Source of the DNA: an uncultured Candidatus Saccharibacteria bacterium
GTDB lineage: Bacteria > Patescibacteriota > Saccharimonadia > CAILAD01 > GCA-016700035
Direction: 5' to 3'
Assembly (NCBI GenBank): GCA_964583675.1
Contig: CAZOVH010000004.1
Coordinates: 39,275-97,791, forward strand
DNA length: 58,517 nucleotides
The notes beneath the pieces were generated by a model. The model saw only the letters and a list, made by a program, of their open reading frames with translations, ran no database searches and was not told the DNA's origin. The position numbers were made by a program, and so were the translations under genes. Shown here piece after piece: positions 1 through 58,517 of this stretch. The first letter of the stretch is position 1, and each line of letters starts with the position of its first letter.

Positions 1-77
1 GCCCCGATAGCTCAGCTGGATAGAGCAGGAGACTTCTAAGCTCAAGGTCGTAGGTTCGAATCCTACTCGGGGCGCCA
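1..77 (+). tRNA. tRNA-Arg (anticodon TCT), CCA encoded
   Basis: Hand-folded cloverleaf: acceptor 1-7/67-73 (7 bp), D stem GCTC/GAGC, T arm GTAGG-TTCGAAT-CCTAC, anticodon loop CTTCTAA. The anticodon stem has only 3 Watson-Crick pairs, flanked by purine-purine mismatches. Confidence 0.85.
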
Positions 78-78
78 T

Positions 79-156
79 GGTGGGTGTAGCTCAGTTGGTT
101 AGAGCGCCGGGTTGTGGTCCCGGAGGTCGTGGGTTCGAGACCCATCACTCACCCCA
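79..156 (+). tRNA. tRNA-His (anticodon GTG) with genomically encoded G-1 opposite C73, CCA encoded
   Basis: Acceptor GTGGGTG/CACTCAC, anticodon arm CCGGG-TTGTGGT-CCCGG, T loop TTCGAGA. An extra 5' G (pos 79) faces discriminator C, which is the His identity element. Confidence 0.9.
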
Positions 157-174
157 TAGCAATTATTAAAAAAC

Positions 175-198
175 GACTACTTCAGTGGAGTCTTTTTT
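175..198 (+). terminator. weak hairpin plus T6 run after the tRNA pair
   Basis: GACT..AGTC short stem followed by TCTTTTTTAT. The stem is imperfect. Confidence 0.35.
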
Positions 199-266
199 AT
201 TGACTTTTTACTTATTTTATACTAAAATAACATTCTATTTCGCACCTTTCTAAAGAAAGCAGATCC

Positions 267-539
267 ATGCAAGTACTCATCACCTGCTGGCAGCGCAGAC
301 TCGATTCCCTCGAATGGGATGAAGTGAGCTGCAACCTCGAACCACTGAGCTACATCTGCTCCCAAGTCAGCTCCACGCCGCGAGTCGAACTCGAGATCCG
401 AGGTGGCGAGATCAACATCACCTACGTCTCTGATGAAGACATCGCCTATTACCGCATCGAAGTAACCTACAACGCGCGCGATCGCGAAGAGGTTATCGAG
501 CGGCTGCGCGATGCTGCCTCTCTCCGGAGGCTTGCATAA
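267..539 (+). CDS. hypothetical 90-aa protein, first gene of a high-GC two-gene cassette
   Basis: Third codon positions are strongly G/C-biased in this frame. The stop overlaps the next start (TAATG at 537-541). The antisense ORF 222-545 is rejected. Confidence 0.55.
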   Translation: MQVLITCWQRRLDSLEWDEVSCNLEPLSYICSQVSSTPRVELEIRGGEINITYVSDEDIAYYRIEVTYNARDREEVIERLRDAASLRRLA

Positions 540-904
540 TGGCAACCATCTTGGTGATCGATGACGAACGCGCCTGGCCCAACTTCTATCGAGACATCGT
601 CAAGCCGGGAGTCAGCGTGCTCCATGCCTCAACCCTTGAAGAGGGCAAGGAGCACTTCGAAAAGTATCGCGACACCATCGCGCTGATCATCATCGATGGG
701 CGCGTTCGTGCCCCACTCGACGATTCGATTGCGCTCGTGCGATACCTCGCTGAAGAAGCTCACTTCACCGGTCCAATCGTGGCCGCTTCAGGCGACCCCA
801 CGAACAACGCCAAGCTCGTGAATGCCGGCTGCGAACGCTCGTGGTATTCCAAGTTCCCAGAGCGCGAAGAAGCTCGCGAGCACTACCCGGGCATCTTTGC
901 GTGA
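539..904 (+). CDS. stand-alone response-regulator receiver (CheY-like) domain protein
   Basis: ILVIDDE acidic pocket at the N-terminus, LIIIDG at the expected phospho-acceptor position, AASGD (T/S position) and a late K-x-P. There is no output domain. Confidence 0.6.
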   Translation: MATILVIDDERAWPNFYRDIVKPGVSVLHASTLEEGKEHFEKYRDTIALIIIDGRVRAPLDDSIALVRYLAEEAHFTGPIVAASGDPTNNAKLVNAGCERSWYSKFPEREEAREHYPGIFA

Positions 905-910
905 CCCAAC

Positions 911-937
911 CCCGCAGCTAACCCCTGCGGGTCTTTT
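911..937 (+). terminator. rho-independent terminator between convergent genes
   Basis: CCCGCAG-ctaaccc-CTGCGGG followed by TCTTTTAATT. Confidence 0.65.
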
Positions 938-1709
938 AATTAGCTCGACGAACTAATGGAGCGAGCCACTTACGCGGCACAAACCGACTTAAAAAAACAT
1001 TTAACTTATTGCGCGCACCAGGAATAATGATTAATTTTTCCTTGCGCAAACCGCTAGCCGCAATCTCTGCAACTTTGCGCGCATCGGCAGCTCGACCAAA
1101 AAGCTTACTACGAGTTGCATGCGCGCGGGTTTCAAAATTAGAACGTGTCGGGCCGGGGCACAATACCGAAACCTGCACACCTTTTGGGCGAAGTTCCTCT
1201 GCCACTGCCAACGAAAAACTTAGCACGTATGCCTTCGAGGCATAGTAGGTATCCATAAAGACCCCTGGAAAAAAGCTAGCAATAGAGGCTACGTTCAGGA
1301 TCTTTCCCTCACCGCGCTTAGCCATAGCTTTCGCAAAATATTTTGTAAGCCCGGTGAGACTCACGACATTTAGCTCTAAAAGCTCGCGCTCATCTTCCCA
1401 TTGAGTTTCTATAAATTCACCAAACACCCCAAAGCCCGCGTTATTTATAGCCACATCTACATGAATTTTTTCTTTGTGCAAAAAGGTATCGATTTTCTCT
1501 ACGGCATTTCTGGCGGTTAAATCCTGTACGATGCTCCAAGTTTTTACACCATATTCATGCTCAATCCCCAGCATTGCGTCACGTAATTGGCTCTCATTTT
1601 GCGCAAGACCAACAACATTATAGCCATCACGCGCAAACACATGCGCCAACTCAAGACCAATGCCGGAGCTCGCACCGGTAATAAAAACTGTTTCTGGACG
1701 CATATTCAT
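936..1709 (-). CDS. short-chain dehydrogenase/reductase (classical SDR)
   Basis: TGASSGIG cofactor motif, NNAG, and the YxxxK catalytic motif (YYASKAY). Confidence 0.85.
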   Translation of the reverse strand: MNMRPETVFITGASSGIGLELAHVFARDGYNVVGLAQNESQLRDAMLGIEHEYGVKTWSIVQDLTARNAVEKIDTFLHKEKIHVDVAINNAGFGVFGEFIETQWEDERELLELNVVSLTGLTKYFAKAMAKRGEGKILNVASIASFFPGVFMDTYYASKAYVLSFSLAVAEELRPKGVQVSVLCPGPTRSNFETRAHATRSKLFGRAADARKVAEIAASGLRKEKLIIIPGARNKLNVFLSRFVPRKWLAPLVRRAN

Positions 1710-1730
1710 ACTCCTAGTATATAGGAAACG

Positions 1731-3035
1731 CTACGAGCCGGGAGCAAGTAGCATCTTAGCGAGCGAGAGAAATACGAAAAACCCACCAACGTCAGTACAG
1801 GTAGTTATAAAGATTGTGGCAGATGTTGCCGGATCTTTACCGAGTGCTTTCATGATGAGCGGAATGAGCGCACCAAACAGTCCAGCAATAACTAAGTTTG
1901 CCACCATAGCGACAGCAAGCACCAGACCGAGCATTGGCGAATGATTAAATATAAGTGCCACCACTCCCACGATTAAACCATTCACTGCACCATTCATTGC
2001 GCCAGCTAAAACCTCATTGCCAATAAACTTCCAGCCCGAAGCTAAGTCGATTTCTTTTAAGACGATGCCGCGCACGGCAACTGCCATAGTTTGAGTTCCG
2101 GCGTTACCACCCATTCCTGCCACAATCGGCATATATACCGCCAAAAGCGTAATTGCCGCGATTGTATCCTCGAACATTCCAACCACAGATGCAGCAAGAA
2201 AAGCTGTGCCTAAGTTAATTGCTAGCCATAACCAACGGTGCTTAAACTTTTCGATTGGGCCATCAAGTGCATCTTCTTCATTCGACACACCGGCAAAACG
2301 AAAGAGGTCGCGCGTGGTTCGCTTATCGAGGATAGCCAGGATATCATCCGAGTGAATTATGCCTAGTATACTTTTATCTTCATCCATCACGACAACCTTA
2401 CGGTGTGGATGCTTTAAAAAGGTTGTAACTACCGCCCGTTCATCAGAGTTATAAATAAGCGATGGGAGATGGCGAGTGTTGTTTCCTATTTTTGTACTGG
2501 CTGGCTTGAGGGCCAAAATATATACCGGCAATTCGCCCAGCAACTTCGAAGCCTGATCCATGACCAAAATAATTGGCGGTCGACCAGTTTCAAGATCATG
2601 TTTTTCAATCAGCTTCGCGACATCACCAAAAGTCTGGTCCTGGTGAACTAAAATGTAATCAACATCCATCATACCGGCAGCGGTTTTCGGGTGGAAGCGC
2701 AGCAGAAACTCCACTTTTTCCCGCAATTGTTGTGAGAGCTGGTTCGTGAGGCGTTTGGCGCGAGCTTCTGGAAGTTGTCGCATGAGCTCGGTAGCCTGGT
2801 CTGGATCAACGCTATTGAGAACTGGAATAAGCTCGTGAGTATGGAGATTATTCATGATAGATTTTTGCACACGTGAAGCCTGACAGAGCAACACTCGCCC
2901 CTGATCAGCCGTATCAATACTACGGAAAATCTCCATACGCTGACGCGGCTTACGCAGCATCTTTTCAATCACATCTTTGTCGCCTATTTGGCATACAGCT
3001 GGAGGAGCTTTTTTCTTTTTGAGTAACGGAGCCAT
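1731..3035 (-). CDS. mgtE: magnesium transporter MgtE
   Basis: N-terminal MgtE_N-like region, a CBS pair, and a C-terminal 5-TM domain with the GNAGTQ signature. Confidence 0.9.
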   Translation of the reverse strand: MAPLLKKKKAPPAVCQIGDKDVIEKMLRKPRQRMEIFRSIDTADQGRVLLCQASRVQKSIMNNLHTHELIPVLNSVDPDQATELMRQLPEARAKRLTNQLSQQLREKVEFLLRFHPKTAAGMMDVDYILVHQDQTFGDVAKLIEKHDLETGRPPIILVMDQASKLLGELPVYILALKPASTKIGNNTRHLPSLIYNSDERAVVTTFLKHPHRKVVVMDEDKSILGIIHSDDILAILDKRTTRDLFRFAGVSNEEDALDGPIEKFKHRWLWLAINLGTAFLAASVVGMFEDTIAAITLLAVYMPIVAGMGGNAGTQTMAVAVRGIVLKEIDLASGWKFIGNEVLAGAMNGAVNGLIVGVVALIFNHSPMLGLVLAVAMVANLVIAGLFGALIPLIMKALGKDPATSATIFITTCTDVGGFFVFLSLAKMLLAPGS

Positions 3036-3075
3036 AATTAGCCCACATTATACCTCTTACGTTAGGAATATGCGA

Positions 3076-3876
3076 CTAAATATCAGTTTGGCGCTCGACT
3101 CGCTCAATCGATCGAGCAAGGCCGGTTTTTGTATCGATATCAATAAGTACAGCATTGAGAGTCGCAGGTCCCGACGTTGGTACTTCGTGACGACGTGGCG
3201 CATTTTCTAGCCAGCGGTAAATTATCACCTCTTTCTGCACTCCCAAAACAGTATTGTCTGGGCCGGTCATACCAACATCAGAAATATGAGCAGTGCCCTT
3301 GGGTAAAACGCGCGCATCCGCCGTGGCAACATGAGTATGTGTTCCTACCACCGCGCTTACTCGACCATCAAAATAATGCCCAGCTGCAACTTTTTCGCTC
3401 GTTAAGTCACCATGCAAATCTATAAGCGATCCGGCAATCTGCTCGCCGGCATGAGCGGCCAGAATCTCATCAACTTTTTTGAGCGGGTGCGATTGGTCGG
3501 ATTGATCGGCATTATATCGACTCCCTTCAACGGAGATGAGTAAAAATTTACCATAAGGCGTGTCGAGCGTTAACGAACCCCTACCCGGCATTGTGTCTGG
3601 ATAGTTTGCGGGTCGCAGTACCGGCAAAGAGTGGTCTTCAAAGTATGGGTAAAATACAGCTTTTTTAAAGCTATGATTTCCGCCCGTAAAAGCATCCATG
3701 CCAGCGTCCATAAGTTCCCGCACGGCCTTGATGGTAAGCCCGTTACCGGTCGTCATATTCTCCGACTGTGCTATTACCAAATCAAGTTCCAGCTCATGCC
3801 GTAAATCCGGCAAGAGTTTTTGCACGGTGCGACGCCCAATACGCGCAACAACATCTCCTATAAATAGAACTTTCAA
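3076..3876 (-). CDS. ymdB: YmdB-family metallophosphoesterase (2',3'-cyclic-nucleotide phosphodiesterase type)
   Basis: MKVLFIGDVV.R.GR N-terminus, GNH and GTHTHV metal-binding motifs, and the conserved position next to rny. Confidence 0.85.
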   Translation of the reverse strand: MKVLFIGDVVARIGRRTVQKLLPDLRHELELDLVIAQSENMTTGNGLTIKAVRELMDAGMDAFTGGNHSFKKAVFYPYFEDHSLPVLRPANYPDTMPGRGSLTLDTPYGKFLLISVEGSRYNADQSDQSHPLKKVDEILAAHAGEQIAGSLIDLHGDLTSEKVAAGHYFDGRVSAVVGTHTHVATADARVLPKGTAHISDVGMTGPDNTVLGVQKEVIIYRWLENAPRRHEVPTSGPATLNAVLIDIDTKTGLARSIERVERQTDI

Positions 3877-4208
3877 GCCAATTGTTCCTCATCAAGTAAG
3901 GGATAAATGTCGAATGCTACTTCTTCATATGGATGAGCTTTCTTCATTGCAGCAATTGCTAATGTAGCCTTTGATTTTTCACACACTACCTCAACTCTTT
4001 CCTCTTCCACTACCTCATCAACTCCCGACTCTCCTATATGCGGACTCGCCTTATCGGAAGGCAAGAATCTACCTTTTCCAACAACACTAAAGCTACAGAA
4101 AGAATATTCACCAAGCACACCAGCTCCAGCGGTGCCGAGTGCGCGCCTGACTTCACCGGCGTTTTCTCTTGGTATAAAAGTTACGATCTTAACGCGTGAA
4201 AACTCCAC
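3873..4208 (-). CDS. small protein resembling the PII-like insert of NIF3/YqfO proteins (COG3323-type)
   Basis: 111 aa. The KIVTFIP..NAGEVRRAL .. HPYEEVAFDIYPL pattern was recalled from that family. 4-nt overlaps on both sides place it in the rny-ymdB operon. Confidence 0.45.
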   Translation of the reverse strand: MEFSRVKIVTFIPRENAGEVRRALGTAGAGVLGEYSFCSFSVVGKGRFLPSDKASPHIGESGVDEVVEEERVEVVCEKSKATLAIAAMKKAHPYEEVAFDIYPLLDEEQLA

Positions 4209-5722
4209 TATTTTGCGTACTCCTCGGCGCGAGTTTCACGAATCACATTTACTTTAATCGTTCCAGGATATTTCAACGTCGCTTCAATCTTTGTGGCAAT
4301 GTCGCGCGCCAGCTTAATTGCCGAAAGATCATCTACATCGGCCGGTTTTACGAATACACGAATTTCGCGACCGGCTGACATGGCATATGTTTTCTGGAGG
4401 CCAGGAAACGTGTTGGCAATGTTTTCGAGATCTTTCATACGCTTAGCAAAGTTCTCAACCGAATCGCCGCGTGCACCTGGACGACCAGCAGAAAGCGCAT
4501 CAACCGCTCGCACAATTACTGCTTCTGGGGTAGTAGCTTCGATATCATCGTGATGCGCCTCGGCTGCGTGAATAGTCGGTTCGTCCAGACCGTATTTTTC
4601 TAAGAGTACACGAGTGAGGTGGTGATGTTTACCTTCCATCTCGTGCGTCACTGCCTTACCAAGATCGTGAAGGTAAGCCGCTCGGCGAGAGATACGCACA
4701 TCTGCGCCAACTTCCTCGGCAATCATGGCAGCAAGGTGCGCCATCTCTATCGAGTGCTTTAAGACATTTTGCGAGTAGCTGGTGCGGAACTTCATCGAGC
4801 CCATCAAACGAACTACCTCCGGCGGCAAGCCAACTACGCCAGCCTCCCGACCAGCCTCTTCGCCGGCTTTTTTAATTTCGTCTTCAATCTCGTTCTGAGC
4901 TTTCTTTACAACTTCTTCAATGCGCGCTGGATGAATGCGTCCATCCTTAATAAGCTTCTCTAGCGCGACACGGGCAACCTGACGACGTACCGGGTCAAAA
5001 CCAGAAACAACGACAACACCTGGTGTTTCATCTACCAAAATATCTACACCCGTTGCTCGTTCTAAGGCCTGAATGTTCCTGCCTTCTTTCCCAATAATGC
5101 GACCTTTCACGTCATCACTTGGGAGCGGCACTGTTGTTACCACACGCTCAGTCGCAACCTCAGTCGCCATACGCTCCATGGCTTCCACCATAATTTCCGC
5201 AGCGTTGTGGTCTGCCATTTCTTTAGCTTCTTTTTTACGCTTTTCGATGTACTCCACTAAATCATGCTTAATATCTTTTTCAGTCATTTCCATGATCTTT
5301 TTGGTGGCATCAGCTTTTTTGAGTTTAGCAATTTTTTCCAGGTTTTCTTCCTGTTTTTTACGAATCGCACGAAGCTCATCCTTAATGGCGTCAATCTCTT
5401 TCTCACTCGCCTTCAAGTTATCGCTCTTGCGCTCAAGCTCTGAAAATTTATCATCCAAATTTGCTTCTCGATTAGCAACACGCTTTTCGGCATCATCGAG
5501 TTTTTCACGACGACGCTTCTCATCAGCCTTGGCTTCCTCGGAAATTTTCACCGATTCTTCTTTTGCAGCCAGTGTAATTTCCTTCGCTTTCGCTTTTGCG
5601 TTATCGATTACTTTTTTTGCTTCACCTTCTGCAGCTTTGGTGCGCGTTTTATCGTAGGCAGTTTTTGCGCCCACGCCAGCGGCCAGCGCAACAATTGCAA
5701 CGCCAAGTGTAATTGGTTCCAT
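4208..5722 (-). CDS. rny: ribonuclease Y
   Basis: N-terminal TM helix, a long Lys/Glu coiled region, a KH domain (GRIIGKEGRNI) and an HD domain (HDLGK). Confidence 0.95.
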   Translation of the reverse strand: MEPITLGVAIVALAAGVGAKTAYDKTRTKAAEGEAKKVIDNAKAKAKEITLAAKEESVKISEEAKADEKRRREKLDDAEKRVANREANLDDKFSELERKSDNLKASEKEIDAIKDELRAIRKKQEENLEKIAKLKKADATKKIMEMTEKDIKHDLVEYIEKRKKEAKEMADHNAAEIMVEAMERMATEVATERVVTTVPLPSDDVKGRIIGKEGRNIQALERATGVDILVDETPGVVVVSGFDPVRRQVARVALEKLIKDGRIHPARIEEVVKKAQNEIEDEIKKAGEEAGREAGVVGLPPEVVRLMGSMKFRTSYSQNVLKHSIEMAHLAAMIAEEVGADVRISRRAAYLHDLGKAVTHEMEGKHHHLTRVLLEKYGLDEPTIHAAEAHHDDIEATTPEAVIVRAVDALSAGRPGARGDSVENFAKRMKDLENIANTFPGLQKTYAMSAGREIRVFVKPADVDDLSAIKLARDIATKIEATLKYPGTIKVNVIRETRAEEYAK

Positions 5723-5887
5723 AATTCACCTCATTTCTACATCAATCAGCAGTCGGTGGGGCTGCAAAATTGGTCAAATTATAATGTGTTGTATTTCAAA
5801 AAATAATCAAAAAACAGATTTACTGTACATCACTATTGTTCGCCTTTTCGGGCCAGAGTGCAAGCTTAAGGAGGTATACTATGAGAT

Positions 5888-6331
5888 ATGGAAAGAGGCC
5901 CAAAAACCCCAAATGCTTATTATCGCGTAAGTGTAAAAGCACTCATAACAAATGATGAAGGTAAAATTCTTGTAGTAAATGAGCGTGGCTTAGGCTGGGA
6001 TTTGCCTGGTGGCGGCTTGGATTGGGGCGAAAGCGCTGGCGACACTTTAAAAAGAGAACTTCTAGAAGAACTCGGCTGTACGGCCGAAATTGATGAGTAT
6101 CCATGTCTTATCGCGCCATCTAGTGCAAAAGAATACGACCGACATGTGTTATGGATAGTCTACAAGGCCAAAATCAAACCCGAAGAAATTCAAAAAACCG
6201 ATGAAGTGAGCGAATTTGCTTTTGTGAGTGTAGAAGATTTTCAGAATAACGAAGAAAAGTATGAAGCAATGACCTGGGAAAGTCCGATTGATTTCTGGGG
6301 CGAGCTTAAGAAGTTAGTTAGCAATACCTAA
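5888..6331 (+). CDS. NUDIX hydrolase
   Basis: Nudix box GGGLDWGESAGDTLKRELLEELG. AAGGAGG lies at 5868-5874. Confidence 0.85.
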   Translation: MERGPKTPNAYYRVSVKALITNDEGKILVVNERGLGWDLPGGGLDWGESAGDTLKRELLEELGCTAEIDEYPCLIAPSSAKEYDRHVLWIVYKAKIKPEEIQKTDEVSEFAFVSVEDFQNNEEKYEAMTWESPIDFWGELKKLVSNT

Positions 6332-6717
6332 TTTTTTGGTTTTGTAATATTGGGTTCGCGATCGTACGTCGGGACAACATATTTGCCAGATTCGGCGTGG
6401 GCAAGTTTTTGCACACCCTCATGTAGCCAATTTTCCCCTTCACCCGCTGCAACGGGGATATTGTTTGAATACGCTAGAGCATTTGCGACTGTCGCGCCAA
6501 TGCGCAAACCCGTAAAGGAACCACTACCAGAGAATACTATGATTCCGGAAAGTTTTTCGGTAGAAGCATGATGTTCTGCTAAGAAAGTCTGGATTTTATT
6601 TACCAAAGTTGCGGCCAATGTACGATGAGCTTCCCATTCGTATCTCGCAACTTCTTTGCTGTCCTCCAATAAAATCAGTTCCGCCAAAGGTTTATCGGTT
6701 CTCAGTGCCAGTATCAT
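6328..6717 (-). CDS. tsaB: tRNA t6A biosynthesis protein TsaB (YeaZ)
   Basis: ILALRT... GSGSFTGLRIG motif. The start is moved to the internal ATG that forms an ATGA overlap with the tsaE stop (6714-6717). Confidence 0.8.
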   Translation of the reverse strand: MILALRTDKPLAELILLEDSKEVARYEWEAHRTLAATLVNKIQTFLAEHHASTEKLSGIIVFSGSGSFTGLRIGATVANALAYSNNIPVAAGEGENWLHEGVQKLAHAESGKYVVPTYDREPNITKPKN

Positions 6718-7217
6718 TCTAGAGCCTCCAATTCTTGTTTGGCTGTTGCCAGTCTTTTTTGTGATGACTCGCCGGTACCACACACTTCATAGCGCCGAGT
6801 GTTTTCATCGATAAAATGTACTTCTACCACAAACCTATCCTCTGTAAGATGCTCACGAAAGTTATCTGCCCACTCTACACAGATTATCGAGTCACCAGCT
6901 GCAATTACCTCGCGCATTTCTTCTAAAAGAATTTCATCGTCTCCCAAACGATATAAATCGTAATGCTCAAGCGTACCGCCGGTAGGGATTCTGTACGATC
7001 GCTGAATGTTATACGTCGGGCTGGTTACGGTTTGTTCTATACCAAGCCCAGCGGCAATACCTTTAATAAGCGTGGTTTTGCCACCACCAAGATCTCCAAC
7101 AAACTCCAGCACATCACCAAGCTGCAAGATTGCGCCAAGTTTACGACCGAGCGCTAAGCTTTGCTCGTAGCCTGACGAAGAAAGATGTAATTTCTGGTCT
7201 GTACTCATATACTCCAT
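6714..7217 (-). CDS. tsaE: tRNA t6A biosynthesis ATPase TsaE (YjeE)
   Basis: GDLGGGKTT P-loop about 40 aa from the N-terminus, SPTY, and the HYDLYR motif. Confidence 0.85.
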   Translation of the reverse strand: MEYMSTDQKLHLSSSGYEQSLALGRKLGAILQLGDVLEFVGDLGGGKTTLIKGIAAGLGIEQTVTSPTYNIQRSYRIPTGGTLEHYDLYRLGDDEILLEEMREVIAAGDSIICVEWADNFREHLTEDRFVVEVHFIDENTRRYEVCGTGESSQKRLATAKQELEALE

Positions 7218-8430
7218 ATCCTACCGCGAGAACACCCAATCCCGCCACTAACCACGTCCACGGAACTGACTCTGCTTGCGAATCAATCATATCGGCAGTA
7301 TTATTCGCCGCGCTTGCAGCTGCAGTCTTGGCAAGCTTCGGTGTCTTTGCTTTTGCAGATTTAGCCTTTTTCTTGGTAGATTTCGCGGTTGTTTTCTTTG
7401 CCTTAGCCTTGGTGGCTGCTGCCGCAACAACATCCTGACTGGCGAGTAAGCTGTTTGCTGCATTGGGCGTTGGGTTTGCTAGCCAGCCCCAGCCTTCAGC
7501 GCTCGATCCATATGTCAAACCTTCCTCAGCAGCGCCATAATCCGGTGTAGTCATCACAATTTCGCCAGCTGGGTTCAGAAGCGCAACTGTATCCCCAGAA
7601 TTATTAAGAGAAATTTTTGTCTGCGAAGACATGAGTGCCAAGTATTGACCTGACTGCAAACTCACACCATCAAGAGAAGCTGAATGACCTGCGGCATCGC
7701 GCAGCTTCCAGCCACTTAAAAGTACGCTTTCTGCCCCTGCGTTAAAAAGCTCAATGAACTCATCCGAGCTATCGTTTGCTGGGCTAGTCGGATCAGGAAA
7801 TAATTCTGTAATTTCTACTGTTGCGTCTACTCCAGTCTGTACGGGTGCTGGGTTGGTTGGATCGGGATTGGATGGAGCCTCAGTCACAATATCAATGTTA
7901 ACCGCCTCAAAATCAGCCACATTATTTTGCGTATCAATCAGTTGACCAGATGCATCCGATTTGCGTGTAAGAGCCTGGCCTGCCACCATCGCTGAAGCCG
8001 CGACGCCTTCAGCTGCGTCACCTGTGCCCCAAGCCAAAGCATCGATGACTTCTCCTGCAGAAGAAATAATTCTAGTGTTACCGCCACTTTGTGCAAATCC
8101 ACTATCAAGTTCACCGTTACGTTCTCGCTTAGTCGCAAGCACGTAATCTTCACCACTAGCAATTGCTGTGCCGGCGGCCACTTTAGCTTTCTCGTACCAA
8201 TTTTTACCTGTAGCTGACTTATACTCAACGACGAGCCCACTGATATCTACGACTGCAAGACTGGCATTATGCAAAATTACAAATTCGTCAGTCGCATCAG
8301 ATGGAGAACCAAAATATGCCTGATAAATTACTACGTCGGCAGAGCTTTGACCAACCTCAGCCTGAGCGACCTGGACCGTTGGTGCCAAGGCAAATACTGC
8401 TGTCAAAATTCCTAAAAGTACACGCTTCAT
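7141..8430 (-). CDS. secreted, membrane-anchored protein with two lamin-tail (LTD) domains and a Lys/Ala-rich tract
   Basis: Signal peptide; two DEF(V/I)ELxN LTD signatures; AKAKKTTAKSTKKKAKSAKAKTPKLAK tract; C-terminal TM helix. Confidence 0.7.
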   Translation of the reverse strand: MKRVLLGILTAVFALAPTVQVAQAEVGQSSADVVIYQAYFGSPSDATDEFVILHNASLAVVDISGLVVEYKSATGKNWYEKAKVAAGTAIASGEDYVLATKRERNGELDSGFAQSGGNTRIISSAGEVIDALAWGTGDAAEGVAASAMVAGQALTRKSDASGQLIDTQNNVADFEAVNIDIVTEAPSNPDPTNPAPVQTGVDATVEITELFPDPTSPANDSSDEFIELFNAGAESVLLSGWKLRDAAGHSASLDGVSLQSGQYLALMSSQTKISLNNSGDTVALLNPAGEIVMTTPDYGAAEEGLTYGSSAEGWGWLANPTPNAANSLLASQDVVAAAATKAKAKKTTAKSTKKKAKSAKAKTPKLAKTAAASAANNTADMIDSQAESVPWTWLVAGLGVLAVGYGVYEYRPEITSFFVRLRAKLSARS

Positions 8431-8564
8431 TATTCCCCCTGTTTTTTCAACTGTTCCCCACCATACACCCGCCGAAAACCGAAAGTAAAGCGTATGCGCA
8501 ATGCATTTCTCGAAAAACCCAGCCCAACAGATGATTTTTATACATCTTGCTTATGCTAAAATGA

Positions 8565-10697
8565 ATGGTGAATATGCGCATTTCTGCAGAAACACTCAAA
8601 CAGCTCCTTACCTCGAGCGGCAAAGTAACGCCCGAGGTGCTGCAGCAAGCTGAAACTACCGCCACGCAAACCGGTCAGCCACTTGAACAAATAGTGGTCC
8701 ATCGCCACATTATTGGTGAGCGCGAGCTGGTGGCGCTGTATGCCAAAAGCCTAAACCTTCCCTACATCGATCTTACGAATGTGAAAATTCCACGCGAGGT
8801 GCTTTCGCGCATACCAGAACGCATCGCCAAAAAATATCAGGTTGTATTGTTTGGGCAAGATGCAAAAACTGGCACCTGGCAGCTGGCGATGTCCGACCCC
8901 GAAGATGTACAAGCAGTAGATGTAATTGAAAAGCAGCTAGGTGGAAACCTGCAGGTATACGTCGCCACCCAAAGCGATGTGCTGACAGTGCTTGACCAGT
9001 ATCGTACCGGTCTGGATAACGAGATAAATAAAGCAATTCGAGAAAGCGCCGCCACGGGCCCAGCTACTACCAAGCAAGAAACTGTCACTGCTGAAGACAT
9101 TTCTGAAGACGCACCGATTGCAAAGACCGTAAATATCATTCTGGAATACGCCGTGAAGAGTGGCGCTTCGGATGTACACATCGAACCGCGCGAATCAATC
9201 GTGCAGATTCGCTATCGCATCGACGGGATTTTGCGTGAATCGATGACGCTCCCCCGCCAAATTTTGCCAGCGGTTGTGAGTCGCATTAAGATCCTCTCAA
9301 ACCTGAAGATCGACGAACATCGAGTTCCGCAAGACGGACGCTTTAAGGCGACAATTGGCTCTAAAACTGTTGCCGTTCGTGTCGCTACCCTGCCCGTGAT
9401 GGAAGGCGAGAAAGTGGTAATGCGTATCTTAAACGAGTCTACGAAAGCTGCGACCCTAGAAGAACTCGGCTTTTCCGGACAAGCGCTGAAGTCTATCAAA
9501 GACGGTATGAAACAGCCCGATGGCATGATCCTCGTAACTGGCCCAACCGGTGCTGGTAAATCTACTACTCTTTATAGCGTGCTAACACTCATGAACACTC
9601 CGAGCGTGAACATTTCTACCATCGAAGATCCGGTGGAATACCGCATTCCGGGCGTTAATCAGACTCAAGTGAATACTCAGGCCGGTATGACGTTCGCGAA
9701 CGGCCTGCGCGCACTATTGCGTCAAGATCCGAACGTAATTATGGTTGGTGAGATTCGTGATGCCGAGACTGCCAACCTTGCCGTGCAAGCAGCTCTCACC
9801 GGCCACACCGTACTTTCTACCCTGCACACCAACAACGCGGCCACGACTTTGCCACGACTTCTAGACATGAACATTGAGCCTTTCTTGATTGCCACCACTG
9901 TCAACACCGTGATTGCGCAGCGCTTGGTGCGCAAACTTTGTCCGAAATGTAAGACCCCATACACCCCAAGTGGTGCCCTGCTCGATGAAATTGAGTCAAC
10001 GTTTAATTTAAACCGTACTCTTGCCCACCTAAGCCCTAAAGCTAAATCAGCTGCTCCAACAGCTCCAGAAAAACCAGCCGAGACCACAGCAAATCCAGCC
10101 CCTGCTGCACCTAGGCCAATTGCCGATACCGCCCCGCCGGTTCGCAAACAAGATCCAAACCGTAAAGTTATCCCGGTGCCAGAAAATCTGGACTTAGAGC
10201 GTCGCAGCATCTTAGACCGCATCGCTCAAGACCCAAATATTATCGACCGCCCATCTGGTGATGGTGATGACAGCTCAATTGGCTTGCCGCCAGAAGAAGC
10301 TAATCTGACACTCCCGCCCAAACCCGCAGAAGCAGGCGCCGCGAAGATTCAGCAAATTGCCGAAAAACCGGAGGAAAAGCCTACAAAAGAAGTTGATTCA
10401 CTCGATGAAATGCCACCGGCTAGCACGCCAAATACAAGCGCCGAAACGCTTGTTCTATACCGCGCCGTGGGCTGCAAGCAATGTGGTAATAGCGGCTTCT
10501 CTGGCCGTATGGGAATTTACGAAGTGCTTGATGTATCCGCAGAAATCGGCACACTCATTACCTCCAAAGCAACAGCTAACGAAATCCAAAAAACAGCAGT
10601 TGAAAAAGGCATGACCACTATGCAGGAAGACGGCCTAGAAAAAGCACTTCAGGGTCTCACCACCATTGAAGAAGTCCTACGCGTGACTCGCGAATAA
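8565..10697 (+). CDS. pilB: type IV pilus assembly ATPase PilB (GspE family) with a large low-complexity insertion
   Basis: T2SSE_N-like N-terminus, Walker A GPTGAGKSTT, Asp/His boxes, CPKC ... CKQC tetracysteine motif. The start could instead be the ATG at 8574. Confidence 0.9.
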   Translation: MVNMRISAETLKQLLTSSGKVTPEVLQQAETTATQTGQPLEQIVVHRHIIGERELVALYAKSLNLPYIDLTNVKIPREVLSRIPERIAKKYQVVLFGQDAKTGTWQLAMSDPEDVQAVDVIEKQLGGNLQVYVATQSDVLTVLDQYRTGLDNEINKAIRESAATGPATTKQETVTAEDISEDAPIAKTVNIILEYAVKSGASDVHIEPRESIVQIRYRIDGILRESMTLPRQILPAVVSRIKILSNLKIDEHRVPQDGRFKATIGSKTVAVRVATLPVMEGEKVVMRILNESTKAATLEELGFSGQALKSIKDGMKQPDGMILVTGPTGAGKSTTLYSVLTLMNTPSVNISTIEDPVEYRIPGVNQTQVNTQAGMTFANGLRALLRQDPNVIMVGEIRDAETANLAVQAALTGHTVLSTLHTNNAATTLPRLLDMNIEPFLIATTVNTVIAQRLVRKLCPKCKTPYTPSGALLDEIESTFNLNRTLAHLSPKAKSAAPTAPEKPAETTANPAPAAPRPIADTAPPVRKQDPNRKVIPVPENLDLERRSILDRIAQDPNIIDRPSGDGDDSSIGLPPEEANLTLPPKPAEAGAAKIQQIAEKPEEKPTKEVDSLDEMPPASTPNTSAETLVLYRAVGCKQCGNSGFSGRMGIYEVLDVSAEIGTLITSKATANEIQKTAVEKGMTTMQEDGLEKALQGLTTIEEVLRVTRE

Positions 10698-10708
10698 GGA
10701 GTCGATAC

Positions 10709-11926
10709 TTGGAAACCTACACCTACCAAGCTCACTCGCATAACGGCCAGATAATTAGCGGCTCCCAACAGGCAAGCTCAAAAAAAGAAGTTGTCGACTC
10801 CCTGCTTGCAAAGGATATGACGCCAGTTTCGATTGAAGCTACGAGTGATTCGAGTGTTGGTAAAAAAATAAAAAACCTCCTGCCGCACGGCCGCGTATCG
10901 ATGAAAGAGCGTGTGATATTTTCGCGCCAGTTTGCCACCATGATTGGTGCCGGCATACCAATCGCCCGATCTCTTTCGATTCTAAAAACTCAGACTTCCA
11001 ATAAAACGCTTGCGGCCGCGCTTGAGACCATTGCGCATGACGTAGAATCTGGCTCAACCCTCTCAGATAGCATTGCCAAATTCCCGAAGATTTTTAGCCC
11101 GGTTTATATCTCAATGGTTCACGCCGGTGAGATTGGCGGGATTTTAGATGACGTCTTAAATCGTTTGGCCGATCAAATGGAGAAAGACTCTGAGTTAGTC
11201 AGTAAAGTCCGTGGCGCCATGGTCTATCCTGGTCTCATCTTTGTAGTGATGGTGGCGGCACTCATCTTCATTATGACAGTTGTGGTGCCTCAGCTTGAGG
11301 TGGTATTTGATGCCGTCGACACCGAGCTACCATGGAACACTCAACTGTTGCTTAACCTATCTGCTACCATGCGCTCCCAAGGTATACTCATTGGCATTGT
11401 TGCCGTCGCAGCAGTTTTCTTTTTTCTGCGCGTCGCTAAAAAGAACCAAAAACTTCGCCGTGGCCTGCACCGCCTATATCTCAAGATTCCTGTCTTCGGT
11501 ATGGTTATTCGCAAGATAAATATTGCCCGGTTTGCGCGAACCTTTGGAGCTCTCCTAGGTGCAGGTATCCCCGTTTTGGATGCGCTTAAGGTTGTGAGCG
11601 ACTCCCTTTCAAACATCATCATGCAAGATGAACTCAAAGCCGCATCAACCGCCGTTCGAAATGGAGGCAGCATCGCGAAATCATTAAAGTCGAGCAAAGT
11701 CTTTCCGGTGATTGTGCCAGAGATGATCGCGATTGGTGAAGAAACTGGTGAACTCGAAAAAATCCTTACGAAGCTTGCAGATTTTTACGACAAAGAAGTG
11801 CAATCATTGGTCGCAAATCTCTCGGCCATCATCGAGCCGATGATGCTGATTGTGATGGGTAGCTTGGTTGGTTTTATTATCGTCAGCGTAATTGGTCCGC
11901 TGTATCAGTTGACGAGCGGCTTCTAA
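10709..11926 (+). CDS. pilC: type IV pilus platform protein PilC (GspF family)
   Basis: Two T2SSF repeats and 3 TM segments. TTG start, 7 nt after AGGAG. Confidence 0.9.
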   Translation: METYTYQAHSHNGQIISGSQQASSKKEVVDSLLAKDMTPVSIEATSDSSVGKKIKNLLPHGRVSMKERVIFSRQFATMIGAGIPIARSLSILKTQTSNKTLAAALETIAHDVESGSTLSDSIAKFPKIFSPVYISMVHAGEIGGILDDVLNRLADQMEKDSELVSKVRGAMVYPGLIFVVMVAALIFIMTVVVPQLEVVFDAVDTELPWNTQLLLNLSATMRSQGILIGIVAVAAVFFFLRVAKKNQKLRRGLHRLYLKIPVFGMVIRKINIARFARTFGALLGAGIPVLDALKVVSDSLSNIIMQDELKAASTAVRNGGSIAKSLKSSKVFPVIVPEMIAIGEETGELEKILTKLADFYDKEVQSLVANLSAIIEPMMLIVMGSLVGFIIVSVIGPLYQLTSGF

Positions 11927-11941
11927 CCTGTTGGGAGCGAG

Positions 11942-11970
11942 TTGACCGCTAAACATAAGCGCAATATAAT
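11942..11970 (+). promoter_or_regulatory. sigma-70-type promoter for the pilin gene
   Basis: TTGACC, a 17-nt spacer, then TATAAT. Confidence 0.6.
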
Positions 11971-12016
11971 TTAACCATCATTATCGAATTAATAATCGGA
12001 GGATAATCCTTACGTC

Positions 12017-12427
12017 ATGCAATTAGCAATCCGCAAGCAAAAGGGCTTCACACTGCTCGAACTGCTCATCGTTATCGTGATCATTGGTATTTTGATCGCA
12101 CTGGTTCTCCCGAACCTCATTAACGGACCAATTCGCGCTCGTGACGTCCGTCGAAAAGAAGACTTGAATGCCATTTCGAGTGGTCTCGAGCAATACTACA
12201 ACGATAACCAAGCCTACCCAGCCGCCATGGCCGACCTTACTGCTGGAAGCTACCTCAAGGAAGTACCAAAGGATCCACGCAGTAACGCAGATTATACCTA
12301 CACTGCTCTGCCAGCCACCGGACCTCCTTACACCAGCTTTACCCTTACTGCTACTCTTGAAAACAAGAATGACAAGGACGTAAAGTCTGGCACTACAGAC
12401 ACCTACGAAGTAGTGAACAAGCAATAA
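12017..12427 (+). CDS. type IV (major) pilin with class III signal peptide
   Basis: MQLAIRKQKG/FTLLELLIVIVIIGIL: prepilin cleavage/methylation motif with Glu+5. Confidence 0.9.
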   Translation: MQLAIRKQKGFTLLELLIVIVIIGILIALVLPNLINGPIRARDVRRKEDLNAISSGLEQYYNDNQAYPAAMADLTAGSYLKEVPKDPRSNADYTYTALPATGPPYTSFTLTATLENKNDKDVKSGTTDTYEVVNKQ

Positions 12428-12447
12428 GCTTTTTCTTCTCACGTACT

Positions 12448-12473
12448 AAAAGCCACTCACCGAGTGGCTTTTA
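12448..12473 (+). terminator. rho-independent terminator after the pilin gene
   Basis: AAAGCCACTC-accg-GAGTGGCTTT, a 10-bp perfect stem with a short T tail. Confidence 0.65.
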
Positions 12474-12480
12474 GGTTACT

Positions 12481-12514
12481 GCTTATGCTTGTACAATAGA
12501 GGTACAACATAAGC
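12481..12514 (+). promoter_or_regulatory. second strong hairpin between pilin and pilM (attenuator/processing candidate)
   Basis: GCTTATGCTTGTAC-aatagag-GTACAACATAAGC: 13 bp with one bulged C, followed by TTATT and the pilM ATG 12 nt later. Confidence 0.45.
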
Positions 12515-12525
12515 TTATTACACAC

Positions 12526-13602
12526 ATGTATCTCCCCGTCATCTACAAAAACCGGGCCGTCTTTGGCCTCGATATTGGCCAGCACGCTGCCAAGTTTTTG
12601 GAGTTAAAACAAACCGGACACAGCTACCGACTTATTGGTATGGGTTCGGCCCCACTGCAACCCGACACCATCATTGAGGGAGTCATTGCCGAACCGGAGC
12701 ATCTAGCCGAAATGATTAGAGCTGGACTCAAATCCCCTTCAGTCGGCCATATCCGCGCTAAGGCAGTTGCGGTTGGCTTGCCACAAGCCCATTTATTTAC
12801 CCGGTCAATTACACTGCCAGCCATGAAGCGAGAGAAAATTGCCGAGGCAGTGCAATGGGAATCTCAGCAGTACATCCCTATGCCGATGAGCGATCTTTAT
12901 ATGGACTTTGAAATTATTGAAGAAAAAAAAGACGCTTCTGGCGCCGTGAAAGAATATGAGATTTTTCTAGTTGCTGCTCCGCGCGCAATTATTGATAGCT
13001 ACATGAAACTTTTAGAATTTCTCAAACTTACGCCACATAGCTTCGAAACAACTTTAGCTGCCAACATTCGCGCCCTACATCCAGCCAGCGAGCTCAATAA
13101 AACCGTGCTTGTTCTAGATGTCGGCTCTACCGCAACAGATATGGCCATCGTTACCGATACTATTAAAGTATCGACTACCACTCCTTTTGGTGGCGATCAA
13201 GTAACCAAGATTTTAGCAACTCGCCTAAAAGTTTCAGAAGAACATGCGAATGAGATAAAAGCCAAGTTTGGCGTGGCTGAGTCGGGACTTAAAGAAAAAG
13301 TTGATGCCGCATTAAGCTCGGCAATTACTCAACTCACCACCGAAATTCAAAAGCTCGTAAAATATCATCAAGAACGCACAGCCGACGAGCATCATCGGCA
13401 AGTTGAGCAACTCTTACTCACCGGTGGTGCATCACATATGCCAGGCTTTGCTGAGTTATTGGCGCAAAAAACTCAGCTACCTGTAGATATCACATCCGCA
13501 TGGGATCACCATAAAGTAAAACTCGCCTCACCATTACCTCAAGATGTTACATCTGGTTTTACTACGGCCTTTGGCCTGGCTCTGCGAGGGTTTATTTCAT
13601 GA
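12526..13602 (+). CDS. pilM: type IV pilus assembly protein PilM (actin-like ATPase fold)
   Basis: GLDIG N-terminal phosphate-1 motif, LTGGAS near the C-terminus, and position upstream of pilN/pilO. Confidence 0.85.
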   Translation: MYLPVIYKNRAVFGLDIGQHAAKFLELKQTGHSYRLIGMGSAPLQPDTIIEGVIAEPEHLAEMIRAGLKSPSVGHIRAKAVAVGLPQAHLFTRSITLPAMKREKIAEAVQWESQQYIPMPMSDLYMDFEIIEEKKDASGAVKEYEIFLVAAPRAIIDSYMKLLEFLKLTPHSFETTLAANIRALHPASELNKTVLVLDVGSTATDMAIVTDTIKVSTTTPFGGDQVTKILATRLKVSEEHANEIKAKFGVAESGLKEKVDAALSSAITQLTTEIQKLVKYHQERTADEHHRQVEQLLLTGGASHMPGFAELLAQKTQLPVDITSAWDHHKVKLASPLPQDVTSGFTTAFGLALRGFIS

Positions 13603-14153
13603 TTAACTTACTCCCGCCAGAGATTAAAGAGCAGCGACGCTATTCTCAATACAATCGAACACTACTGAATGCAATCATCGGTGTGACTATTTTGATTATT
13701 GTTACAGCCGGAGCATTTTATGCAACCTGGCTTATATTAAACAAAGAAGAGGATCGGCTTGCGCAAGACATCAATCAAGAGGGTGTTAAATCGAAATCGT
13801 ACGGGGAAATCGAGGATCAAGCCAAAGCCCTAGCCGACCGACTCGCCACCATAGAAAAAATTCAAACAAATCGCACCCGGTACCCGGTACTACTCGAAGC
13901 CCTTGCAGAGGCAACCCCGCCTGATGCTTACGTAACCAGCTTTGCTGTGGATGCTGCCGGTAAAACTATGACCCTCACAGCCTATGCCACAACCGATCAA
14001 GCAGCCGCTAGCTTTAAAAATGCACTCGAAGCCTCTCCAAGATTTAGCTCAGCCGCCATACAGGTGCTTGAGCCAGCCACAGATCCATACTCTGGCAAAG
14101 CTACAAACCGCGTAACTTTTGTAGTTGGCCTCGAACCGGGAGCCCTCAAATGA
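13599..14153 (+). CDS. pilN: type IV pilus assembly protein PilN
   Basis: MINLLPPE start motif, a single TM and a coiled segment. ATGA overlap with pilM. Confidence 0.8.
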   Translation: MINLLPPEIKEQRRYSQYNRTLLNAIIGVTILIIVTAGAFYATWLILNKEEDRLAQDINQEGVKSKSYGEIEDQAKALADRLATIEKIQTNRTRYPVLLEALAEATPPDAYVTSFAVDAAGKTMTLTAYATTDQAAASFKNALEASPRFSSAAIQVLEPATDPYSGKATNRVTFVVGLEPGALK

Positions 14154-14707
14154 AAGCTAAGCTGTTCTTCTTTTTCTTATGTGCAGTTTTGGCAATCCTA
14201 ACTGTCGTTGGAGCAAGCGGCTTTGCTTGGGGACGCAACCAGCTAATCACACAAAAAGAAGCAGTCAATGAGAAAAAACTAGAGCTCGACAATAACCAAA
14301 AGCGAATTGATCAACTCATCCAACTTTCCAGGCGCTACGAGACTGCGAAATCTCGTGCCGATGAGATTGATCGTGCCCTCCCTCGCACTTCGCAGCAAGC
14401 CGAAATACTGCTCGAACTTAAATCTGCTGCTGCAGAAACCGGCGTAATAATTGCTAGCGTGCAATTTACCGGTGCCGCAACGCCAACCAAGGCCGAGACA
14501 AATCAGGCCACCGCTCAGCAAGATCTTTACGTTCTGCCCATGTCACTGCGTGCAGCTGGTAGTTATCCGCAAATTATTGCTTTCCTAAATCGACTCGACA
14601 CACTAAGTCGTTACAACTCTGTCACATCACTTACTGCAAATAAGACTCAAACCAACCCCAACACGCTGGATGTAAGCATGTCGCTTGTGGCGTACCTAAA
14701 ACCATAG
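14150..14707 (+). CDS. pilO: type IV pilus assembly protein PilO
   Basis: N-terminal TM, a coiled coil, and a ferredoxin-like C-terminal part. 4-nt overlap with pilN. Confidence 0.7.
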   Translation: MKAKLFFFFLCAVLAILTVVGASGFAWGRNQLITQKEAVNEKKLELDNNQKRIDQLIQLSRRYETAKSRADEIDRALPRTSQQAEILLELKSAAAETGVIIASVQFTGAATPTKAETNQATAQQDLYVLPMSLRAAGSYPQIIAFLNRLDTLSRYNSVTSLTANKTQTNPNTLDVSMSLVAYLKP

Positions 14708-14713
14708 GAGATA

Positions 14714-15025
14714 ATGATGAACTTAAGTATGAAGCTCGATATAAATACCGTAAAAACCCTCAGTAAAAAGCTTGGGAAATCAATTGGCATTGTACTTGTA
14801 TTGCTCGTCGGTGGCTTTGTTATCTATACAGGGTACTTTCTCACCAACCTGCTCTACACCACTGGTGACACCACAGCGCTAGAGAAAAAACAGGCCGAAT
14901 CGAGTGCCGCTAAACAGGTGCGATTTAACGAAAAAACGCTTCAATCACTCGATGCTCTCACACCAGCCGGAACTACACCCAACACCCAAGATGTCGGTAA
15001 AGAAGATCCGTTTGCACCAAACTAA
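14714..15025 (+). CDS. small single-TM protein, last gene of the pilus operon
   Basis: 103 aa, one TM helix, 6 nt after pilO. No recognisable family. Confidence 0.5.
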   Translation: MMNLSMKLDINTVKTLSKKLGKSIGIVLVLLVGGFVIYTGYFLTNLLYTTGDTTALEKKQAESSAAKQVRFNEKTLQSLDALTPAGTTPNTQDVGKEDPFAPN

Positions 15026-15027
15026 AC

Positions 15028-15681
15028 TTAGGCTTTTTTCTTCGGTAACGTAAAGTTGTTGTCACCATCCATATCTGGCTCTGCTGGTGCTTTACGAATC
15101 AGCCCATCACCTTCAACGGGCTTGGTTTCAGCAAATTTTTCGTACGTTTCAACAATAATTGCCTTTACCGCATACGGATTTGGCACATAGTCAAAATGAA
15201 ACAGTTCTTTCTCGCCTGCAGTCTGTACGATTACCGTGCCATACTGAAAGATAGTTTGCATCGGCCCTTTCACTTGCACTGAAATGTCTTGCACGCGGCT
15301 AAGTCGCAGCGTTGCGATAGTGCGCTGAAACAACCCAACTTGATCCATATCGACAATATTTTCATCAGTAATAAAGAGCCTATTCTGCCACCATACATAA
15401 ATTGATGCCGTAGCCATAAAACAAGCCAACAATATTCCACCTAGACCAATAGGAATAAGAGGAATTGGCATGGCAGTAGTCGTGTACCCAGCAAAATCTG
15501 TCGCAGGTATACCAGGGTCGCCGGCAGCGCCATAATAAATTGCAACGAGGCCCAAAACAAACAAGAGTACCGCCACACTCACATACGGCAAAACTGCCAT
15601 AACGTGCTTGTGAATTACTCTCTGAACAACTTCACTTTCGTCTTGCCCGGGGTAGCGGTGATCTCGTTGATGCATAGCCAT
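15028..15681 (-). CDS. membrane protein with bacterial PH (bPH_2/YdbS-YdbT-like) domain
   Basis: Two TM helices followed by LFITDENIV...GTVIVQTAG, typical of bPH_2. Confidence 0.6.
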   Translation of the reverse strand: MAMHQRDHRYPGQDESEVVQRVIHKHVMAVLPYVSVAVLLFVLGLVAIYYGAAGDPGIPATDFAGYTTTAMPIPLIPIGLGGILLACFMATASIYVWWQNRLFITDENIVDMDQVGLFQRTIATLRLSRVQDISVQVKGPMQTIFQYGTVIVQTAGEKELFHFDYVPNPYAVKAIIVETYEKFAETKPVEGDGLIRKAPAEPDMDGDNNFTLPKKKA

Positions 15682-15689
15682 ATTTTACG

Positions 15690-16739
15690 CTATTTTTCTA
15701 GCTCCAAGGTAGTTTGCGGTGCAGAACTTTCCGATGGCGGGATGAGACCAAGGTGCCGATAGCCTTTCTCGCTAACCGTTCGACCACGCGAGGTGCGCCG
15801 TAAAAGTCCTTGCTGAATAAGGTAGGGCTCCACAACGTCTTCGATCGTCTGACGCTCTTCGGAGAGCGCGGCGGCTAGAGCCTCTACCCCGGCTGGTCCA
15901 CCATTATAGTGATCAATAAGCGTCTGCAAAATTCGACGATCTGCACTGTCTAGGCCCAATTCATCAACCTCCAACAAAGCGAAAGCCGCTGTGAGCACAT
16001 CACTATCAACCACCCCATTATTGTGTACTTCAGCATAATCACGAATTCGCCTGATAAGTCGATTGGCAATACGTGGTGTCAGCCTTGAGCGCGCCGCAAG
16101 TTCCGTCAGCGCTTCGTCATCAACTTGAATCTTCATGAGTCGCGAAGTTCTTGCCAAAATTCCCGATATTTCCTCTGGAGTATAGAACTCTAAGCGCTGC
16201 ACAATACCAAACCGATCGCGCAGCGGCCCAGACAATGCGCCAAACCGAGTGGTAGCACCAATAATCGTAATCGGCGCCAGCTCCAGACGTAGCGACTGGG
16301 CAGAAGGCCCCTTGCCGAGCATAATATCAATCACATAATCTTCCATAGCCGGATACAAAATCTCCTCTACCGTGCGGCTCAAGCGATGAATTTCGTCAAT
16401 AAATAGCACATCACCCGCACTAAGATTTGTCAGCAAGCTCGCCAAATCACCAGCACGCTCGATTGCCGGACCAGAGGTTATCTTCAGTTGACCGCCCAGC
16501 TCGTTGGCTACAATATGGGCCAGCGTAGTCTTACCAAGCCCCGGTGGGCCATACAGAAGCACATGATCAAGCGCATCACCACGTTTTTTTGCGGCCGCAA
16601 TCGCCAACGTGAGCGCGTCAATCGCCTGACGCTGTCCAATGTATTCGTTAAAGCTTCCCGGGCGTATCTTTTCCTCAAACTGAGTCTCATCTGGAGTGGC
16701 CTCAGGTCGTACCAAGTCGTCTTGCCGCTCGATCATCAA
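15690..16739 (-). CDS. ruvB: Holliday junction branch-migration helicase RuvB
   Basis: GPPGLGKTT Walker A, DEIHRL Walker B, and a winged-helix C-terminus. Confidence 0.95.
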   Translation of the reverse strand: MMIERQDDLVRPEATPDETQFEEKIRPGSFNEYIGQRQAIDALTLAIAAAKKRGDALDHVLLYGPPGLGKTTLAHIVANELGGQLKITSGPAIERAGDLASLLTNLSAGDVLFIDEIHRLSRTVEEILYPAMEDYVIDIMLGKGPSAQSLRLELAPITIIGATTRFGALSGPLRDRFGIVQRLEFYTPEEISGILARTSRLMKIQVDDEALTELAARSRLTPRIANRLIRRIRDYAEVHNNGVVDSDVLTAAFALLEVDELGLDSADRRILQTLIDHYNGGPAGVEALAAALSEERQTIEDVVEPYLIQQGLLRRTSRGRTVSEKGYRHLGLIPPSESSAPQTTLELEK

Positions 16740-17293
16740 CCAATCTCCCGTAGTGCCTGGCGCACGCGCTCAGATGTGTCCAACGTAGCATCAACACTCT
16801 TTAAGGCAGCCTGAGCCTGATCAGCGCGATAACCCAATTGCACGAGCGCCTGCATGGCTGGGTCGGATGTTTTTACACTGGCAGCCACATCACCAGACAC
16901 TAGCTTGCCGCGCAGCTCTAAGATGATCCTCTGCGCAGTCTTTCGCCCCACTCCACTTACCTGACTAAGGCGCGCAATTTCTTCAGCATCAATAATTGTG
17001 GTGAGCGTCTCAGCGTCATACGTAGATACGATTGCATGTGCCATTTTTGCACCTACACCGTTAACACTAATTAGCTTTCGGTACAGCTGCCGCTCAGCTT
17101 CAACTCGAAAACCATACAGATCGTAGCTATCTTCGCGAATATTTTCGGCAATAAAAAATGCTACCTTCTCACCAAGCTCCACCGAAGCAATATCACGAAC
17201 GGGCACGATTAACTCATAGCCGACCCCATGGACGTCTAAAACTATTCGATCGTAATCACGGGTGGCCACCGCCCCCTCCAAGCGTGCTATCAT
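16736..17293 (-). CDS. ruvA: Holliday junction DNA-binding protein RuvA
   Basis: MIARLEG start, HhH motifs (VNGVG, VSGVGRKTAQRI). 4-nt overlap with ruvB. Confidence 0.9.
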   Translation of the reverse strand: MIARLEGAVATRDYDRIVLDVHGVGYELIVPVRDIASVELGEKVAFFIAENIREDSYDLYGFRVEAERQLYRKLISVNGVGAKMAHAIVSTYDAETLTTIIDAEEIARLSQVSGVGRKTAQRIILELRGKLVSGDVAASVKTSDPAMQALVQLGYRADQAQAALKSVDATLDTSERVRQALREIG

Positions 17294-17397
17294 GTCTGCA
17301 TTATCTCACATTCTCGTGCAAAAGGTCTTGCTCACGAACCTTTTACGGGCGTAGTATGCAAATAAGCATGTACCTTACACGGAAAGCGGGAGGGCAA

Positions 17398-17700
17398 ATG
17401 GCCATCGACGATGTTGAGGCTACCGGTGTTGTCGAAGATACCGACAGCGATGCAACCTGGCAGATGTTCGCCAACTGCCTAGGAGCCGATCCAGATCTGT
17501 TCTTCCCCGAGCGTGGTGCATCCACCAAGGAAGCGAAGTCCGTCTGCCAGGGGTGCGTCGTCCGCGAAGACTGCCTGGAATACGCCCTTGCTCAAGGTGA
17601 GAAGTTCGGCATCTGGGGTGGCCTCTCTGAGCGTGAGCGTCGTCGCATCCGCCGCCAGCGTGCTTTGACACGAGCCTACCAGCAATCGCGTCAGATCTGA
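17398..17700 (+). CDS. WhiB-like (Wbl) Fe-S transcription factor
   Basis: C-x26-CxxCx5C (ANC...CQGCVVREDC), the GIWGG turn and an Arg-rich tail. GGGAGGG lies 5 nt upstream of the ATG at 17398. G+C is about 58% by hand count. Confidence 0.85.
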   Translation: MAIDDVEATGVVEDTDSDATWQMFANCLGADPDLFFPERGASTKEAKSVCQGCVVREDCLEYALAQGEKFGIWGGLSERERRRIRRQRALTRAYQQSRQI

Positions 17701-17731
17701 CCCGACATCACCTACTTTCACGCCGCGTTCT

Positions 17732-18214
17732 CTAAGAGCGCGGCATATTTATGTGAGCAGAATGTGTCAATGCAATGGCCAGTGCATCGGCAGCATCATC
17801 CGGTTTTGGAATAGTATTCAGCTTTAACCGTGTTTTTACCATTTCTTGCACCTGCTTTTTTGTAGCTTTACCGTAGCCAGTAATCCCCTGTTTTACTTGC
17901 AAGGGTGTATATTCTGCGATCGGCACACCACCCTGCTGCAATACCAAAAGCGCCACACCACGAGCTTCACCCACCGTCATTGCTGTAGTTACATTCGTCG
18001 AAAAAAATAATTTCTCAACTGCTACCTGTTGCGGTTGATGTTTTTTTACGAGCTCGGTTAAATCTTCATACAAGATTGCCAGCCGCTCGGCGTGCGTTAA
18101 GTCCTTATGCGTTGTAACAACCCCACAATCCACCAGCGTACACACACCTTTTTCGATCGCAATCACCCCAAAGCCAGTGGTGGCAATGCCTGGATCAATA
18201 CCGAGAATAATCAT
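17732..18214 (-). CDS. ruvC: Holliday junction resolvase RuvC
   Basis: MIILGIDPG catalytic Asp motif, 160 aa. Confidence 0.9.
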   Translation of the reverse strand: MIILGIDPGIATTGFGVIAIEKGVCTLVDCGVVTTHKDLTHAERLAILYEDLTELVKKHQPQQVAVEKLFFSTNVTTAMTVGEARGVALLVLQQGGVPIAEYTPLQVKQGITGYGKATKKQVQEMVKTRLKLNTIPKPDDAADALAIALTHSAHINMPRS

Positions 18215-18234
18215 ATAGGTAGTATACTTGAGTT

Positions 18235-18711
18235 ATGTCTGAACGCCAGGATCCACAAGTAAAAAAACTTGTTTTAGAAAGCTATCTAGCGATGGCAAAA
18301 AATAGTTTGGGTGCTAAAGTGTGGCAAAACTATTTTGCCGAAGTTGACGGAGAAAAACTCGACATCATGTATGGCGGCTCCAACGCTTGCGCTTGGTTTG
18401 TGTCCGGCGTATTGGTAATGCACAAGCTCATCGGCTCAAGTCATGCCACCGTTGCTTCTACCGTTGAAGATTTAGAAAAATCACAATGGCACAAAATTAC
18501 TGAACCAAAACCAGGAGCTATCATTGTATATGCACCACTTACATTTCAAGATGGCTCCACCCATGAGCATGCTGCAATCTACATTGGTGACGAACGCGCA
18601 ATTTCTACTAGCTACCAAAAAGCCGTCCCTATTGAACATGACTGGCGCTACCGCGATCATGAAACTCGCGAAGTTACCGCGATATATTACCCGACCGTTT
18701 GGCCAACCTAA
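18235..18711 (+). CDS. hypothetical protein with NlpC/P60- or CHAP-like Cys...His arrangement, no signal peptide
   Basis: GGSNACAWFVSG (candidate nucleophile) and HEHAAIYIG (candidate His). Family assignment is by pattern only. Confidence 0.35.
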   Translation: MSERQDPQVKKLVLESYLAMAKNSLGAKVWQNYFAEVDGEKLDIMYGGSNACAWFVSGVLVMHKLIGSSHATVASTVEDLEKSQWHKITEPKPGAIIVYAPLTFQDGSTHEHAAIYIGDERAISTSYQKAVPIEHDWRYRDHETREVTAIYYPTVWPT

Positions 18712-18718
18712 ATAAAAT

Positions 18719-18740
18719 CCCCGTCCAATGTAGGACGGGG
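18719..18740 (-). terminator. terminator between convergent genes, best for the minus-strand pyrE-like operon
   Basis: CCCCGTCC-aatgta-GGACGGGG. On the minus strand it is followed by ATTTTATTT. Confidence 0.65.
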
Positions 18741-18747
18741 GTGTTGC

Positions 18748-19653
18748 CTATTCAGGCGAGATTTTGGAAATCTGCCAACGACTGAGCGGCAAATACCCAC
18801 CACGGTGGTCGCCATCTGGCGCCGTGATCTCCAAAAGGATTTCTGCTTCTGGATGCGCTCGACGATCCGGATTGATGATCTTGCCGCGAACCTCCTTCAG
18901 ATTACGAGCACCGTCCTGATACCGCACGGTACGAACTTCGCCAAACGGAATCCTTGGATCGAGATCCAGCGTCGTGAAGCCCCCTTCGTAATCAGGATTT
19001 CGCTCCTGGAATGCCGCACCATGTGCCAAATTGGTCACAATCGGTCGTGAAGCCAACTCATCAGGCAGCTCCCCGACTGCAAAGCTTGGAATGTCCAGCT
19101 GCACACCTGCCGTGAAACGAGGAACGCCAAGCGTCTCAGCGGTTGTGGCTCGCGAGCGATTAACAATGCACGCAATACCAACCACGTCACCGCCGGCTGC
19201 CCCCACCACGTTCGCAGTCTTGACGGCTGAACCGCCAGTCGTGATGACGTCTTCCAGCACCAAGACACGACGCCCATCCACAGCCTCGGCAAAACCAGCA
19301 CGGTCCAGCACGAAATCGTCACGCTCCTTGTCTGCCCAGACGGTCTTGAGCGTCCAGTACTGCGAGTGGAAAGCGAAAGCCGAAACCAGATAGACTCCGC
19401 CAACCGCCGGCGCAATCACCACTTCTGGCTTCTCCTCGGTTGAACAACCTTCGAACCACCGCATGCACCAATGCCCAAGAACTGGCTTGAGACTGGCGGG
19501 ACGTACGAAGAGACGATCACAGTCCACGTACGTGTCACCATGACGACCCGACTTGTAAACGAAGTGCTCGCCTGTGATAACGGCCTTCGCCAGCGTAAGC
19601 TCATGCCTGATAGCATGCTCATGACGCGGGATAGCAGCTTCAGCTGTGCTCAT
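18748..19653 (-). CDS. pyrE: orotate phosphoribosyltransferase-like PRTase with about 100-aa C-terminal extension
   Basis: FVYKSGRHG...Y and the PRPP loop VLVLEDVITTGGS. It is next to pyrF and has high GC3. Confidence 0.65.
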   Translation of the reverse strand: MSTAEAAIPRHEHAIRHELTLAKAVITGEHFVYKSGRHGDTYVDCDRLFVRPASLKPVLGHWCMRWFEGCSTEEKPEVVIAPAVGGVYLVSAFAFHSQYWTLKTVWADKERDDFVLDRAGFAEAVDGRRVLVLEDVITTGGSAVKTANVVGAAGGDVVGIACIVNRSRATTAETLGVPRFTAGVQLDIPSFAVGELPDELASRPIVTNLAHGAAFQERNPDYEGGFTTLDLDPRIPFGEVRTVRYQDGARNLKEVRGKIINPDRRAHPEAEILLEITAPDGDHRGGYLPLSRWQISKISPE

Positions 19654-19865
19654 TGGATGATTCCCTTCTCTCGGAAAAATTCGTCTGGGATTACGCCCTC
19701 GCCGAGCAGCTCAGCCCACAGGCATCCCAACGTATCGCCAGGATCCAATTCGAGCGCACGAACGCCGTCGAGAACATCTCCACTCAACACACCGGAGCAT
19801 GCTTCAATGAGTTTGTCGACCGATGGCAGTCTCTGCAAGCTTTTGCTTACATCGTCAGAGGACAC
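19650..19865 (-). CDS. small acidic hypothetical protein, translationally coupled to the PRTase gene
   Basis: 71 aa, ATGA overlap at 19650-19653, high GC3 in this frame. Confidence 0.45.
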   Translation of the reverse strand: MSSDDVSKSLQRLPSVDKLIEACSGVLSGDVLDGVRALELDPGDTLGCLWAELLGEGVIPDEFFREKGIIQ

Positions 19866-19899
19866 ATTTACTCCATGTCGTAGGTACAGTAACCGTGCT

Positions 19900-19928
19900 A
19901 TTTTACAATTTTTGAGTCAATTTTTCAA
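19900..19928 (-). promoter_or_regulatory. sigma-70-type promoter for the 19865-18748 operon
   Basis: Minus strand reads TTGAAA, a 17-nt spacer, then TAAAAT. Confidence 0.5.
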
Positions 19929-19957
19929 TAAAATAGCCCCCTCGATTTCGAGGGGGC
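19927..19957 (-). terminator. rho-independent terminator of pyrF
   Basis: GCCCCCTCG-aaat-CGAGGGGGC (9 bp) followed by TATTTTATT on the minus strand. Confidence 0.8.
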
Positions 19958-19964
19958 AAAAGCA

Positions 19965-20918
19965 CTAGACATCATTACTGACATCCGGAACGATTCGGGC
20001 CAAGTTAATGACATTGTTCATTCGCACCGCTTCGGCTCGCGCCGCTTCTGCGAATGACTGGTCATCGAGAGCGTCGGCATAGAGCACCGACCGCGAGGCG
20101 TTGATGATGAAACCGTCGCCACGCGAGTTCATGCCGTTCTGCACTGCCAGCTCGAGGCTGCCACCCTGCGCACCAACTCCGGGGATGAGGATAGGAATAT
20201 CGTCACCGACCAACCCACGAACCACTCTCAGCTCGTCTGGAACGGTTGCCCCAACCACGACTGCGCAGTTACCGTTGTGGTTCCAGTTGGCTCGAACAGA
20301 GCCAGCAAGGTACTGGTAAAACGGAACCTTCGGCTGGTCATAACCATTCATGTAGGCAGACACAGCTGAAGGGATGTCCAGGGCGACAGCCTCCCCATAA
20401 CCCTCAATGGTGACTTGCCTGTCCTGGAACTCATCAGCGCCAGGATTGCTGGTACGAACCAACACAATCACACCACGATCTTCGCGTTCGAGAAAAGGCT
20501 TCATCGCCACGTGACCCATGTACGGATGCACAGTCACCGCATCTGCATCCAGAATGTCGAACGCGTACTGTGCGTACCCAAGATTGGTGTTGCCAATGTC
20601 GGCCACCTTCGCATCAAGAATGACCACCACATCAGGGTAATGACGTCGGATGTAAGTCACAACCTGCTCAAGCATCTCCAGACCATGGGCGCCGTGCCGC
20701 AAGAAGAACGCCCAGTTGGGCTTATACGCGCATACCACATCGTATGTGGCATTGATGATCTCCTTGAGATAGGGCACCAAAACACCCGCCGAACTCTCAC
20801 GATCTGTCATGTGGCTCGGTGCCTGCTTAAAGATCTTGTCCATGTCGGGATCCAGCCCAACACAGACAAACCTGCCCTCGCCCCACTGAGCCTGCAAACG
20901 ATCGTTGAACCGTCCCAC
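19965..20918 (-). CDS. pyrF: orotidine-5'-phosphate decarboxylase, long (type 2) form
   Basis: VCVGLDPD and ILDAKVADIGNT signatures, 317 aa. G+C is about 58% by hand count. Confidence 0.85.
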   Translation of the reverse strand: MGRFNDRLQAQWGEGRFVCVGLDPDMDKIFKQAPSHMTDRESSAGVLVPYLKEIINATYDVVCAYKPNWAFFLRHGAHGLEMLEQVVTYIRRHYPDVVVILDAKVADIGNTNLGYAQYAFDILDADAVTVHPYMGHVAMKPFLEREDRGVIVLVRTSNPGADEFQDRQVTIEGYGEAVALDIPSAVSAYMNGYDQPKVPFYQYLAGSVRANWNHNGNCAVVVGATVPDELRVVRGLVGDDIPILIPGVGAQGGSLELAVQNGMNSRGDGFIINASRSVLYADALDDQSFAEAARAEAVRMNNVINLARIVPDVSNDV

Positions 20919-20982
20919 GACAGTCCCCTTTCTTTCTAGGTACTGCAGGTGATTATAAAATTAGTAAGAGATCACAACAAGC

Positions 20983-21723
20983 TTAAGCAGTCGCGCGATC
21001 AAGCACGTCGTCGGGAATATCGAAGTTCGCGACCACGCTAGAAACATCATCAAGATCATCAAGAAAACTAATCAACTTCATGATGCTGCGAGCTTTTCCT
21101 TCGTCTTCTACACGCACGGTTTGGTTGGGCACAAGCTCCACATCGGCAGTGTCGACATTATCCTCGCCTAAGGCCTCTTTAACGGCTTCCAGGTCTTTTG
21201 GCGCTGTATAAACCACCAGCTGATCGCCTGAATCATCAATATCGGCAGCTCCGGCTTCGATCGCCACAAGGCTCATTTCGTCTTTATCGGCACTGGCCTT
21301 GCACAAAATAAGGCCTTTTTTATCAAACATATACGCAACCGAGCCGGTCGAACCGAGATTGCCACCATATTTAGAAAACGTGCTTTTTACGTCCGATGCC
21401 GTGCGATTGCGATTGTCGGTAAGCGCCTCAACCATTACTGCAACACCAGCTGGCCCGTAGCCTTCGTACACCAATTCCTCCAACGCAGCACCACCGGCCG
21501 TGCCAGCGCCACGAGCGATCGAACGATCGATATTGGCAGACGGCATGTTGGCTTGCTTGGCTTTCTGAATAGCCAAACGCAAACGAAAGTTGGTTTCTGG
21601 ATCCGCACCTTCGCGGGCCGCGAGTGCAATTTCATTGCCAAGCTTCGTAAAAATTTTTCCACGCTTAGCGTCTGCAGCACCTTTTTTGTGCTTAATACTA
21701 TGCCATTTACTGTGACCACTCAT
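20983..21723 (-). CDS. yebC: YebC/PmpR-family transcriptional regulator
   Basis: MSGHSKWHSIKHKKG...AKRGK N-terminus, diagnostic of the family. Confidence 0.9.
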   Translation of the reverse strand: MSGHSKWHSIKHKKGAADAKRGKIFTKLGNEIALAAREGADPETNFRLRLAIQKAKQANMPSANIDRSIARGAGTAGGAALEELVYEGYGPAGVAVMVEALTDNRNRTASDVKSTFSKYGGNLGSTGSVAYMFDKKGLILCKASADKDEMSLVAIEAGAADIDDSGDQLVVYTAPKDLEAVKEALGEDNVDTADVELVPNQTVRVEDEGKARSIMKLISFLDDLDDVSSVVANFDIPDDVLDRATA

Positions 21724-21732
21724 ATAGGTGGA

Positions 21733-23142
21733 TTATACCTGTTGAAGCGATTTTTTTGAAGCCCGCCGAGCACCGAATAGCATAAATACGCCAAGTCCCG
21801 CAAAACTTGCCCACATTGTAAAGCTACTCATCGCAATGCTCATACTTGCATTTGGGATACGCGCAAGCACCTGAATGGTTTGCAAAATAGACAATAAAAA
21901 CCAGTTTGCCACGAATGCAATACCCCCAGAGAACGGCAGTGCGAGTACGCTAAACGCGGCCACAAGAAAACTTACAAGCATGGCAACTGGAATAAACGGC
22001 AGGATCACCACATTTGCTAGTGGAGCTATCGTAGAAAAACTGCCAAACACATGCGCAATGAGAGGCGCCGTAGCCAGATGAGCAGCCAGCGAGACTGCAA
22101 AAATCTCCCAGAACAGCTGAAACTTGCCCGGATTTTTTGGCATAAACACCGGCGCCAAAAATACCACGCCAGCAAGAGCCAAAACGGAGAGCTGCCACGA
22201 AAGATCTGTATATAAGAATGCCGGACTCCAAGCAGTCATCGCAAAAATTGTCGCTGCCAGAGCTACTCCAACTGAAAGCTTCTTGTTTTGAGTACCTACA
22301 ATGAGTACTAAGGTAGTCATGACTGCAGCCCGCATGACAGAAGATGTTGCGCCCGTCATAAGTACGTAAAAACCAACCAACGCCAATATCGGAATGACCG
22401 TCCTTACTCGCAGCTTGCCACGCAAAAACGTCAGTACCAGGGCCATGATAATTGTCAGATTAAAGCCAGAAACCGCCACAATGTGCGTTAACCCAGTTTG
22501 CTGTGTTGCCTGCCGGACATCATCTGGAAGCTGACTAGATCCACCAAATAACAGCCCGCTCGCAAAACTTGCAGCTGCTGGCGAAAGCGATCGTTCGAGC
22601 CCTTGTTGCATCGTGCGCTTAATCCGAACTGGCAACGACGGAACAGCGTTCACCGTAGCAACTTCTGCATACCATACCTGCGCATTCGCACGCCCCAATG
22701 CCCTGCCAAGCTTGCCTTGTACTCGGACAGTCTGACCTTCAAAAATACCACTGGAGAGCGTTTTTACTTTTACTAAGCCGGATATTTTCTGGCCGTCCAG
22801 GCGCACATCCTGCATGTAGAATTCGTAGAGCTTATCGTCATTCCAAAACGGTGTTCCTTGCACCACGCCAACCAGTTGGTGCTTTTGGCCAATATAACTG
22901 CGAGCATCTGTCTTGCCTGGCGGAACAAATGTCATCTGCCCACGCAACAAGCCAGCACACAGAAAGATTGCACAGAGAGCAATGTAGCCCACCCAACTTT
23001 TTACAAAATACAAAATTATGACTGAGCTTACTGCTAGCCATACCCAAAAGAGTTGTGAGAAGCCAGTTGCAAATTGCGTGGCAAGCCCCAGGCCAAAAAG
23101 CCACGCCAAAACACAGACCCATATCTGCTTTGTTCGTTTCAT
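21733..23142 (-). CDS. comEC: ComEC/Rec2 DNA-uptake channel (competence domain only, no metallo-beta-lactamase domain)
   Basis: Multi-TM protein with a DUF4131-like OB region and the GLTHIVAVSGFNLTI motif. Confidence 0.8.
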   Translation of the reverse strand: MKRTKQIWVCVLAWLFGLGLATQFATGFSQLFWVWLAVSSVIILYFVKSWVGYIALCAIFLCAGLLRGQMTFVPPGKTDARSYIGQKHQLVGVVQGTPFWNDDKLYEFYMQDVRLDGQKISGLVKVKTLSSGIFEGQTVRVQGKLGRALGRANAQVWYAEVATVNAVPSLPVRIKRTMQQGLERSLSPAAASFASGLLFGGSSQLPDDVRQATQQTGLTHIVAVSGFNLTIIMALVLTFLRGKLRVRTVIPILALVGFYVLMTGATSSVMRAAVMTTLVLIVGTQNKKLSVGVALAATIFAMTAWSPAFLYTDLSWQLSVLALAGVVFLAPVFMPKNPGKFQLFWEIFAVSLAAHLATAPLIAHVFGSFSTIAPLANVVILPFIPVAMLVSFLVAAFSVLALPFSGGIAFVANWFLLSILQTIQVLARIPNASMSIAMSSFTMWASFAGLGVFMLFGARRASKKSLQQV

Positions 23143-23193
23143 ATTTGGCTATCGTACTCCTCTTGCAAGCACCCAGCCAAGCTTGAAGCAGTT

Positions 23194-23379
23194 TTAGAGG
23201 TCGCCGTTTGTGGCCTGCAAGAGGCGTGGAATAGCTTCCAGGGGATTCATCCCAACATCCACTCCGCCAAAAAACTTTAGTACCAGCCAAGCCATTAAAA
23301 ATAGCCAAGCTAAAATAACAAGTATTGCGAGCGGCCAAAACAGCCAGGCCGGAATACGGCGGTATGGATGCATATCCAT
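23194..23379 (-). CDS. small membrane protein (61 aa)
   Basis: One clear TM helix, located upstream of comEC. No other support. Confidence 0.3.
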   Translation of the reverse strand: MDMHPYRRIPAWLFWPLAILVILAWLFLMAWLVLKFFGGVDVGMNPLEAIPRLLQATNGDL

Positions 23380-23418
23380 TTCATTTTAGCATGACTGGTA
23401 TGATTTATTGTTTACAGA

Positions 23419-23447
23419 TTGACTTTTGGGTCGTTTTCAGGTTAAAT
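23419..23447 (+). promoter_or_regulatory. promoter of tRNA-Lys
   Basis: TTGACT, a 17-nt spacer, then TTAAAT, about 50 nt upstream of the tRNA. Confidence 0.55.
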
Positions 23448-23496
23448 AAGTGAGTTATCTGCGTGTATTTATCCATGTATACAACCGCATAAACGC

Positions 23497-23573
23497 GGGC
23501 CCATAGCTCAGTTGGTTAGAGCGACAGCCTTTTAAGCTGTGCGTCCTGGGTTCGAATCCCAGTGGGCCCTCCA
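23497..23573 (+). tRNA. tRNA-Lys (anticodon TTT), CCA encoded
   Basis: GGGCCCA/TGGGCCC acceptor, ACAGC-CTTTTAA-GCTGT anticodon arm, CTGGG-TTCGAAT-CCCAG T arm. Confidence 0.95.
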
Positions 23574-23580
23574 CGAAATG

Positions 23581-23605
23581 ACTCCACCTCGCGTGGAGTT
23601 TTTTC
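23581..23605 (+). terminator. terminator after tRNA-Lys
   Basis: ACTCCAC-ctcgc-GTGGAGT followed by TTTTTT. Confidence 0.8.
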
Positions 23606-23701
23606 GTGGATGACTAGTTGATTAGAACCCAGTAACCCGAAGGGTGGGTTCGGCGTAACAATTTACTTGTAAATTGTGGAGAAGGCGCTTGCGCCGCTAT
23701 T

Positions 23702-23716
23702 CCAGTGGGCCCTCCA
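23702..23716 (+). repeat. 15-nt exact direct copy of the tRNA-Lys 3' end (att-like scar, copy B)
   Basis: CCAGTGGGCCCTCCA at 23559-23573 and again at 23702-23716. Confidence 0.8.
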
Positions 23717-23733
23717 AACATAAGTATTATGAC

Positions 23734-23757
23734 GACTCCTTTGCGGGAGTCTTTTTG
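23734..23757 (+). terminator. hairpin plus T-run following repeat copy B
   Basis: GACTCC-tttgcg-GGAGTC followed by TTTTTGATT. Confidence 0.6.
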
Positions 23758-23774
23758 ATTGGTATGATGAGCCC

Positions 23775-24491
23775 ATGGAAACCCTCTCCCACAATCCCGA
23801 GGAAACTACGAATAAACCACAGAAGCTGGCCGATGAACTAAAAGCGATGATACCTCAAAGGCAGGAAATGGAGTCTGGCCGGATAGAAGCGATATTGCAA
23901 CAATTTGGGTCAGAGCAGCACAACATGGCCTCTGTGGGAGGTATCGAGATCATAGGGCTTGGCAATAAAGAGCAGATGGAGGCACTTGCCCCTGCTGCCA
24001 AGGCAGCACTAGATCGGTTGCAAGATCGGTTCGGGGGTCGACTTGAAACAGCATTCCCTGGACTCAAGATTTACTTTGTTGATGGAGCAATTAATACAGG
24101 TGGCGAGGCATTAGCAGATGAAAATGCAATAATTATGGATGCATCAAAAGCCGCAATGAGTGTCGGTGATGTAGAAACCCTGCTCGTCGAAATGGGCTAT
24201 CTTAATCCTGGCGACTGGACCTCTAAAGTTAACCCAAATCTAAGCTATGGAGAAATTACGATTGTGCACGAGATGGGCCATATGCTAGAAGCCCGAGCAT
24301 ATGGTGCAGAGGGGATTGGGTTCGCTTCCCTGCCGCCCGAGACTGCTGTAACAAAATATGGCAGCAAGGCGCCCAATGAGGATTATGCCGAAGCCTTCTT
24401 TTATGACACCTACGGTCTAGACGTTGGCTCTGATCGCAAAACTATTCTCGAGCGAGATATCGGCAATGTGACCTTGGCGTCAGCTGCTTAG
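23775..24491 (+). CDS. putative zinc metallopeptidase (HEMGH), cargo gene between att-like repeats
   Basis: TIVHEMGHMLE (HExxH) and a downstream NEDYAEAFF candidate third ligand. No signal peptide. Confidence 0.55.
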   Translation: METLSHNPEETTNKPQKLADELKAMIPQRQEMESGRIEAILQQFGSEQHNMASVGGIEIIGLGNKEQMEALAPAAKAALDRLQDRFGGRLETAFPGLKIYFVDGAINTGGEALADENAIIMDASKAAMSVGDVETLLVEMGYLNPGDWTSKVNPNLSYGEITIVHEMGHMLEARAYGAEGIGFASLPPETAVTKYGSKAPNEDYAEAFFYDTYGLDVGSDRKTILERDIGNVTLASAA

Positions 24492-24521
24492 CCGTTATAA
24501 TTGTTGCTATTGGCGCTACGA

Positions 24522-24533
24522 TGGCCCTCCAAA
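24522..24533 (+). repeat. partial copy of the tRNA-Lys 3' end (att-like scar, copy C)
   Basis: GGCCCTCCAAA within 24522-24533 matches GGCCCTCCAAA in copy B, and its first 9 nt (GGCCCTCCA) match the tRNA 3' end. Confidence 0.55.
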
Positions 24534-24539
24534 TAAAGA

Positions 24540-24565
24540 CCCTCGCCTCGTGCGGGGGTTATTTA
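24540..24565. terminator. bidirectional terminator between the HEMGH gene and rimK
   Basis: CCCTCGC-ctcgt-GCGGGGG (7 bp including one G-U), T-rich on both sides. Confidence 0.55.
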
Positions 24566-25468
24566 CGCGCCAATTTTGTCGCGGCGGCGCTTACCTTTAG
24601 TGCGCTCAACAATAAAATCAATCATCACACCAGCAATATCTTTACCCGTCTGTGCTTCAATGCCCTCAAGGCTTGGTGAGCTATTTACTTCCAAAACCAA
24701 TGGACCACGCGTAGAACGAATAAGATCTACTCCGGCAATCGACATGCCGAGCGTTGAAGCCGCTTTGAGCGCCACATTTTGCTCTTTTTTTGAGAGCTCA
24801 ACCGGTGCCGATTCGCCACCGCGATGCAAGTTAGAACGGAACTCGCCTTCCTGACCCTTGCGCATCATCGCACCAACAATTTTATCGCCAACCACAATAA
24901 CGCGAATATCAGCGCCATCAGCTTCTTCGATAAACTCCTGCAAGATAAAATTTGCGTTAATTGAGTTAAAGGCTTCGATTACCGACTTGGCGGCTTTTTT
25001 AGTTTCCGCCAGAACCACGCCCTTGCCCTGCGTGCTTTCCAAAAGTTTTACCACCACCGGCGCACCACCAACCAACTCTAAAAGTTCAGCTGCATCCGAA
25101 GTCTGTGAGGCAAAGACGGTTTTAGGAATCCCGACACCAGCGCGAGCCAAAAGCTGCATGGAGCGCAGCTTATCACGCGAACGCACAAGGGCCAGCGAGC
25201 TGGTTGCAGTATAGGCACGCATCATTTCAAACTGCCGGAGTACCGCAGCGCCGTAGTTCGTGTAACGAGCCGCAATACGTGGAATCACCGCTTCTACTTC
25301 ATCAACCGAGCGATTTTCCCAATGTACGGAAGGGTTACGACTTTCGATTGCCATATACGCCTTAGTGTAATCAACCACCACGGGAGTATGGCCTTTCTTT
25401 TTTGCCGCTTCAACCAAACGTTTGGTTGAATAGTTATTTCGGCCAGCCGATAGAATTGCGATTTTCAT
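24563..25468 (-). CDS. rimK: RimK-type alpha-L-glutamate ligase (ATP-grasp)
   Basis: MKIAILS..., the typical RSNLHRGG motif, and 301 aa as in canonical RimK. Confidence 0.85.
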   Translation of the reverse strand: MKIAILSAGRNNYSTKRLVEAAKKKGHTPVVVDYTKAYMAIESRNPSVHWENRSVDEVEAVIPRIAARYTNYGAAVLRQFEMMRAYTATSSLALVRSRDKLRSMQLLARAGVGIPKTVFASQTSDAAELLELVGGAPVVVKLLESTQGKGVVLAETKKAAKSVIEAFNSINANFILQEFIEEADGADIRVIVVGDKIVGAMMRKGQEGEFRSNLHRGGESAPVELSKKEQNVALKAASTLGMSIAGVDLIRSTRGPLVLEVNSSPSLEGIEAQTGKDIAGVMIDFIVERTKGKRRRDKIGA

Positions 25469-26853
25469 GATTTTGTAATCTCCCCTCGGGATAGTTCAAC
25501 ATTAACTAAATAATTTCCACGCAACAATTTGCGCCCCAAAAGCATTGGTACCTTTTGGCTTTGACGATTCGTAAGAGTAAACTGCGTTTCGTGGTCACGG
25601 CCTTGGATACGTACTATTGTACGAATCTTATAGCGATCCTGCCACTGTCCGTTAGAACTTTTCACCTGAACAGCGACAAAATCACGACTGACACAGGTTA
25701 CATATTCTTCTGAGTGAGTTCGTCCACCAACAAAATGCGGCACCTTAAAATGAAGCTCATCGCCATCTTTTGTGTGTTTTATTTTGATACTCTCCGCATG
25801 CAGCGCGCCACTGTATGCGCCCGTATCAGTCTTGGCGGCCACATCAACAATACCAAACTCGGGCAAACCAACGAGCTCAATGCGGCCGATGATTTTTTTC
25901 GGTAATTTAGATGAAGCTTTACGATTATAGCGCTTAGCGATAGATCGCTTTAGATATGCAACAAAGCCCGGGATGTTCTGATCAATAAATGCGCCGGTTA
26001 CAATTTGTGAACCCTGATTAACTTCCAACACAGCTGCACGCCCAGAATTTTTATCCACAATAACATCAACGCCCGAAACTGAGAGATCCATAGCTTCGGC
26101 AGCGCGAACAGCTAGATCAAGTATCTTCTCGGGTGTCTTTTTTTCCTCTACAAGTTGAGCTTGTCCACCTGCAGATGTGTTATTGAGGTGAGATTTGCCC
26201 GAGCCTTTGCGAAAAATAATCATACCTGTCTCGCCGCCATACACCTGAACTCGCCAATCTCCATCGTTTGGAGCAAAATCCTGAATAATCCAATCAATCT
26301 GCGTCCCCTCAACCAACGACTTAGCCTGACGTCGAGTTTTTGCAAAATGATTGTCTTTGCCCTTTTGCCCAATGGTCGATTTAATGACAGCCGGATATTG
26401 CACAATTTCTGAAGCCAAAACATCCTGAATGTGTTTGTGCGATGCGTACATGGTACGCAGTGTCGGCACGCGTGATGCCCACAACTTCATTGTGGTAACC
26501 AGCTTGTTTGCAGCTCCTTTTTGCTCCACGGCCGCATCAATAAACGGCACACCCTTTGCCCTCAGGTAAATGGCCAGCGCTGCGGCAACATCCGGCATAC
26601 CTTCCCAGCCTTTAAAGTATACAAAATCGTAATCCGCAGGGTCTTTTTTACTTGTCCAGTCATATACCTGCGCTTTGCGCTTATCCACTACAAACACTAA
26701 GTCTTCCAGTGCCATTACTTCGCCATCCGCAAAACCAAAGTCTGCATATTTTTTTAAGCGACGCACAAAACCCGCCCCCCGAGTTGAGCCAGGTGCGGCG
26801 GCTTTTTGAAAAATAAACAGTACGCGTGGCTGCGATAGCGCTGGCTTAGTCAT
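25465..26853 (-). CDS. divergent ATP-grasp ligase fused to a C-terminal retropepsin-like peptidase (RimB/'ATP-dependent zinc protease' type)
   Basis: ATP-grasp core (PNDGDWRVQVYGGE, HLNNTSAGG, LEVNQGS) plus a C-terminal KTDTGAYSG ... NRQSQKVPMLLGRKLL module. ATGA overlap with rimK. Confidence 0.7.
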   Translation of the reverse strand: MTKPALSQPRVLFIFQKAAAPGSTRGAGFVRRLKKYADFGFADGEVMALEDLVFVVDKRKAQVYDWTSKKDPADYDFVYFKGWEGMPDVAAALAIYLRAKGVPFIDAAVEQKGAANKLVTTMKLWASRVPTLRTMYASHKHIQDVLASEIVQYPAVIKSTIGQKGKDNHFAKTRRQAKSLVEGTQIDWIIQDFAPNDGDWRVQVYGGETGMIIFRKGSGKSHLNNTSAGGQAQLVEEKKTPEKILDLAVRAAEAMDLSVSGVDVIVDKNSGRAAVLEVNQGSQIVTGAFIDQNIPGFVAYLKRSIAKRYNRKASSKLPKKIIGRIELVGLPEFGIVDVAAKTDTGAYSGALHAESIKIKHTKDGDELHFKVPHFVGGRTHSEEYVTCVSRDFVAVQVKSSNGQWQDRYKIRTIVRIQGRDHETQFTLTNRQSQKVPMLLGRKLLRGNYLVNVELSRGEITKS

Positions 26854-27787
26854 GCTTTTGCACCCCGGCTTTTACACTCATAAACTCCAACATGGCCTGC
26901 ATTTTGCGCTCTGGCTCGGCACCAAGCTGAATTGCGGGTGCCTCATTTACCTCGAGCACGACATGCTCACCGGTGTCTTTATTAATGAGCAAATCGAGAC
27001 CACAAAACTGTTCTCGCCCCACGAGTTTGGCGGCACGAATACTGTCGTTCTTTTGCGCGTCAGTTAGTACATCTGCACTAAAAAACTCAGCATCCGCATC
27101 TTGTGAGGTGTTATTGAGATGAGTTGTATCATCCTGACGGGCGCGCTTAATGACAAGCTTAATTTCTCCGCCAAGAATTAATACTCGATAATCGAAATCA
27201 TTCGGAATAAACGGTTGCGCGATAAATGTGTCGCTCTTATTTTCATCCAGTATGCGCACCAGTTCATCATAAGTATTTACGAGAAAGTTATTATTGCCAC
27301 CAAAAGCCTGAATACTTTTTAATACAAATGGAAACGCGAAAGGTGGGCGCTTCTTAAAGAGTTTTTTAAATTGGCGTACAGAAGTTGTAATGCCGTCGGG
27401 CAATGGAAGATTTTGATCGGCCAGCAATGCTTGCTGCCCAAGCTTAGACAATGGCGTAAAACGACTTACTTCTTGGGTAAAGTACTCGATGTCATGACGC
27501 TCGAGATACTTTGCAGCCGCCAACGATTGCTGCTGAGCTTTGTGGAACAGTTCAAAATACACCAAATCAAATTCACTCAGATCCATCCCAGTCATCGACT
27601 CAACAATGCGCATACTGCCATCCTCGAAATATATCTGGAGATCCTTGAGAGAACCTTGATAAAATTCCATACCAAAATCGCCCGCGCGTTCCGCCATAGG
27701 GTCGAACAGGAGTTTATAGTAGTCGGTTTTATGCTTCCGAAAACTAAAAAATACGAGAACTTTTTTCTTGGATTGGCTCTTCATCAT
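26846..27787 (-). CDS. divergent ATP-grasp ligase, paralogue of the N-terminal part of the 462-aa protein
   Basis: PNDFDYRVLILGGE, HLNNTSQDA and LEVNEAP align with the neighbour's motifs. 8-nt overlap downstream. Confidence 0.7.
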   Translation of the reverse strand: MMKSQSKKKVLVFFSFRKHKTDYYKLLFDPMAERAGDFGMEFYQGSLKDLQIYFEDGSMRIVESMTGMDLSEFDLVYFELFHKAQQQSLAAAKYLERHDIEYFTQEVSRFTPLSKLGQQALLADQNLPLPDGITTSVRQFKKLFKKRPPFAFPFVLKSIQAFGGNNNFLVNTYDELVRILDENKSDTFIAQPFIPNDFDYRVLILGGEIKLVIKRARQDDTTHLNNTSQDADAEFFSADVLTDAQKNDSIRAAKLVGREQFCGLDLLINKDTGEHVVLEVNEAPAIQLGAEPERKMQAMLEFMSVKAGVQKHD

Positions 27788-27821
27788 CGTTTTTAGAATT
27801 AGATGATGATTATACTATATT

Positions 27822-28640
27822 TTAGTCTTCTTGTCCAGATGTAGCGAGAATATTTTCCCTCACTAAAGGCTCGACGATAGCCGACGGCAGACGCTCGGGA
27901 ATTAGAAGCTTTTCTTTTTCAATCCAGCCTAGACGATAGAGTGTAGCAATCGACTGCAAACTCGATTTACCAATATAGAGCATCCAGCGCTGATCTTCGG
28001 GAAGCGCATCAGCTAGAACCTTTTGCTCAGCGTACTCTAGAGCACCGCTACGTGCTACGTACGGTGTGCCATGCGTGAGCTCTCCGCCACTGTTATACGG
28101 CCGCAACGCACCCCCTATTGCCCCTTTCACGGCTTTGCCATAATCTCCTTCCGGATCATCCCGTCTACGAACTTTTAAGAACTCATGCGCGCACTCAACC
28201 ATGGTTCCACCTTCTAGGCGCTTCTCTAGCGCTGCCAAATAGGTAAAATTCACTCGACGATCTTTACCAAACAGTGCATCTAACGAAGCGGCCTCTGTCG
28301 CAACTCCACCAGCCTCGAGCCAGCCCGAAGATCGTGCAGCGCCGAGTGTAGAAAAAAGCTCTAAGCCTAAAAGTTCGGCATTGTGATTTTGCAAAACATG
28401 CGTAATTTCGTGATCTAATACCGGTAGAGCGCCGGCTGGCCTGGCTTGTCCGAGAGTTCGACCAAACTTCTGTGGAATCATGACACATCGCTTTATACTC
28501 GTAACACCAAGTGTTTTTCGACTTGCCTTAGGATCAATCACTGCGCGCCACTTGCCGTCTGGTGCAGGCTCATCAGATTCAGGGTCGTAGTCTTTCTGCT
28601 CGCTGAGCAACCCATATTCTGCAAGCGTCATTTCAACCAT
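27822..28640 (-). CDS. HExxH metallopeptidase (possibly DUF1704/MATCAP-like or DUF4157-like)
   Basis: LDHEITHVLQN followed about 30 aa later by GWLEAGGVATE. The family call comes from remembered motif patterns only. Confidence 0.5.
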   Translation of the reverse strand: MVEMTLAEYGLLSEQKDYDPESDEPAPDGKWRAVIDPKASRKTLGVTSIKRCVMIPQKFGRTLGQARPAGALPVLDHEITHVLQNHNAELLGLELFSTLGAARSSGWLEAGGVATEAASLDALFGKDRRVNFTYLAALEKRLEGGTMVECAHEFLKVRRRDDPEGDYGKAVKGAIGGALRPYNSGGELTHGTPYVARSGALEYAEQKVLADALPEDQRWMLYIGKSSLQSIATLYRLGWIEKEKLLIPERLPSAIVEPLVRENILATSGQED

Positions 28641-28670
28641 CTGCCTTAACTCTTCGGCAGAAACTTTTCT

Positions 28671-29675
28671 TTACTTGAGTAATTCCGGATCTACGTCGGC
28701 ATATGTATAATCTGGCCGGGTCCCACCTTTTTTAAATTCATAGGTTTCTCGCAGTTGACGTAACGCTTCAGGAATATGCCCTTTATCACCTTCGCGATCT
28801 ATGCCACTTATAAATTTATCAATCCTATCTAGAAATCTCGCAAAGCTTTCGCGATCCACAAAACCGGCTTCGACCGATTCCTCCCGATCCGTACGACGTC
28901 GAAGTGCCGGTAATGCCACTTTCATCCGCTCTTTTTGTGTATCAGATAAAATATACCCCTCACGATCCTGCCTAATTAAAGTGAGTGCCTCACGATATAC
29001 GGCGGCTGTAAGCAAATTTACACGCTCAACATGCATTGTGAGTAATTCTTTTTTAAGTTCCGCATTTTTGCCACTAATACTACCCACCTGTTTTTGCACA
29101 TCACGATAGTAGCCACGCATATCGCGTAGTGCCTCTGCTTTTTCCAAAAACAATTCTGGGTCACGCAAACCACGCTCATAAGAAGGATCTGTTTCCGCAT
29201 CATAGCTACCAGTTTCATCTAGTTGACGTAGGTTACTTTCAAGTATTTTACGGGCAAACAGCTTTGACTCCGATAGCACTTCAAGCTTCGGCCGACGCTC
29301 GGAGTCAATAATTCGGCGCGCCATCTCTGCCCGGACATAGCTTGCTCGCTGCTCTTCTGGCACGTCATGGCCTTCCGGAAAATGCTCAGCAAAAACTTCC
29401 GGCTGCAAAAAATACTCAACACAATACTTTTCTTCACGTATCGACATATCGTATATTTCGCGCATAGACTTCTCGGGCTTACGAATATTTTCTGGCGACA
29501 ACACTCCAAAAGGCACCTCGCCATTGGCTAGCGCATGCTCAAAAGACGCAACTTCAAGCCGATCTTCTTCGCTCAATTCGCGTTCGGGTGGACGAGAAAG
29601 CGCTTCGATCGCCCCTCTAAATTCTTCGCCCTCAGGATTAAGTCGCTCTGGGAATACACGTATCCCCTCACTCAT
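28671..29675 (-). CDS. Glu/Arg-rich, probably all-helical hypothetical protein
   Basis: 334 aa with no recognised motif. In the same frame as the downstream peptidase ORF, separated by one TAA plus 10 codons. Confidence 0.5.
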   Translation of the reverse strand: MSEGIRVFPERLNPEGEEFRGAIEALSRPPERELSEEDRLEVASFEHALANGEVPFGVLSPENIRKPEKSMREIYDMSIREEKYCVEYFLQPEVFAEHFPEGHDVPEEQRASYVRAEMARRIIDSERRPKLEVLSESKLFARKILESNLRQLDETGSYDAETDPSYERGLRDPELFLEKAEALRDMRGYYRDVQKQVGSISGKNAELKKELLTMHVERVNLLTAAVYREALTLIRQDREGYILSDTQKERMKVALPALRRRTDREESVEAGFVDRESFARFLDRIDKFISGIDREGDKGHIPEALRQLRETYEFKKGGTRPDYTYADVDPELLK

Positions 29676-30199
29676 TTTTTCTTACCTTTTTTGCCTTTTT
29701 TATCGTCATCTTCTTTAGTTTTTCGTTTCCAGACGGTAATAATTATGAGCCATGCAGTCATAGCCGTGAGTAACCACAAACGATTCTCAGCAGCCAGCGC
29801 GATTAAGTTATATTCATTTAAAACCTTTGTAGCGATTTCTTCTTGCAGATAGCTTTGCGTATAGCCAATAAGAGTCGCCGCCGTGAGAAAAGCAAAAATA
29901 AAACTACGCAAACCAAAGCGACCGCCAACCGATGCTGTCTTGCCAAGAGATAAGCCAACCGCAACAACCAATAGAACTATCAGCTGCACAAAGGCTGGAT
30001 CAATCGGCCCACTAATTGAGGCATCGAGCTGCTTAGCTAAAAAGCCACCAAGCTGATCGGCGACAAAAAAGCCAGCCAACAATGCAGTTGCGATCCGCTT
30101 TAGGCGACCCTCACCAAATAAAAATGCCAAAATAAAGAACCCGCCAATTACGGCGAAAACATAGATGTTTCCATCAACAGTGAGTGGCCCAAACTGCAT
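29672..30199 (-). CDS. small 4-5 TM membrane protein with poly-Lys tail (CvpA-like architecture)
   Basis: Hydrophobic segments throughout, C-terminal KTKEDDDKKGKKGKKK. ATGA overlap with the next gene. Confidence 0.5.
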   Translation of the reverse strand: MQFGPLTVDGNIYVFAVIGGFFILAFLFGEGRLKRIATALLAGFFVADQLGGFLAKQLDASISGPIDPAFVQLIVLLVVAVGLSLGKTASVGGRFGLRSFIFAFLTAATLIGYTQSYLQEEIATKVLNEYNLIALAAENRLWLLTAMTAWLIIITVWKRKTKEDDDKKGKKGKKK

Positions 30200-30239
30200 A
30201 TGCTTGAATTATACACCCCTGCTTAAGAGAAATGCGTCT

Positions 30240-30268
30240 TTGACATAAGAAAAATAGGGGTCTACAAT
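30240..30268 (+). promoter_or_regulatory. near-consensus promoter for the 30303-31713 gene trio
   Basis: TTGACA, a 17-nt spacer, then TACAAT. The -10 box overlaps the ATG at 30267, which argues for the ATG at 30303 as the real start. Confidence 0.55.
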
Positions 30269-30302
30269 GCCTTCAAATCGTACCTTCCAAGATTGGATTG
30301 CT

Positions 30303-30839
30303 ATGAACACCACACCTCGACTCTGTGTTGAGCTCAATGGCTGCATCGCCAACAACCTGGCATTTATGGGAATGCCAGACTTTGGGCCTCCAACCATCCG
30401 CACTCCACCCATCATTGGCGCCTTCGAAGCATTGGCGTGGCTGAACGGACCATTCGCCTACGCCGGTGAAGTACATCTCACAATCTCGTGCACAGATGCG
30501 GAGTTCCACGAACAGGCCGTACAGTGGCTCATCGCTGAACGCTTCAGCCTAAGAACAGGCATTATGCAGGAGAGCATTCACGAGTACGCCACACTTGATG
30601 AACTTGCGAAACTCGCAACTGGCCTACACCCAACAACAGTTGTGGGTGCGCACGTGCAGCCGCTCGTCAGGTTCTTGCTGGCTCGGCAGCAGCTTCTGTT
30701 GGACCCGCATGACTGCGAACAGCACGAATATCACGCCGTACGCCAAACCCGTATGGGCGTGGGAATCCAACGCGTCACCGATTGGCATGAAGTTATGCAG
30801 CTTTGCTTGCGTGAACTCGCCAACTCCTCCCCGACCTAG
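30303..30839 (+). CDS. hypothetical protein with degenerate HAD/5'(3')-deoxyribonucleotidase-like layout
   Basis: RLCVELNGCIANN sits where HAD motif I (DxDGV) would be, then P.IGAFEAL..L and VHLTISCTD. G+C is about 57% by hand count. Start chosen at the second ATG. Confidence 0.4.
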   Translation: MNTTPRLCVELNGCIANNLAFMGMPDFGPPTIRTPPIIGAFEALAWLNGPFAYAGEVHLTISCTDAEFHEQAVQWLIAERFSLRTGIMQESIHEYATLDELAKLATGLHPTTVVGAHVQPLVRFLLARQQLLLDPHDCEQHEYHAVRQTRMGVGIQRVTDWHEVMQLCLRELANSSPT

Positions 30840-30855
30840 TGCCGGGGTTTTTATT
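30829..30855 (+). terminator. short GC hairpin plus T-run
   Basis: CCCCG-9 nt-CGGGG followed by TTTTTATT. The stop codon lies in the loop. Confidence 0.45.
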
Positions 30856-30897
30856 GCCTGTTTGCTTGCAAAAGCAGCAGGCTGACGATATGATACT

Positions 30898-31353
30898 TTG
30901 CACATTTCCGAAAAAAGGAAGAGTACCTTGACTCGACTTCTTGCAGTAGAAGACACACCGCTCACCGATCCGGAACTAGTGCATCGAGTAGCAACCTTTC
31001 ATGGTGCACCACAGGTGTACTGGGACACCTATAAGGCAATCAGAGCATTGAGTGAGCAAGCTGCCTTGTTGGGCAATAAAGAGCTCGCCGGTCGCCTTAA
31101 CTCAGTTTGCACCAAGCTGTCTGGAGCTGACGAAATCGTGTTCTTGCTTCGTGGTGATGCTGCCACCGATGAGCCATCCATGCTTCTGGGCTTCGACATA
31201 TTGGTGTGCTTCTGCACTTTTGCAGAAACGGACAGGCATCACCTACTCCACGAAGTAGAAAGTATTCTCACTTCTGTGGTCTACGACTTCCAACCCGTAC
31301 CAGAAATCGCGGCCCTATTGCCCGCAACATACGGCGTAACATATTTCTCGTAA
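30898..31353 (+). CDS. hypothetical protein (start uncertain, TTG in ORF track)
   Basis: High GC3 in this frame. No recognisable motif. Confidence 0.4.
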   Translation: MHISEKRKSTLTRLLAVEDTPLTDPELVHRVATFHGAPQVYWDTYKAIRALSEQAALLGNKELAGRLNSVCTKLSGADEIVFLLRGDAATDEPSMLLGFDILVCFCTFAETDRHHLLHEVESILTSVVYDFQPVPEIAALLPATYGVTYFS

Positions 31354-31377
31354 ACCCCCGAACCTTGGAGCAAAATC

Positions 31378-31713
31378 ATGAATGATCAGCTGACCACCCA
31401 GAGACAATTCCGTCTCGGCATTGCCGTCGCACCCGAGCCGAAGTTCTCTGACTGCCACGCGCAGACGCTCACCATCCAGCTCATCAGCGGGCCGGCCTTG
31501 GAGCCTCTGGATATCGAACTGTTTGAAAGTGGCATCATGGCAAAACTCGCCGAGCTACCCAGCTCAGTCATTGATCCAATGCCGACGTTCATGGGCTACA
31601 GCCTACAGTCTTTCGAGATTGCCTACATCGGCCCACAGGGAGATCGTGAGAGGGTTCAGAACGCGATTATTGCCCTCTTTCTCGAAACCTTCAACGCAGC
31701 GGTTCGCGTCTAA
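31378..31713 (+). CDS. hypothetical 111-aa protein
   Basis: High GC3, GGAG 8 nt upstream of the ATG, followed by a strong terminator. Confidence 0.5.
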   Translation: MNDQLTTQRQFRLGIAVAPEPKFSDCHAQTLTIQLISGPALEPLDIELFESGIMAKLAELPSSVIDPMPTFMGYSLQSFEIAYIGPQGDRERVQNAIIALFLETFNAAVRV

Positions 31714-31723
31714 GCACCCGCAC

Positions 31724-31751
31724 CCCCAACACAAAGTTGGGGTCTTTTTAT
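31724..31751 (+). terminator. rho-independent terminator, overlaps the stop of the convergent J-protein gene
   Basis: CCCCAAC-acaaa-GTTGGGG followed by TCTTTTTATTT. Confidence 0.75.
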
Positions 31752-32659
31752 TTAAAGAAGCCTTTTTTCTTAGAAACTTTTTGAAATTCTTCCAAAGCTT
31801 GCTTCTGCTTATGGCTAAGCTTCTGAGGAATCTCAATACTCACTTCAACCAAATGATCACCGTGTCGATGTGTGCCTGGAATTGGCATACCTTTGCCAGA
31901 AAGTTTTAGGATTTTACCAGGCTGCGTACCTGCTGGCACCTTGATGGTTATCTCGCCTTCGAGCGTCTTAATATCAACTTCGGTACCAAGCGCAGCATCA
32001 ATCATGTCAATTGTAATTCGCGAAACAAGGCTCGCACCGTGTCGTTCAAAACCCTTTGGTTCGCGCACATGCACATCTACATACAAATCACCACGAGCAC
32101 CGCCCTGCCCATACTCACCTTTTCCAGCCATGCGGATGGACTGACCATTATCAATGCCAGCGGGGATTTTTACTTTCACCGATTCGTTTTTACGTTCACC
32201 AGTAGTGCGGTCCATAACACGCAAATTTAGCTCGCGGGTGGCACCTTTTACTGCCTCATCAAAATCGATTGCTAATGCCACCTGCACATCACGTGGTCGG
32301 TAGCGCATACCACCAAAAATTTCTGAAAAAATATCACCAAAGCCACCAGCTCCAGAAAAATCAAACTGCACACCATCAAAACCACCGCCAAATGGATTAC
32401 CTCCTGCATAGGGATTGCCACCTGGTCCACCTGCGTTTGCCGCACCAGCTGAATGTCCAAACTGGTCGTAAGCAGCTCGTTTTTGATCGTCCGACAGAAC
32501 CTCGTAAGCCTCACCTGCCTCTTTAAACTTCTGCTCGTCACCACCTTCACGATCTGGATGATATTTCAGGGCAGCTTTCTTAAAAGCCTTTTTTATTTCT
32601 TCTTGGCTAGCACCCTTGGCAACGCCAAGCACTTCATAGTAATCGCGCTTGCTGCTCAT
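31748..32659 (-). CDS. J-domain co-chaperone without zinc-finger region (CbpA/type II DnaJ)
   Basis: DYYEVLGV...HPDR J domain, a Gly/Phe-rich linker, and two C-terminal beta domains. No CxxCxGxG repeats. Confidence 0.85.
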
Positions 32660-33468
32660 GCTTTATCCTCAGTGTTTTTCGGTTTTTTTGTAGTTTTGCG
32701 GGCTGGTTTTGGTGTGGGCTCTGACTTTTGATCAGCCGGAGCTTGCATCGTCGGCAGCATGCTCGCCAAACGCGATCCAGTAAATACCGAAGGTGCGGAT
32801 TGCTGCTTCTTGTGGTGATGTTCTGAGTGATTTTTCTGTGGCACAGCTGGCTTTTCTTTCTTTGGGGCGGGTGCCAGTACGGCTGCTGCGTGCTTAGAGG
32901 TAATAGTATGGCGCTTATCGGCGGTGCGCGCCAAGGCGGCATTACTCACCCCACGAAAACCAATGTACACCAGCTCGGCGCCGCGGCGCTTAGATTCTAA
33001 AACTGCCGGCATTAAATCGCCATCCGACGAGAGCAAGACCAAACGAACATTGTCGCCAGATGCACGAATCATATCGGTAGCAATCGTTACATCCACACCT
33101 TTTTCCACCAGCACTGGCTCACGGTGGCCACACTCCACGCATGGCTTACCATCACGTACCAAAAGATGACCCGCTTCAACATAATCTACGTGCTGCGATT
33201 CCAGTACTTTCTTCCATGCCTCAGCATCAGTGGCGTAGCGTTCGGTGCGCTCTTTGAGCTCTGGTGTTTTATCAATAATATGAATTTTTGAAGCATAGTA
33301 GCGAATGCTCGCGGTGCGTACGCCAGGATCTTGTAAAACATTTTCGAAGAGCTTGCGAATGTTTACGCGCGAAAGCTCATCGCGATAACGAATAAGTTTC
33401 CGCGATGCGAGAGAGTCACGCAACTGATACACAAAGTTTTCACCGTCAATAAAAAAGATTGTTTTCAT
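32656..33468 (-). CDS. NYN/LabA-like domain protein with basic low-complexity tail
   Basis: IFFIDGENF and [12 protein letters not shown] motifs. C-terminal Lys/Pro/Ala-rich tail. Confidence 0.65.
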
Positions 33469-33791
33469 GATTTTTTCTTACCCTTTGGTTTGTCATTAAA
33501 AGCTACAAAGCCAGCCACCCCAGCCCCAACCAGCGTAAGTACTGCTACGTCATAGGGATGATAACGGAGGTACGCGGAAGGCCCCACGCACGCGAGAAAG
33601 TACTTCCCGTCATCTCGATTTGACCACCACTGCCAGAAAAAATAGACATCATCCCAACTATTTTGATACGAGTTCACCGCCTCTCCGCTGGCGCACTCTT
33701 GCGACAGCTGCTCGCTGACAGTAGTGGTAGCAAAGTACCCCGCCGTGATGAGCAGCCCTATCGTAATGGTGAGTGCAGCAAGTGATTTCAA
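33465..33791 (-). CDS. small membrane protein
   Basis: TM helices at both ends, Trp-rich middle, 4-nt overlap downstream. Confidence 0.4.
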   Translation of the reverse strand: MKSLAALTITIGLLITAGYFATTTVSEQLSQECASGEAVNSYQNSWDDVYFFWQWWSNRDDGKYFLACVGPSAYLRYHPYDVAVLTLVGAGVAGFVAFNDKPKGKKKS

Positions 33792-33795
33792 TACT

Positions 33796-34158
33796 TTATT
33801 TTCCTTCTTCCCATAAAACGATTCTGTGCTTAAACCACTTTTCTTGAAATTCTAGTTTGCTTTCCAACTCAGCCTCTGTGTACTTCGTGCCATCACTGGC
33901 AATTAACTTGTCTTCGTTATCATCTTTGCGATGCACATAGCCAATACACTGAGCCGAGACTGTCTTTAGCGGCTTGTCAGAAGACAAATAGTACACATCA
34001 ATTGGGTCACCATCACCCGCCTTGGTATCGGGTACGAATCCATAATTTAGAGGGTAGACCATGTCAGGAAATTTTGGGTGCACAGAACCCAAGGGACGAT
34101 CGAATTCAACTTCAATCGTTGCCCCTAGAAAATCTTTGCCCTGTGCAATTTTTGTCAT
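33796..34158 (-). CDS. ppa: short inorganic pyrophosphatase-family protein
   Basis: YPLNYGFVPDTKAGDGDPIDV matches the family I PPase active-site region. Only 120 aa. Confidence 0.6.
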   Translation of the reverse strand: MTKIAQGKDFLGATIEVEFDRPLGSVHPKFPDMVYPLNYGFVPDTKAGDGDPIDVYYLSSDKPLKTVSAQCIGYVHRKDDNEDKLIASDGTKYTEAELESKLEFQEKWFKHRIVLWEEGK

Positions 34159-34162
34159 CTAG

Positions 34163-36622
<2,460 letters not shown>

Positions 36623-36630
<8 letters not shown>

Positions 36631-37321
36631 TGAGTACTTCCTCCAATTTCTTTCCTGTGAGAGCTACAAGACTGGTTACTTTTGGATAATCCTGACGCGT
36701 TGGCCCGACAACCCCAACATAGCTACTGGCCGAATACGGGCTTTCAAACTTAGCCACCACCATTGCCATGCCACTGGTGCGCGCAAACGGATTCTCTTGT
36801 CCGATAAACACACCAAGATCGTCCTGAAAGCCGGTTGCCAACAGCCATTCTGAGAGTGCATCGAGATAACGCGCGGCAGCAGCAGCTCGGAGCTGTAGAG
36901 CAAATTCTGGCTGTGAAAAAAGCTGATGCAAGCCATGGTAATACACGGTGTCCGAGAGCGTTGCAAACGCCATATTGCCGGTCATGTCTGAAAGCGTTTC
37001 GGTGGCAATCTTGATGGCGCGATCAGCCCGATCCTTTAAAGATGCCACCCTCTTTTCCATAGTATGGACGGTACGCTGCTTTGGCTCGAGCACAGCTAAA
37101 TTATTTACATAATAGCGGTAACCCTTGTCGGTAGGTACGCGTCCAGCCGAGATATGTGGCTGGTAAATATAGTCGGCGCGCTCCAGGGCGGCCATTTCGG
37201 CACGGATTGTGGCCGAGCTGACATCAAACACCTCACATAGCGCGTGAGAGCTCACCGGCTCAGCAGTAGCTGAGTACTGATGAACAATTTCCATAAGAAT
37301 TGCGGCTTGGCGTTCTGTCAT
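36623..37321 (-). CDS. hrcA: heat-inducible repressor HrcA (short form)
   Basis: Winged-helix N-terminus ([11 protein letters not shown]), operon context, and CIRCE operators upstream. Confidence 0.8.
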
Positions 37322-37439
37322 AGTAGTAAATTGGGTCGGACAGATTGGCTTTCTCTAGAATACACACCTCAACGCTGCTGTCAGAGGGTAGCTTTGTGGT
37401 GAATCATGCAAGAGCAATCTGTCCGCTGCTGCACCCACA

Positions 37440-37466
37440 TTAGCACTAGCAACTTTAGAGTGCTAG
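37440..37466. promoter_or_regulatory. CIRCE operator 1 (2 mismatches)
   Basis: TTAGCACTa-N9-GAGTGCTAg compared with the consensus TTAGCACTC-N9-GAGTGCTAA. Confidence 0.8.
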
Positions 37467-37473
37467 TACTTCA

Positions 37474-37503
37474 ATAGTAGTGCTTTTAGCACTCTCATGT
37501 CAA
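37474..37503 (-). promoter_or_regulatory. promoter of the hrcA-grpE-dnaK operon
   Basis: Minus strand reads TTGACA (inside the CIRCE-2 spacer), an 18-nt spacer, then TACTAT. CIRCE-1 begins right after the predicted start site. Confidence 0.55.
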
Positions 37504-37512
37504 GAGTGCTAA
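37486..37512. promoter_or_regulatory. CIRCE operator 2 (perfect consensus)
   Basis: TTAGCACTC-tcatgtcaa-GAGTGCTAA. Confidence 0.9.
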
Positions 37513-37514
37513 TT

Positions 37515-38180
37515 CTACTTTTTTTGTATGGTTTTAACAATTTTGAGAGCCTGATCAAACCCAGCTGAAGCAAATACTTCTCGAGCCCTCCCTGGATTGC
37601 TTGTAGCGTTTGAAGGCAATAAATTGATCGCTACATACACAGAACTAGTACCAACACCTGACAAAGCCGCCCCTCGAATTTCCTGACCAACCTCAAAATT
37701 TCCGCTTGCTACAACAACATCCGTGACATTAGCTTCTGCCGCGCCAGTATTGCGGACATACACCAAACTAGCGGCTTTACCACTATTGAGAGTAATTGGC
37801 GTGACTTCAACCACCGTGCTTGGCGGCAATAAAGGATTGGCCGACAAAGTTACTGAATACACATCTTGATTCCTTGTTCCAGGCTGTCGAACGATTGCGA
37901 TCTGGCCAGCGCTAGATGCATCGAACTCTTGAACCTGCCAATCGGGTGGACGCTTCAGCGACGTGGCTGTTGAGGCATACACATACTGCACCCAGTCTTT
38001 ATACGCGTCTTGAGTTTCCTGCGTTTTGACGTCGCTACTAGGAGATACCGATTCGGCTGGCGACTGATTGGCTGTCTCGGAAGCCGATGGCCGCCATAAG
38101 AAGTAAATAGTCCCACCAATAATCAAAATACAAACCAGCAAGATACCGAGAACAACGACCCTTGAATGATCTTTTACCAT
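37515..38180 (-). CDS. membrane-anchored extracytoplasmic hypothetical protein
   Basis: N-terminal TM anchor, a Ser/Pro linker, and a beta-rich C-terminal part. Confidence 0.5.
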   Translation of the reverse strand: MVKDHSRVVVLGILLVCILIIGGTIYFLWRPSASETANQSPAESVSPSSDVKTQETQDAYKDWVQYVYASTATSLKRPPDWQVQEFDASSAGQIAIVRQPGTRNQDVYSVTLSANPLLPPSTVVEVTPITLNSGKAASLVYVRNTGAAEANVTDVVVASGNFEVGQEIRGAALSGVGTSSVYVAINLLPSNATSNPGRAREVFASAGFDQALKIVKTIQKK

Positions 38181-38186
38181 ATAAAA

Positions 38187-38627
38187 CTACCGCCCCTTCT
38201 TCTTAGAATTTCGCTTGCTGCTGGTCAATACTACATACAGCAATAAACCGACTGGACCAAAAAAGAAGGTTAAAATGTATGGAATGAGCATGATTCGATG
38301 ACGAATCTTGTGCTTACGTGCATCCTGCTTCATCCATACGGCTGCCACGAGATCGAATGCCACGAGATGCGTCCACCCCAGTGCCATCACCCAGGGGTCA
38401 GAAAATAGCTCGGCTAAGCCAAGAAACGAGTAGTCTTCAAATGGAACAGTTGGCACAACAAATATCAGTAGAAGCACATACACCACCGCCAAAAGCGCTG
38501 GTAATACCATGCTATCTACGAGTTTTCTAGTTATTCGCGCATACGGAGCGCCTAGGATAAGCATCCACCCCAAAAGAGCCAGGATATTCACCAGAATAAA
38601 AGTCGTCTCTGCGTTCATACTGCTCAT
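38187..38627 (-). CDS. ABA4-like/DUF4281 membrane protein
   Basis: WTHLVAFDLVAAVW and TFFFGPVGLLLY match the family pattern. The start is set at an internal ATG (MSSMNAE); the ORF extends to 38678. Confidence 0.6.
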   Translation of the reverse strand: MSSMNAETTFILVNILALLGWMLILGAPYARITRKLVDSMVLPALLAVVYVLLLIFVVPTVPFEDYSFLGLAELFSDPWVMALGWTHLVAFDLVAAVWMKQDARKHKIRHRIMLIPYILTFFFGPVGLLLYVVLTSSKRNSKKKGR

Positions 38628-38721
38628 GCTACCATAGTCTGGTTTTGTTGACGAATTCCGACAAAAAATGCTTGCCAAAACACCCTAAAGCTGATATTAT
38701 ACCCAATTCCCCTAAAAAATC

Positions 38722-39438
38722 ATGAATGTAGCAACATACGAACAACGAGCAACCCTATCTGCCCACCGCAAACGTCAGCGCGTGGTCAGTTCCCCTGTGG
38801 CTCAAAAATTGACGGCCTACAAGCCCCACGCCAAACACCTTCAAGCTGCGCTCATGATTCTATTTTATTTCGCTGCCTTCGCATTTTTCTTTCAGACAAG
38901 CCAAGCTGAATTTGAAGAAAAATCTATGGGCTACCTAAGCGCCAATCAGCAAACTAAAAAAACGAGTTCCTCGACTCCATCAACCAATACACCAAAGAGC
39001 AAAACCGAAGCCACTGCTAAAACCTTGTTTCAGGCTCCCACCTCAAGCCCCGAACCAACTGAAGAGCAAAAAGCCAATGCAGGCCTACCCCCTTACAATA
39101 CAGAAGATGAATCTGCTCCATCTATCGCTCAACAATTCACCTCCAGCGGATACGCCTACGGACACTGTACATATTACGTAGCAAAGCGCCGACCCATTCC
39201 CCAGAACTGGGGTAACGCGCGCGACTGGCTGACTCGCTCAAAGGCAGCCGGTTTCGTGACGGGCGCAAACGCTCGACCGGGAGCAATCGCTCAAACTACA
39301 ACTGGGCGCTGGGGGCATGTTGCCTATGTTGAAAAAGTCGAAGCTGGTCGAGTATACGTATCAGAATATAATTACGTTGGTTGGAACAAACTCAGCTACC
39401 GCTGGGCCGATGAGTCCGACTTTAAATACATCTATTAA
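38722..39438 (+). CDS. membrane-anchored CHAP-domain peptidoglycan hydrolase
   Basis: TM anchor, a Ser/Thr/Pro linker, and a CHAP core with GHCTYYV (Cys) and WGHVAYVE (His). Confidence 0.8.
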   Translation: MNVATYEQRATLSAHRKRQRVVSSPVAQKLTAYKPHAKHLQAALMILFYFAAFAFFFQTSQAEFEEKSMGYLSANQQTKKTSSSTPSTNTPKSKTEATAKTLFQAPTSSPEPTEEQKANAGLPPYNTEDESAPSIAQQFTSSGYAYGHCTYYVAKRRPIPQNWGNARDWLTRSKAAGFVTGANARPGAIAQTTTGRWGHVAYVEKVEAGRVYVSEYNYVGWNKLSYRWADESDFKYIY

Positions 39439-39620
39439 TTGCTCACAGTCAGACTTGTAGGTGGTTCGGTAGGAATTTGGCCGGCAGCAGCTTGATCAAT
39501 TGTCGTCAGATAGCTTGCCTTAAAACTATCAAATACTGTCATTGCCTTATCAGTGTTTTCCCGTACGTAACCATAGTACATAAGTCCAATCGCGAGCAGG
39601 AGTGCAACTCTCCATCGCAT
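39435..39620 (-). CDS. small single-TM protein (61 aa)
   Basis: ORF with an N-terminal TM. No other support. Confidence 0.3.
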   Translation of the reverse strand: MRWRVALLLAIGLMYYGYVRENTDKAMTVFDSFKASYLTTIDQAAAGQIPTEPPTSLTVSN

Positions 39621-39684
39621 AGGTAATCTCGCTTTCGAGCCCTACTATGCGAGCTTGAGCATTTTTAAGTCAAGGTTAAGCGTT

Positions 39685-41460
39685 TTATCCTCGCTTGATC
39701 AAATCCATAAAGACGCTGGAAGGGATAGACACCTTACCAATCTGCTTCATGCGAGCCTTGCCCTTCTTCTGCTTTTGCAAGAGTTTTTTCTTACGGCTCA
39801 CGTCACCACCATAAAGTTTAGCGGTAACATCTTTACGAAGTGCCTTAATGGTTTCGCGAGCAATAAACTTAGAGCCAATCGCTGCCTGCACGGCAACCTC
39901 AAAGTTCTGACGGGGAATTAAATCTTTAAGCTTTTCGCACAACGCACGTCCATAATTATCGGCCTTAGAACGGGCTACAATTGCACCCAATGAATCGACT
40001 CGCTCCCCAGCCAGCAAAATATCTACGCGTACCAAATCACCAACCTCGTACCGATCCCAATCGTATGTAAGCGAGGCAAAGCCTGAGGACTGACTTTTTA
40101 GGGCATCATAAAAATCAGTAATTATTTCTGCCAGTGGTGCTTCAAAGCCCACTACAGCGCGCGTTTGATCAAGGTATTCGAGCTTAGTTTGCTTCCCGCG
40201 TGCTTCTACAATCAGCCCCAGAACCGCGCCGATATAATCAGATGGTGTAACAATTTCACCCTTCACCCACGGCTCAGCAATTGTGGCGATTTGCGACTGA
40301 TCAGGCAAAGCACTGGCCTGCTCAATCATCTCGGTTTCACCATTTGTGCGCTCCACCTCGTAACTCACGCTCGGACTCGTAACAATTAAATCTAGATCAA
40401 ACTCACGCTCTAGGCGTTCTTTGATAATTTCCAAGTGTAACAATCCCAAAAAGCCAATTCGCACACCAAAACCCAAAGCTGCCGAGGTTTCTGATGTGTA
40501 CGATAAAGATGCATCATTGAGTGCAAGTTTTTCGAGAGAATCCTTCAGTTTAGGATATTCTTCTTGGCTGGTAGGATAAAAGCTCGCAAAAATGAGTGGT
40601 TGAACTTTTTTATATCCAGGCAATGGCTCTTGGGCTGGACGTGCAGTAAGCGTCACTGTATCACCAACGCGCGCGAACTGGACCGATTTAATATTTGTGG
40701 TAATAAAACCGATCTGGCCAGGTTCTAATGTATCATCTTCGGCTCGAGCTGGTGCAAGGTGACCAACTTCAAGTGCTAACGATTCACTGCCCGATTGCAT
40801 TAAAGTGATCTCGGCATTCTTTGGTATCGACCCACTCACTAGCCGCACATACAAGATAACGCCACGATACCCATCAAACACTGAATCAAAAATGAGTGCA
40901 CGCGCAGGACCCTCATCAATTGCCGGCGACGGTACCTCCGCCACGATTCTATCGAGAAGTTCGGGCACACCTTCGCCAGTTTTTGCAGAAATCTTTCCTA
41001 TACTTGCTGGGTCTACGCCAAGTAGATTGCCGATTTCTTGCGCTACCCGCTCGGGTTCAGCAGCCGGAAGATCGATTTTATTCATGACAGGAATAATCGT
41101 GAGCCCTGCTTCAATCGCCATATACACATTAGCGAGCGTCTGAGCCTGAATTCCCTGACTGGCATCAACTACTAAAATTGCCCCTTCCACAGCCTCGAGC
41201 GAGCGGCTAACTTCATAACTAAAATCTACATGTCCCGGCGTATCGATAAGGTTAAGTTCATGATCCTTCCACTGCATACGGGCAGGCTGGAGCTTAATTG
41301 TAATTCCCTTCTCACGCTCCAATTCCATGGTATCTAAGAGCTGCGCCTTCATATCACGCGCTGAAACAGCGCCGGTAATCTCTAAAAGACGATCGGCTAA
41401 TGTCGATTTGCCATGATCAATATGGGCAATAATACAAAAATTTCGAATGTTGGCTGTCAA
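39685..41460 (-). CDS. lepA: translation elongation factor 4 (LepA)
   Basis: IRNFCIIAHIDHGKSTLADR G1 motif, DTPGHVDF, and the LepA C-terminal domain. Confidence 0.97.
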   Translation of the reverse strand: MTANIRNFCIIAHIDHGKSTLADRLLEITGAVSARDMKAQLLDTMELEREKGITIKLQPARMQWKDHELNLIDTPGHVDFSYEVSRSLEAVEGAILVVDASQGIQAQTLANVYMAIEAGLTIIPVMNKIDLPAAEPERVAQEIGNLLGVDPASIGKISAKTGEGVPELLDRIVAEVPSPAIDEGPARALIFDSVFDGYRGVILYVRLVSGSIPKNAEITLMQSGSESLALEVGHLAPARAEDDTLEPGQIGFITTNIKSVQFARVGDTVTLTARPAQEPLPGYKKVQPLIFASFYPTSQEEYPKLKDSLEKLALNDASLSYTSETSAALGFGVRIGFLGLLHLEIIKERLEREFDLDLIVTSPSVSYEVERTNGETEMIEQASALPDQSQIATIAEPWVKGEIVTPSDYIGAVLGLIVEARGKQTKLEYLDQTRAVVGFEAPLAEIITDFYDALKSQSSGFASLTYDWDRYEVGDLVRVDILLAGERVDSLGAIVARSKADNYGRALCEKLKDLIPRQNFEVAVQAAIGSKFIARETIKALRKDVTAKLYGGDVSRKKKLLQKQKKGKARMKQIGKVSIPSSVFMDLIKRG

Positions 41461-41470
41461 AAAGTTTCCC

Positions 41471-43078
41471 CTAAGCTCCGATGTGCTTCCTAAGTCGCTT
41501 GCGATAACGCGACTTCACAAGGCGCAGTACCATATCGGCTTCTTTTACTCGTAAGAGTTTAGCACCAATGAAGTATACAATGCCACCTACGGTACAGATA
41601 AGTGCAAACTTTGGCCCCAAAGTACGCCAACCAACATCGCCACGCAGCAACGGAAACAGGGACACGATCATTATGTACATAACCGAAGCCATGGCTAGTG
41701 TGGCAATAGCAATCCGAATACCCGCCCTGGCAATACTTTTACCACCGTATGGCCCGATCTTACGACGCAATAAGAACATTAAAATAAACAACTCGATAAT
41801 AGTCACCAGAGACAGCGCCATCGCCAGACCTGGAGTGCCAAACATTTTGGCAAACATGTAACTCAGCGGAATATTCATGAAAAGCGTGAAGATACTGGTA
41901 AAGAGTGGAGTGCGCGTATCTTCTAGCGCATAGAAGATTCTGGCAACTACAAAGAACAAGCTTTGGGCCACAATCACTCCCGCAAACCACCCAAGCGTAT
42001 CGGCTGTAGTTTGGTCACCAAAACCTAGGAGCAAACGCACAATGTAGCCACGTAGCACCACAGTGATTGCCATAGACGGAATGACAAGGAACAACACCAA
42101 CGAGAGAGTACGCACAATCTCATGAGGTAACTTATGCTTATCCTTAGATTTCGACGCCCGAATCAAAGTCGGAAATACTGCTGTAGCAATCGCGCCGCCA
42201 AATAATCCAAGCGGGACATTTTTTAAGTTGTTCGCAAAGTAGTAGCTCGAAAGCGAACCCGCCGCAAGCTGGGAGCCAATCGCTGTTTCAACAATCGTAT
42301 TGATTTGCTCAATCCCAAGATCCAACGACCGCGGGATCATAAGTTTTAGTACTCGAATTACAGATGGATGCCAGAATTTAATACTCAAACTATATCGAAA
42401 ACCTAAACCAACTAGGCCAAGCGACTGCATCAACGCCTGCAGCGCAGTACCTGCAACAACCCCCCAAGCTACACCATAAATTGGCTGCGCAAAGAGCGGC
42501 TCTAGAAATAGGATACCAAAAATAATACCTATGTTATAAAACACACTAGCAAGTGCAAACAGCACAAAGCGCTGGAATGCTTGCTGAATAGCTCCGAAGA
42601 TTGCTGAAATTGCAAAGAACAGTGGCGTAATCAATAGAATACGAGTGAGATTCACCGTAAGCTGCATGCGCTCGGCATCAAACCCTGGGGCAATAATCTT
42701 AACCAGTGGCTCAGCAAATATAAAAGAGAATATACCGAAGAATGCGGTTACAAGTACCAGAAGATTGAGGAGTGTACTGGCAACTTCCCAGGCTTCATCT
42801 ACTTTTTTGCGCTCTAAGAATCCAACAAACACCGGGATAAATGCAACTGCAAAAGCACCCGAGACCAAAAGCGTGAAGAGTAGATCAGGAATGCGAAAAG
42901 CTGCAGCATAGGCATCTGCCTGTGGGGAAAGTCCAAAGTTGGATGCCAAGAGTCGATCACGAACTAAACCAAGCAAACGACTCAATAAATACGAAAGCGA
43001 TATTAAAAGCGCCGCCATTGAAATGGATCGTTTTTTATTAATTCGGGTAAGGATTGTTCGAACTGAGCGCTTCATCAT
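41471..43078 (-). CDS. murJ: lipid II flippase MurJ (MviN)
   Basis: 14-TM MOP-family protein with an N-terminal LLSRLLGLVRD motif. Confidence 0.9.
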   Translation of the reverse strand: MMKRSVRTILTRINKKRSISMAALLISLSYLLSRLLGLVRDRLLASNFGLSPQADAYAAAFRIPDLLFTLLVSGAFAVAFIPVFVGFLERKKVDEAWEVASTLLNLLVLVTAFFGIFSFIFAEPLVKIIAPGFDAERMQLTVNLTRILLITPLFFAISAIFGAIQQAFQRFVLFALASVFYNIGIIFGILFLEPLFAQPIYGVAWGVVAGTALQALMQSLGLVGLGFRYSLSIKFWHPSVIRVLKLMIPRSLDLGIEQINTIVETAIGSQLAAGSLSSYYFANNLKNVPLGLFGGAIATAVFPTLIRASKSKDKHKLPHEIVRTLSLVLFLVIPSMAITVVLRGYIVRLLLGFGDQTTADTLGWFAGVIVAQSLFFVVARIFYALEDTRTPLFTSIFTLFMNIPLSYMFAKMFGTPGLAMALSLVTIIELFILMFLLRRKIGPYGGKSIARAGIRIAIATLAMASVMYIMIVSLFPLLRGDVGWRTLGPKFALICTVGGIVYFIGAKLLRVKEADMVLRLVKSRYRKRLRKHIGA

Positions 43079-43202
43079 AATTTTTTTGGGATAAGACTCA
43101 GGAAAAGAAATTGGCTCCGAGCCTTCGCGTGTTTAGCCTGTAAACATCTGCGAGCTATCGGGAGCCAACCTCACTTTTCTTGAAAGCCTAAAACTCTGGT
43201 TT

Positions 43203-45050
43203 CTATTTTACCGGTTTTTTAGCTTTTGCGGGAGACTTTTTTTCTTTATCTACCGATTCGAACAAAGCTTCAAACTCTTTACCCTCAATTGTTTCTTCTT
43301 GTATAAGCTTTTCGGCAATCTGATCTAGCTTGGCGCGGTGGCGAATAATAGTTTCTTCTGCTCGCTTCGTTGCCTCGCTAATAATCTTTGCAACTTCTTC
43401 GTCAATTTTGTCCTGGGTTTGCTCTGAGTAATTGCGTCCTTCAGCAAAGGATCGACCCAGAAATACAGAGCCTTCGCTGGAACCAAACACCTGGTTTGTC
43501 AACTCTCGACCCATGCCAAATTCGGTAATCATGCGACGAGCTAATCCATTTGCGTGTTTCAGGTCGCTTTCAGCGCCAGTTGTGATATCGCCAAAGACAA
43601 TTTTTTCAGCCATACGACCACCAAGACTCATCGCGATATCATCTAAGAAATCAGAAACCGAATGCAAATGCTTATCTTCCAGCGGCAAGCTCCAAGTTAC
43701 GCCACCGGCCATACCGCGCGAAACGATTGAGACTTTATGAACCGGATTACAATTCTCCAAAAGATGAGACAGCAAAGCATGTCCAGCTTCGTGATAGGCG
43801 GTAATTTTCTTTTCTTTGTCATTTAGGACATGGCTCTTACGCTCTGGGCCAAGGGCAACCTTCTCAACAGCTTCGTGAAAATCAGCCTGGCCAATCTTCT
43901 TTTTATCGCGACGAGCAGCATATATCGCAGCTTCGTTAGCAATATTTGCAAGATCCGCGCCAGATACACCTGGTGTCTTACGAGCAATTTCTGCCAAATC
44001 AATGTCTTTATCAAGTGGCTTCTTCTTTACATGTACGCCGAGAATTTCTTCGCGCTGCTTCATATCTGGAACATCAATTGTAACGCGACGATCAAAACGA
44101 CCAGGTCGCAAGAGGGCTGGATCCAAAACATCGGGACGGTTCGTGGCTGCCATCACAATAACGTTTGTACCTTGCTCAAATCCGTCCATCTCAACCAAGA
44201 TTTGGTTCAAGGTTTGCTCGCGCTCATCATGTCCACCACCAAGTCCAGTTCCACGCTGACGTCCGACAGCGTCAATTTCATCTATAAAAACGATACACGG
44301 TGAATTCTTTTTAGCGCGTGCAAACAAATCGCGCACACGGCTCGCACCAACTCCAACGAACATCTCTACAAATTCCGAGCCCGAGATTGAAAAGAAGGGT
44401 ACGCCGGCTTCGCCAGCAACTGCACGAGCCATCAATGTTTTACCTGTTCCTGGTGAACCAAAAAGCAACACACCTTTTGGAATCTTAGCACCTAGTGCTT
44501 CAAACTTACGTGGGTATTTAAGAAATTCAACAATCTCCTGCAGCTCTTGCTTAGCCTCTATAGCTCCGGCTACATCGTTAAAGGTTACTTTCTGCGTTTC
44601 ACCGCCAGCCACACGAGCCTTGGAGCGCCCAAAACTCATGGCCGCATTATTCTGGCCCTGTGCCTGGCGCATAATAAAGTAGAAGAAACCAATAATGAAC
44701 ACTACTGGCAAGAATGCGAACAGCGCATCTATCCATTTACTTGAGCCGTCATCTGGATTCTGGGGATCAACTTTTACCTTAGAGTAGTCAACCCCGTAAT
44801 CCGTCAGCATCGCATTTGCTTCCATGAAAGCTTCCTGCTTTTGCCCATCTTTCAGTGTAATCTGTAACTGTTGACCATTTACCTTAATCGACTCAACATT
44901 TTCTTTCTTTGTTTCTTCAAGCAAGCGAGACAAAGAAACCGACTGCGGCTTTTCTTGTGTCTGGTTGTTTAAAACAAGAAGCCCAACTAAAACAACTACG
45001 CCTACTATGACGTATATCAAATTACGTGGAATTTTTTTCACCATACTCAC
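43203..45050 (-). CDS. ftsH: ATP-dependent zinc metalloprotease FtsH
   Basis: Two TM helices, GSPGTGKTL Walker A, the SRH region, and the HEAGHAL zinc site. Confidence 0.97.
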
Positions 45051-45060
45051 CTACCTTCTT

Positions 45061-46395
45061 CTATGCCACTTTCACAGCCAGCGTATGTGCTGGTGCATCT
45101 ACCCCGCTCGGAACAAAGTGGCGATTCTGCGCAAGCCGTGGAACCAGCACCACTTCATTCTTCTCGGAAACGATAATGGGCCATGTCAACCGATCGCTTC
45201 GGGGAATTTTTCTGTCAACAAAAATGTCCTGAATTTTCTTCGTGCCCTGCATACCAATTGGTGCAATGCGATCACCAGCCTGCCAAGTACGCACATAATA
45301 TGTACGAGGCTCAAGTAGATGAGTTGCCAAATGAGTCGATTCATCTACACTAGCTGGATGAAGTTCTAGTTGAAATTTACCAAAACGCAGCGGCTGAGAT
45401 AAGAAAATTTGCTGTGTCTCGTCGGGCGCAACACTCTCTGGCGTTGCCGAACGCAAGACGAACTTCACTCTATCATATTCACGAGCTAGCAGCAACCCGG
45501 GCAATGCCTCAGAAAAGCTACCAGAGCCTGCGCTCGCAAACCATCTTAGTGCTGCATCCAAATTTCTTTGAGTCACACTTCTACCAGATGTAAGCTTTCG
45601 CGCCATATGAGCCAAAAGATTCAACTGCACAAGCGGTGACAGCCGCAAAAACTTCGCTCGCTCCAGCTCATACCCGCCGCTAATTTCATCGCTTATTTCC
45701 GACAGTAGATGATCCAACTTGCGGTCAATACGCGAGTTTATATCCTCTAAATGATCCACCCAGCCGGACAAGTTATTGTGATAATGCGGATCTTGAGTTG
45801 GCGCAAAATGCATGAGCTCATGCCTGATAAGATTTCGCGTAAATGCTCGATCATTGTTCGTCTCATCTTCGCGCCACTGCAAATCGCGCAACGCCGCGTA
45901 GGTAATAATGTCACCCCTTCCAAAGCCAATCAACGGACGTACCACTACATCGCGTTCTCGACTGAGGCTCGCGAGACCAACCCTGTCGGCCCCTCGAATA
46001 GTGTGCCAAATTGCCGTTTCTAGACGGTCATTTTTGTGATGAGCGGTAACAATCTTATCGGCGCCGGACTCTTGCCTGACCTCTTCAAGCCAGTTATACC
46101 GGGCTTGGCGCAATTCAGCTTCGGACTGCATGCTCCGCGGAAGTACCCCAAGCAGATATTTGTAGCCGTAACGATCGGCCAAACTTCCCACAAACGCCGC
46201 ATCCTCAGTAGAGCTCGTCCGCTGGGCGTGATCCAGGTGCGCAACAATTAATTTCCAGCCCCATTTTTCTTGTAATCGATTCAGTAAATCAAGTAATACA
46301 ACTGAGTCTCGTCCGCCCGAAACCGCCACGATATAGATACCATGTTCTGGCAAGACTGGTGCTTGCATAAGAGTTTCTTCAAGACGCTTGAGCAT
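45061..46395 (-). CDS. tilS: tRNA(Ile)-lysidine synthase TilS
   Basis: VAVSGGRDS PP-loop and a long C-terminal substrate-binding part. The cognate tRNA-Ile2(CAT) is in the window. Confidence 0.9.
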   Translation of the reverse strand: MLKRLEETLMQAPVLPEHGIYIVAVSGGRDSVVLLDLLNRLQEKWGWKLIVAHLDHAQRTSSTEDAAFVGSLADRYGYKYLLGVLPRSMQSEAELRQARYNWLEEVRQESGADKIVTAHHKNDRLETAIWHTIRGADRVGLASLSRERDVVVRPLIGFGRGDIITYAALRDLQWREDETNNDRAFTRNLIRHELMHFAPTQDPHYHNNLSGWVDHLEDINSRIDRKLDHLLSEISDEISGGYELERAKFLRLSPLVQLNLLAHMARKLTSGRSVTQRNLDAALRWFASAGSGSFSEALPGLLLAREYDRVKFVLRSATPESVAPDETQQIFLSQPLRFGKFQLELHPASVDESTHLATHLLEPRTYYVRTWQAGDRIAPIGMQGTKKIQDIFVDRKIPRSDRLTWPIIVSEKNEVVLVPRLAQNRHFVPSGVDAPAHTLAVKVA

Positions 46396-46439
46396 ATGCT
46401 TCTATTGTAGATGAGTTATGCCCATGACGCACCTTGTGT

Positions 46440-47156
46440 CTAAATTCGTACGCCCAGATTACTTCGACGAAAACCAAGATACACACCCACGCTTAAGATC
46501 GAAAGCACTCCTACGCCATACAGCCAAACATTTACCCCCGTATCCGCTAAGCTAGCGGTTGCTGCAAGGCCAACAGGATCCACAATTACACCATTAGCCT
46601 CCCCGTCATCGTCCAAATCGCCACCGTCAGTAATGGAGTATGTGGTCACCAGAGCCTGAGTAGACCCAACGGTTTGCGAAACAATCGTAGAGCCAGATAC
46701 ATCCGTGTAAGTCTCGGTATTCGGGTTGTATTTTCGCAAGACATAGCTTGTTGGCTGATCATCGACGAAAACATATTTTGACACCGTCACTGTATCGCCA
46801 CGCGAACAGTTAAGACTAAAATCAACAAGGCCGTATGGATAAACCTTACCGCTGTCACGCTGCGCAAGCGACGATACATCAACTGAAGCAACCGTGCCAT
46901 TTTCCGAACAGCCCTGAGTTACAAGGGTTTCATATACCCCACTGGAATCGATTTCAAAACTAGTAACGGTAGGCTGCAGGCGATCTAGCGTCCCGTCGTC
47001 GTTCCCATCTCCATCATTTGGTGCAGCATCTTCATCTGCACTATTAACGGTGATTGTCGCGGCCGATGCATGGTGAACGAGCAGCACGATACCCACCGAT
47101 GCTACAGCCAGTACACTTACGCCACGAACCAAAAATTTCACCCACATGATTATCAC
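46440..47156 (-). CDS. sortase-anchored surface protein (LADTG sorting signal)
   Basis: Signal peptide, and a C-terminal LADTG plus TM plus basic tail. The domain is paralogous to the C-terminus of the 807-aa protein (NCSRGDT, YSITDGG.LDDDG..NG.IVDPVGLA). Confidence 0.75.
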   Translation of the reverse strand: MIIMWVKFLVRGVSVLAVASVGIVLLVHHASAATITVNSADEDAAPNDGDGNDDGTLDRLQPTVTSFEIDSSGVYETLVTQGCSENGTVASVDVSSLAQRDSGKVYPYGLVDFSLNCSRGDTVTVSKYVFVDDQPTSYVLRKYNPNTETYTDVSGSTIVSQTVGSTQALVTTYSITDGGDLDDDGEANGVIVDPVGLAATASLADTGVNVWLYGVGVLSILSVGVYLGFRRSNLGVRI

Positions 47157-47189
47157 TCATTATACCTTAAGCATAAGGTATTTGAGAAA

Positions 47190-47813
47190 CTATCGCAGCT
47201 TAGCTTCAACTACTATACGTCCATCGGCAGAACCAGAAAGTGTACAACTATATAGTGTGAGTTTTGCCTCGTCACTTGGTGCCTCAATCTCTACTGCATC
47301 TGGCTTTACATCGTATATTTTTGTAACCGAATAGTCGTACCAGTTGCCTTTGTAGAAAATGCGCATCGAATCGCCTACTACCAACTTATCTAAATTGTAA
47401 AACGGCGAACGCTCTTTAGTGAGGATCGGATCCTGAGCAATACGAAAACGATGAGCGGACAAGATGAAATTGCCGCCCTGCACCGGATCTCCACGCTCTG
47501 GATACCGATGCCAAGCTCCCTTTTCCAGCGAGTCGGCTGTGCCCGTATAGAACGGTACTTCAAGATTGATTTTTTCTATTTGAATCCGATCACGCGCATC
47601 ATTCGCATCATCCGACGTATCTAAATCAACAGCACTCTTTACTGGCAGCTTAGTGGCATTAGGCGCCAAGAGCAGCAACCCAAGATATACCCCAAGTCCA
47701 ATCAAGCCCACAGAGAGAGCAAGTAAGATGACTTTTTTACGACGCGTCCAACGAATTTCTTTTAAGGAAACGCCTCGAAACTTCTTTTCGCTTTTTTGCT
47801 TACTAAAGCGCAT
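47190..47813 (-). CDS. sortase (transpeptidase)
   Basis: N-terminal TM anchor, the LSAHRF His region, and the LTLYSCT catalytic Cys motif. Confidence 0.85.
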   Translation of the reverse strand: MRFSKQKSEKKFRGVSLKEIRWTRRKKVILLALSVGLIGLGVYLGLLLLAPNATKLPVKSAVDLDTSDDANDARDRIQIEKINLEVPFYTGTADSLEKGAWHRYPERGDPVQGGNFILSAHRFRIAQDPILTKERSPFYNLDKLVVGDSMRIFYKGNWYDYSVTKIYDVKPDAVEIEAPSDEAKLTLYSCTLSGSADGRIVVEAKLR

Positions 47814-47856
47814 ATGTTACTTATTATATGCTTTTTAGACTAAGCGTGAAGCTCCA

Positions 47857-49194
47857 CTATAAACCAAGTGATTCGTTGAGCGCAGATTGAGTGCTCGTGA
47901 CAGTAACGCCAGAGTTTTTTACCAGCTGCAACTGACGCTGCAATGTAGCCGGGCTCACGCTCCAAGCATTCTTAGTATCTCCCGCCAACTCATGCCAAAC
48001 TAAAATCAGCCAGCCATTTGATGCTTTTGCGGCATTGAGTGCGGCAACTATCTCTGCATCGGCTGTAGTATTCAGAACAATAAAGCTGTTTAGGTTATAG
48101 CGATCAAAATTTGCTTTGGTGTTGGCGATTGGTTCGCAGTTACGTGAGCTCTGATAGAGCGTTTTTGCAACACCAACTACGCTTGCATTTGATTCACAGT
48201 ATGGGGTAGCAAGAAGTTTTGTTGGCTCACCTAATAGCGCATCGAGGTAATTCTTACTAGTGGTCAACTCGTTGGTCATTTGAGTAACTCCAAGGCTTGG
48301 TAAACTTGGGTGAGAAACTGTATGGCTACCAATATCGCCACGATGGTTCCAGTCTTGTATTTGTGCGGGCGTCATATACGTGCCATTGCCGTAGTTAACA
48401 TTATTTTTTGCGGTGTCGGTAATGATGTACTGAGTAGGCTTCCAACCAAAGCTTTCTACAAGCGGCAAACCATATTGATATGCAGTCGTCCAGCCATCAT
48501 CAAATTCGATGGACACGAGCGGGCGTGAAAAAGGTGCGCTTGAAGTTGGTGGGGTCGGAGAAACAGTTGGAGTCGGACTTACCGTAGGAGTTGGACTTAC
48601 GGTTGGCGTAGGACTCACAGAAGTCGTTGGGCTTGTGGTTGGCGTTGGCGAGGTCGATCCAGGTGTTGCAGCACTGAGCGCATAATTATCTGTCTGTAGC
48701 CAGCCATTTCGAGCGATTAAGTGATATACCCGAACTCTTTTTGCCCCCTGCGGAACAGTGAGCTTAGCTGTTGTTTGCTTCCATGTGGCCTTACTTGCAG
48801 CAATATCTTTGAGCCAAAGATATTGTGTAGAGCCATCCTGCATTTCTATCTCTGCGTCAATTTCCGTGCGCACATTAGACTTGTACCGGTTCGAAAAAAT
48901 ATAGGTTGCACCGGCCTGCACGTCAACGGCAGCCGGCGTCCAGCGCGCATCGCCAGAAACATAGTTTGTCACCTTAACATACCCAGAACGAGCACCATCT
49001 TGTGCCCCGATAGTTGGCAGTGTAAAAACCGCTTTTAAATTACCCCAACTATCCGAACTAAAATTGCTAGCTTCGGTAGCAGTGCCCGCCTCCAGCGAAT
49101 TATTTACTATCAAATTGCCCGCAGCCTGAGTTTTCGATGCAACTAAAATCAGCCCCATTACAATTGCGGTGGCCATAAGTATCCTGATCTTCAT
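47857..49194 (-). CDS. secreted polysaccharide deacetylase (NodB/CE4) with N-terminal carbohydrate-binding-like domain and Pro/Thr linker
   Basis: Signal peptide, IEFDDGW and HTVSHPSL NodB motifs, and a (SPTPTV)n linker. Confidence 0.8.
   Translation of the reverse strand: MKIRILMATAIVMGLILVASKTQAAGNLIVNNSLEAGTATEASNFSSDSWGNLKAVFTLPTIGAQDGARSGYVKVTNYVSGDARWTPAAVDVQAGATYIFSNRYKSNVRTEIDAEIEMQDGSTQYLWLKDIAASKATWKQTTAKLTVPQGAKRVRVYHLIARNGWLQTDNYALSAATPGSTSPTPTTSPTTSVSPTPTVSPTPTVSPTPTVSPTPPTSSAPFSRPLVSIEFDDGWTTAYQYGLPLVESFGWKPTQYIITDTAKNNVNYGNGTYMTPAQIQDWNHRGDIGSHTVSHPSLPSLGVTQMTNELTTSKNYLDALLGEPTKLLATPYCESNASVVGVAKTLYQSSRNCEPIANTKANFDRYNLNSFIVLNTTADAEIVAALNAAKASNGWLILVWHELAGDTKNAWSVSPATLQRQLQLVKNSGVTVTSTQSALNESLGL
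48545..48655. repeat. imperfect 18-nt tandem repeat encoding the Pro/Thr/Ser/Val linker
   Basis: Repeated GTTGGACTTACGGTTGGC-like units that translate to SPTPTV repeats on the minus strand. Confidence 0.8.
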
Positions 49195-49298
49195 ATCCCC
49201 TCCTATGAAAGTTCTGTACCTAGTATGGTCGTAAAAAAATACAAAACCTAGACGACAAAAAACGAACCTGTGCGAAGCACGAGCAAATACGTGTTCGC

Positions 49299-49328
49299 AA
49301 AAAAAAGAACCTCACAGATGTGGGTTCT
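49299..49328 (-). terminator. minus-strand terminator (second of two tandem hairpin modules)
   Basis: Minus strand reads AGAACCCAC-atct-GTGAGGTTCT (one bulge) followed by T8. A similar module lies at 49272-49298. Confidence 0.6.
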
Positions 49329-49340
49329 AAAATAATTACT

Positions 49341-49820
49341 ATGGTGGACATACTGAGTCGTCTTTCGCGGTCACACCGCGATCTGGAAAAACGAACCGTA
49401 AGCGGAATCCATACGAACAATCGATGGATTGGATCGGAGAAGCCGGCGGATCGGAAGCAGACCAGGAGAGTCACTCACCTGCTGCCCGAGCTGGCTGCGG
49501 AGATCGTGGAGCGCTACCAGACCGGATCACTCATTCGTGAGCTAGCAGAAGAGTATGGAGTACACCGCTCTACCGTGATGGCCTACTTACGGCGAGCTGG
49601 GATACCGAAGTACTCCGGGTGGAGTGAGAAGACCGCTGCCGAGGCAGCTCGGCTCTACGAGTCTGGACTCACGATTGCGGAAGTGGCAGCTCGGGTGAAC
49701 CACTCACCTACGACTGTCGGACGGAAGCTACGAGAGGCCGGCGTGAAGATGCGGCCGAAGGGGTTTCAGGCGGCTAGGTCATTCGGTGATATAATTAATG
49801 AAGTAAATATAGGATACTAA
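49341..49820 (+). CDS. DNA-binding protein with two tandem helix-turn-helix units (resolvase/sigma-region-4-like)
   Basis: LIRELAEEYGVHRSTVMAYLRRAGI and TIAEVAARVNHSPTTVGRKLREAGV. High G+C except for an AT-rich last 35 nt. ATG at 49341 preferred over GTG at 49320. Confidence 0.6.
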   Translation: MVDILSRLSRSHRDLEKRTVSGIHTNNRWIGSEKPADRKQTRRVTHLLPELAAEIVERYQTGSLIRELAEEYGVHRSTVMAYLRRAGIPKYSGWSEKTAAEAARLYESGLTIAEVAARVNHSPTTVGRKLREAGVKMRPKGFQAARSFGDIINEVNIGY

Positions 49821-50337
49821 CACCATCTCGCTCCACTTAGTCACCCGCAAAGATAAAGAGTCCAACTTAGCGTTCGCCATTCGAATCATCATTCAGTCAG
49901 TTGGACTGATTCTATTCCTAGTTTTATCTGTTTTCGGCCTCTACAAGCTTGGCTTAGGTTCCTACATTCCGAACATCGATCAGTTCAACACCAAACTGAG
50001 CGATCCCATTGACCGTTTTGTTCCAGCCGATGTCAAGGTAACCAGAAGACCCGGAACGAGTTGTGGCGTTGGCATATTCAGTGACTATTCATGCATTCGA
50101 TTATGGGAGTTCACAGCACCGAACGGCGTGACCGCTCATGCAGCAGCTAAGTCGATACTGGATGAAGCTAGGAAACAAGGCTGGTACGTTGAAGCCGAAG
50201 GTACAACCACAAAAGGTTCAAACTCCACATGGAGCGTAAGTGGAACTAAGAATAACCTCCGCCTCTTTATTGTCGCTACCAGCAATGATGACCGAAGAGA
50301 TACCACATCCTCGGTCAGAGTGAGCATCCACGACTAG
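49813..50337 (+). CDS. open reading frame for a single-TM protein with no canonical start codon before codon 106 (possible pseudogene or truncated gene)
   Basis: Hand translation shows the frame is open from 49813. It contains a TM segment (IRIIIQSVGLILFLVLSVFGLY). The first ATG/GTG/TTG in frame is the GTG at 50128. Confidence 0.4.
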   Translation, partial: DTNTISLHLVTRKDKESNLAFAIRIIIQSVGLILFLVLSVFGLYKLGLGSYIPNIDQFNTKLSDPIDRFVPADVKVTRRPGTSCGVGIFSDYSCIRLWEFTAPNGVTAHAAAKSILDEARKQGWYVEAEGTTTKGSNSTWSVSGTKNNLRLFIVATSNDDRRDTTSSVRVSIHD

Positions 50338-50387
50338 AAGACATACCGGCAAATTCTAGCGTTGACATGATGTATTGGATATGCGAA

Positions 50388-50420
50388 GACGAAAGTAGAC
50401 CCTTGCACAGGGTCTACGTC
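50388..50420. terminator. strong hairpin between the island ORF and tRNA-Met
   Basis: GTAGACCCT-tgcac-AGGGTCTAC (9 bp), extended by GAC/GTC. Confidence 0.55.
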
Positions 50421-50485
50421 TTGAATATCATCTGCCCGATAGCTCCTTAGCAAAGCCAGGAGTCGGGTTTCCATTGGTGTCTTCT

Positions 50486-50562
50486 TGGTGGCTGCGGGTG
50501 GATTTGAACCACCGACCTCTGGCTTATGAGTCCATTGCTCTGACCAACTGAGCTACGCAGCC
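50486..50562 (-). tRNA. elongator tRNA-Met (anticodon CAT), CCA encoded
   Basis: GGCTGCG/CGCAGCC acceptor and CTCATAA loop. The 5' half closely resembles my recollection of E. coli metT (not checked against a reference). The anticodon stem has 3 Watson-Crick pairs flanked by A-G mismatches. Confidence 0.8.
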
Positions 50563-50635
50563 GTATAAAACTGTGAAACGAACTGCATTATCATACCAGA
50601 TATTTAACAGATTGGCTAGGGCTACTGATTCGGGT

Positions 50636-53059
50636 TTAACCGCTAGTCGAGCTTGGCTTACTGACCACAAAACTTATGCGGTATTTAAAGAGCGGAATGG
50701 TTACAACTCGCAAGTGATGCCAGATTGTATAACGCACACTCGGATCCTGCTCAACGAGCGGCTTGCGATGTCTCTGCCAGTCATACACAACGTATATTGC
50801 CGTAAAAAGCAGTGCGAGCGGAACTGGCAAAAACCAATAAGGAATGCCTGTTTCCGGCAAAATTGTGGCCACAAGAGTTGGATTTGCTAGTCCGACCGGA
50901 TCAACAATGAGACCATTTTCTTGACCATCATCATCCAAAGCGCCACCATCGGTAATACTATATGTAAGCTTAATTGCTTTCTCGCCACCTATTTCTTCCT
51001 CCGTTAAAGCTGCTCCATCGATGGTAACGAAGTTATTTGTAGCGGAGCGGAACTTACGCGGCTTAAATCCATTCACCCCCTCATCGGAAAACGTATACAT
51101 TGTGATGCTTGCCGTATCACCACGAGAACAGTTTAGGGTAAAGTCCGTCAGGCCAAATGGATATTGATACCCATTGTCTCGTGCGTTCAACGCCGCAAAC
51201 TCGAGAACTGCTACGTTACTATTTTCACGACAGCCAGTTACGGCAAAAGTTATATAGTGATCGCCGTTCACGTCAACAAAAGAGCTAACTGTTGGCTGTA
51301 GTTTATCGGCGGTGCCGTCTTCATTCCCATCTCCATTGTTTGGAGCGCCATCTTCCACTACATCTGAAATTCCATCAGCATCAGCATCTGTCGCGGAACC
51401 AATCTCCACGTTTTGCGCAAACTCACTTGTTGAGCCGAAACCGGTTGATGAAGCCCCATCAATAGCCGTTGTGGTTGCCGATAGGGCCTTGTTTGCATAA
51501 TCACCACTCACCGCAAGATTCGCAGTTAGGTTCGTGCCCGGACTCACAGTAACAGCACCAATAAACTCCTTACCTGGTCCATAGCCAAAAATAGTAGATG
51601 AGTCATTCGCAAAAAATTCCACTCTGTAACTATTTGACGGACTATCGGCAGCATCAAGATCATAATTTACAGCAATTTGACCACCTGTCTGTTTCGCCGA
51701 ATTAAGCTGAGGGGAGTTTATTCTTCCATTGGCACCTGTATCTGCATCTCCAGAATCATTCTCATTGGGTCCATACTGCTCAAACACATCGGGAACAAAA
51801 TCAGCCGGATCGCCGGTATCGGTTTGACGCGAAATATCGATACCCAAATTGCTGTTACCAAAAACATTCAGAGAAAAAACCCCAATATCAGAAATACTAT
51901 TCCCCAATATACTGAGCCTCTGCCCAGATAGTTCATAGGATATGGTTGGCAGATTAAACACACTAACATTTACCCCAAATCCCTTAATTCCCTTGATGAG
52001 ATTACCTTCACCAGCATTTGTGCCACCCAGTTTATTCTGGTCGCCCATAGAATTTATAACTCCTGCTCCATTCGTAAAACTAGGATTAATATTTCCGGCA
52101 TAATCAGTCCCGATATAATTTCCCTGCACAACATTATTATCTGAACTAAATATTACATTCGCGGTATTGCCACTAATAACATTGCGTTGGCCTGTATTCG
52201 GTCCGCCAACAATGTTGCCGCCGTCATTAGTCATATTAATGCCGAAAGAAAACGGAGGATTTAATCCATTAGCATCGGCTGCTTCAGGTGTTAAATCTGT
52301 AACACCATCTTTTCCAATTCCAATATAATTTCCGTAAACTTCTGAGGCAGAACCAGCAACAAAGATTGCAGCACTAGCGCTATCGTCTGATTTTGCATAA
52401 ATCACATTGCGATCCTCGGGATTTATACCTCCTACCAAAGCACCCGTGGAGATTAAGCCTAACGCCGCATCATTTCTTGCTGGGCCAGGTGTAATTCCGT
52501 CTGCTTTTACACCCAAATAATTACCCTGAACTATGGCATTTGCAGCTAATACAGTTATTGCGCGATTCAATGCACCCCCATCTGTGATGCCACCAAAGTT
52601 AAAAATTGAAAGCCCCTGAACAATGCAACTAGCAGCTGGAATATTTAAGCCCGAAGCAGTGCCTACCGGCTGGCCATCACCGGATATGTTCTCGCCATTT
52701 ATTTCAACAAGAAGAGTACCGTTTAGTGGATTAGGTGCGGCGGCAGTGTTGGCACTTGCTCCTGGTTGTGTGTAGCCATCAATCCTTACCTTTTCTGTGA
52801 GTGCGGGTAATGCCGTACCAACGGTAATCGTCTTAACCCCAGAGCCAGGAATTGTAAACTCAATGACATCCATCGTAGCCGGGTTGCCATTGCTGTTGGC
52901 GTCATTAATAGCCTCACGCAATGACCCAGCACCTGAATCATTCGTGTTCGTCACGGTAAACGTAGCCGCATTTGCTTTGCCGACAAAAACCATGCTCAGT
53001 ATAAATACTGCGACCAGCGCAACACTCATCTGTGCAACGAACTTTTGTATACCTCTCAT
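50636..53059 (-). CDS. large sortase-anchored surface protein: CSLREA-type N-terminus, parallel beta-helix repeats, LPETG signal
   Basis: Signal peptide, TNTNDSGAGSLREAINDAN, many GNYIG/NVISGN repeats, and a C-terminal LPETG plus TM. Confidence 0.8.
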   Translation of the reverse strand: MRGIQKFVAQMSVALVAVFILSMVFVGKANAATFTVTNTNDSGAGSLREAINDANSNGNPATMDVIEFTIPGSGVKTITVGTALPALTEKVRIDGYTQPGASANTAAAPNPLNGTLLVEINGENISGDGQPVGTASGLNIPAASCIVQGLSIFNFGGITDGGALNRAITVLAANAIVQGNYLGVKADGITPGPARNDAALGLISTGALVGGINPEDRNVIYAKSDDSASAAIFVAGSASEVYGNYIGIGKDGVTDLTPEAADANGLNPPFSFGINMTNDGGNIVGGPNTGQRNVISGNTANVIFSSDNNVVQGNYIGTDYAGNINPSFTNGAGVINSMGDQNKLGGTNAGEGNLIKGIKGFGVNVSVFNLPTISYELSGQRLSILGNSISDIGVFSLNVFGNSNLGIDISRQTDTGDPADFVPDVFEQYGPNENDSGDADTGANGRINSPQLNSAKQTGGQIAVNYDLDAADSPSNSYRVEFFANDSSTIFGYGPGKEFIGAVTVSPGTNLTANLAVSGDYANKALSATTTAIDGASSTGFGSTSEFAQNVEIGSATDADADGISDVVEDGAPNNGDGNEDGTADKLQPTVSSFVDVNGDHYITFAVTGCRENSNVAVLEFAALNARDNGYQYPFGLTDFTLNCSRGDTASITMYTFSDEGVNGFKPRKFRSATNNFVTIDGAALTEEEIGGEKAIKLTYSITDGGALDDDGQENGLIVDPVGLANPTLVATILPETGIPYWFLPVPLALLFTAIYVVYDWQRHRKPLVEQDPSVRYTIWHHLRVVTIPLFKYRISFVVSKPSSTSG

Positions 53060-53091
53060 GCTCTTTCTATCTTAACAGAGCCAAAATGAAG

Positions 53092-53121
53092 ACACAAAAA
53101 AGAAGCCCACGAGTGGCTTCT
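53092..53121 (-). terminator. minus-strand terminator just upstream of the surface-protein gene
   Basis: AGAAGCC-7 nt-GGCTTCT followed by TTTTTTGTG on the minus strand. Confidence 0.6.
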
Positions 53122-53134
53122 TATGAATAAGTAC

Positions 53135-53144
53135 TTGGTAGCGG
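53135..53144. repeat. 10-nt copy of the tRNA-fMet 3' end
   Basis: TTGGTAGCGG at 53135-53144 and at 53279-53288. The latter includes the tRNA 3' terminal ...CCGCTACCA. Confidence 0.45.
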
Positions 53145-53249
53145 ATAGGACATATTCTTCAAGTGTGCTCGGAGCAAGCTCCTGTGCTCACTTTTTAAAT
53201 ATCGAACCCCTGCTTCGCAGAACGGTCAGAACCCTCTTGTCATTACCAA

Positions 53250-53271
53250 ACAAAAAGCCCCTGTTTGGGGC
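53250..53271 (-). terminator. terminator of tRNA-fMet
   Basis: Minus strand reads GCCCC-aaaca-GGGGC followed by TTTTTGTTT, starting 9 nt after the CCA end. Confidence 0.7.
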
Positions 53272-53279
53272 ACTTTGTT

Positions 53280-53355
53280 TGGTAGCGGGGGCAGGATTCG
53301 AACCTGCGACCTTCGGGTTATGAGCCCGACGAGCTGCCAGCTGCTCCACCCCGCG
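53280..53355 (-). tRNA. initiator tRNA-fMet (anticodon CAT), CCA encoded
   Basis: Three consecutive G-C pairs closing the anticodon loop (TCGGG-CTCATAA-CCCGA). Position 1-72 is unpaired (C1/U72). The 5' half is nearly identical to my recollection of E. coli tRNA-fMet (not checked against a reference). Confidence 0.9.
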
Positions 53356-53366
53356 ACGTAATGAGT

Positions 53367-53395
53367 ATTTTACAGACTTGTGGGTGTTTTGTCAA
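53367..53395 (-). promoter_or_regulatory. consensus promoter of tRNA-fMet
   Basis: Minus strand reads TTGACA, a 17-nt spacer, then TAAAAT, ending 11 nt before the tRNA 5' end. Confidence 0.7.
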
Positions 53396-53402
53396 TCTCT
53401 AA

Positions 53403-53804
53403 TTACTGTGCGCCAAAGAGAAAATCACCCCATTCTTCCAGATGTGACTTTTGTGGAAGACTCGCCTGCTGACTACTCTCATCACTCATTTCTGCGCCCT
53501 TCTCGGCATCGCCACGTCCCACAACAACCACCTGCTCGCCAGGTGTTTGCAAGCCAAGTTTTTCGCGAGCAAAGCGCTCTTTGTATGCATCGCTTTGATA
53601 GTAGGCAATTTGTGCTTTCAGTGCATCGACATCATTTTCGAGCACTACAATTTCTTCTTCCACCTTATCTGCTTTCTCGCGGATTTGAGTGTTTCTGGCA
53701 CTTAAATTCACAAGCGCTGCCATCACATAGATGGTAGCAATTAATCCTACCCAAAAGGCCAAGCGAGTGTAGTCAAAAATCTTATCTTTTAGCGACGGCT
53801 TCAT
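53403..53804 (-). CDS. septum formation initiator (FtsB/DivIC family)
   Basis: N-terminal TM, a leucine-zipper-like coiled coil, and the ...YQSDAYKERFAREKLGL motif. Confidence 0.8.
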   Translation of the reverse strand: MKPSLKDKIFDYTRLAFWVGLIATIYVMAALVNLSARNTQIREKADKVEEEIVVLENDVDALKAQIAYYQSDAYKERFAREKLGLQTPGEQVVVVGRGDAEKGAEMSDESSQQASLPQKSHLEEWGDFLFGAQ

Positions 53805-53847
53805 GCCAATATTGTAGCATGCCTATCTGTTGACGAGCTGAGAACTC

Positions 53848-55464
53848 CTACCAGCTTCCGCCGCCGCCGCCGCCAGCGCCACCGCCAGAAAATCCACCGC
53901 CAGCGCCACCACTAGAGGACGGAGGTGTAGAGTGTGAGGCCACGCTGGTCGCAAAAGAATTCGACATTAAGCCAACAAAAAGTGCTGGGTTGGAGCCATT
54001 CACACCGTGATACCACCCGCGTGTCGCAGGCTCAATATCAATCCCCTCAAACTGCTTCGCCCACTGCCTTTCAACGCCCAAAGCAATCGCATAGGGCAAA
54101 AGCTTTGTAAATCGTTCTGGTGTTTTGTCTGGCGCCTCGGCAAACTTCATGCGGTCTTTTTCTGCAACATCCAAATAGAGCTTGAGCCCCTCAACCTGAG
54201 CCCAAACATCGTAACCCTTTTCGGTAAGGTTGTCGGGCGAAAAGGCTTTCTGCTTAGCCGCAAACAACCCAGCTGCCTGTAAGTCGATAAGCAACTGTGA
54301 GCGAACATTTTGCACAACTTTATACATGCTAGTCGGCTGTAAATCATCCACATACACAGCCTCGGTGGCAGCAAATACACCGAGCACGAGTATTTGTTCA
54401 GCGGCCGAGAGCTGGTCTTGAGAATTAGTACGCGTCAATAAGAAACGCTCCTTAGTACCAATAAGTTGCTTTTGCTGCTCATAACTAATCGTGATATGGC
54501 CACGACGCGCTAAGTCTATAAGCATGGCAGTAATCTCTCGACTGTCAGCAACCTCGTCAGACATCAGCCCAACTTGACCTGGTGTGAGTTTTGCAGGTGC
54601 TTCGTACTGCACAACAATGGTTTCTTGCTTACGTCGAGCGCTTCTAGCCATAGCACGGCGTACAAAAACAATCGCTACTCCACCAGCAATCAAGAAAGGT
54701 ATAAATGTCAGAAATTGGAAAAGGCCAAAAATTCCCGAGACCGCTCCACCATCGCCACTAGCAGGTTTAGTAGAGCTAACTACTGCGTACGCCGACTCGC
54801 TAAACACCCCTGGCTCGAGCACAAGATCCAAACTTAAACCCTCGCCAGCATCTAATGGCTGAGTGGAGTTCACTTGCACGCTCTGTCCATCGGAAGAAGC
54901 CTGCACGGTGCAATTCGTTTTCTTTGAGCCCTGTTTACCCGTAAAACACTGCCGGTCCAAGAGCTTGGCACCAATTGGCAATACTACGTCGCCTTTCACG
55001 CTCGTCGCACCAACCTCCCAGCCCGTCCCATGGATATTGAGAGTAATGTAATCACCTGCTGGATCTTTACGCACGACTGGGCTCAAGCTATATTCGATTA
55101 CATAGTTTTGGGTTCCACTAACCGTCTTATTAGCATCACCTATTTTTAGTCGCTCATACACCCCCGACTGAGATTGACTCGCCGGTTCTGAAGCACCATC
55201 GCGCGTCACGCTCTCGAGCTGAAAATCATAGTAGAGATATTTATCTTGGGCAATTTGTCCAACATAGGGAACGTCGCGAAAAATGCCATGTTTCTGCCCG
55301 CTAAACGCATAGCTAATTTCTTCGCGAAACTGAGCCACTCCATCTGTAGTTATTACGATATTATTTGAGATTGACTGGATTGACTCAGCACGAGCTGCCG
55401 AGGGAAGAGCCACGCAGCAAACAGCGACCATCACCGCAACACAGCGGCGAAGCCTTACTCCCAT
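53848..55464 (-). CDS. DUF2207-family membrane protein
   Basis: Signal peptide, a typical N-terminal DUF2207 pattern (V.E.I.Y.F.G..HGI.R..P), central TMs, and a Gly-rich GGGGGGSW C-terminus. Confidence 0.8.
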   Translation of the reverse strand: MGVRLRRCVAVMVAVCCVALPSAARAESIQSISNNIVITTDGVAQFREEISYAFSGQKHGIFRDVPYVGQIAQDKYLYYDFQLESVTRDGASEPASQSQSGVYERLKIGDANKTVSGTQNYVIEYSLSPVVRKDPAGDYITLNIHGTGWEVGATSVKGDVVLPIGAKLLDRQCFTGKQGSKKTNCTVQASSDGQSVQVNSTQPLDAGEGLSLDLVLEPGVFSESAYAVVSSTKPASGDGGAVSGIFGLFQFLTFIPFLIAGGVAIVFVRRAMARSARRKQETIVVQYEAPAKLTPGQVGLMSDEVADSREITAMLIDLARRGHITISYEQQKQLIGTKERFLLTRTNSQDQLSAAEQILVLGVFAATEAVYVDDLQPTSMYKVVQNVRSQLLIDLQAAGLFAAKQKAFSPDNLTEKGYDVWAQVEGLKLYLDVAEKDRMKFAEAPDKTPERFTKLLPYAIALGVERQWAKQFEGIDIEPATRGWYHGVNGSNPALFVGLMSNSFATSVASHSTPPSSSGGAGGGFSGGGAGGGGGGSW

Positions 55465-56600
55465 CTAAATACCAATGCAGCAATAATGTATACCACTACA
55501 CCCCACACCAAAAGACCGAGCAATTCTGTGTGTAACGAAAATAATGTTGCGCCTTCGGTAGCAATTTTGCGCAGTGCGTCCACTAAGAATGTAAGTGGTA
55601 ATAGGTTTGTGATGCTTTCAAGCCACTGTGGCAGACCTTCGCGCGGGAAAAATACGCCCGAGAGAAAGAGCATCGGAAACTGAATCAACTGAGCCACCGG
55701 CGTAGCTTGGTTTTCATCACGCGCCCAGCCAGCAATAGCAAAACCGATACCCAAAAATACTGCCGATCCTACTGCCGCAACAAAAAGAAAACTCAAGAGT
55801 GAACCAATAATGTTGGCGTCAAACAGCCACACGCCCAACGCTAAGAGCAGCAATACTTGCACGACAGAAATAACCAGCCTGCTCACACCCTGCGCCACCA
55901 CAAAGTACATTGGTCGGGTTGGGGTTGCCTGAATACGTCGTAGTTGCCCGGTAGTTTTGTAGGCTACAAAAGCGAAGGCTACTGCAAAAATCCCTAACTG
56001 CATAATCGACATTGCAATCACGCCCGGCAAAAAGAAATCTATTTGAGTGAGATTGTTTGTTTTTACTCCCTCAGACTTTACGCTCAAAACCGTTGGAGCC
56101 TGGGTGACCTGAGAATTTACGCCCGCTACAATCTGACTCAATATCAAATTGGTGGTTTGTCCGGCCTGTGGATTTGCTTCATTATAATAAGTCTGCACAG
56201 CGGTTGGAGTTAAGCTGCGGGTAGCCGGATCCGGTACACCAAAAGACTTTGGAATAATTACTTGCAAATCAGCTTGGCCACGCCCTAATTTATCTGCCGC
56301 CTCGCTTTCCGGAGCATCTGTTATGACAAAAGCATCAACTTCTTTTAGAGAGTCGACAAACTGGCGAGAAAGTTCGGTGTCACTGTAATTAGTAATAACG
56401 ATATCGGTCTTAAAATCGTTACTCTGAAACAGAAAACCAAAAACAAAAATCAAAATTACCGGAATAAACAGCGTGAAGAACACACCCGTAATATTACGGA
56501 AGTACATCTTCATACTAGCAACCGTCAGAGCATGAAGTGCAAAGAGGCGTCGCTTCACTAAAGAAACGCGAGATTCTTGACGGTTTGCAGACTTACTCAT
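55455..56600 (-). CDS. ABC-2 type transporter permease
   Basis: 6-TM ABC-2 layout with a large first extracytoplasmic loop. 4-nt overlap with the ATPase gene. Confidence 0.8.
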   Translation of the reverse strand: MSKSANRQESRVSLVKRRLFALHALTVASMKMYFRNITGVFFTLFIPVILIFVFGFLFQSNDFKTDIVITNYSDTELSRQFVDSLKEVDAFVITDAPESEAADKLGRGQADLQVIIPKSFGVPDPATRSLTPTAVQTYYNEANPQAGQTTNLILSQIVAGVNSQVTQAPTVLSVKSEGVKTNNLTQIDFFLPGVIAMSIMQLGIFAVAFAFVAYKTTGQLRRIQATPTRPMYFVVAQGVSRLVISVVQVLLLLALGVWLFDANIIGSLLSFLFVAAVGSAVFLGIGFAIAGWARDENQATPVAQLIQFPMLFLSGVFFPREGLPQWLESITNLLPLTFLVDALRKIATEGATLFSLHTELLGLLVWGVVVYIIAALVFRWE

Positions 56601-57349
56601 TCGCGCAATTCCTTGCCAGTCAGATCAATAAACACGTCTTCCAGCGTAGCTGGCGCCACTTTGCGATGCGGCTTAAAGCCACGCTCCAAAAGTGAGCTAA
56701 TTAACTTTGCTGGCGTGTCGAGCGCCACTATCTTACCTTCGTCCATAATGGCAATGCGATCACACAAATACTCAGCCTCGTCCATGTAGTGAGTGGTAAT
56801 AATCACTGTTTTTCCGGAAGCCTGAATTTGTTTGACTAGCTCCCAAAGATTACGACGTGCTTGCGGATCAAGGCCTGTAGTTGGCTCATCTAAAAATAAT
56901 ACAATTGGATCATTCACAAGAGCTGCGGCAATTGAAAAGCGCTGACGCTGCCCACCCGAGAGTTCCTTGGCCTGAGATTTTGATTTTTCAGTTAAATCGA
57001 CTTCTTCTAGAAGTTCTTTAGGGTCTTTATTTTGGGCATAAAGGTTTGAGAATAAGTGCAGAATTTCCACCAACGTGAGCTTTTCAAAAAAACTTGAGCT
57101 TTGCAGCTGAACACCGATTTTTTCTTTCACTTCATACGGATGCTTGGCCACATCTGTACCGTCAATCGTGATTGAACCAGAAGTGATATCACGCAGGCCC
57201 TCCATCATCTCCAAGGTAGTAGTTTTCCCAGCGCCGTTTGGTCCCAAAATGCCAAACACTTCGCCTTTCTTTACTTCGAAGCTCACCCCCCGCACTGCTT
57301 CGAAGTCTTGGTATTTTTTGCGTAAGTTTTTAACAGTTATTAAGGCCAT
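56597..57349 (-). CDS. ABC transporter ATP-binding protein (DrrA-like)
   Basis: GPNGAGKTT Walker A, LSGGQRQR signature, and LFLDEPT Walker B. Confidence 0.92.
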   Translation of the reverse strand: MALITVKNLRKKYQDFEAVRGVSFEVKKGEVFGILGPNGAGKTTTLEMMEGLRDITSGSITIDGTDVAKHPYEVKEKIGVQLQSSSFFEKLTLVEILHLFSNLYAQNKDPKELLEEVDLTEKSKSQAKELSGGQRQRFSIAAALVNDPIVLFLDEPTTGLDPQARRNLWELVKQIQASGKTVIITTHYMDEAEYLCDRIAIMDEGKIVALDTPAKLISSLLERGFKPHRKVAPATLEDVFIDLTGKELRE

Positions 57350-57393
57350 GTCCTCTAAGTATACTGCAGTCAGTCAAAAAAATGAGCCCCTCT

Positions 57394-58307
57394 CTACAAC
57401 GAGAGGAGCTTCTGAGCGCGTTCAATGTAGCGCTTGGCCGCGTCAAGGTTCATCGTTCCGTCGGGTTTACGCAGTTTGCCTTGAGCATCAACACTCAACC
57501 CGGGCAAAGCGTGTTCGAGGGCAGCATACGACTCCATCACAAATCGATACGTGTCGATTGTTTCGTCGTGGAGACCACCCGCAATCGCGAGCCGCAGACA
57601 TGCCGAAGAATTACAGAGGGCGAAATACGGCTCCAGCGCTGGCAACAAGCCTCGACTTGGCAACTCGATGCCAAAACCTCCCGAAGCGTCGTAGAGCACC
57701 GTCTGAAATGGAAAGCCGTTATATCGCTGACTATGCGATCCATACTCCAAGTCGATAAACTCTGCTGGGGCCATTTCCGGACAGATCATCTCACGAACCG
57801 GCTCGAGCAGCTGTGGCCACACTTGCAGCACTGAGCGAGTGGGCCACCGCACAACGACCTTCGCCTGGATTCCAGCCAAGTCAGCGATGGCCGCATGGGA
57901 AACGGGAAGTTGAACTGGAAGCCACCAAAGCCCGTCCGCACGACCGGATCCCAGCTACCAATTTCTTCATCGATAATCTGGCGACAATCTTCGAAAAACA
58001 CAACCTCGTCTGCCCTCCACTCTTCTGGCGTGGCATAACTATTGCCAACCGGGCCGGCGGCGTTGTAGTGGATAAGCGCGAAAGCTCTCGCGTCATCAAC
58101 GGCGGCAATCAACCCTTCGAGTTGTTCGCGCGGCGGGAACATGCGCGGATAGCTTGAGGGTCGGCCACTCCACGTCTTGTGGCTCACCAGAATTCCCACC
58201 ATCAGCTGATGTGAGTCATCTGGTCCGAACAGGTCCTGAAGAGCTTCGATCTCTTTCGGCTTCATGAAACCGGTCACGCCGATGTAGGGCTTGGAAGGTG
58301 CAAACAT
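57394..58307 (-). pseudogene. frameshifted TIM-barrel gene resembling phosphoribosylanthranilate isomerase (PRAI/TrpF-like)
   Basis: ORFs 57786-58307 and 57394-57879 overlap in adjacent frames. The second frame is open back to 57946. Motifs YIGVTGF, LYDASGGFG, IAGGLHDETI and LSVDAQGKL...D follow PRAI order. G+C is about 60% by hand count. Confidence 0.55.
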
Positions 58308-58396
58308 TGCAACCCGCTCCTTCTTTGGTTCGATAAAAAGGTACGGGCATATTTTAACCGTGCAAGCCTGTTAGCGCGAGCATGAGGATAATGCTT

Positions 58397-58426
58397 TTGT
58401 CAGCTAACGAAAAAAGCAGGTACAAT
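58397..58426 (+). promoter_or_regulatory. promoter of tRNA-Ile2
   Basis: TTGTCA, an 18-nt spacer, then TACAAT, ending 15 nt before the tRNA. Confidence 0.55.
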
Positions 58427-58441
58427 AGAGAAGTTCATTTC

Positions 58442-58517
58442 GGGCCCGTAGCTCAGTGGTTAGAGCAGTCGACTCATAATCGATTGGCCGCTGGTTCAAA
58501 TCCAGCCGGGCCCACCA
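58442..58517 (+). tRNA. tRNA-Ile2 (anticodon CAT, lysidine-dependent), CCA encoded
   Basis: Perfect cloverleaf. The body (AGCTCAGTGGTTAGAGCAG.CGACTCATAATCG.TTGG.CGCTGGTTCAA.TCCAGC) closely matches my recollection of E. coli ileX rather than Met tRNAs (not checked against a reference). tilS is present. Confidence 0.75.

Follow-up and report, generated by a model that had tools for sequence, protein, structure and literature searches.

A gene for a WhiB-like (Wbl) protein lies between ruvC and ruvA in the genome of an uncultured member of the Saccharibacteria. The reading that we favour, with a probability of roughly 70%, is that the gene would encode a functional Wbl of the WhiB/WhiB2 type, captured from Actinobacteria by the ancestor of one Saccharibacterial clade, inherited vertically since then and docking on the primary sigma factor of the bacterium itself. 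Wbl proteins have been stated to be exclusive to Actinobacteria and actinophages in papers of 2018, 2023 and 2026 (PMC6282962, PMC10243135, PMC13013590), and an earlier note on this DNA had stated that view correctly. The stated distribution does not hold here, as the genome that carries the gene is Saccharibacterial.

When WhiB or WhiA was combined with Saccharibacteria, Patescibacteria, TM7 or CPR in a full-text search, the papers that came up dealt only with host Actinobacteria or with unrelated subjects, and none reported a Wbl. Automated pipelines already label some of the proteins from the ruv locus "WhiB family". The ruv-locus Wbl sequences are in the databases, yet they appear undiscussed in the literature.

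The locus shows that selection has maintained a Wbl over a long evolutionary span in a phylum outside Actinobacteria, and this matters in several ways. It corrects the "Actinobacteria-only" premise behind the use of Wbl as a taxonomic marker in metagenome binning. It provides a natural test of the mechanism by which Wbl proteins act on sigma region 4, here on a non-actinobacterial RNA polymerase. For genomes that are very small (about 645 kb in close relatives), the gene is also an additional candidate for a regulator that senses redox state or NO. Finally, its ancestry suggests that the likely hosts of an uncultured family of Saccharibacteria are Acidimicrobiia, for example Microthrixaceae and Iamiaceae, which occur in fresh water and activated sludge.

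The ruv locus and the wbl gene

The whole stretch of DNA analysed, here called the window, is 58,517 nucleotides long. Its DnaK has homologues named "Candidatus Saccharibacteria bacterium" at identities of 90, 82 and 80%, and its RuvA has homologues named "Patescibacteria group bacterium" at 91, 41 and 42%. The DnaK relatives at 90-97% identity lie on contigs of 644-645 kb. The G+C content of the window is 48%, against 56-75% in the actinobacterial loci that bear the closest WhiB genes. Because of the names of these relatives and the lower G+C, the window is assigned to the Saccharibacteria and not to the Actinobacteria; the earlier note had likewise judged the genome not to be actinobacterial. 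A type IV pilus set is encoded in the window (PilB, PilC, a pilin with a ComP-like domain and PilM/N/O), together with ComEC. An Rfam scan of the window found tRNAs only and no rRNA.

The wbl product matches the Pfam family Whib (PF02467) with 88.8 bits (E 3.4e-25; curated cut-off 23.6 bits) over profile positions 1-64 of 65. The four cysteine ligands follow the pattern C-Xn-C-X2-C-X5-C, with C27 in ANC and C50, C53 and C59 in CQGCVVREDC. The beta-turn GIWGG occupies residues 71-75 and the basic tail RRRIRRQR residues 81-88, and the basic C-terminal helix starts at R79. Alignment to 6ONO and 5OAY equates W21, F35, F36 and W73 with W3, F17, F18 and W60 of WhiB1, which form the aromatic patch. 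All four cysteines and G71, W73, G74 and G75 are invariant in 16 of 16 aligned sequences, 13 of them Saccharibacterial. The ORF is thus predicted to encode a complete, canonical Wbl protein, and the complete signature that the earlier note had read from the letters is borne out. An AlphaFold2 model built from a 40-sequence alignment is of low confidence (mean pLDDT 50, pTM 0.27), with helices at the places expected for h1-h4. No NCBIfam model matches the protein, and a profile built from 120 homologues found no second Wbl in the window.

The gene stands out in composition. Its coding sequence has 59.7% G+C and a GC3 of 0.644, compared with means of 48.5% and 0.461 (sd 0.068) for the genes of the window, so that the higher G+C that had been noted relative to the ruv backbone is confirmed. 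Among the 56 genes of the window wbl has the highest G+C and the second-highest GC3 (z = 2.7). A pyrE-like gene, pyrF and two ORFs without assigned function are also GC-rich; composition alone is therefore not unique to wbl.

The coordinates and Pfam matches of the ruv genes (Table 1) agree with the earlier description of a gene that lies on the opposite strand and separates ruvC from ruvA-ruvB. The ribosome-binding site, which had been called good, is present directly ahead of the wbl start codon, and its purine-rich GGAG core is maintained among relatives.

Table 1. Features of the ruv-wbl locus (positions in the window)
Feature	Position	Strand	Remarks
ruvB	15690..16739	-	strong Pfam match; overlaps ruvA
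ruvA	16736..17293	-	Pfam RuvA_N, HHH_5 and RuvA_C; divergent from wbl
Intergenic region between ruvA start and wbl start	17294..17397	.	divergent; 104 bp; strongly conserved among relatives
Weak promoter-like pair, TTGCTC and TAGTAT, 18 nt apart	17328-17333 and 17352-17357		upstream of wbl; conserved candidate
GTACCTTACAC	17370-17380		conserved 11-nt block in the presumed wbl leader (8-locus alignment)
Shine-Dalgarno-like GGGAGGG	17388..17394	+	read from sequence; 3 nt 5' of the ATG
wbl (WhiB/WhiB2-type) CDS	17398..17700	+	ATG 17398, TGA 17698-17700; 100 aa; Pfam PF02467
Hairpin, 10 bp, G+C-rich	17722..17744	.	21 nt past the wbl stop; overlaps the ruvC stop codon
ruvC	17732..18214	-	Pfam RuvC, 170 bits; convergent with wbl

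The region between the starts of ruvA and wbl has a mean column identity of 80% over eight aligned loci, and invariant columns fall in both hexamers and in the leader. The two hexamers are a candidate promoter only, because a scan of positions 17150-17850 for the strict sigma-70 consensus called no promoter. Inspection of the intergenic region by eye found no convincing conserved match to a LexA box or to the WhiA motif GACAC. At the other end of the gene, the hairpin was matched in a terminator scan and has a minimum free energy of -21.8 kcal/mol (z = -3.6). Relatives keep its stem, and one of them, L087, shows a compensatory change from G-C to A-T. The hairpin is probably a terminator common to the convergent wbl and ruvC genes.

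Distribution, descent and selection

Metagenome loci were collected through RuvC, and contigs along a gradient of divergence through homologues of RuvA. At least 13 contigs (L001 and L081-L092, drawn from ENA, NCBI, Logan, JGI and GTDB) have the order ruvB-ruvA / wbl / ruvC with the same neighbours, and the exact Wbl protein of the window is present on 15 contigs. The recurrence of this order in independent contigs excludes a contig that is chimeric at the junctions, a concern that the earlier note had raised. In every relative the neighbours of wbl are ruvABC, a bPH_2 protein, pil genes, pyrE/pyrF, yebC and comEC. No phage or mobile-element genes lie beside wbl in the window or in the relatives.

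Relatives whose RuvA is about 91-97% identical to that of the window (L081-L092 and L001) carry one antisense wbl between ruvC and ruvA. One copy is also present at this site at RuvA identities of 86% (L220), 81% (L221), 72% (L222), 62% (L224) and 53% (L226), and two tandem copies are present at 67% (L223 and L093). The distance from the wbl stop to ruvC varies from 14 to 177 nt among the lineages. At 55% identity L225 has no wbl, and its ruvC-ruvA gap of 336 bp holds no ORF. None of the loci at 47% or less has a wbl between ruvC and ruvA; here the two genes are 58 nt apart, or have unrelated membrane or hydrolase genes between them. WhiB is also missing from the complete tables of genes and Pfam domains for Southlakia epibionticum, a cultivated oral Saccharibacterium, in which a transglycosylase-domain gene lies between ruvA and ruvC (PMC10633639 supplements). 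Because wbl is present down to 53% RuvA identity and absent at 47% or less and in S. epibionticum, it is a derived character shared within one Saccharibacterial clade (DnaK identity of roughly 89% or more). It is neither a feature of the whole phylum nor an insertion at the level of the strain.

The substitution rates point in the same direction. Between the window and its close relatives the dS of wbl is 0.44-0.50, and that of ruvA, ruvB and ruvC in the same pairs is 0.35-0.73. The dN/dS of wbl is 0.15-0.19 against close relatives and 0.09 against L091. From these low ratios, and from a dS that matches the flanks, it follows that wbl has been inherited vertically under purifying selection and has diverged together with its flanks. 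Non-synonymous change is 5-10 times faster in wbl than in the ruv genes, and purifying selection is correspondingly weaker. The Wbl proteins of distant Saccharibacterial relatives have diverged to 43-69% identity. Because of this divergence and the faster non-synonymous change, the function of the protein may have shifted.

The earlier note had framed the gene as an insertion, and had considered that homologues which were widespread and vertically inherited in the lineage would speak against its acquisition from a host. The first idea does not stand in the sense of a recent event: a wbl that occupies the same site at RuvA identities from 97 to 53% and that is inherited across a broad clade under purifying selection is a locus domesticated long ago and not a newly arrived gene. 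The second holds in part, as the same-site gene does extend through a broad clade by vertical inheritance.

Origin of the gene and possible later replacement of its core

The best match of the window Wbl in the PDB is WhiB of Streptomyces venezuelae (8DY7_H, 103 bits), from the complex of WhiA, WhiB and RNA polymerase (8DY7/8DY9). Structures of other paralogues score lower, with 60 bits for WhiB1, 53 for WhiB4, 49 for WhiB3 and 41 for WhiB7. By these scores the window protein is a Wbl of the WhiB/WhiB2 type. From W21 to the C-terminus, the C-terminal tail included, it differs from the WhiB of Acidimicrobiia (L002, L023) at 8 of 80 positions, which corresponds to 90% identity. At the nucleotide level wbl is 82% identical to a Microthrixaceae gene over about 206 nt.

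In neighbour-joining trees of 79 sequences (about 87 columns, 100 bootstraps) the subclade of the window is monophyletic (81/100), its sister is purely actinobacterial (84/100) and Streptomyces WhiB is excluded (99/100). Set against actinobacterial and actinophage Wbl proteins, as the earlier note had proposed, the subclade nests among the WhiB proteins of Acidimicrobiia. Matches and trees alike identify the source of wbl as actinobacterial, a WhiB of the Acidimicrobiia type. The best viral Wbl match is 72% identical, and the contig that carries it is from a genuine phage, as it encodes terminase, portal and head proteins. Because this value compares with 90% for the cellular proteins, and because no phage genes are present at the locus, the donor was probably cellular rather than a phage. 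Of the earlier suggestion that the gene came from the host or from a host phage, the actinobacterial origin is upheld and the phage donor has become less likely.

A second Wbl was found in L018, a contig of 45% G+C named "uncultured Candidatus Saccharibacteria bacterium". The gene (Pfam Whib, 85 bits) lies beside leuS, and its open frame runs 300 aa upstream without a recognisable domain. The protein is of the Acidimicrobiia type and branches with Iamiaceae and the phage L172. It is probably an independent acquisition; its other locus and other branch suggest that transfer has occurred more than once.

For the ruv site, the course of events that we favour is a single capture. The ancestor of a family-level Saccharibacteria clade would have taken up wbl from Actinobacteria, and the nearest living relatives of the captured gene would be those of Acidimicrobiia such as Microthrixaceae and Iamiaceae. 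The gene would have landed between ruvC and ruvA and have been inherited vertically since.

A further reading keeps the old locus and adds recurrent replacement. The wbl resident in the subclade of the window would have been overwritten, from W21 onward, by a fresh allele from an actinobacterial host. The incoming DNA would have entered by transformation through ComEC and the type IV pilus and recombined inside wbl, and the Saccharibacteria-specific N-terminal tail and upstream region would have been retained. Replacement of this kind refines the explanation by a single capture rather than excluding it. We lend it less than even credence.

Several observations sit uneasily with one old acquisition, and the composition of the gene is in keeping with replacement. 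In the subclade the GC3 of the core is 0.64-0.79, against 0.40-0.57 in its own N-terminal tail and 0.42-0.52 in the flanks. The core GC3 of the other Saccharibacterial wbl genes is 0.44-0.54, and the actinobacterial median is 0.86. In the proteins P0005-P0007 the Saccharibacterial tail MAIDDVEVSG is followed by a core and C-tail that match the actinobacterial consensus at about 98%. The N-terminal tail (MAIDDVE.SGVV; EISGVV versus EVSGVV) and the upstream region are held in common with L220, but the two cores are 21% different. The distance from the wbl stop to ruvC, as given above, differs among the lineages.

The distances also favour replacement at first sight. The dN of the core is 0.056 between the window and Actinobacteria, compared with a mean of 0.064 among Actinobacteria themselves and with 0.176 (L221), 0.21 (L222) and 0.27 (L226) between the window and same-site genes. 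Among members of the subclade, change in the wbl core is at least as fast as in RuvB, which is hard to square with a core that has stayed nearly identical to Actinobacteria from the base of the clade onward. However, the four-point distances are nearly star-like, with an internal branch of about 0.005, and differences in rate among lineages therefore explain them equally well. Moreover, the third-position similarity of GC-rich genes is inflated by shared base bias, and the sequences are short (69-100 codons). Trees at the nucleotide level recovered the monophyly of the subclade in only 35/100 and did not settle the choice between single and repeated acquisition.

The means for overwriting would be at hand. 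Natural competence has been demonstrated experimentally in Saccharibacteria (PMC10633639), and with ComEC, PilB/C/M/N/O and the ComP-like pilin encoded in the same window as wbl the overwriting is plausible. Taken together, strong rate differences after one old acquisition are possible, and the high core GC3 and the closeness to Actinobacteria hint at a later replacement of the allele.

If carried further, replacement would make wbl a host-tracking gene, in which the WhiB allele of whichever actinobacterium is the present host overwrites the old copy from time to time, through competence and recombination within the gene. We advance this extension tentatively and think it rather unlikely. If true, the sequence of wbl would report on which lineage of Acidimicrobiia an uncultured Saccharibacterium lives, and the regulator would stay matched to host-like signals.

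Proposed mode of action and comparison with known systems

Structural work has established that Wbl proteins attach to region 4 of the primary sigma factor, and that the contact is made by the cluster pocket together with an aromatic patch that centres on a His-Pro pair (PMC13013590, PMC6954389). WhiB of S. venezuelae (SvWhiB) in addition makes sequence-unspecific contacts with DNA that lies upstream of the -35 element (loop K37-K45, R67, S75, R77, E78 and R80) and bridges to WhiA (PMC10243135). The corresponding positions in the window Wbl are RGASTKEAK (39-47), K69, S77, R79, E80 and R82. The primary sigma factor SigA of M. tuberculosis ends in ...KLRHPSRSQ..., and RpoD of E. coli in ...KLRHPSRSE.... 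Judged from these two termini, the His-Pro-Ser motif is not specific to Actinobacteria. Because E. coli sigma-70 has it, a sigma factor of a non-actinobacterial host is not an obvious obstacle to docking.

On these grounds, the kept contact positions and a sigma motif that is not actinobacterial, we infer that the protein acts as a cluster-dependent modulator of the Saccharibacterium's own holoenzyme. It would bind a [4Fe-4S] cluster through C27, C50, C53 and C59. It would then dock as a monomer, via the cluster pocket and the aromatic patch, on the primary sigma factor of its own cell. The docking site would be the His-Pro-Ser motif at the C-terminal end of sigma region 4, which we assume to be present in this sigma factor. 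The docked protein would tune transcription according to the state of the cluster, in response to O2, NO or redox. By analogy with WhiB/WhiB2, its targets may include cell-division genes, with or without WhiA as a partner.

Neither the window, searched by Pfam over about 50 ORFs, nor the 10 kb past its right end contains an rpoD. A tblastn search with sigma regions 2-4 against 229 collected loci gave a sole match, to an unrelated contig of 27% GC. Searches of the window, of the 10 kb past its right end and of the collected loci yielded no WhiA domain. In S. epibionticum RpoD is essential and includes region 4, its gene is a neighbour of dnaG, and no WhiA is listed (PMC10633639 supplements). 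As no whiA was found, the known dependence of WhiB/WhiB2 on WhiA may not extend to this protein. A WhiA-free action, as in WhiB1 or WhiB7, may be the relevant analogy.

A different target altogether would be the host. The epibiont would keep a near-perfect copy of the host WhiB in order to disturb cell division that depends on sigma-A and WhiA in the host. Cultivated Saccharibacteria are epibionts of Actinobacteria (PMC10633639). The identity of 90-98% to the WhiB of Acidimicrobiia from W21 onward, across phyla, would suit such a mimic, and genuine phages bear the same type of WhiB. A mycobacteriophage WhiB reportedly antagonises WhiB2, a case that the mimic would resemble. However, the window Wbl has no secretion signal and no linked secretion gene, its N-terminal tail is acidic and variable, and its gene is placed among the housekeeping ruv genes. 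A cluster-bearing protein of 11 kDa would need to cross two envelopes. The drift to 43-69% identity in other lineages of the clade is also ill-suited to obligatory mimicry, and we consider a host-directed role very improbable.

That wbl is a mis-assembled actinobacterial fragment or a decaying, non-functional passenger, as its G+C above that of the flanks could suggest, deserves almost no credence in view of the same junctions in at least 13 contigs that are independent and differ in sample and assembler, the exact protein on 15 contigs, a dS equal to that of the flanks with a dN/dS of 0.09-0.19, ligands that are all intact across a deep clade, and a conserved upstream region and terminator, the latter with its compensatory change.

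The window Wbl may be compared with three known systems. The first is WhiB of S. venezuelae and WhiB2 of M. tuberculosis (8DY7, 8DY9). The cysteine ligands, the FF and W residues of the aromatic patch and the FGIWGGLSERERRR segment are kept or conservatively replaced in the window Wbl, and the same is true of the DNA-contact positions. Unlike these proteins, the window Wbl has a Saccharibacterial host and 20 unrelated N-terminal residues. Its gene occupies a clade-specific site between ruvC and ruvA, and no WhiA partner or RbpA context is seen.

The second is the chromosomal WhiB of Acidimicrobiia (Microthrixaceae, Iamiaceae, Aquihabitans and Ilumatobacteraceae MAGs; for example L002 and L023), which shares the tail RRQRAL.RA.QQSR with the window protein. 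The acidimicrobial genes differ in that the G+C content of their genomes is 56-75% and that another wbl usually lies about 1.2 kb from them. Their N-terminal tails are unlike that of the window Wbl, and their median GC3 is 0.86 compared with 0.64 in the window.

The third is the Wbl of actinophages (for example IMG/VR contigs L172 and L173). These too are Wbl genes outside actinobacterial chromosomes, and the phage L173 has a WhiB of the Acidimicrobiia type. In contrast to them, with 72% identity to the window protein, the wbl of the window stands without phage flanks and is inherited vertically.

The ruvC-ruvA junction and its wbl genes

The junction between ruvC and ruvA carries unrelated cargo in other Patescibacteria, at six of the fetched loci (L098, L100, L105, L108, L148 and L152) and in the cultivated Southlakia epibionticum (SEML1_0772-0774). 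Some of these junctions encode paired multi-pass membrane proteins; others encode a membrane protein of 446 aa, a hydrolase-like protein of 261 aa or a transglycosylase. Insertions seem to have recurred at this position in Patescibacteria.

In two relatives (loci L093 and L223) a tandem pair of wbl genes stands at this junction instead of a single wbl. The copies are strongly diverged, and they retain every cysteine and the G[IV]WGG turn. The L093 pair clusters as one group in 81 of 100 bootstraps. The tandem arrangement looks like a lineage-specific duplication.

A different Acidimicrobiia-type Wbl, adjoining leuS, was found at L018:79-1230, on a contig of 45% GC labelled 'uncultured Candidatus Saccharibacteria bacterium'. 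The 300 aa of open frame upstream of its Wbl domain have no Pfam match. In the tree this protein groups with Iamiaceae and the phage contig L172, and it is probably an independent acquisition. Among the actinobacterial loci L002-L080, most of those from Acidimicrobiia have, besides the WhiB orthologue, a second and more divergent wbl; it is encoded on the other strand, approximately 1.2-1.5 kb further downstream.

Some public names in this material seem to be incorrect. Four freshwater MAG contigs with an Acidimicrobiia-type WhiB (L011, L046, L062 and L077) have been assigned to Bifidobacterium breve, Verrucomicrobiales or Acidobacteriota, and a DnaK 97% identical to that of the window (P0274) is named 'Candidatus Dependentiae'. 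Mistakes in binning or naming probably account for these labels.

The region upstream of wbl

An 11-nt block, GTACCTTACAC (17370-17380), lies between the putative -10 element and the wbl ribosome-binding site. It is almost invariant among relatives whose coding sequences are saturated at synonymous sites, and could be an operator or leader element. Inspection of the ruvA-wbl intergenic region by eye revealed no recognisable LexA box. A LexA homologue is encoded at L228:5652-6284, approximately 4 kb past the right end of the window.

GC-rich genes and competence machinery

Besides wbl, several genes of the window are GC-rich (Table). The three adjacent genes at 18748-20918 have a GC3 of 0.57-0.64 versus a window mean of 0.46, and may constitute a second foreign block, perhaps actinobacterial in origin. 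Among relatives the pyrE-like PRTase is either 301 aa long or 230-237 aa with a separate ORF of 71-91 aa, and pyrF is absent from some. Further along, the middle gene of a RimK-like trio is a fusion with a putative ATP-dependent Zn protease domain (PF05618).

Table. Features of the window and of two related loci
Feature	Position	Remarks
Complete type IV pilus cluster (PilB, PilC, pilin, PilM/N/O) and ComEC	8565-15025 and 21733-23142	
pyrE-like PRTase	18748-19653	GC-rich
Conserved 71-aa ORF	19650-19865	GC-rich
pyrF subfamily 2	19965-20918	TIGR02127, 207 bits; GC-rich
Three RimK-like ATP-grasp genes in a row	24563-27787	
ORF, no Pfam or NCBIfam match	30267-30839	GC3 0.602, fourth-highest in window
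ORF, no Pfam or NCBIfam match	57786-58307	GC3 0.655, highest in window
Two tandem wbl between ruvC and ruvA	L093:2023-2600	RuvA 67% identical to window RuvA
Two tandem wbl between ruvC and ruvA	L223:4302-4911	RuvA 67% identical to window RuvA

The type IV pilus cluster, whose pilin bears a ComP_DUS-like domain, and ComEC lie on either side of the ruv-wbl locus, less than 10 kb away. Published work has shown that this machinery mediates natural transformation in Saccharibacteria (PMC10633639).

Follow-up and report, generated by a model that had tools for sequence, protein, structure and literature searches.

The window, by which we mean the whole stretch of 58,517 nucleotides analyzed here, comes from a wastewater Saccharibacterium with a 0.92-Mb genome, and it probably carries a genuine, selected pyrimidine module of two transcription units lying between yebC and ruvC, old in its family and rewritten by recombination. 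The first unit would be pyrF, for a type-2 OMP decarboxylase. The second, with a promoter and a terminator of its own, would hold a small reading frame, orf71, translationally coupled to the gene for an orotate phosphoribosyltransferase (OPRT), here called PRT, whose 3' end appears to have absorbed the next gene, encoding a 68-aa beta protein. The enzymes are ordinary; what is notable is the fusion, the coupled orphan proteins and the missing source of PRPP.

Layout of the module and its signals

All features of the module lie on the minus strand, in the order yebC-pyrF-orf71-PRT-small ORF-ruvC, the small ORF being fused to PRT in the window; the genes flanking the module are yebC, comEC, one of NlpC/P60-like type and ruvC. 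A sequence-only reading of this DNA had described pyrF, a terminator, a promoter, a 71-aa ORF and a coupled phosphoribosyltransferase, and each was confirmed at its coordinates. Between yebC and pyrF, which are 64 nt apart, stands a TATAAT hexamer (20952..20957, minus strand), read from the sequence, which failed the -35 criterion of the promoter scan and may possibly be the -10 box of pyrF. Behind pyrF lies a hairpin resembling an intrinsic terminator (19936..19957, minus strand), with 9 pairs, 8 of them G-C, and a T-rich tail, and a hairpin occupies the equivalent site in two congeners (G001 and G004). A promoter-like TTGAAA-17-TAAAAT, agreeing with the consensus at 10 of 12 positions in the scan, stands upstream of orf71 (19900..19928, minus strand). 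Since the scan marked 5 such sites in the region, versus 2.7 +/- 1.6 in shuffled sequences, a single match is weak; TTGAAA-17-TA(A/G)AAT precedes orf71 in all three congeners examined (G001, G003 and G004). The orf71-PRT unit is closed by a terminator-like hairpin detected by scan (18719..18740, minus strand), and the same three congeners have a hairpin 3' of the small beta ORF. The cDNA libraries contributed no more than short contigs over the region, and the public data speak neither for nor against transcription of the module: Logan contigs came from four runs, three of them tagged "RNA? (probably DNA)," and in the one metatranscriptome pyrF was covered by pieces of 151 nt and the NlpC-like gene by one of 241 nt.

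The two enzymes and the late pyrimidine pathway

The pyrF gene (19965..20918, minus strand; GTG start) encodes a protein of 317 aa that scored 206.9 bits against TIGR02127 (pyrF_sub2; cut-off, 110.6) and 104.3 bits against PF00215 (cut-off, 27). Its translation contains both VCVGLDPD and DAKVADIGNT, and we take an N-terminal Asp strand and a catalytic D-x-K-x-x-D motif to be the hallmarks of OMP decarboxylases. The protein is thus a long-form OMP decarboxylase, as had been proposed. It resembles the TIGR02127 type in passing the curated cut-off and in its catalytic motifs, but differs in that some 53 aa of its interior (residues 158 to 210) come in two unrelated versions across near-identical alleles; a relative, G009, also departs from the type, its pyrF at this position being of the short type (PF00215, 106.2 bits).

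The PRT gene (18748..19653, minus strand) encodes 301 aa with the PRPP loop VLVLEDVITTGGS. By profiles and fold, residues 1 to 233 (18955..19653, minus strand) are an OPRT-like catalytic domain with a subfamily tail (RPIVTNLAHG..F....P.Y.GG). PRT passed PF00156 (34.2 bits; cut-off, 26.3), and the first of its 22 NCBIfam matches was TIGR01367 (pyrE_Therm) at 102.5 bits, below the cut-off of 150.25, followed by TIGR00336 (pyrE) at 63.3 bits. With the AF2 model (pLDDT 89), OPRTs headed both fold searches, the nearest solved structures being 4paw (Foldseek, 1.3e-12; VIA, Z 18.6) and 5hkl (VIA, Z 18.0); superposition on 4paw gave an rmsd of 2.8 with 185 aligned. An APRT, 2dy0, followed at Z 16.5, within about 2 Z units of the top OPRTs, so the fold alone leaves the base specificity unfixed. 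In phylogeny PRT grouped with orotate phosphoribosyltransferases. A match to ShosT in the PADLOC/PHROG scan (E 0.0047) was put down to the common PRT loop.

The residues H30, P82, A83, G85, R118, E134, D135, T138 and R166 are invariant across 26 aligned PRT relatives, and all are kept here. From the S. typhimurium OPRT, the orotate-binding and loop residues are presumably the Lys of KSG, the loop Arg, the Thr after the acidic pair and the Arg of (V/I)xDR/NR. K34, R118, E134-D135, T138 and R166 are present in PRT as positions of the alignment, and all except K34 belong to the invariant set. The KSG Lys is missing in H. pylori 4paw and in an alternative allele, type B, which has LSGGNH for KSGRH; the idea that type B is inactive was dropped, because this Lys is equally missing from an OPRT of solved structure, that of H. 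pylori.

Profile and fold mark the gene as that of an OPRT of the Thermus/Mycobacterium type, and from these we infer its activity. With the known members (TIGR01367; M. tuberculosis 5HKF/5HKL, H. pylori HP1257 4PAW and C. diphtheriae 2P1Z) it shares the type I PRT fold, the PRPP loop, its top profile match, its nearest structures and a usual place beside pyrF, found in 10 of 12 loci with the window's own counted (the exceptions are G003 and G032). It differs from them in falling short of the curated cut-off and in a C-terminal tail of about 40 aa, limited to a subgroup that occurs in Saccharibacteria, other Patescibacteria and some Actinomycetota and Chloroflexota. Further differences are the fused 68-aa orphan beta domain, the translationally coupled orphan helical protein and a genome in which no PRPP synthetase was found. 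Bifunctional pyrF-pyrE proteins and UMP synthases (NF004034, PRK05500; Leishmania 3QW4) likewise have the two activities encoded adjacently, and NF004034 matched the pyrF part at 127.1 bits, but here there are two genes in two units, with a terminator, a promoter and orf71 between them. Elsewhere in the order, genera represented by G014, G015, G025 and G038 have frames of 471 to 494 aa, which may be genuine pyrF-pyrE fusions.

The proposal that adjacent genes serve the conversion of orotate to OMP and UMP was supported, and so was the statement that the window holds no other pyrimidine gene: the Pfam scans covered YebC, WhiB, the NlpC/P60-like protein and a further 54 ORFs, RuvA, RuvC and ComEC being named from their translations. 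The route is not confined to these two steps, as had been supposed. A genome-wide search for pyrB, pyrC and pyrD found the last two adjacent on contig C2, between RNase HII and rplS. The pyrC product had TIGR00856 (pyrC_dimer) as its top match, at 257.8 bits (cut-off, 292.95), and contains DDWHVHLRDG; that of pyrD is class-1-like and scored 131.6 bits against PF01180 (cut-off, 27). Like PRT, both fall below the NCBIfam equivalog cut-offs. The window's genome (G000, 99.26% complete) yielded no pyrB or carB and no match to PF02729 (OTCace_N), PF01979, PF13793 or PF14681, with profiles that each matched in 14 of 14 known genomes used as controls. Carbamoyl-phosphate synthetase was represented by nothing beyond a 24.6-bit PF02786 match to a 356-aa ATP-grasp frame, and no complete pyrimidine pathway was found elsewhere in the genome. 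For PRPP synthetase, besides the null result with PF13793, TIGR01251 gave only weak matches under its cut-off, of 32.2 and 24.8 bits, which fall on PRT itself and on a second, 27.3-bit PF00156 ORF on contig C1. A second guanylate-kinase-like gene beside pyrC and pyrD was considered as a PhnN-like PRPP-forming kinase and rejected, TIGR02322 having matched only the canonical gmk, at 29 bits and likewise under its cut-off.

With pyrC and pyrD present and pyrB, carB and PRPP synthetase not found, the route is one from carbamoyl-aspartate to UMP that needs outside precursors and PRPP. It would comprise four consecutive steps, N-carbamoyl-aspartate to dihydroorotate, orotate, OMP and UMP. Its orotate-to-UMP part lacks a known source of its co-substrate, since no PRPP synthetase was found; the entry metabolite and PRPP may be supplied by the host or its environment, or some still unrecognized enzyme may make them.

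That incompleteness could also mean that the genes are a decaying relic of de novo synthesis in an ancestor, with their frames open but of no further use without the synthesis of PRPP and carbamoyl-aspartate. The absence of a detectable prs would fit such a relic, as would the patchy distribution of the pathway in the order (pyrF in 27, DHO_dh in 20 and OTCace_N in 16 of 59 genomes) and the losses and wreckage nearby: G003 has no pyrF, G007 retains a remnant of the locus only, and G008 has a chimeric orf71/classical-OPRT fragment, a 148-aa ORF, in the same slot. We nevertheless consider it unlikely. All four genes are intact, the residues invariant among the PRT relatives are retained, congeners share the promoter and terminators, near-identical copies occur in sequencing runs of 10 studies, and incoming alleles replace genes rather than wreck them. 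Moreover, pyrF is under purifying selection, because its codons that differ from those of a 98.5%-identical contig (L115) comprise 19 synonymous and 2 nonsynonymous ones. The corresponding counts for PRT, 0 synonymous and 3 nonsynonymous, are too few to show selection.

Two small orphan proteins

The orf71 gene (19650..19865, minus strand) encodes an acidic, helical protein of 71 aa from a GTG start behind GGAG, and its stop codon and the start codon of PRT share an ATGA, the arrangement of translational coupling. One or two copies stand upstream of PRT in G001, G003, G004, G009 and G011; relatives were taken from six-frame searches, a word-index search having returned only the protein's own cluster. 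Its AF2 model (mean pLDDT, 83.7) has five helices, the first of which (residues 4 to 10) lies within a low-confidence N terminus. The fold search that the sequence-only reading had suggested for this ORF gave no significant match: Foldseek returned nothing at E <= 0.001, and the best VIA-wide hit was the NOD1 CARD at Z 5.4, among many rows at Z 4 to 5. A CARD/death fold was rejected and no family is claimed, because for helical bundles the tool gives a noise level above that score. The ESM Atlas gave no usable feature match for orf71, and its structure rows (GWxTD, MafI immunity, MshEN and others; TM 0.44 to 0.60, on the Atlas's low-confidence model) were dismissed as noise.

The C-terminal extension of PRT had been described as a single block of about 100 aa. 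It is instead a subfamily tail of about 40 aa (residues 190 to 233, approximately) followed by a fused gene of 68 aa (residues 234 to 301; 18748..18954 with the stop codon, minus strand), and the view that the extension and the small ORF lie beyond the standard enzymes stands. In G001, G003, G004, G009 and G011 the fused part is a separate ORF of 86 to 96 aa directly 3' of PRT, and in G008 it follows the chimeric ORF. Three clusters, with 15, 9 and 6 sequences, show the fused form of 300 or 301 aa. Residues 234 to 301 were modeled as five beta strands, with block-mean pLDDT values of 55 to 83. Fold-search lists for the whole PRT were filled by PRT-domain rows, and the best ESM Atlas score for the C-terminal domain, 0.84 and without a family, was taken as noise. 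A profile of the beta domain matched 6 proteins at E <= 0.001 among 1.84 billion representatives; P0082, a TIG-repeat protein of 1547 aa matching profile positions 13 to 49 only, was judged spurious as a relative. Against PDB sequences, the profile of residues 234 to 301 (alignment A3) found nothing and that of orf71 (A2) only matches at E >= 0.25. Neither protein matched a family in PADLOC or PHROG, nor did orf71 in Pfam or NCBIfam, and both are lineage-restricted orphans.

The association of these proteins with PRT raises the question of whether orf71, PRT and the beta protein make up a three-part unit that is autonomous and mainly serves something other than OMP synthesis, with pyrF a mere frequent neighbor. 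In that case PRT might act on another base or donor, or run in reverse, with the small proteins as subunits. The unit has a promoter and terminator of its own, apart from pyrF, its beta gene is fused to PRT in the three clusters, and PRT itself stays under the OPRT equivalog cut-off. Among 40 genomes of the order, 23 have a clear PRT homologue (E <= 1e-15), and a PRPP synthetase N-domain was found in only 1; 8 of the 23 (G003, G021, G023, G024, G026, G028, G030 and G032) show no PF00215 match, and the complete congener G003 keeps orf71-PRT-beta with neither pyrF nor pyrD, which together are a poor fit to a purely UMP-synthetic role. Nevertheless, the best sequence and fold matches of PRT are all OPRTs, PRT usually adjoins pyrF, and this genome has pyrC and pyrD, and we find such autonomy doubtful. 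We hold the same low expectation of a more specific version, in which the three form a self-contained machine of a lineage without PRPP synthetase, the orphans adapting an OPRT scaffold to host metabolites. If it were true, the orphans might link OPRT to an unrecognized source or import of PRPP, or to another ribosyl-phosphate donor or base, and the survival of the unit in G003 and others without OMP decarboxylase would be explained.

Age of the locus, recombination and Saccharibacterial metabolism

The pyrimidine module, read as a selected one serving the late steps to UMP, had earlier been taken for a horizontally acquired segment. Its deviant composition relative to the flanks was borne out, with a GC3 of 0.57 to 0.64 versus 0.40 to 0.48 (genome mean, 0.463; SD, 0.081). 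The earlier G+C figure of about 58% holds for PRT codons 1 to 217 (57.8%) but not for pyrF (55.6%) or orf71 (53.7%); the genome stands at 47.4%. The acquisition itself is contradicted by synteny, the yebC-to-ruvC order recurring in six further genomes of the family (G001, G003 without pyrF, G004, G008, G009 and G011). With this synteny and the promoter-like site in all three congeners, the module is no recent insertion but is old within the family. Taxonomic placement, based on a PRT clade tree and a list of best pyrF matches, did not give the nesting within Actinobacteria that had been predicted: the 99* clade that holds PRT has 12 rows, every one from a same-family genome or a metagenome protein, with 3 Actinomycetota rows scattered, and the taxon-labeled best matches of pyrF are other Patescibacteria and a Ktedonobacterales (Chloroflexota). 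A recent island received from a donor of high G+C, for instance an actinobacterial host, and conferring stand-alone orotate salvage, is thus highly improbable and largely refuted by synteny, for although pyrF ranks close to the 95th percentile of the genome in GC3, a WhiB-type gene is 1.3 kb away and both enzymes carry clear recombination signals, GC3 is raised in the relatives' modules also, a remnant persists in G007, no mobility gene was found flanking the module (the nearest resolvase-type HTH ORF is at 49320-49820), the labeled neighbors of both enzymes lie elsewhere, and pyrC and pyrD are present.

The recombination signals point to exchange of another kind. PRT and protein P0004 are identical at 90 of 215 positions (42%) over residues 1 to 215 and at 86 of 86 (100%) over residues 216 to 301, which places an approximate junction at codons 215/216 (19006..19010, minus strand). 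The junction was placed at the protein level, as no DNA of the alternative allele was found; a metagenome scan with the C-terminal 84 aa returned one same-species contig (L115) and one weak match. In pyrF, residues 158 to 210 are only 26% identical to P0084, and the flanks are 99% and 98% identical, a pattern suggesting a swapped segment. Judged from these mosaic identities, gene exchange here seems to be recombination among Saccharibacteria inside genes, and the locus a hotspot repeatedly rewritten by diverged Saccharibacterial alleles. Such in-place replacement in a 0.9-Mb epibiont genome would mean that domains and segments are swapped between alleles 26 to 42% identical within flanks 98 to 100% identical.

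Our literature searches found no paper joining Saccharibacteria with orotate, and among the matches listed for pyrE, pyrF, orotidine or phosphoribosyltransferase none was on Saccharibacteria. Passages of PMC6031116 describe T. rhizospherense as lacking PRPP synthesis and the conversion of PRPP to UMP, and passages of PMC7786006 give "10 of 14" pyrimidine enzymes for two groundwater Saccharibacteria strains. As these passages present it, the absence of PRPP synthesis, an incomplete pyrimidine pathway and a need for outside nucleotides are common to those organisms and ours, but our lineage differs in keeping pyrC, pyrD, an OPRT and pyrF. Set against that account, in whose passages Saccharibacteria are unable to make nucleotides or PRPP, this lineage would retain four late steps to UMP under purifying selection. 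The two orphan proteins, each tied to a well-understood enzyme, are tractable targets for assay. The order as a whole presents a paradox, with OPRT widespread and PRPP synthetase all but missing from the genomes searched, and for this lineage the demand on the host would be narrowed to carbamoyl-aspartate, dihydroorotate or orotate, plus PRPP.

Layout of the locus and its flanks

The pyrF gene (317 aa, 19965-20918, minus strand) clears the NCBIfam type-2 OMP decarboxylase model TIGR02127 (206.9 bits; cut-off, 110.6) and matches PF00215 with 104.3 bits. On the same strand, a hairpin scan placed a G+C-rich hairpin with a T tail 3' of pyrF (19957-19936), followed by a TTGAAA-17-TAAAAT promoter-like element detected in a promoter scan (19928-19900). 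The sequence then shows a GTG start behind GGAG for orf71, a 71-aa ORF (19650-19865, minus) whose stop overlaps the ATG of PRT, a 301-aa OPRT-like phosphoribosyltransferase (18748-19653, minus; PF00156, 34.2 bits); a second hairpin (18740-18719, minus) closes the orf71-PRT unit. All of the elements named in the sequence-only reading, namely, pyrF, the hairpin, the promoter-like site, the coupled 71-aa ORF, and PRT, were thus located. Its claim that the window holds no other pyrimidine gene agrees with Pfam scans of 54 more ORFs and the YebC, WhiB, and NlpC/P60-like ORFs, which revealed none.

The locus is flanked on one side by yebC and comEC and on the other by an NlpC/P60-like gene, ruvC, a WhiB-type gene, and ruvA; RuvA, RuvC, and ComEC were identified from translations only. 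The WhiB-type regulator (17458-17700, plus strand; PF02467, 87.3 bits; G+C, 60.9%; GC3, 0.667) has ruvC on one side and ruvA on the other, on the opposite strand, and a WhiB-like ORF adjoins ruvC in genome G007 of the same order (locus L111) too. The 158-aa ORF in the PRT-ruvC interval (18235-18711, plus) scores below threshold for both NlpC/P60 (21.0 bits) and CHAP (20.5 bits). A counterpart with 67% identity occupies this position in genome G009 (L006), and the congeners G003, G004, and G001 lack the ORF there. Elsewhere in the window, a 120-aa ORF (33796-34158, minus) matches the inorganic pyrophosphatase profile with 50.3 bits over positions 26 to 103 of 153 only and may be truncated or have a wrong start call.

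The phosphoribosyltransferase, its fused domain, and orf71

The best NCBIfam model for PRT is TIGR01367, the Thermus-type OPRT, at 102.5 bits, under the curated 150.25. The AF2 model (mean pLDDT, 89) has OPRT 4paw as its nearest solved structure in Foldseek (1.3e-12), and VIA-align ranked 4paw (Z 18.6) and the Mycobacterium tuberculosis OPRT 5hkl (Z 18.0) ahead of the adenine PRT 2dy0 (Z 16.5). Because the adenine enzyme is so close behind, the substrate cannot be assigned from the fold alone.

The unexplained C-terminal extension of about 100 aa described earlier is real but is not a single unit. Residues of about 190 to 233 form a tail, RPIVTN.(A/G)HG..F....P.Y.GG, that in the alignment is common to a subgroup of 211- to 254-aa relatives and is modelled with a pLDDT of 95 to 97 to about residue 230. 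Residues 234 to 301, the beta domain, align with a separate 86- to 96-aa ORF directly 3' of PRT in G001, G003, G004, G009, and G011, and of a chimeric ORF in G008, and are thus a fused gene. The separate ORFs differ from the fused form by an extra proline-rich tail ending in PWFG, PWWV, or PWLS. The fused 300/301-aa form recurs in three sequence clusters (15, 9, and 6 members) drawn from several sources, and it is therefore no assembly error. The beta domain is predicted to contain five beta strands (block-mean pLDDT, 55 to 83), and a search of 1.84 billion representatives with its profile gave 6 proteins at an E value of ≤0.001, of which a TIG-repeat protein was rejected as spurious.

Before PRT, orf71 occurs as one copy in G003 and G004, as two tandem copies in G001 and G009, and as a fused double in G011. 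Within the order its profile matched in 13 of 59 genomes, and within the class in 15 of 300, with strong matches confined to the window's family. The orf71 model (mean pLDDT, 83.7) has five helices, the first within a low-confidence N terminus, and gave no significant fold match in Foldseek and VIA structure searches. Weaker orf71-like copies are 77- to 99-aa ORFs 3' of a Nudix gene in three genomes (G022, G031, and G029; L106 to L108), and these ORFs are convergent to a PF00156-type (ComF-like) PRT gene. Two further proteins, an acidic one of 230 aa and a DUF6886 protein (L109 in G010 and L110 in G032), end in an orf71-like helical domain.

Relatives, origin, and mosaicism

In the order, 23 of 40 genomes matched PRT at an E value of ≤1e-15; three further matches (E values of 3.5e-5 to 2.7e-4; raw tally, 26) were left out, and we take them for a second PRT-fold gene, like the match on contig C1 of the window's own genome, G000. 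Of 12 loci, counting that of the window, 10 have a pyrF next to PRT. The full order yebC-pyrF-orf71-PRT-small ORF-ruvC is found in G001, G004, and G011. The order is the same in G009, where the pyrF slot holds a short-type OMP decarboxylase of 260 aa (L006, 2761-3543; PF00215, 106.2 bits), an in-place displacement by a distant paralogue, and the complete congener G003 keeps the order without any pyrF. In G008 the order is kept with a 148-aa chimera of an orf71 N-terminal half and a classical (Escherichia coli-like) OPRT C-terminal half (L105, 1438-1884; PF00156, 21.4 bits), probably a deletion remnant, with a beta-like small ORF directly 3' of it; the chimera shows a third OPRT type at the locus. 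The yebC-ruvC interval of G007 holds a mere remnant. The promoter-like element before orf71 recurs in G004, G001, and G003, as does the closing terminator, and the hairpin terminator 3' of pyrF has counterparts in G004 and G001. The shared order and recurring elements indicate, therefore, that the locus is old in the family and its two-unit layout conserved.

The sequence-only reading had expected both enzymes to nest within Actinobacteria, and the relatives of neither bore this out. A quick maximum-likelihood tree (105 rows; L010, with N runs, and L045, with X, left out) places PRT in a 12-row clade (starred support, 99) made up of same-family genomes or metagenome proteins. Subclade A (starred, 95) holds the window, P0002, P0003, P0007, P0008, and G011, and subclade B (starred, 99) holds G003, P0004, P0005, and P0011. 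Same-order rows group with Saccharimonadia or Saccharibacteria rows, and the three Actinomycetota rows require three changes. Named among the best 120 pyrF matches are Berkelbacteria (52%), Patescibacteria, Yanofskybacteria, and Ktedonobacterales. The relatives of pyrF and of PRT thus point to no actinobacterial donor. In G003, G001, and G008, too, the module has a higher GC3 than ruvC and yebC; in G004, pyrF alone does.

At the protein level, PRT appears to be a mosaic of two diverged alleles, types A and B. It is 42% identical to P0004 over residues 1 to 215 and 100% over 216 to 301, and it is 88% identical to the unfused, 233-aa P0002 over residues 1 to 215. The orf71 variant P0073, 94% identical to the window's, shares one contig, we infer, with the type-B PRT P0059, as both are recorded on contigs of the same length (20529). 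From these identities, it therefore seems that the catalytic domain of a fusion-bearing type-B gene was replaced by a type-A one, or the reverse. The pyrF protein is likewise 99%, 26%, and 98% identical to P0084 over residues 1 to 157, 158 to 210, and 211 to 317. Over 18438-22433, the window is 98.5% identical (59 mismatches) to the same-species contig L115. Near identity over 18438-19964 (3 differing codons and 2 intergenic changes) gives way to higher divergence from pyrF onwards, with 51 differing codons in pyrF, yebC, and comEC together (in pyrF, 19 synonymous and 2 nonsynonymous). This step suggests that the orf71-PRT segment was recently swept or transferred.

The pyrimidine route of the genome

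The genome (921 kb, 17 contigs, 99.26% complete, 47.4% G+C) has near-identical DNA in wastewater and bioreactor metagenomes, with at least 20 runs from 10 studies among the matches listed, 3 of them possibly source runs. A genome-wide check for pyrB, pyrC, and pyrD had been proposed; OTCace_N gave no match, and pyrC and pyrD are present. The RNase HII-rplS interval of contig C2 carries both: the dihydroorotate dehydrogenase is class-1-like (PF01180, 131.6 bits), and the dihydroorotase, with DDWHVHLRDG, is of the E. coli type (TIGR00856, 257.8 bits; cut-off, 292.95). Profile searches of G000 gave no match to OTCace_N, Amidohydro_1, UPRTase, or the PRPP-synthetase N domain. CPSase_L_D2 gave only a 24.6-bit ATP-grasp match, TIGR01251 only weak matches to PRT and a second weak (27.3-bit) PF00156 ORF on C1, and PhnN only canonical gmk (29 bits); in each search for a missing enzyme, 14 of 14 known control genomes matched. 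G000 therefore encodes the route from carbamoyl-aspartate to UMP, but neither the first two steps of UMP synthesis nor a known PRPP source.

A second, divergent guanylate-kinase-like gene (230 aa, G000:C2:120674-121366; L098, 8675-9367, minus; TIGR03263, 65.7 bits, N-terminal half only; PF00625, 24.4 bits) is found 1.2 kb away from pyrC-pyrD, on the other side of rplS. It has no PhnN match and a likewise raised GC3 of 0.645; canonical gmk is on C1. About 5% of ORFs in G000 have a GC3 above 0.64 (genome mean, 0.463), pyrD (0.655) among them, and many cluster in a few stretches (C1 98-116 kb, C2 125-139 kb, C13, C10, and C4 8-40 kb) that are candidate foreign islands.

Among 59 genomes of the order, PF00215 was found in 27, PF01180 in 20, and OTCace_N in 16; of 40 genomes searched for PF13793, 1 matched. 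Other genera have OTCace_N, a PF00215 match, and DHO_dh within about 4 kb, a fuller pyr cluster than that of G000 (G015:C7:80930-84459, G025:C1:115262-118762, G038:C15:1319-4804, and G014:C16:2336-5365), in which the PF00215 matches lie in 471- to 494-aa open frames that are possibly pyrF-pyrE fusions.

We found no paper joining "Saccharibacteria" and "orotate." The parts of the literature consulted describe Saccharibacteria without PRPP synthesis (PMC6031116), in accord with G000, and partial pyrimidine enzyme sets (PMC7786006). Reading the locus as part of a UMP route leaves unaccounted the source of PRPP, the retention of orf71-PRT-beta in G003, which lacks pyrF, and the 8 of 23 genomes with a PRT homologue but no PF00215. 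Judged by their sequences, the enzymes are ordinary proteins under selection, and most simply they would carry out the final two steps of a truncated UMP route with an outside feed.

Follow-up and report, generated by a model that had tools for sequence, protein, structure and literature searches.

Several closely spaced minus-strand open reading frames lie just behind the hrcA-grpE-dnaK-NYN-dnaJ cluster of an uncultured Candidatus Saccharibacteria bacterium, and the question is whether they encode one machine that adds amino-acid tails to a target and removes them. The window analyzed here is the whole 58,517-nt stretch of DNA. A first-pass annotation had described a single coupled operon of six genes, and on re-reading the sequence we found all six ORFs, their overlaps, the TATAAT box and the motifs HEITH, GWLEAGG, HLNNTS, PND.D.RV...GGE, DTGA and RSNLHRGG, as well as the KKGKKGKKK tail, to be in place. 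The ORFs overlap by 4 nt (29672-29675 and 25465-25468) or 8 nt (26846-26853), and are otherwise separated by two gaps of 30 and 34 nt. The features of the locus and its surroundings are as follows.

31748..37321, minus: hrcA-grpE-dnaK-NYN-dnaJ cluster (context, from synteny)
30267-31713, plus: three small ORFs between the dnaJ cluster and the locus (ORF positions)
30208..30213, minus: P1 -10 box TATAAT, 8 nt before the membrane-protein ATG (direct sequence reading)
29672-30199, minus: membrane-protein ORF, 175 aa (ORF list)
27822..29675, minus: whole peptidase gene, 617 codons, TAA-interrupted (alignment with intact relatives)
28671-29675, minus: 334-aa ORF, N-terminal part of the peptidase gene (ORF list)
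28671..28673, minus: premature TAA, codon 335, which is Gln (CAG) in relatives (alignment with relatives)
27822-28640, minus: 272-aa HExxH ORF, C-terminal part of the peptidase gene (ORF list)
28398..28412, minus: HEITH, putative zinc-binding/catalytic motif (invariance in alignments)
28314-28316, minus: Glu109, presumed third zinc ligand (E(+28) invariant in alignments)
27809..27837, minus: P2, TGGACA-N17-TATAAT, ahead of the 313-aa ligase gene (11/12 consensus matches)
26846..27787, minus: divergent RimK/LysX-family ATP-grasp ligase, 313 aa (PF08443)
25465..26853, minus: fusion of ligase and RimB-like retropepsin, 462 aa (PF08443 and PF05618)
about 25489-25899, minus: C-terminal RimB-like domain of the fusion (PF05618)
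25819-25827, minus: DTG of the RimB-like domain (conserved across homologs)
24563..25468, minus: canonical RimK (alpha-L-glutamate ligase), 301 aa, last gene of the locus (NF007764)

The number of genes is five, and one of them is interrupted. Intact relatives have one peptidase ORF of 617 aa and the same length of 1854 nt (85-94% identical), and in each of the 13 other loci the peptidase is likewise one ORF. Thus, the reading frame runs on through the 30-nt "gap" after a single TAA, and the 334-aa "Glu/Arg-rich helical protein", formerly taken as a separate component, makes up the N-terminal half of the HExxH peptidase; the 272-aa ORF aligns to residues ~340-616 of proteins of ~600-620 aa (278 representatives, E<=1e-3). 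The stop codon is real, because the same split ORFs are present in four independent sequencing runs (Logan assemblies SRR13208906, SRR13208907, SRR29782973 and SRR29782974; 99.98-100% nucleotide identity). TAA also ends three other genes of the locus. The change from Gln335 to stop is recent, and it inactivates the peptidase or at best leaves it to be made as two fragments.

One possible, though rather doubtful, explanation is that the split peptidase works as a two-chain enzyme, in which a re-initiated 272-aa catalytic half joins the 334-aa helical half. In the predicted structure, the stop sits between the helical N-terminal part and the strand-containing part with HExxH, and an in-frame ATG follows 30 nt (10 codons) past the stop. 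However, this ATG is ancestral, and because Met is found in the intact gene of locus L005 as well, it did not evolve for re-initiation. The gene has kept its length, has no other lesions and has an omega of about 0.04-0.05 in both halves, as in intact orthologs (dN/dS cannot separate a dead split peptidase from a working two-chain form); yet all sampled stop-bearing copies are about 100% identical, so that decay could not have become visible. Although the stop-bearing strain was sampled by two different series of sequencing runs, the split version was found in none of the 13 other loci, and the gene is dispensable in relatives.

The locus consists of two modules, each with its own conserved promoter: P1 precedes the membrane-protein and peptidase genes and P2 precedes the three ligase genes, so that a single coupled operon is too simple a description. 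At P1, the sequence GTGTATAAT-N3/4-AGCATATG is invariant in 6 loci while the remaining upstream DNA is unalignable, and thus the TATAAT is beyond chance; its distance from the ATG would imply a leaderless or near-leaderless transcript. The -35 box of P2 falls inside the last codons of the peptidase gene. P2 is invariant in 7 loci, among them L001 and L002, which are without the peptidase gene.

The two modules also differ in their conservation. Almost every one of the 66 metagenome loci, and of the genome loci, has kept the ligase trio, with the 313-aa ligase gene in almost every locus that has the fusion gene, and the trio is the conserved core across Saccharibacteria. The pair of membrane protein and peptidase is a rare, optional accessory; in a scan that took the 462-aa protein as its seed and was otherwise unbiased, it stood beside the trio in 1 of the 31 loci that could be assessed, and the close relatives L001 and L002 have lost it by deletion. 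Of the block of six genes that had been proposed as a conserved unit, the trio therefore stands and the pair does not. The first-pass annotation itself had named a lack of co-conservation in relatives as evidence against its reading, and the patchiness of the pair is in part such a case. RimK-type ligases accompany the pair in L005-L008, L010-L015 and L021. In the distant L009, the peptidase adjoins other RimK-like or Ddl-like ATP-grasp genes, and in Andersenbacteria and Dojkabacteria (L016 and L019) it is found without any ligase nearby; the link of peptidase and ligase is thus non-obligatory.

Profile searches place all three ligases closest to rimK_fam/RimK, in agreement with the earlier assignment to RimK-family ATP-grasp ligases. 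A placement in Ddl, GshB or cyanophycin synthetase, which the first-pass annotation had named as evidence against its reading, was obtained for none of them. With 368.8 bits against a cutoff of 331, the 301-aa protein qualifies for the RimK equivalog NF007764, and it also matches PF18030 (Rimk_N) and PF08443. It has 99.3-99.7% amino-acid identity to relatives at a dS of about 0.7-1.0, and the resulting omega of about 0.006-0.011 points to very strong purifying selection. The 313-aa and 462-aa proteins match PF08443 with 46.5 and 55.3 bits, respectively (cutoff 21), and are mutually closest paralogs (E = 5e-21, versus 8e-12 between the 462-aa protein and RimK). The fused retropepsin-like module was also correctly recognized: residues 321-455 of the 462-aa protein match PF05618 (54.4 bits, cutoff 27), the DTG is conserved, and this domain matches the solved structures 9G59 and 2PMA. 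The ligase-retropepsin architecture is common to >200 homologs, in which the positions K158, D263, E277, N279 and D343-T-G are conserved. Both paralogs score under the rimK_fam cutoff (64.5 bits for the 313-aa protein against TIGR00768, cutoff 143.4) and the RimB-like domain under that of the RimB equivalog NF052261 (75 bits, cutoff 200), and because of these scores their activities may differ from those of RimK and RimB.

The other module pairs two proteins whose existence, as an HExxH...E protein with a multi-pass membrane partner, is borne out by the motifs and hydrophobic segments. The 175-aa protein is multi-pass and has a Lys-rich C-terminal tail, and its gene shares 4 nt (ATGA) with the peptidase gene; its profile search gave no Pfam or NCBIfam family match. 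Hydrophobic segments, the motifs FGE[GN]R and YNL[IA]A and the charged tail are conserved in 11 orthologs, and the gene is always immediately 5' of the peptidase gene, with a 4-nt overlap in most loci. The ~610-aa protein is, as judged from its motifs, an HExxH...E metallopeptidase of an unclassified Patescibacteria family. Alignments of 56 and 63 sequences show no variation at the residues H, E, H, E(+28), R, Y and E, with 27 residues between HExxH and Glu (HExxH-X27-E), and the AlphaFold2 model of an intact relative's peptidase is a single compact unit (pLDDT 93.7, pTM 0.92). The earlier suggestion of a DUF1704/MATCAP peptidase failed in every profile, sequence and structure comparison that was run. 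PF08014 (DUF1704) matched 1 of 56 family members at a non-significant E = 0.18, M48 gave E = 0.03-0.06 (also not significant), and hhalign against E. coli PrlC gave 1.6% probability. Foldseek found no significant match in the PDB (best E 4e-3 with the full-length protein and 0.5 with its catalytic half), and TM-scores to PDB entries were 0.24 or less.

Our best reading is that the locus is a lineage-specific expansion of the RimK/RimB tail-adding and trimming system, and we lean, with some reserve, towards a two-module locus built round the addition and removal of glutamate. RimB has been shown by experiment to be a retropepsin-like endopeptidase that takes Glu residues off polyglutamylated RpsF and also stimulates RimK; a RimB-RimK hybrid with activity is known as well (PMC11957791). 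"Writing" and "erasing" of amino-acid tails is a reasonable, if tentative, inference. RimK most likely polymerizes alpha-L-glutamate onto a C-terminal carboxylate, and by analogy it would act on ribosomal protein S6 or on free poly-Glu. Further amino acids are most likely added to the same substrate by the two divergent RimK/LysX-type paralogs in an ATP-dependent manner, for example for priming or with another residue or another linkage. The retropepsin-like domain, as a dimer, most likely cuts the acidic tail or polymer and may, like RimB with RimK, modulate the ligases as well. The membrane protein and the peptidase, we infer, would degrade or trim peptide products at the membrane.

The position just 3' of hrcA-grpE-dnaK-dnaJ suggests a role in adaptation to stress or in proteostasis. 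The dnaJ gene is upstream and co-directional in 32 of the 34 loci found with the fusion protein, and L001, L002 and L005-L008 share synteny with the dnaJ cluster region. This adjacency could be mere conserved gene order; the locus in the window has its own promoters. The cultured relative Southlakia epibionticum has a simpler pair of RimB-like and RimK genes downstream of dnaJ, which is non-essential by Tn-seq (PMC10633639 supplement). The idea that the system serves an important target agrees with the selection on RimK but is weakened by the Tn-seq result for the Southlakia pair.

A somewhat less probable alternative than the two-chain peptidase concerns the product: the ligases might make a free, non-ribosomal poly-amino acid or short peptide (for example poly-alpha-glutamate or a branched, cyanophycin-like derivative) rather than a protein tag, with the RimB-like domain and the zinc peptidase recycling it and the Lys-rich membrane tail binding or anchoring the polyanion. 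In vitro, RimK synthesizes free poly-alpha-L-glutamate, with stimulation by RimB (PMC11957791). No candidate protein substrate was found in the neighbourhood: rpsF was not found in the window or in any of the 90 loci examined, nor an acidic-tailed ORF near the locus, and these negative results also count against our main reading. Nevertheless, the RimK of the window passes the S6-ligase equivalog model, and no such polymer is known from Saccharibacteria. The conserved charge of the membrane tail, the several ligase paralogs, a variable fourth ATP-grasp gene in other lineages and a MurF-like Mur ligase that takes this position in L014 and L020 would all fit a polymer, but this Mur ligase resembles MurF most and may be a housekeeping cell-wall enzyme.

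It is improbable that the paralogs are unrelated to RimK-style tailing and are instead LysX/ArgX carrier-protein ligases, MptN/CofF-type cofactor ligases or peptidoglycan stem-peptide ligases. Among solved structures, LysX (3VPD and 1UC8; E about 1e-8) is slightly ahead of RimK for the 462-aa protein, and the loop SHLNNTSAGGQ of the latter aligns with HWITNTARGGQ of LysX. The LysX, MptN and CofF models each match, but with scores far under the cutoffs (LysX 70 versus 275.6 bits; MptN 69 versus 350). MurF-like, Ddl-like, MurT/GatD and LytR genes are near some loci, although these cell-wall neighbours differ from locus to locus. A canonical RimK always accompanies the paralogs, as does the fusion to a RimB-like protease. 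A LysW-like carrier and lysZYJK genes were not found nearby. Cofactor ligases are further disfavoured in that Saccharibacteria would not be expected to have H4MPT or F420.

Weakest of all, and largely refuted by the gene count and co-conservation, is an intact six-gene machine in which three ligases, a retropepsin, a DUF1704/MATCAP-type carboxypeptidase, a helical subunit and a membrane subunit are jointly needed for an important target: the tight spacing and overlaps are real, every catalytic motif is present and the five-gene arrangement is found again in several relatives, but two of its parts are one stop-broken gene, the invariant P2 divides the locus, the pair is mostly absent from beside the trio, the DUF1704/MATCAP signal was not found, and the related pair of the cultured relative is non-essential (PMC10633639).

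As the first-pass annotation had supposed, our literature comparison found no characterized system with the same architecture as the locus, which we read as an expanded RimK/RimB system; several systems share parts of it. Like MATCAP/DUF1704 and the gluzincins M1, M2, M3, M32 and M48, the peptidase combines HExxH with a Glu ligand that follows on the next helix, and in all of them a small beta-sheet comes before the motif; like M2, M3 and M32 it is a large, predominantly helical protein whose motif comes roughly two-thirds of the way along the chain. It has no significant sequence or profile match to these families and no significant structural match to any PDB entry, and it also differs in its spacing of 27 residues from HExxH to Glu. 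Trimming of C-terminal tails by this peptidase would be analogous to MATCAP. LysX/ArgX include the closest solved structures to the 462-aa ligase domain (3VPD and 1UC8) and have a similar substrate-loop sequence, and differ in the family score and in the LysW carrier and downstream pathway genes, which are absent here. RloA-RloB-RloC of Pseudomonas aeruginosa likewise combines a PF05618 peptidase, an ATP-grasp protein and a membrane protein in an operon; however, RloA enzymes are secreted and have signal peptides, and RloB, an inactive transglutaminase with 7 TM segments, is not related to the 175-aa protein (PMC12239564). RloA models gave only 16-40 bits with the RimB-like domain. In the RimABK (RimK-RimB) system of Pseudomonas fluorescens (Little et al. 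2016; Grenga et al. 2020; Little et al. 2025, PMC11957791), a canonical RimK is also encoded next to a PF05618 retropepsin-like (DTG) peptidase, and a ligase-protease balance and a link to environmental adaptation are suggested in both. In contrast, RimA (a c-di-GMP phosphodiesterase) is absent from the locus, a third ligase paralog is present, and the peptidase domain, which scores far below RimB proper, is C-terminal on the second, divergent ligase instead of standalone. The RimBK hybrid of Desulfotalea psychrophila, whose protease is active by experiment, also unites a RimB-type protease and a RimK-family ATP-grasp ligase in one polypeptide (PMC11957791). Its order is reversed, with RimB N-terminal to a bona fide RimK, whereas here the RimB-like domain follows a divergent ligase and a separate canonical RimK is kept. 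According to Little et al., RimBK occurs mainly in Flavobacteriales and Rhodobacterales (PMC11957791), whereas the ligase-RimB-like architecture described here was found mainly in Saccharibacteria.

The first-pass annotation of this region described six minus-strand genes as one operon encoding three ligases, two erasers and a membrane subunit. All six open reading frames are present, with ATGA overlaps at 29672-29675 and 25465-25468, an 8-nt overlap at 26846-26853 and gaps of 30 and 34 nt at the remaining two junctions, and a TATAAT hexamer (30208-30213; P1) lies 8 nt ahead of the first ATG. The reported motifs (HEITH, GWLEAGG, HLNNTS, PND.D.RV...GGE, DTGA, RSNLHRGG and the KKGKKGKKK tail) were all found, and profile searches support the domain calls for the ligases and the retropepsin module. 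The description was thus largely right, except for the number of genes, the view of the block as a unit and the assignment of the peptidase to MATCAP. The features of the window considered here are:

Window start: tRNA-Arg and tRNA-His
23497-23573: tRNA-Lys
23775-24491, plus strand: 238-aa ORF with an HExxH motif of its own (IVHEMGHMLEA), convergent with rimK
24563-27787, minus strand: the trio, or module 2 (313-aa ligase, 462-aa ligase fused to a RimB-like domain, canonical 301-aa RimK)
27809-27837: P2, a putative promoter (TGGACA-N17-TATAAT) ahead of the 313-aa gene
27822-29675, minus strand: gene of a predicted zinc peptidase (~610 aa), cut by a stop codon; with the next gene, the pair, or module 1
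29672-30199, minus strand: 175-aa membrane protein
30240-30268: promoter-like site (TTGACA-N17-TACAAT) ahead of the next three ORFs
30267-31713, plus strand: ORFs of 190, 151 and 111 aa between dnaJ and the membrane-protein gene, divergent from P1
31748-32659: dnaJ
32656-33468, minus strand: NYN-domain (predicted RNase) gene between dnaK and dnaJ
50486-50562, 53280-53355 and 58442-58517: three tRNA-Met (CAT) genes within 8 kb

The number of genes is five, since the 334-aa and 272-aa ORFs, which had been counted separately, are a single gene broken by a TAA. A word-indexed homolog search with the 272-aa HExxH ORF gave no matches; an exhaustive HMMER search with the same ORF recovered 278 cluster representatives, nearly all of 590-670 aa, in which the query covers residues ~340-616. 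The closest relative, the intact 617-aa protein P0121, starts with the sequence of the 334-aa ORF, and the apparent 30-nt gap between the two ORFs is an in-frame continuation past the stop (...DPELLK*RKVSAEELRQMVEMTLAEYG...). At this position, two related loci, L005 and L011, have CAG (Gln), and the L005 gene is as long as that of the window (1854 nt). The peptidase is encoded by a single ORF in 13/13 other loci carrying the gene, and AlphaFold2 modelled the intact protein as one compact unit (pLDDT 93.7, pTM 0.92).

An assembly or sequencing error was ruled out as the source of the stop, because the same TAA recurs in four runs: the 334-aa and 272-aa products are identical in the Logan assemblies of SRR13208906, SRR13208907, SRR29782973 and SRR29782974, with DNA 99.98-100% identical to the window. 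Reassignment of the stop codon was also ruled out, as TAA ends three other genes of the locus. The dN/dS of both halves against the intact orthologs is ~0.04-0.05, the same value as among the intact orthologs themselves; thus, the mutation is either recent or tolerated, two cases that these data do not separate. That the split peptidase is still functional, a reading that these values admit, seems to us rather unlikely, and in the window strain the activity of module 1 would be lost or split. Anyone following up this locus should treat the peptidase as one gene, not two, which is broken in the window strain and optional in the clade.

Judged from the sequence, the locus is two modules, not one operon, and the trio has a putative promoter of its own. 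P2 matches 11/12 consensus positions and is invariant in seven loci, two of them without any peptidase gene. The P1 element, 'GTGTATAAT-N3/4-AGCATATG', does not vary among six loci whose upstream DNA cannot otherwise be aligned, which speaks for a transcript that begins at the membrane-protein gene with no leader or almost none. As for a terminator after rimK, shuffled sequence folds equally well (z = 0.01). The evolutionary pattern of gene presence and absence agrees with the division by P1 and P2. In the close relatives L001 and L002, whose fusion proteins are 76% and 69% identical, the genes for the membrane protein, the 313-aa and 462-aa ligases and RimK follow in this order, with the peptidase cleanly absent. 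L003 and L004, from distant Saccharibacteria, have neither the membrane protein nor the peptidase, and a gene of ~346 aa lies upstream instead. The whole block, whose conservation the first-pass annotation proposed to test, is incomplete in these four loci. Peptidase-seeded searches, in which a 12-sequence alignment was the query of the genome scan, found the genes of the membrane protein and peptidase followed by 313, 462 and RimK in L005, L006/L012, L007, L011, L013 and L015; from the peptidase on, L010 agrees with these, its contig starting at that gene. In the distant L009, the peptidase adjoins other RimK-like and Ddl-like ATP-grasp genes, and in L014 the order is membrane protein, peptidase, MurF-like ligase, stand-alone RimB-like gene and RimK.

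With the fusion protein as seed, an unbiased scan of metagenomes gave 66 loci, of which 31 extended 2.6 kb or more upstream and could be assessed.

Table. Genes upstream of the trio in the assessable metagenome loci
None of the accessory genes: 23/31
Gene of ~346 aa: 5/31
Membrane protein plus peptidase: 1/31
Membrane protein plus MurF-like ligase: 1/31
Extra RimK-like gene: 1/31

These counts indicate that the trio is the conserved core and the pair an optional accessory. Co-conservation of all components, which the first-pass annotation had set as a check, is accordingly not found: the trio is kept, with the pair in only one of the 31 loci.

Several segments of the membrane protein are hydrophobic. 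It also carries two conserved motifs, FGE[GN]R and YNL[IA]A, and ends in a charged tail rich in Lys, and it matched no Pfam or NCBIfam family. In the SRR13208906 contig (L086, L089), whose DNA is 99.98% identical to window positions 25465-30199, the public gene caller set shorter starts, giving 152 aa for the membrane protein (175 here) and 433 aa for the fusion protein (462 here); the longer starts agree with the conserved N-termini of the orthologs.

The ~346-aa gene of L003 and L004 is not a homolog of the 334-aa or 272-aa ORF, a relation that BLASTP rejects. It is probably a very divergent ATP-grasp gene: its top PDB profile matches are all RimK (E 0.07-0.13), and it has invariant K, E and N positions. 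Such a fourth gene, of about 350 aa and translationally coupled to the trio that it precedes, was seen in many Saccharibacteria (L003 6039-7079, L004 6025-7068), and the slot is also filled in L024-L029, L034, L040, L044, L048 and L066; the occupant in L066 (4896-5942) is unrelated in sequence and matches RimK and YheCD ATP-grasp models. In L014 (7882-9183) and L020 (4733-6025), the slot after the peptidase or membrane protein is occupied by a gene for a MurF-like Mur ligase, with TIGR01143 scores of 201 and 145 bits (cutoff 288.6), which may be either the housekeeping MurF or a component of the system; in L014 it replaces the two divergent ATP-grasp genes and is followed by the stand-alone RimB-like gene.

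By profile comparison, the ~610-aa peptidase family is unclassified. Its invariant residues are H422, E423, H426 and E454 (a Glu 28 residues past the second His), together with one Arg, one Tyr and a further Glu. The model places strands at 376-407, the HExxH helix at 416-436 and the Glu helix at 450-469 (pLDDT >90), and this arrangement of beta-sheet, HExxH helix and Glu helix fits the generic gluzincin pattern of clan MA(E), so that the protein is a predicted zinc metallopeptidase. No family was returned for it by Pfam and NCBIfam profile searches. MATCAP/DUF1704, to which it had been assigned, found no backing: PF08014 had no match at E<=0.1 in the window ORFs or in eight full-length relatives and was touched by only 1/56 members of the family, at E = 0.18. 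Seven of the 56 members touched eCIS_core, at E 0.008 or weaker. Searched against all PDB sequences (E<=10), the family profile gave only two unrelated matches and no MATCAP, and Foldseek against the PDB returned no MATCAP among the 50 matches listed for each of two high-confidence models, full length and catalytic half, and none of these matches at E<=1e-3; the full-length matches to helical repeat proteins and transporters were dismissed as noise. For M3 oligopeptidases, A1 aligned to E. coli PrlC by hhalign reached 1.6% probability, and only over the HExxH segment, and the PepF structures 2H1N and 2H1J were reached by Foldseek at E 0.02-0.17 and TM ~0.2. Since the matches to MATCAP/DUF1704, DUF4157/eCIS_core, M48 and M3 are only sub-threshold or at the level of the motif, all were rejected as the family. 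The locus defines a sizeable metallopeptidase family, whose fold is predicted with confidence; it counts 278 cluster representatives and has no close PDB or Pfam match.

In L006 (6194-9815, same contig as L012), the gene of the membrane protein is followed by two peptidase paralogs in tandem, of 585 and 604 aa. Outside Saccharibacteria, the peptidase occurs with no ligase or membrane partner nearby in L016 (Andersenbacteria, 5548-7362), beside HIT, Peptidase_C39-like and MurJ genes, and in L019 (Dojkabacteria, 3235-5058), beside Tam41 and arginase genes.

Within the trio, residues 1-291 of the 301-aa protein match the RimK equivalog NF007764 with 368.8 bits (cutoff 331), and the protein reaches 116 bits for the pre-ATP-grasp domain Rimk_N (PF18030) and 217 bits for RimK (PF08443). 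The 313-aa and 462-aa ligases are mutually closest paralogs; they reach 46.5 and 55.3 bits with PF08443 (cutoff 21) and miss the TIGR00768 subfamily cutoff of 143.4 with 64.5 and 86.3 bits. Residues 321-455 of the 462-aa protein match the RimB-type retropepsin-like domain PF05618 (54.4 bits, cutoff 27), including D343-T-G-A, of which D343 and G345 are invariant, and fall short of the RimB equivalog NF052261 (75.4 bits, cutoff 200). The ligase scores lie under the rimK_fam cutoff and the protease domain under that of the RimB equivalog; the two paralogs and the RimB-like domain belong to the broader families and are not orthologs of the characterised enzymes. The ATP-grasp catalytic set, made up of the ATP-binding Lys, the hinge Q/E-x-F and the Mg-binding D...E-x-N, is present in the fusion protein (K158, Q191, D263, E277, N279), where it is invariant in 29 homologs and at least 95% conserved in 121, and the 313-aa protein shows the corresponding segments VLK, QPF, LDL and LEVN. 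The architecture of a ligase followed by a RimB-like domain is common to >200 homologs, which conserve the signature HLNNTSAGG and E-x-NQGSQIVTG. The closest solved relatives of the fusion protein are LysX and then RimK, and its C-terminal domain matches solved PF05618 proteins. RimK is under the strongest constraint in the locus: between genomes with synonymous divergence of ~0.7-1.0, it retains 99.3-99.7% amino acid identity (omega ~0.006-0.011), a sequence almost frozen.

The names of the homologs in their source databases place the organism in Saccharibacteria (TM7, Patescibacteria). Saccharibacteria are ultrasmall epibionts with genomes of ~1 Mb or less, which have lost most biosynthetic pathways. 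Despite this reduction, three RimK-family ligases in a row beside the chaperone operon are kept in nearly all sampled loci. The trio follows dnaJ in the same direction in 32/34 loci, at a distance of 58 nt to ~5 kb with any accessory genes inserted between, and this proximity and shared direction suggest read-through or co-regulation with the hrcA-grpE-dnaK-dnaJ cluster. The window keeps the hrcA-grpE-dnaK-NYN-dnaJ synteny (31748-37321), with the three small plus-strand ORFs in between. In some metagenome loci (L020-L085), the spacing of dnaJ and the trio is only 58-190 nt. The NYN arrangement is common to L001, L002 and L005-L008. The 190-, 151- and 111-aa ORFs belong to no Pfam family, and homologs of at least one of them stand at the same place in L002, L005, L007 and L011. 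At the other end, the 238-aa ORF has no Pfam match, a sub-threshold flagellinolysin as its only NCBIfam match (E = 0.086) and a counterpart in no relative's locus; in the relatives, its position is taken by a gene for a glycosyltransferase or by one like class-I glutamine amidotransferase/Peptidase_C26. The cultured Saccharibacterium Southlakia epibionticum has the order dnaJ, membrane protein, stand-alone PF05618 protein and RimK, and both of the latter were non-essential in Tn-seq (PMC10633639 supplement). This result counts against taking the strong constraint on RimK as a sign that it is essential.

RimK extends S6 at its C-terminus with alpha-linked glutamates and also makes free poly-Glu, and RimB is a retropepsin-like endopeptidase that removes those glutamates and stimulates RimK (PMC11957791; PMC12239564). 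Tail cleavage and stimulation have been shown only for Pseudomonas fluorescens RimB and Desulfotalea psychrophila RimBK (PMC11957791). This published biology is the best template for the trio; thus, module 2 is in our reading a lineage-specific expansion of this pairing of ligase and protease, which may act on a carboxylate-terminated peptide or protein, with module 1 as a possible accessory for degradation or trimming at the membrane. The substrate, the specificity of the paralogs, the role of the peptidase and any coupling to heat shock are what we infer. The rpsF gene is absent from the window and all compared loci. Among window ORFs of at least 45 codons, only the peptidase and a 49-codon ORF (51718-51867) ending in EE have an acidic C-terminus, and the tails of DnaK, GrpE and DnaJ are not Glu-terminated. 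One alternative is that the ligases make a free polymer, as RimK itself can; we consider this unlikely. A model in which they act on a carrier protein, a cofactor or the cell wall, for which the LysX match and the MurF-like neighbours might speak, is in our view very improbable.

The expanded ligase-protease reading can be carried further. RimK and its two divergent paralogs, with the variable fourth ligase in some lineages, might add tails of mixed amino acids to S6 or a different core protein, the fused retropepsin cutting internally and the ~610-aa zinc peptidase, tethered by the small polycationic membrane protein, trimming from the end. Such a machine, modifying protein C-termini with several specificities and co-localised with the dnaK heat-shock cluster, would be a bacterial counterpart in Saccharibacteria of the tubulin TTL/TTLL-MATCAP/CCP cycle. 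In this full form the proposal is speculative and unlikely, and its interest would be higher if the three ligases do write heterogeneous protein tails. The trio offers a concrete, testable case of post-translational or peptide-polymer chemistry in a lineage whose regulation is very little understood. Our literature search found no paper tying RimK to Saccharibacteria or Patescibacteria. What is new is a variant of the known RimK/RimB theme, in which, beside dnaJ, a canonical RimK is joined by two divergent paralogs and the fusion is reversed. The active RimB-RimK hybrid already described has the opposite domain order (PMC11957791): there, RimB is N-terminal of a bona fide RimK, whereas in the window the PF05618 domain forms the C-terminus, behind a ligase part that is a divergent paralog.
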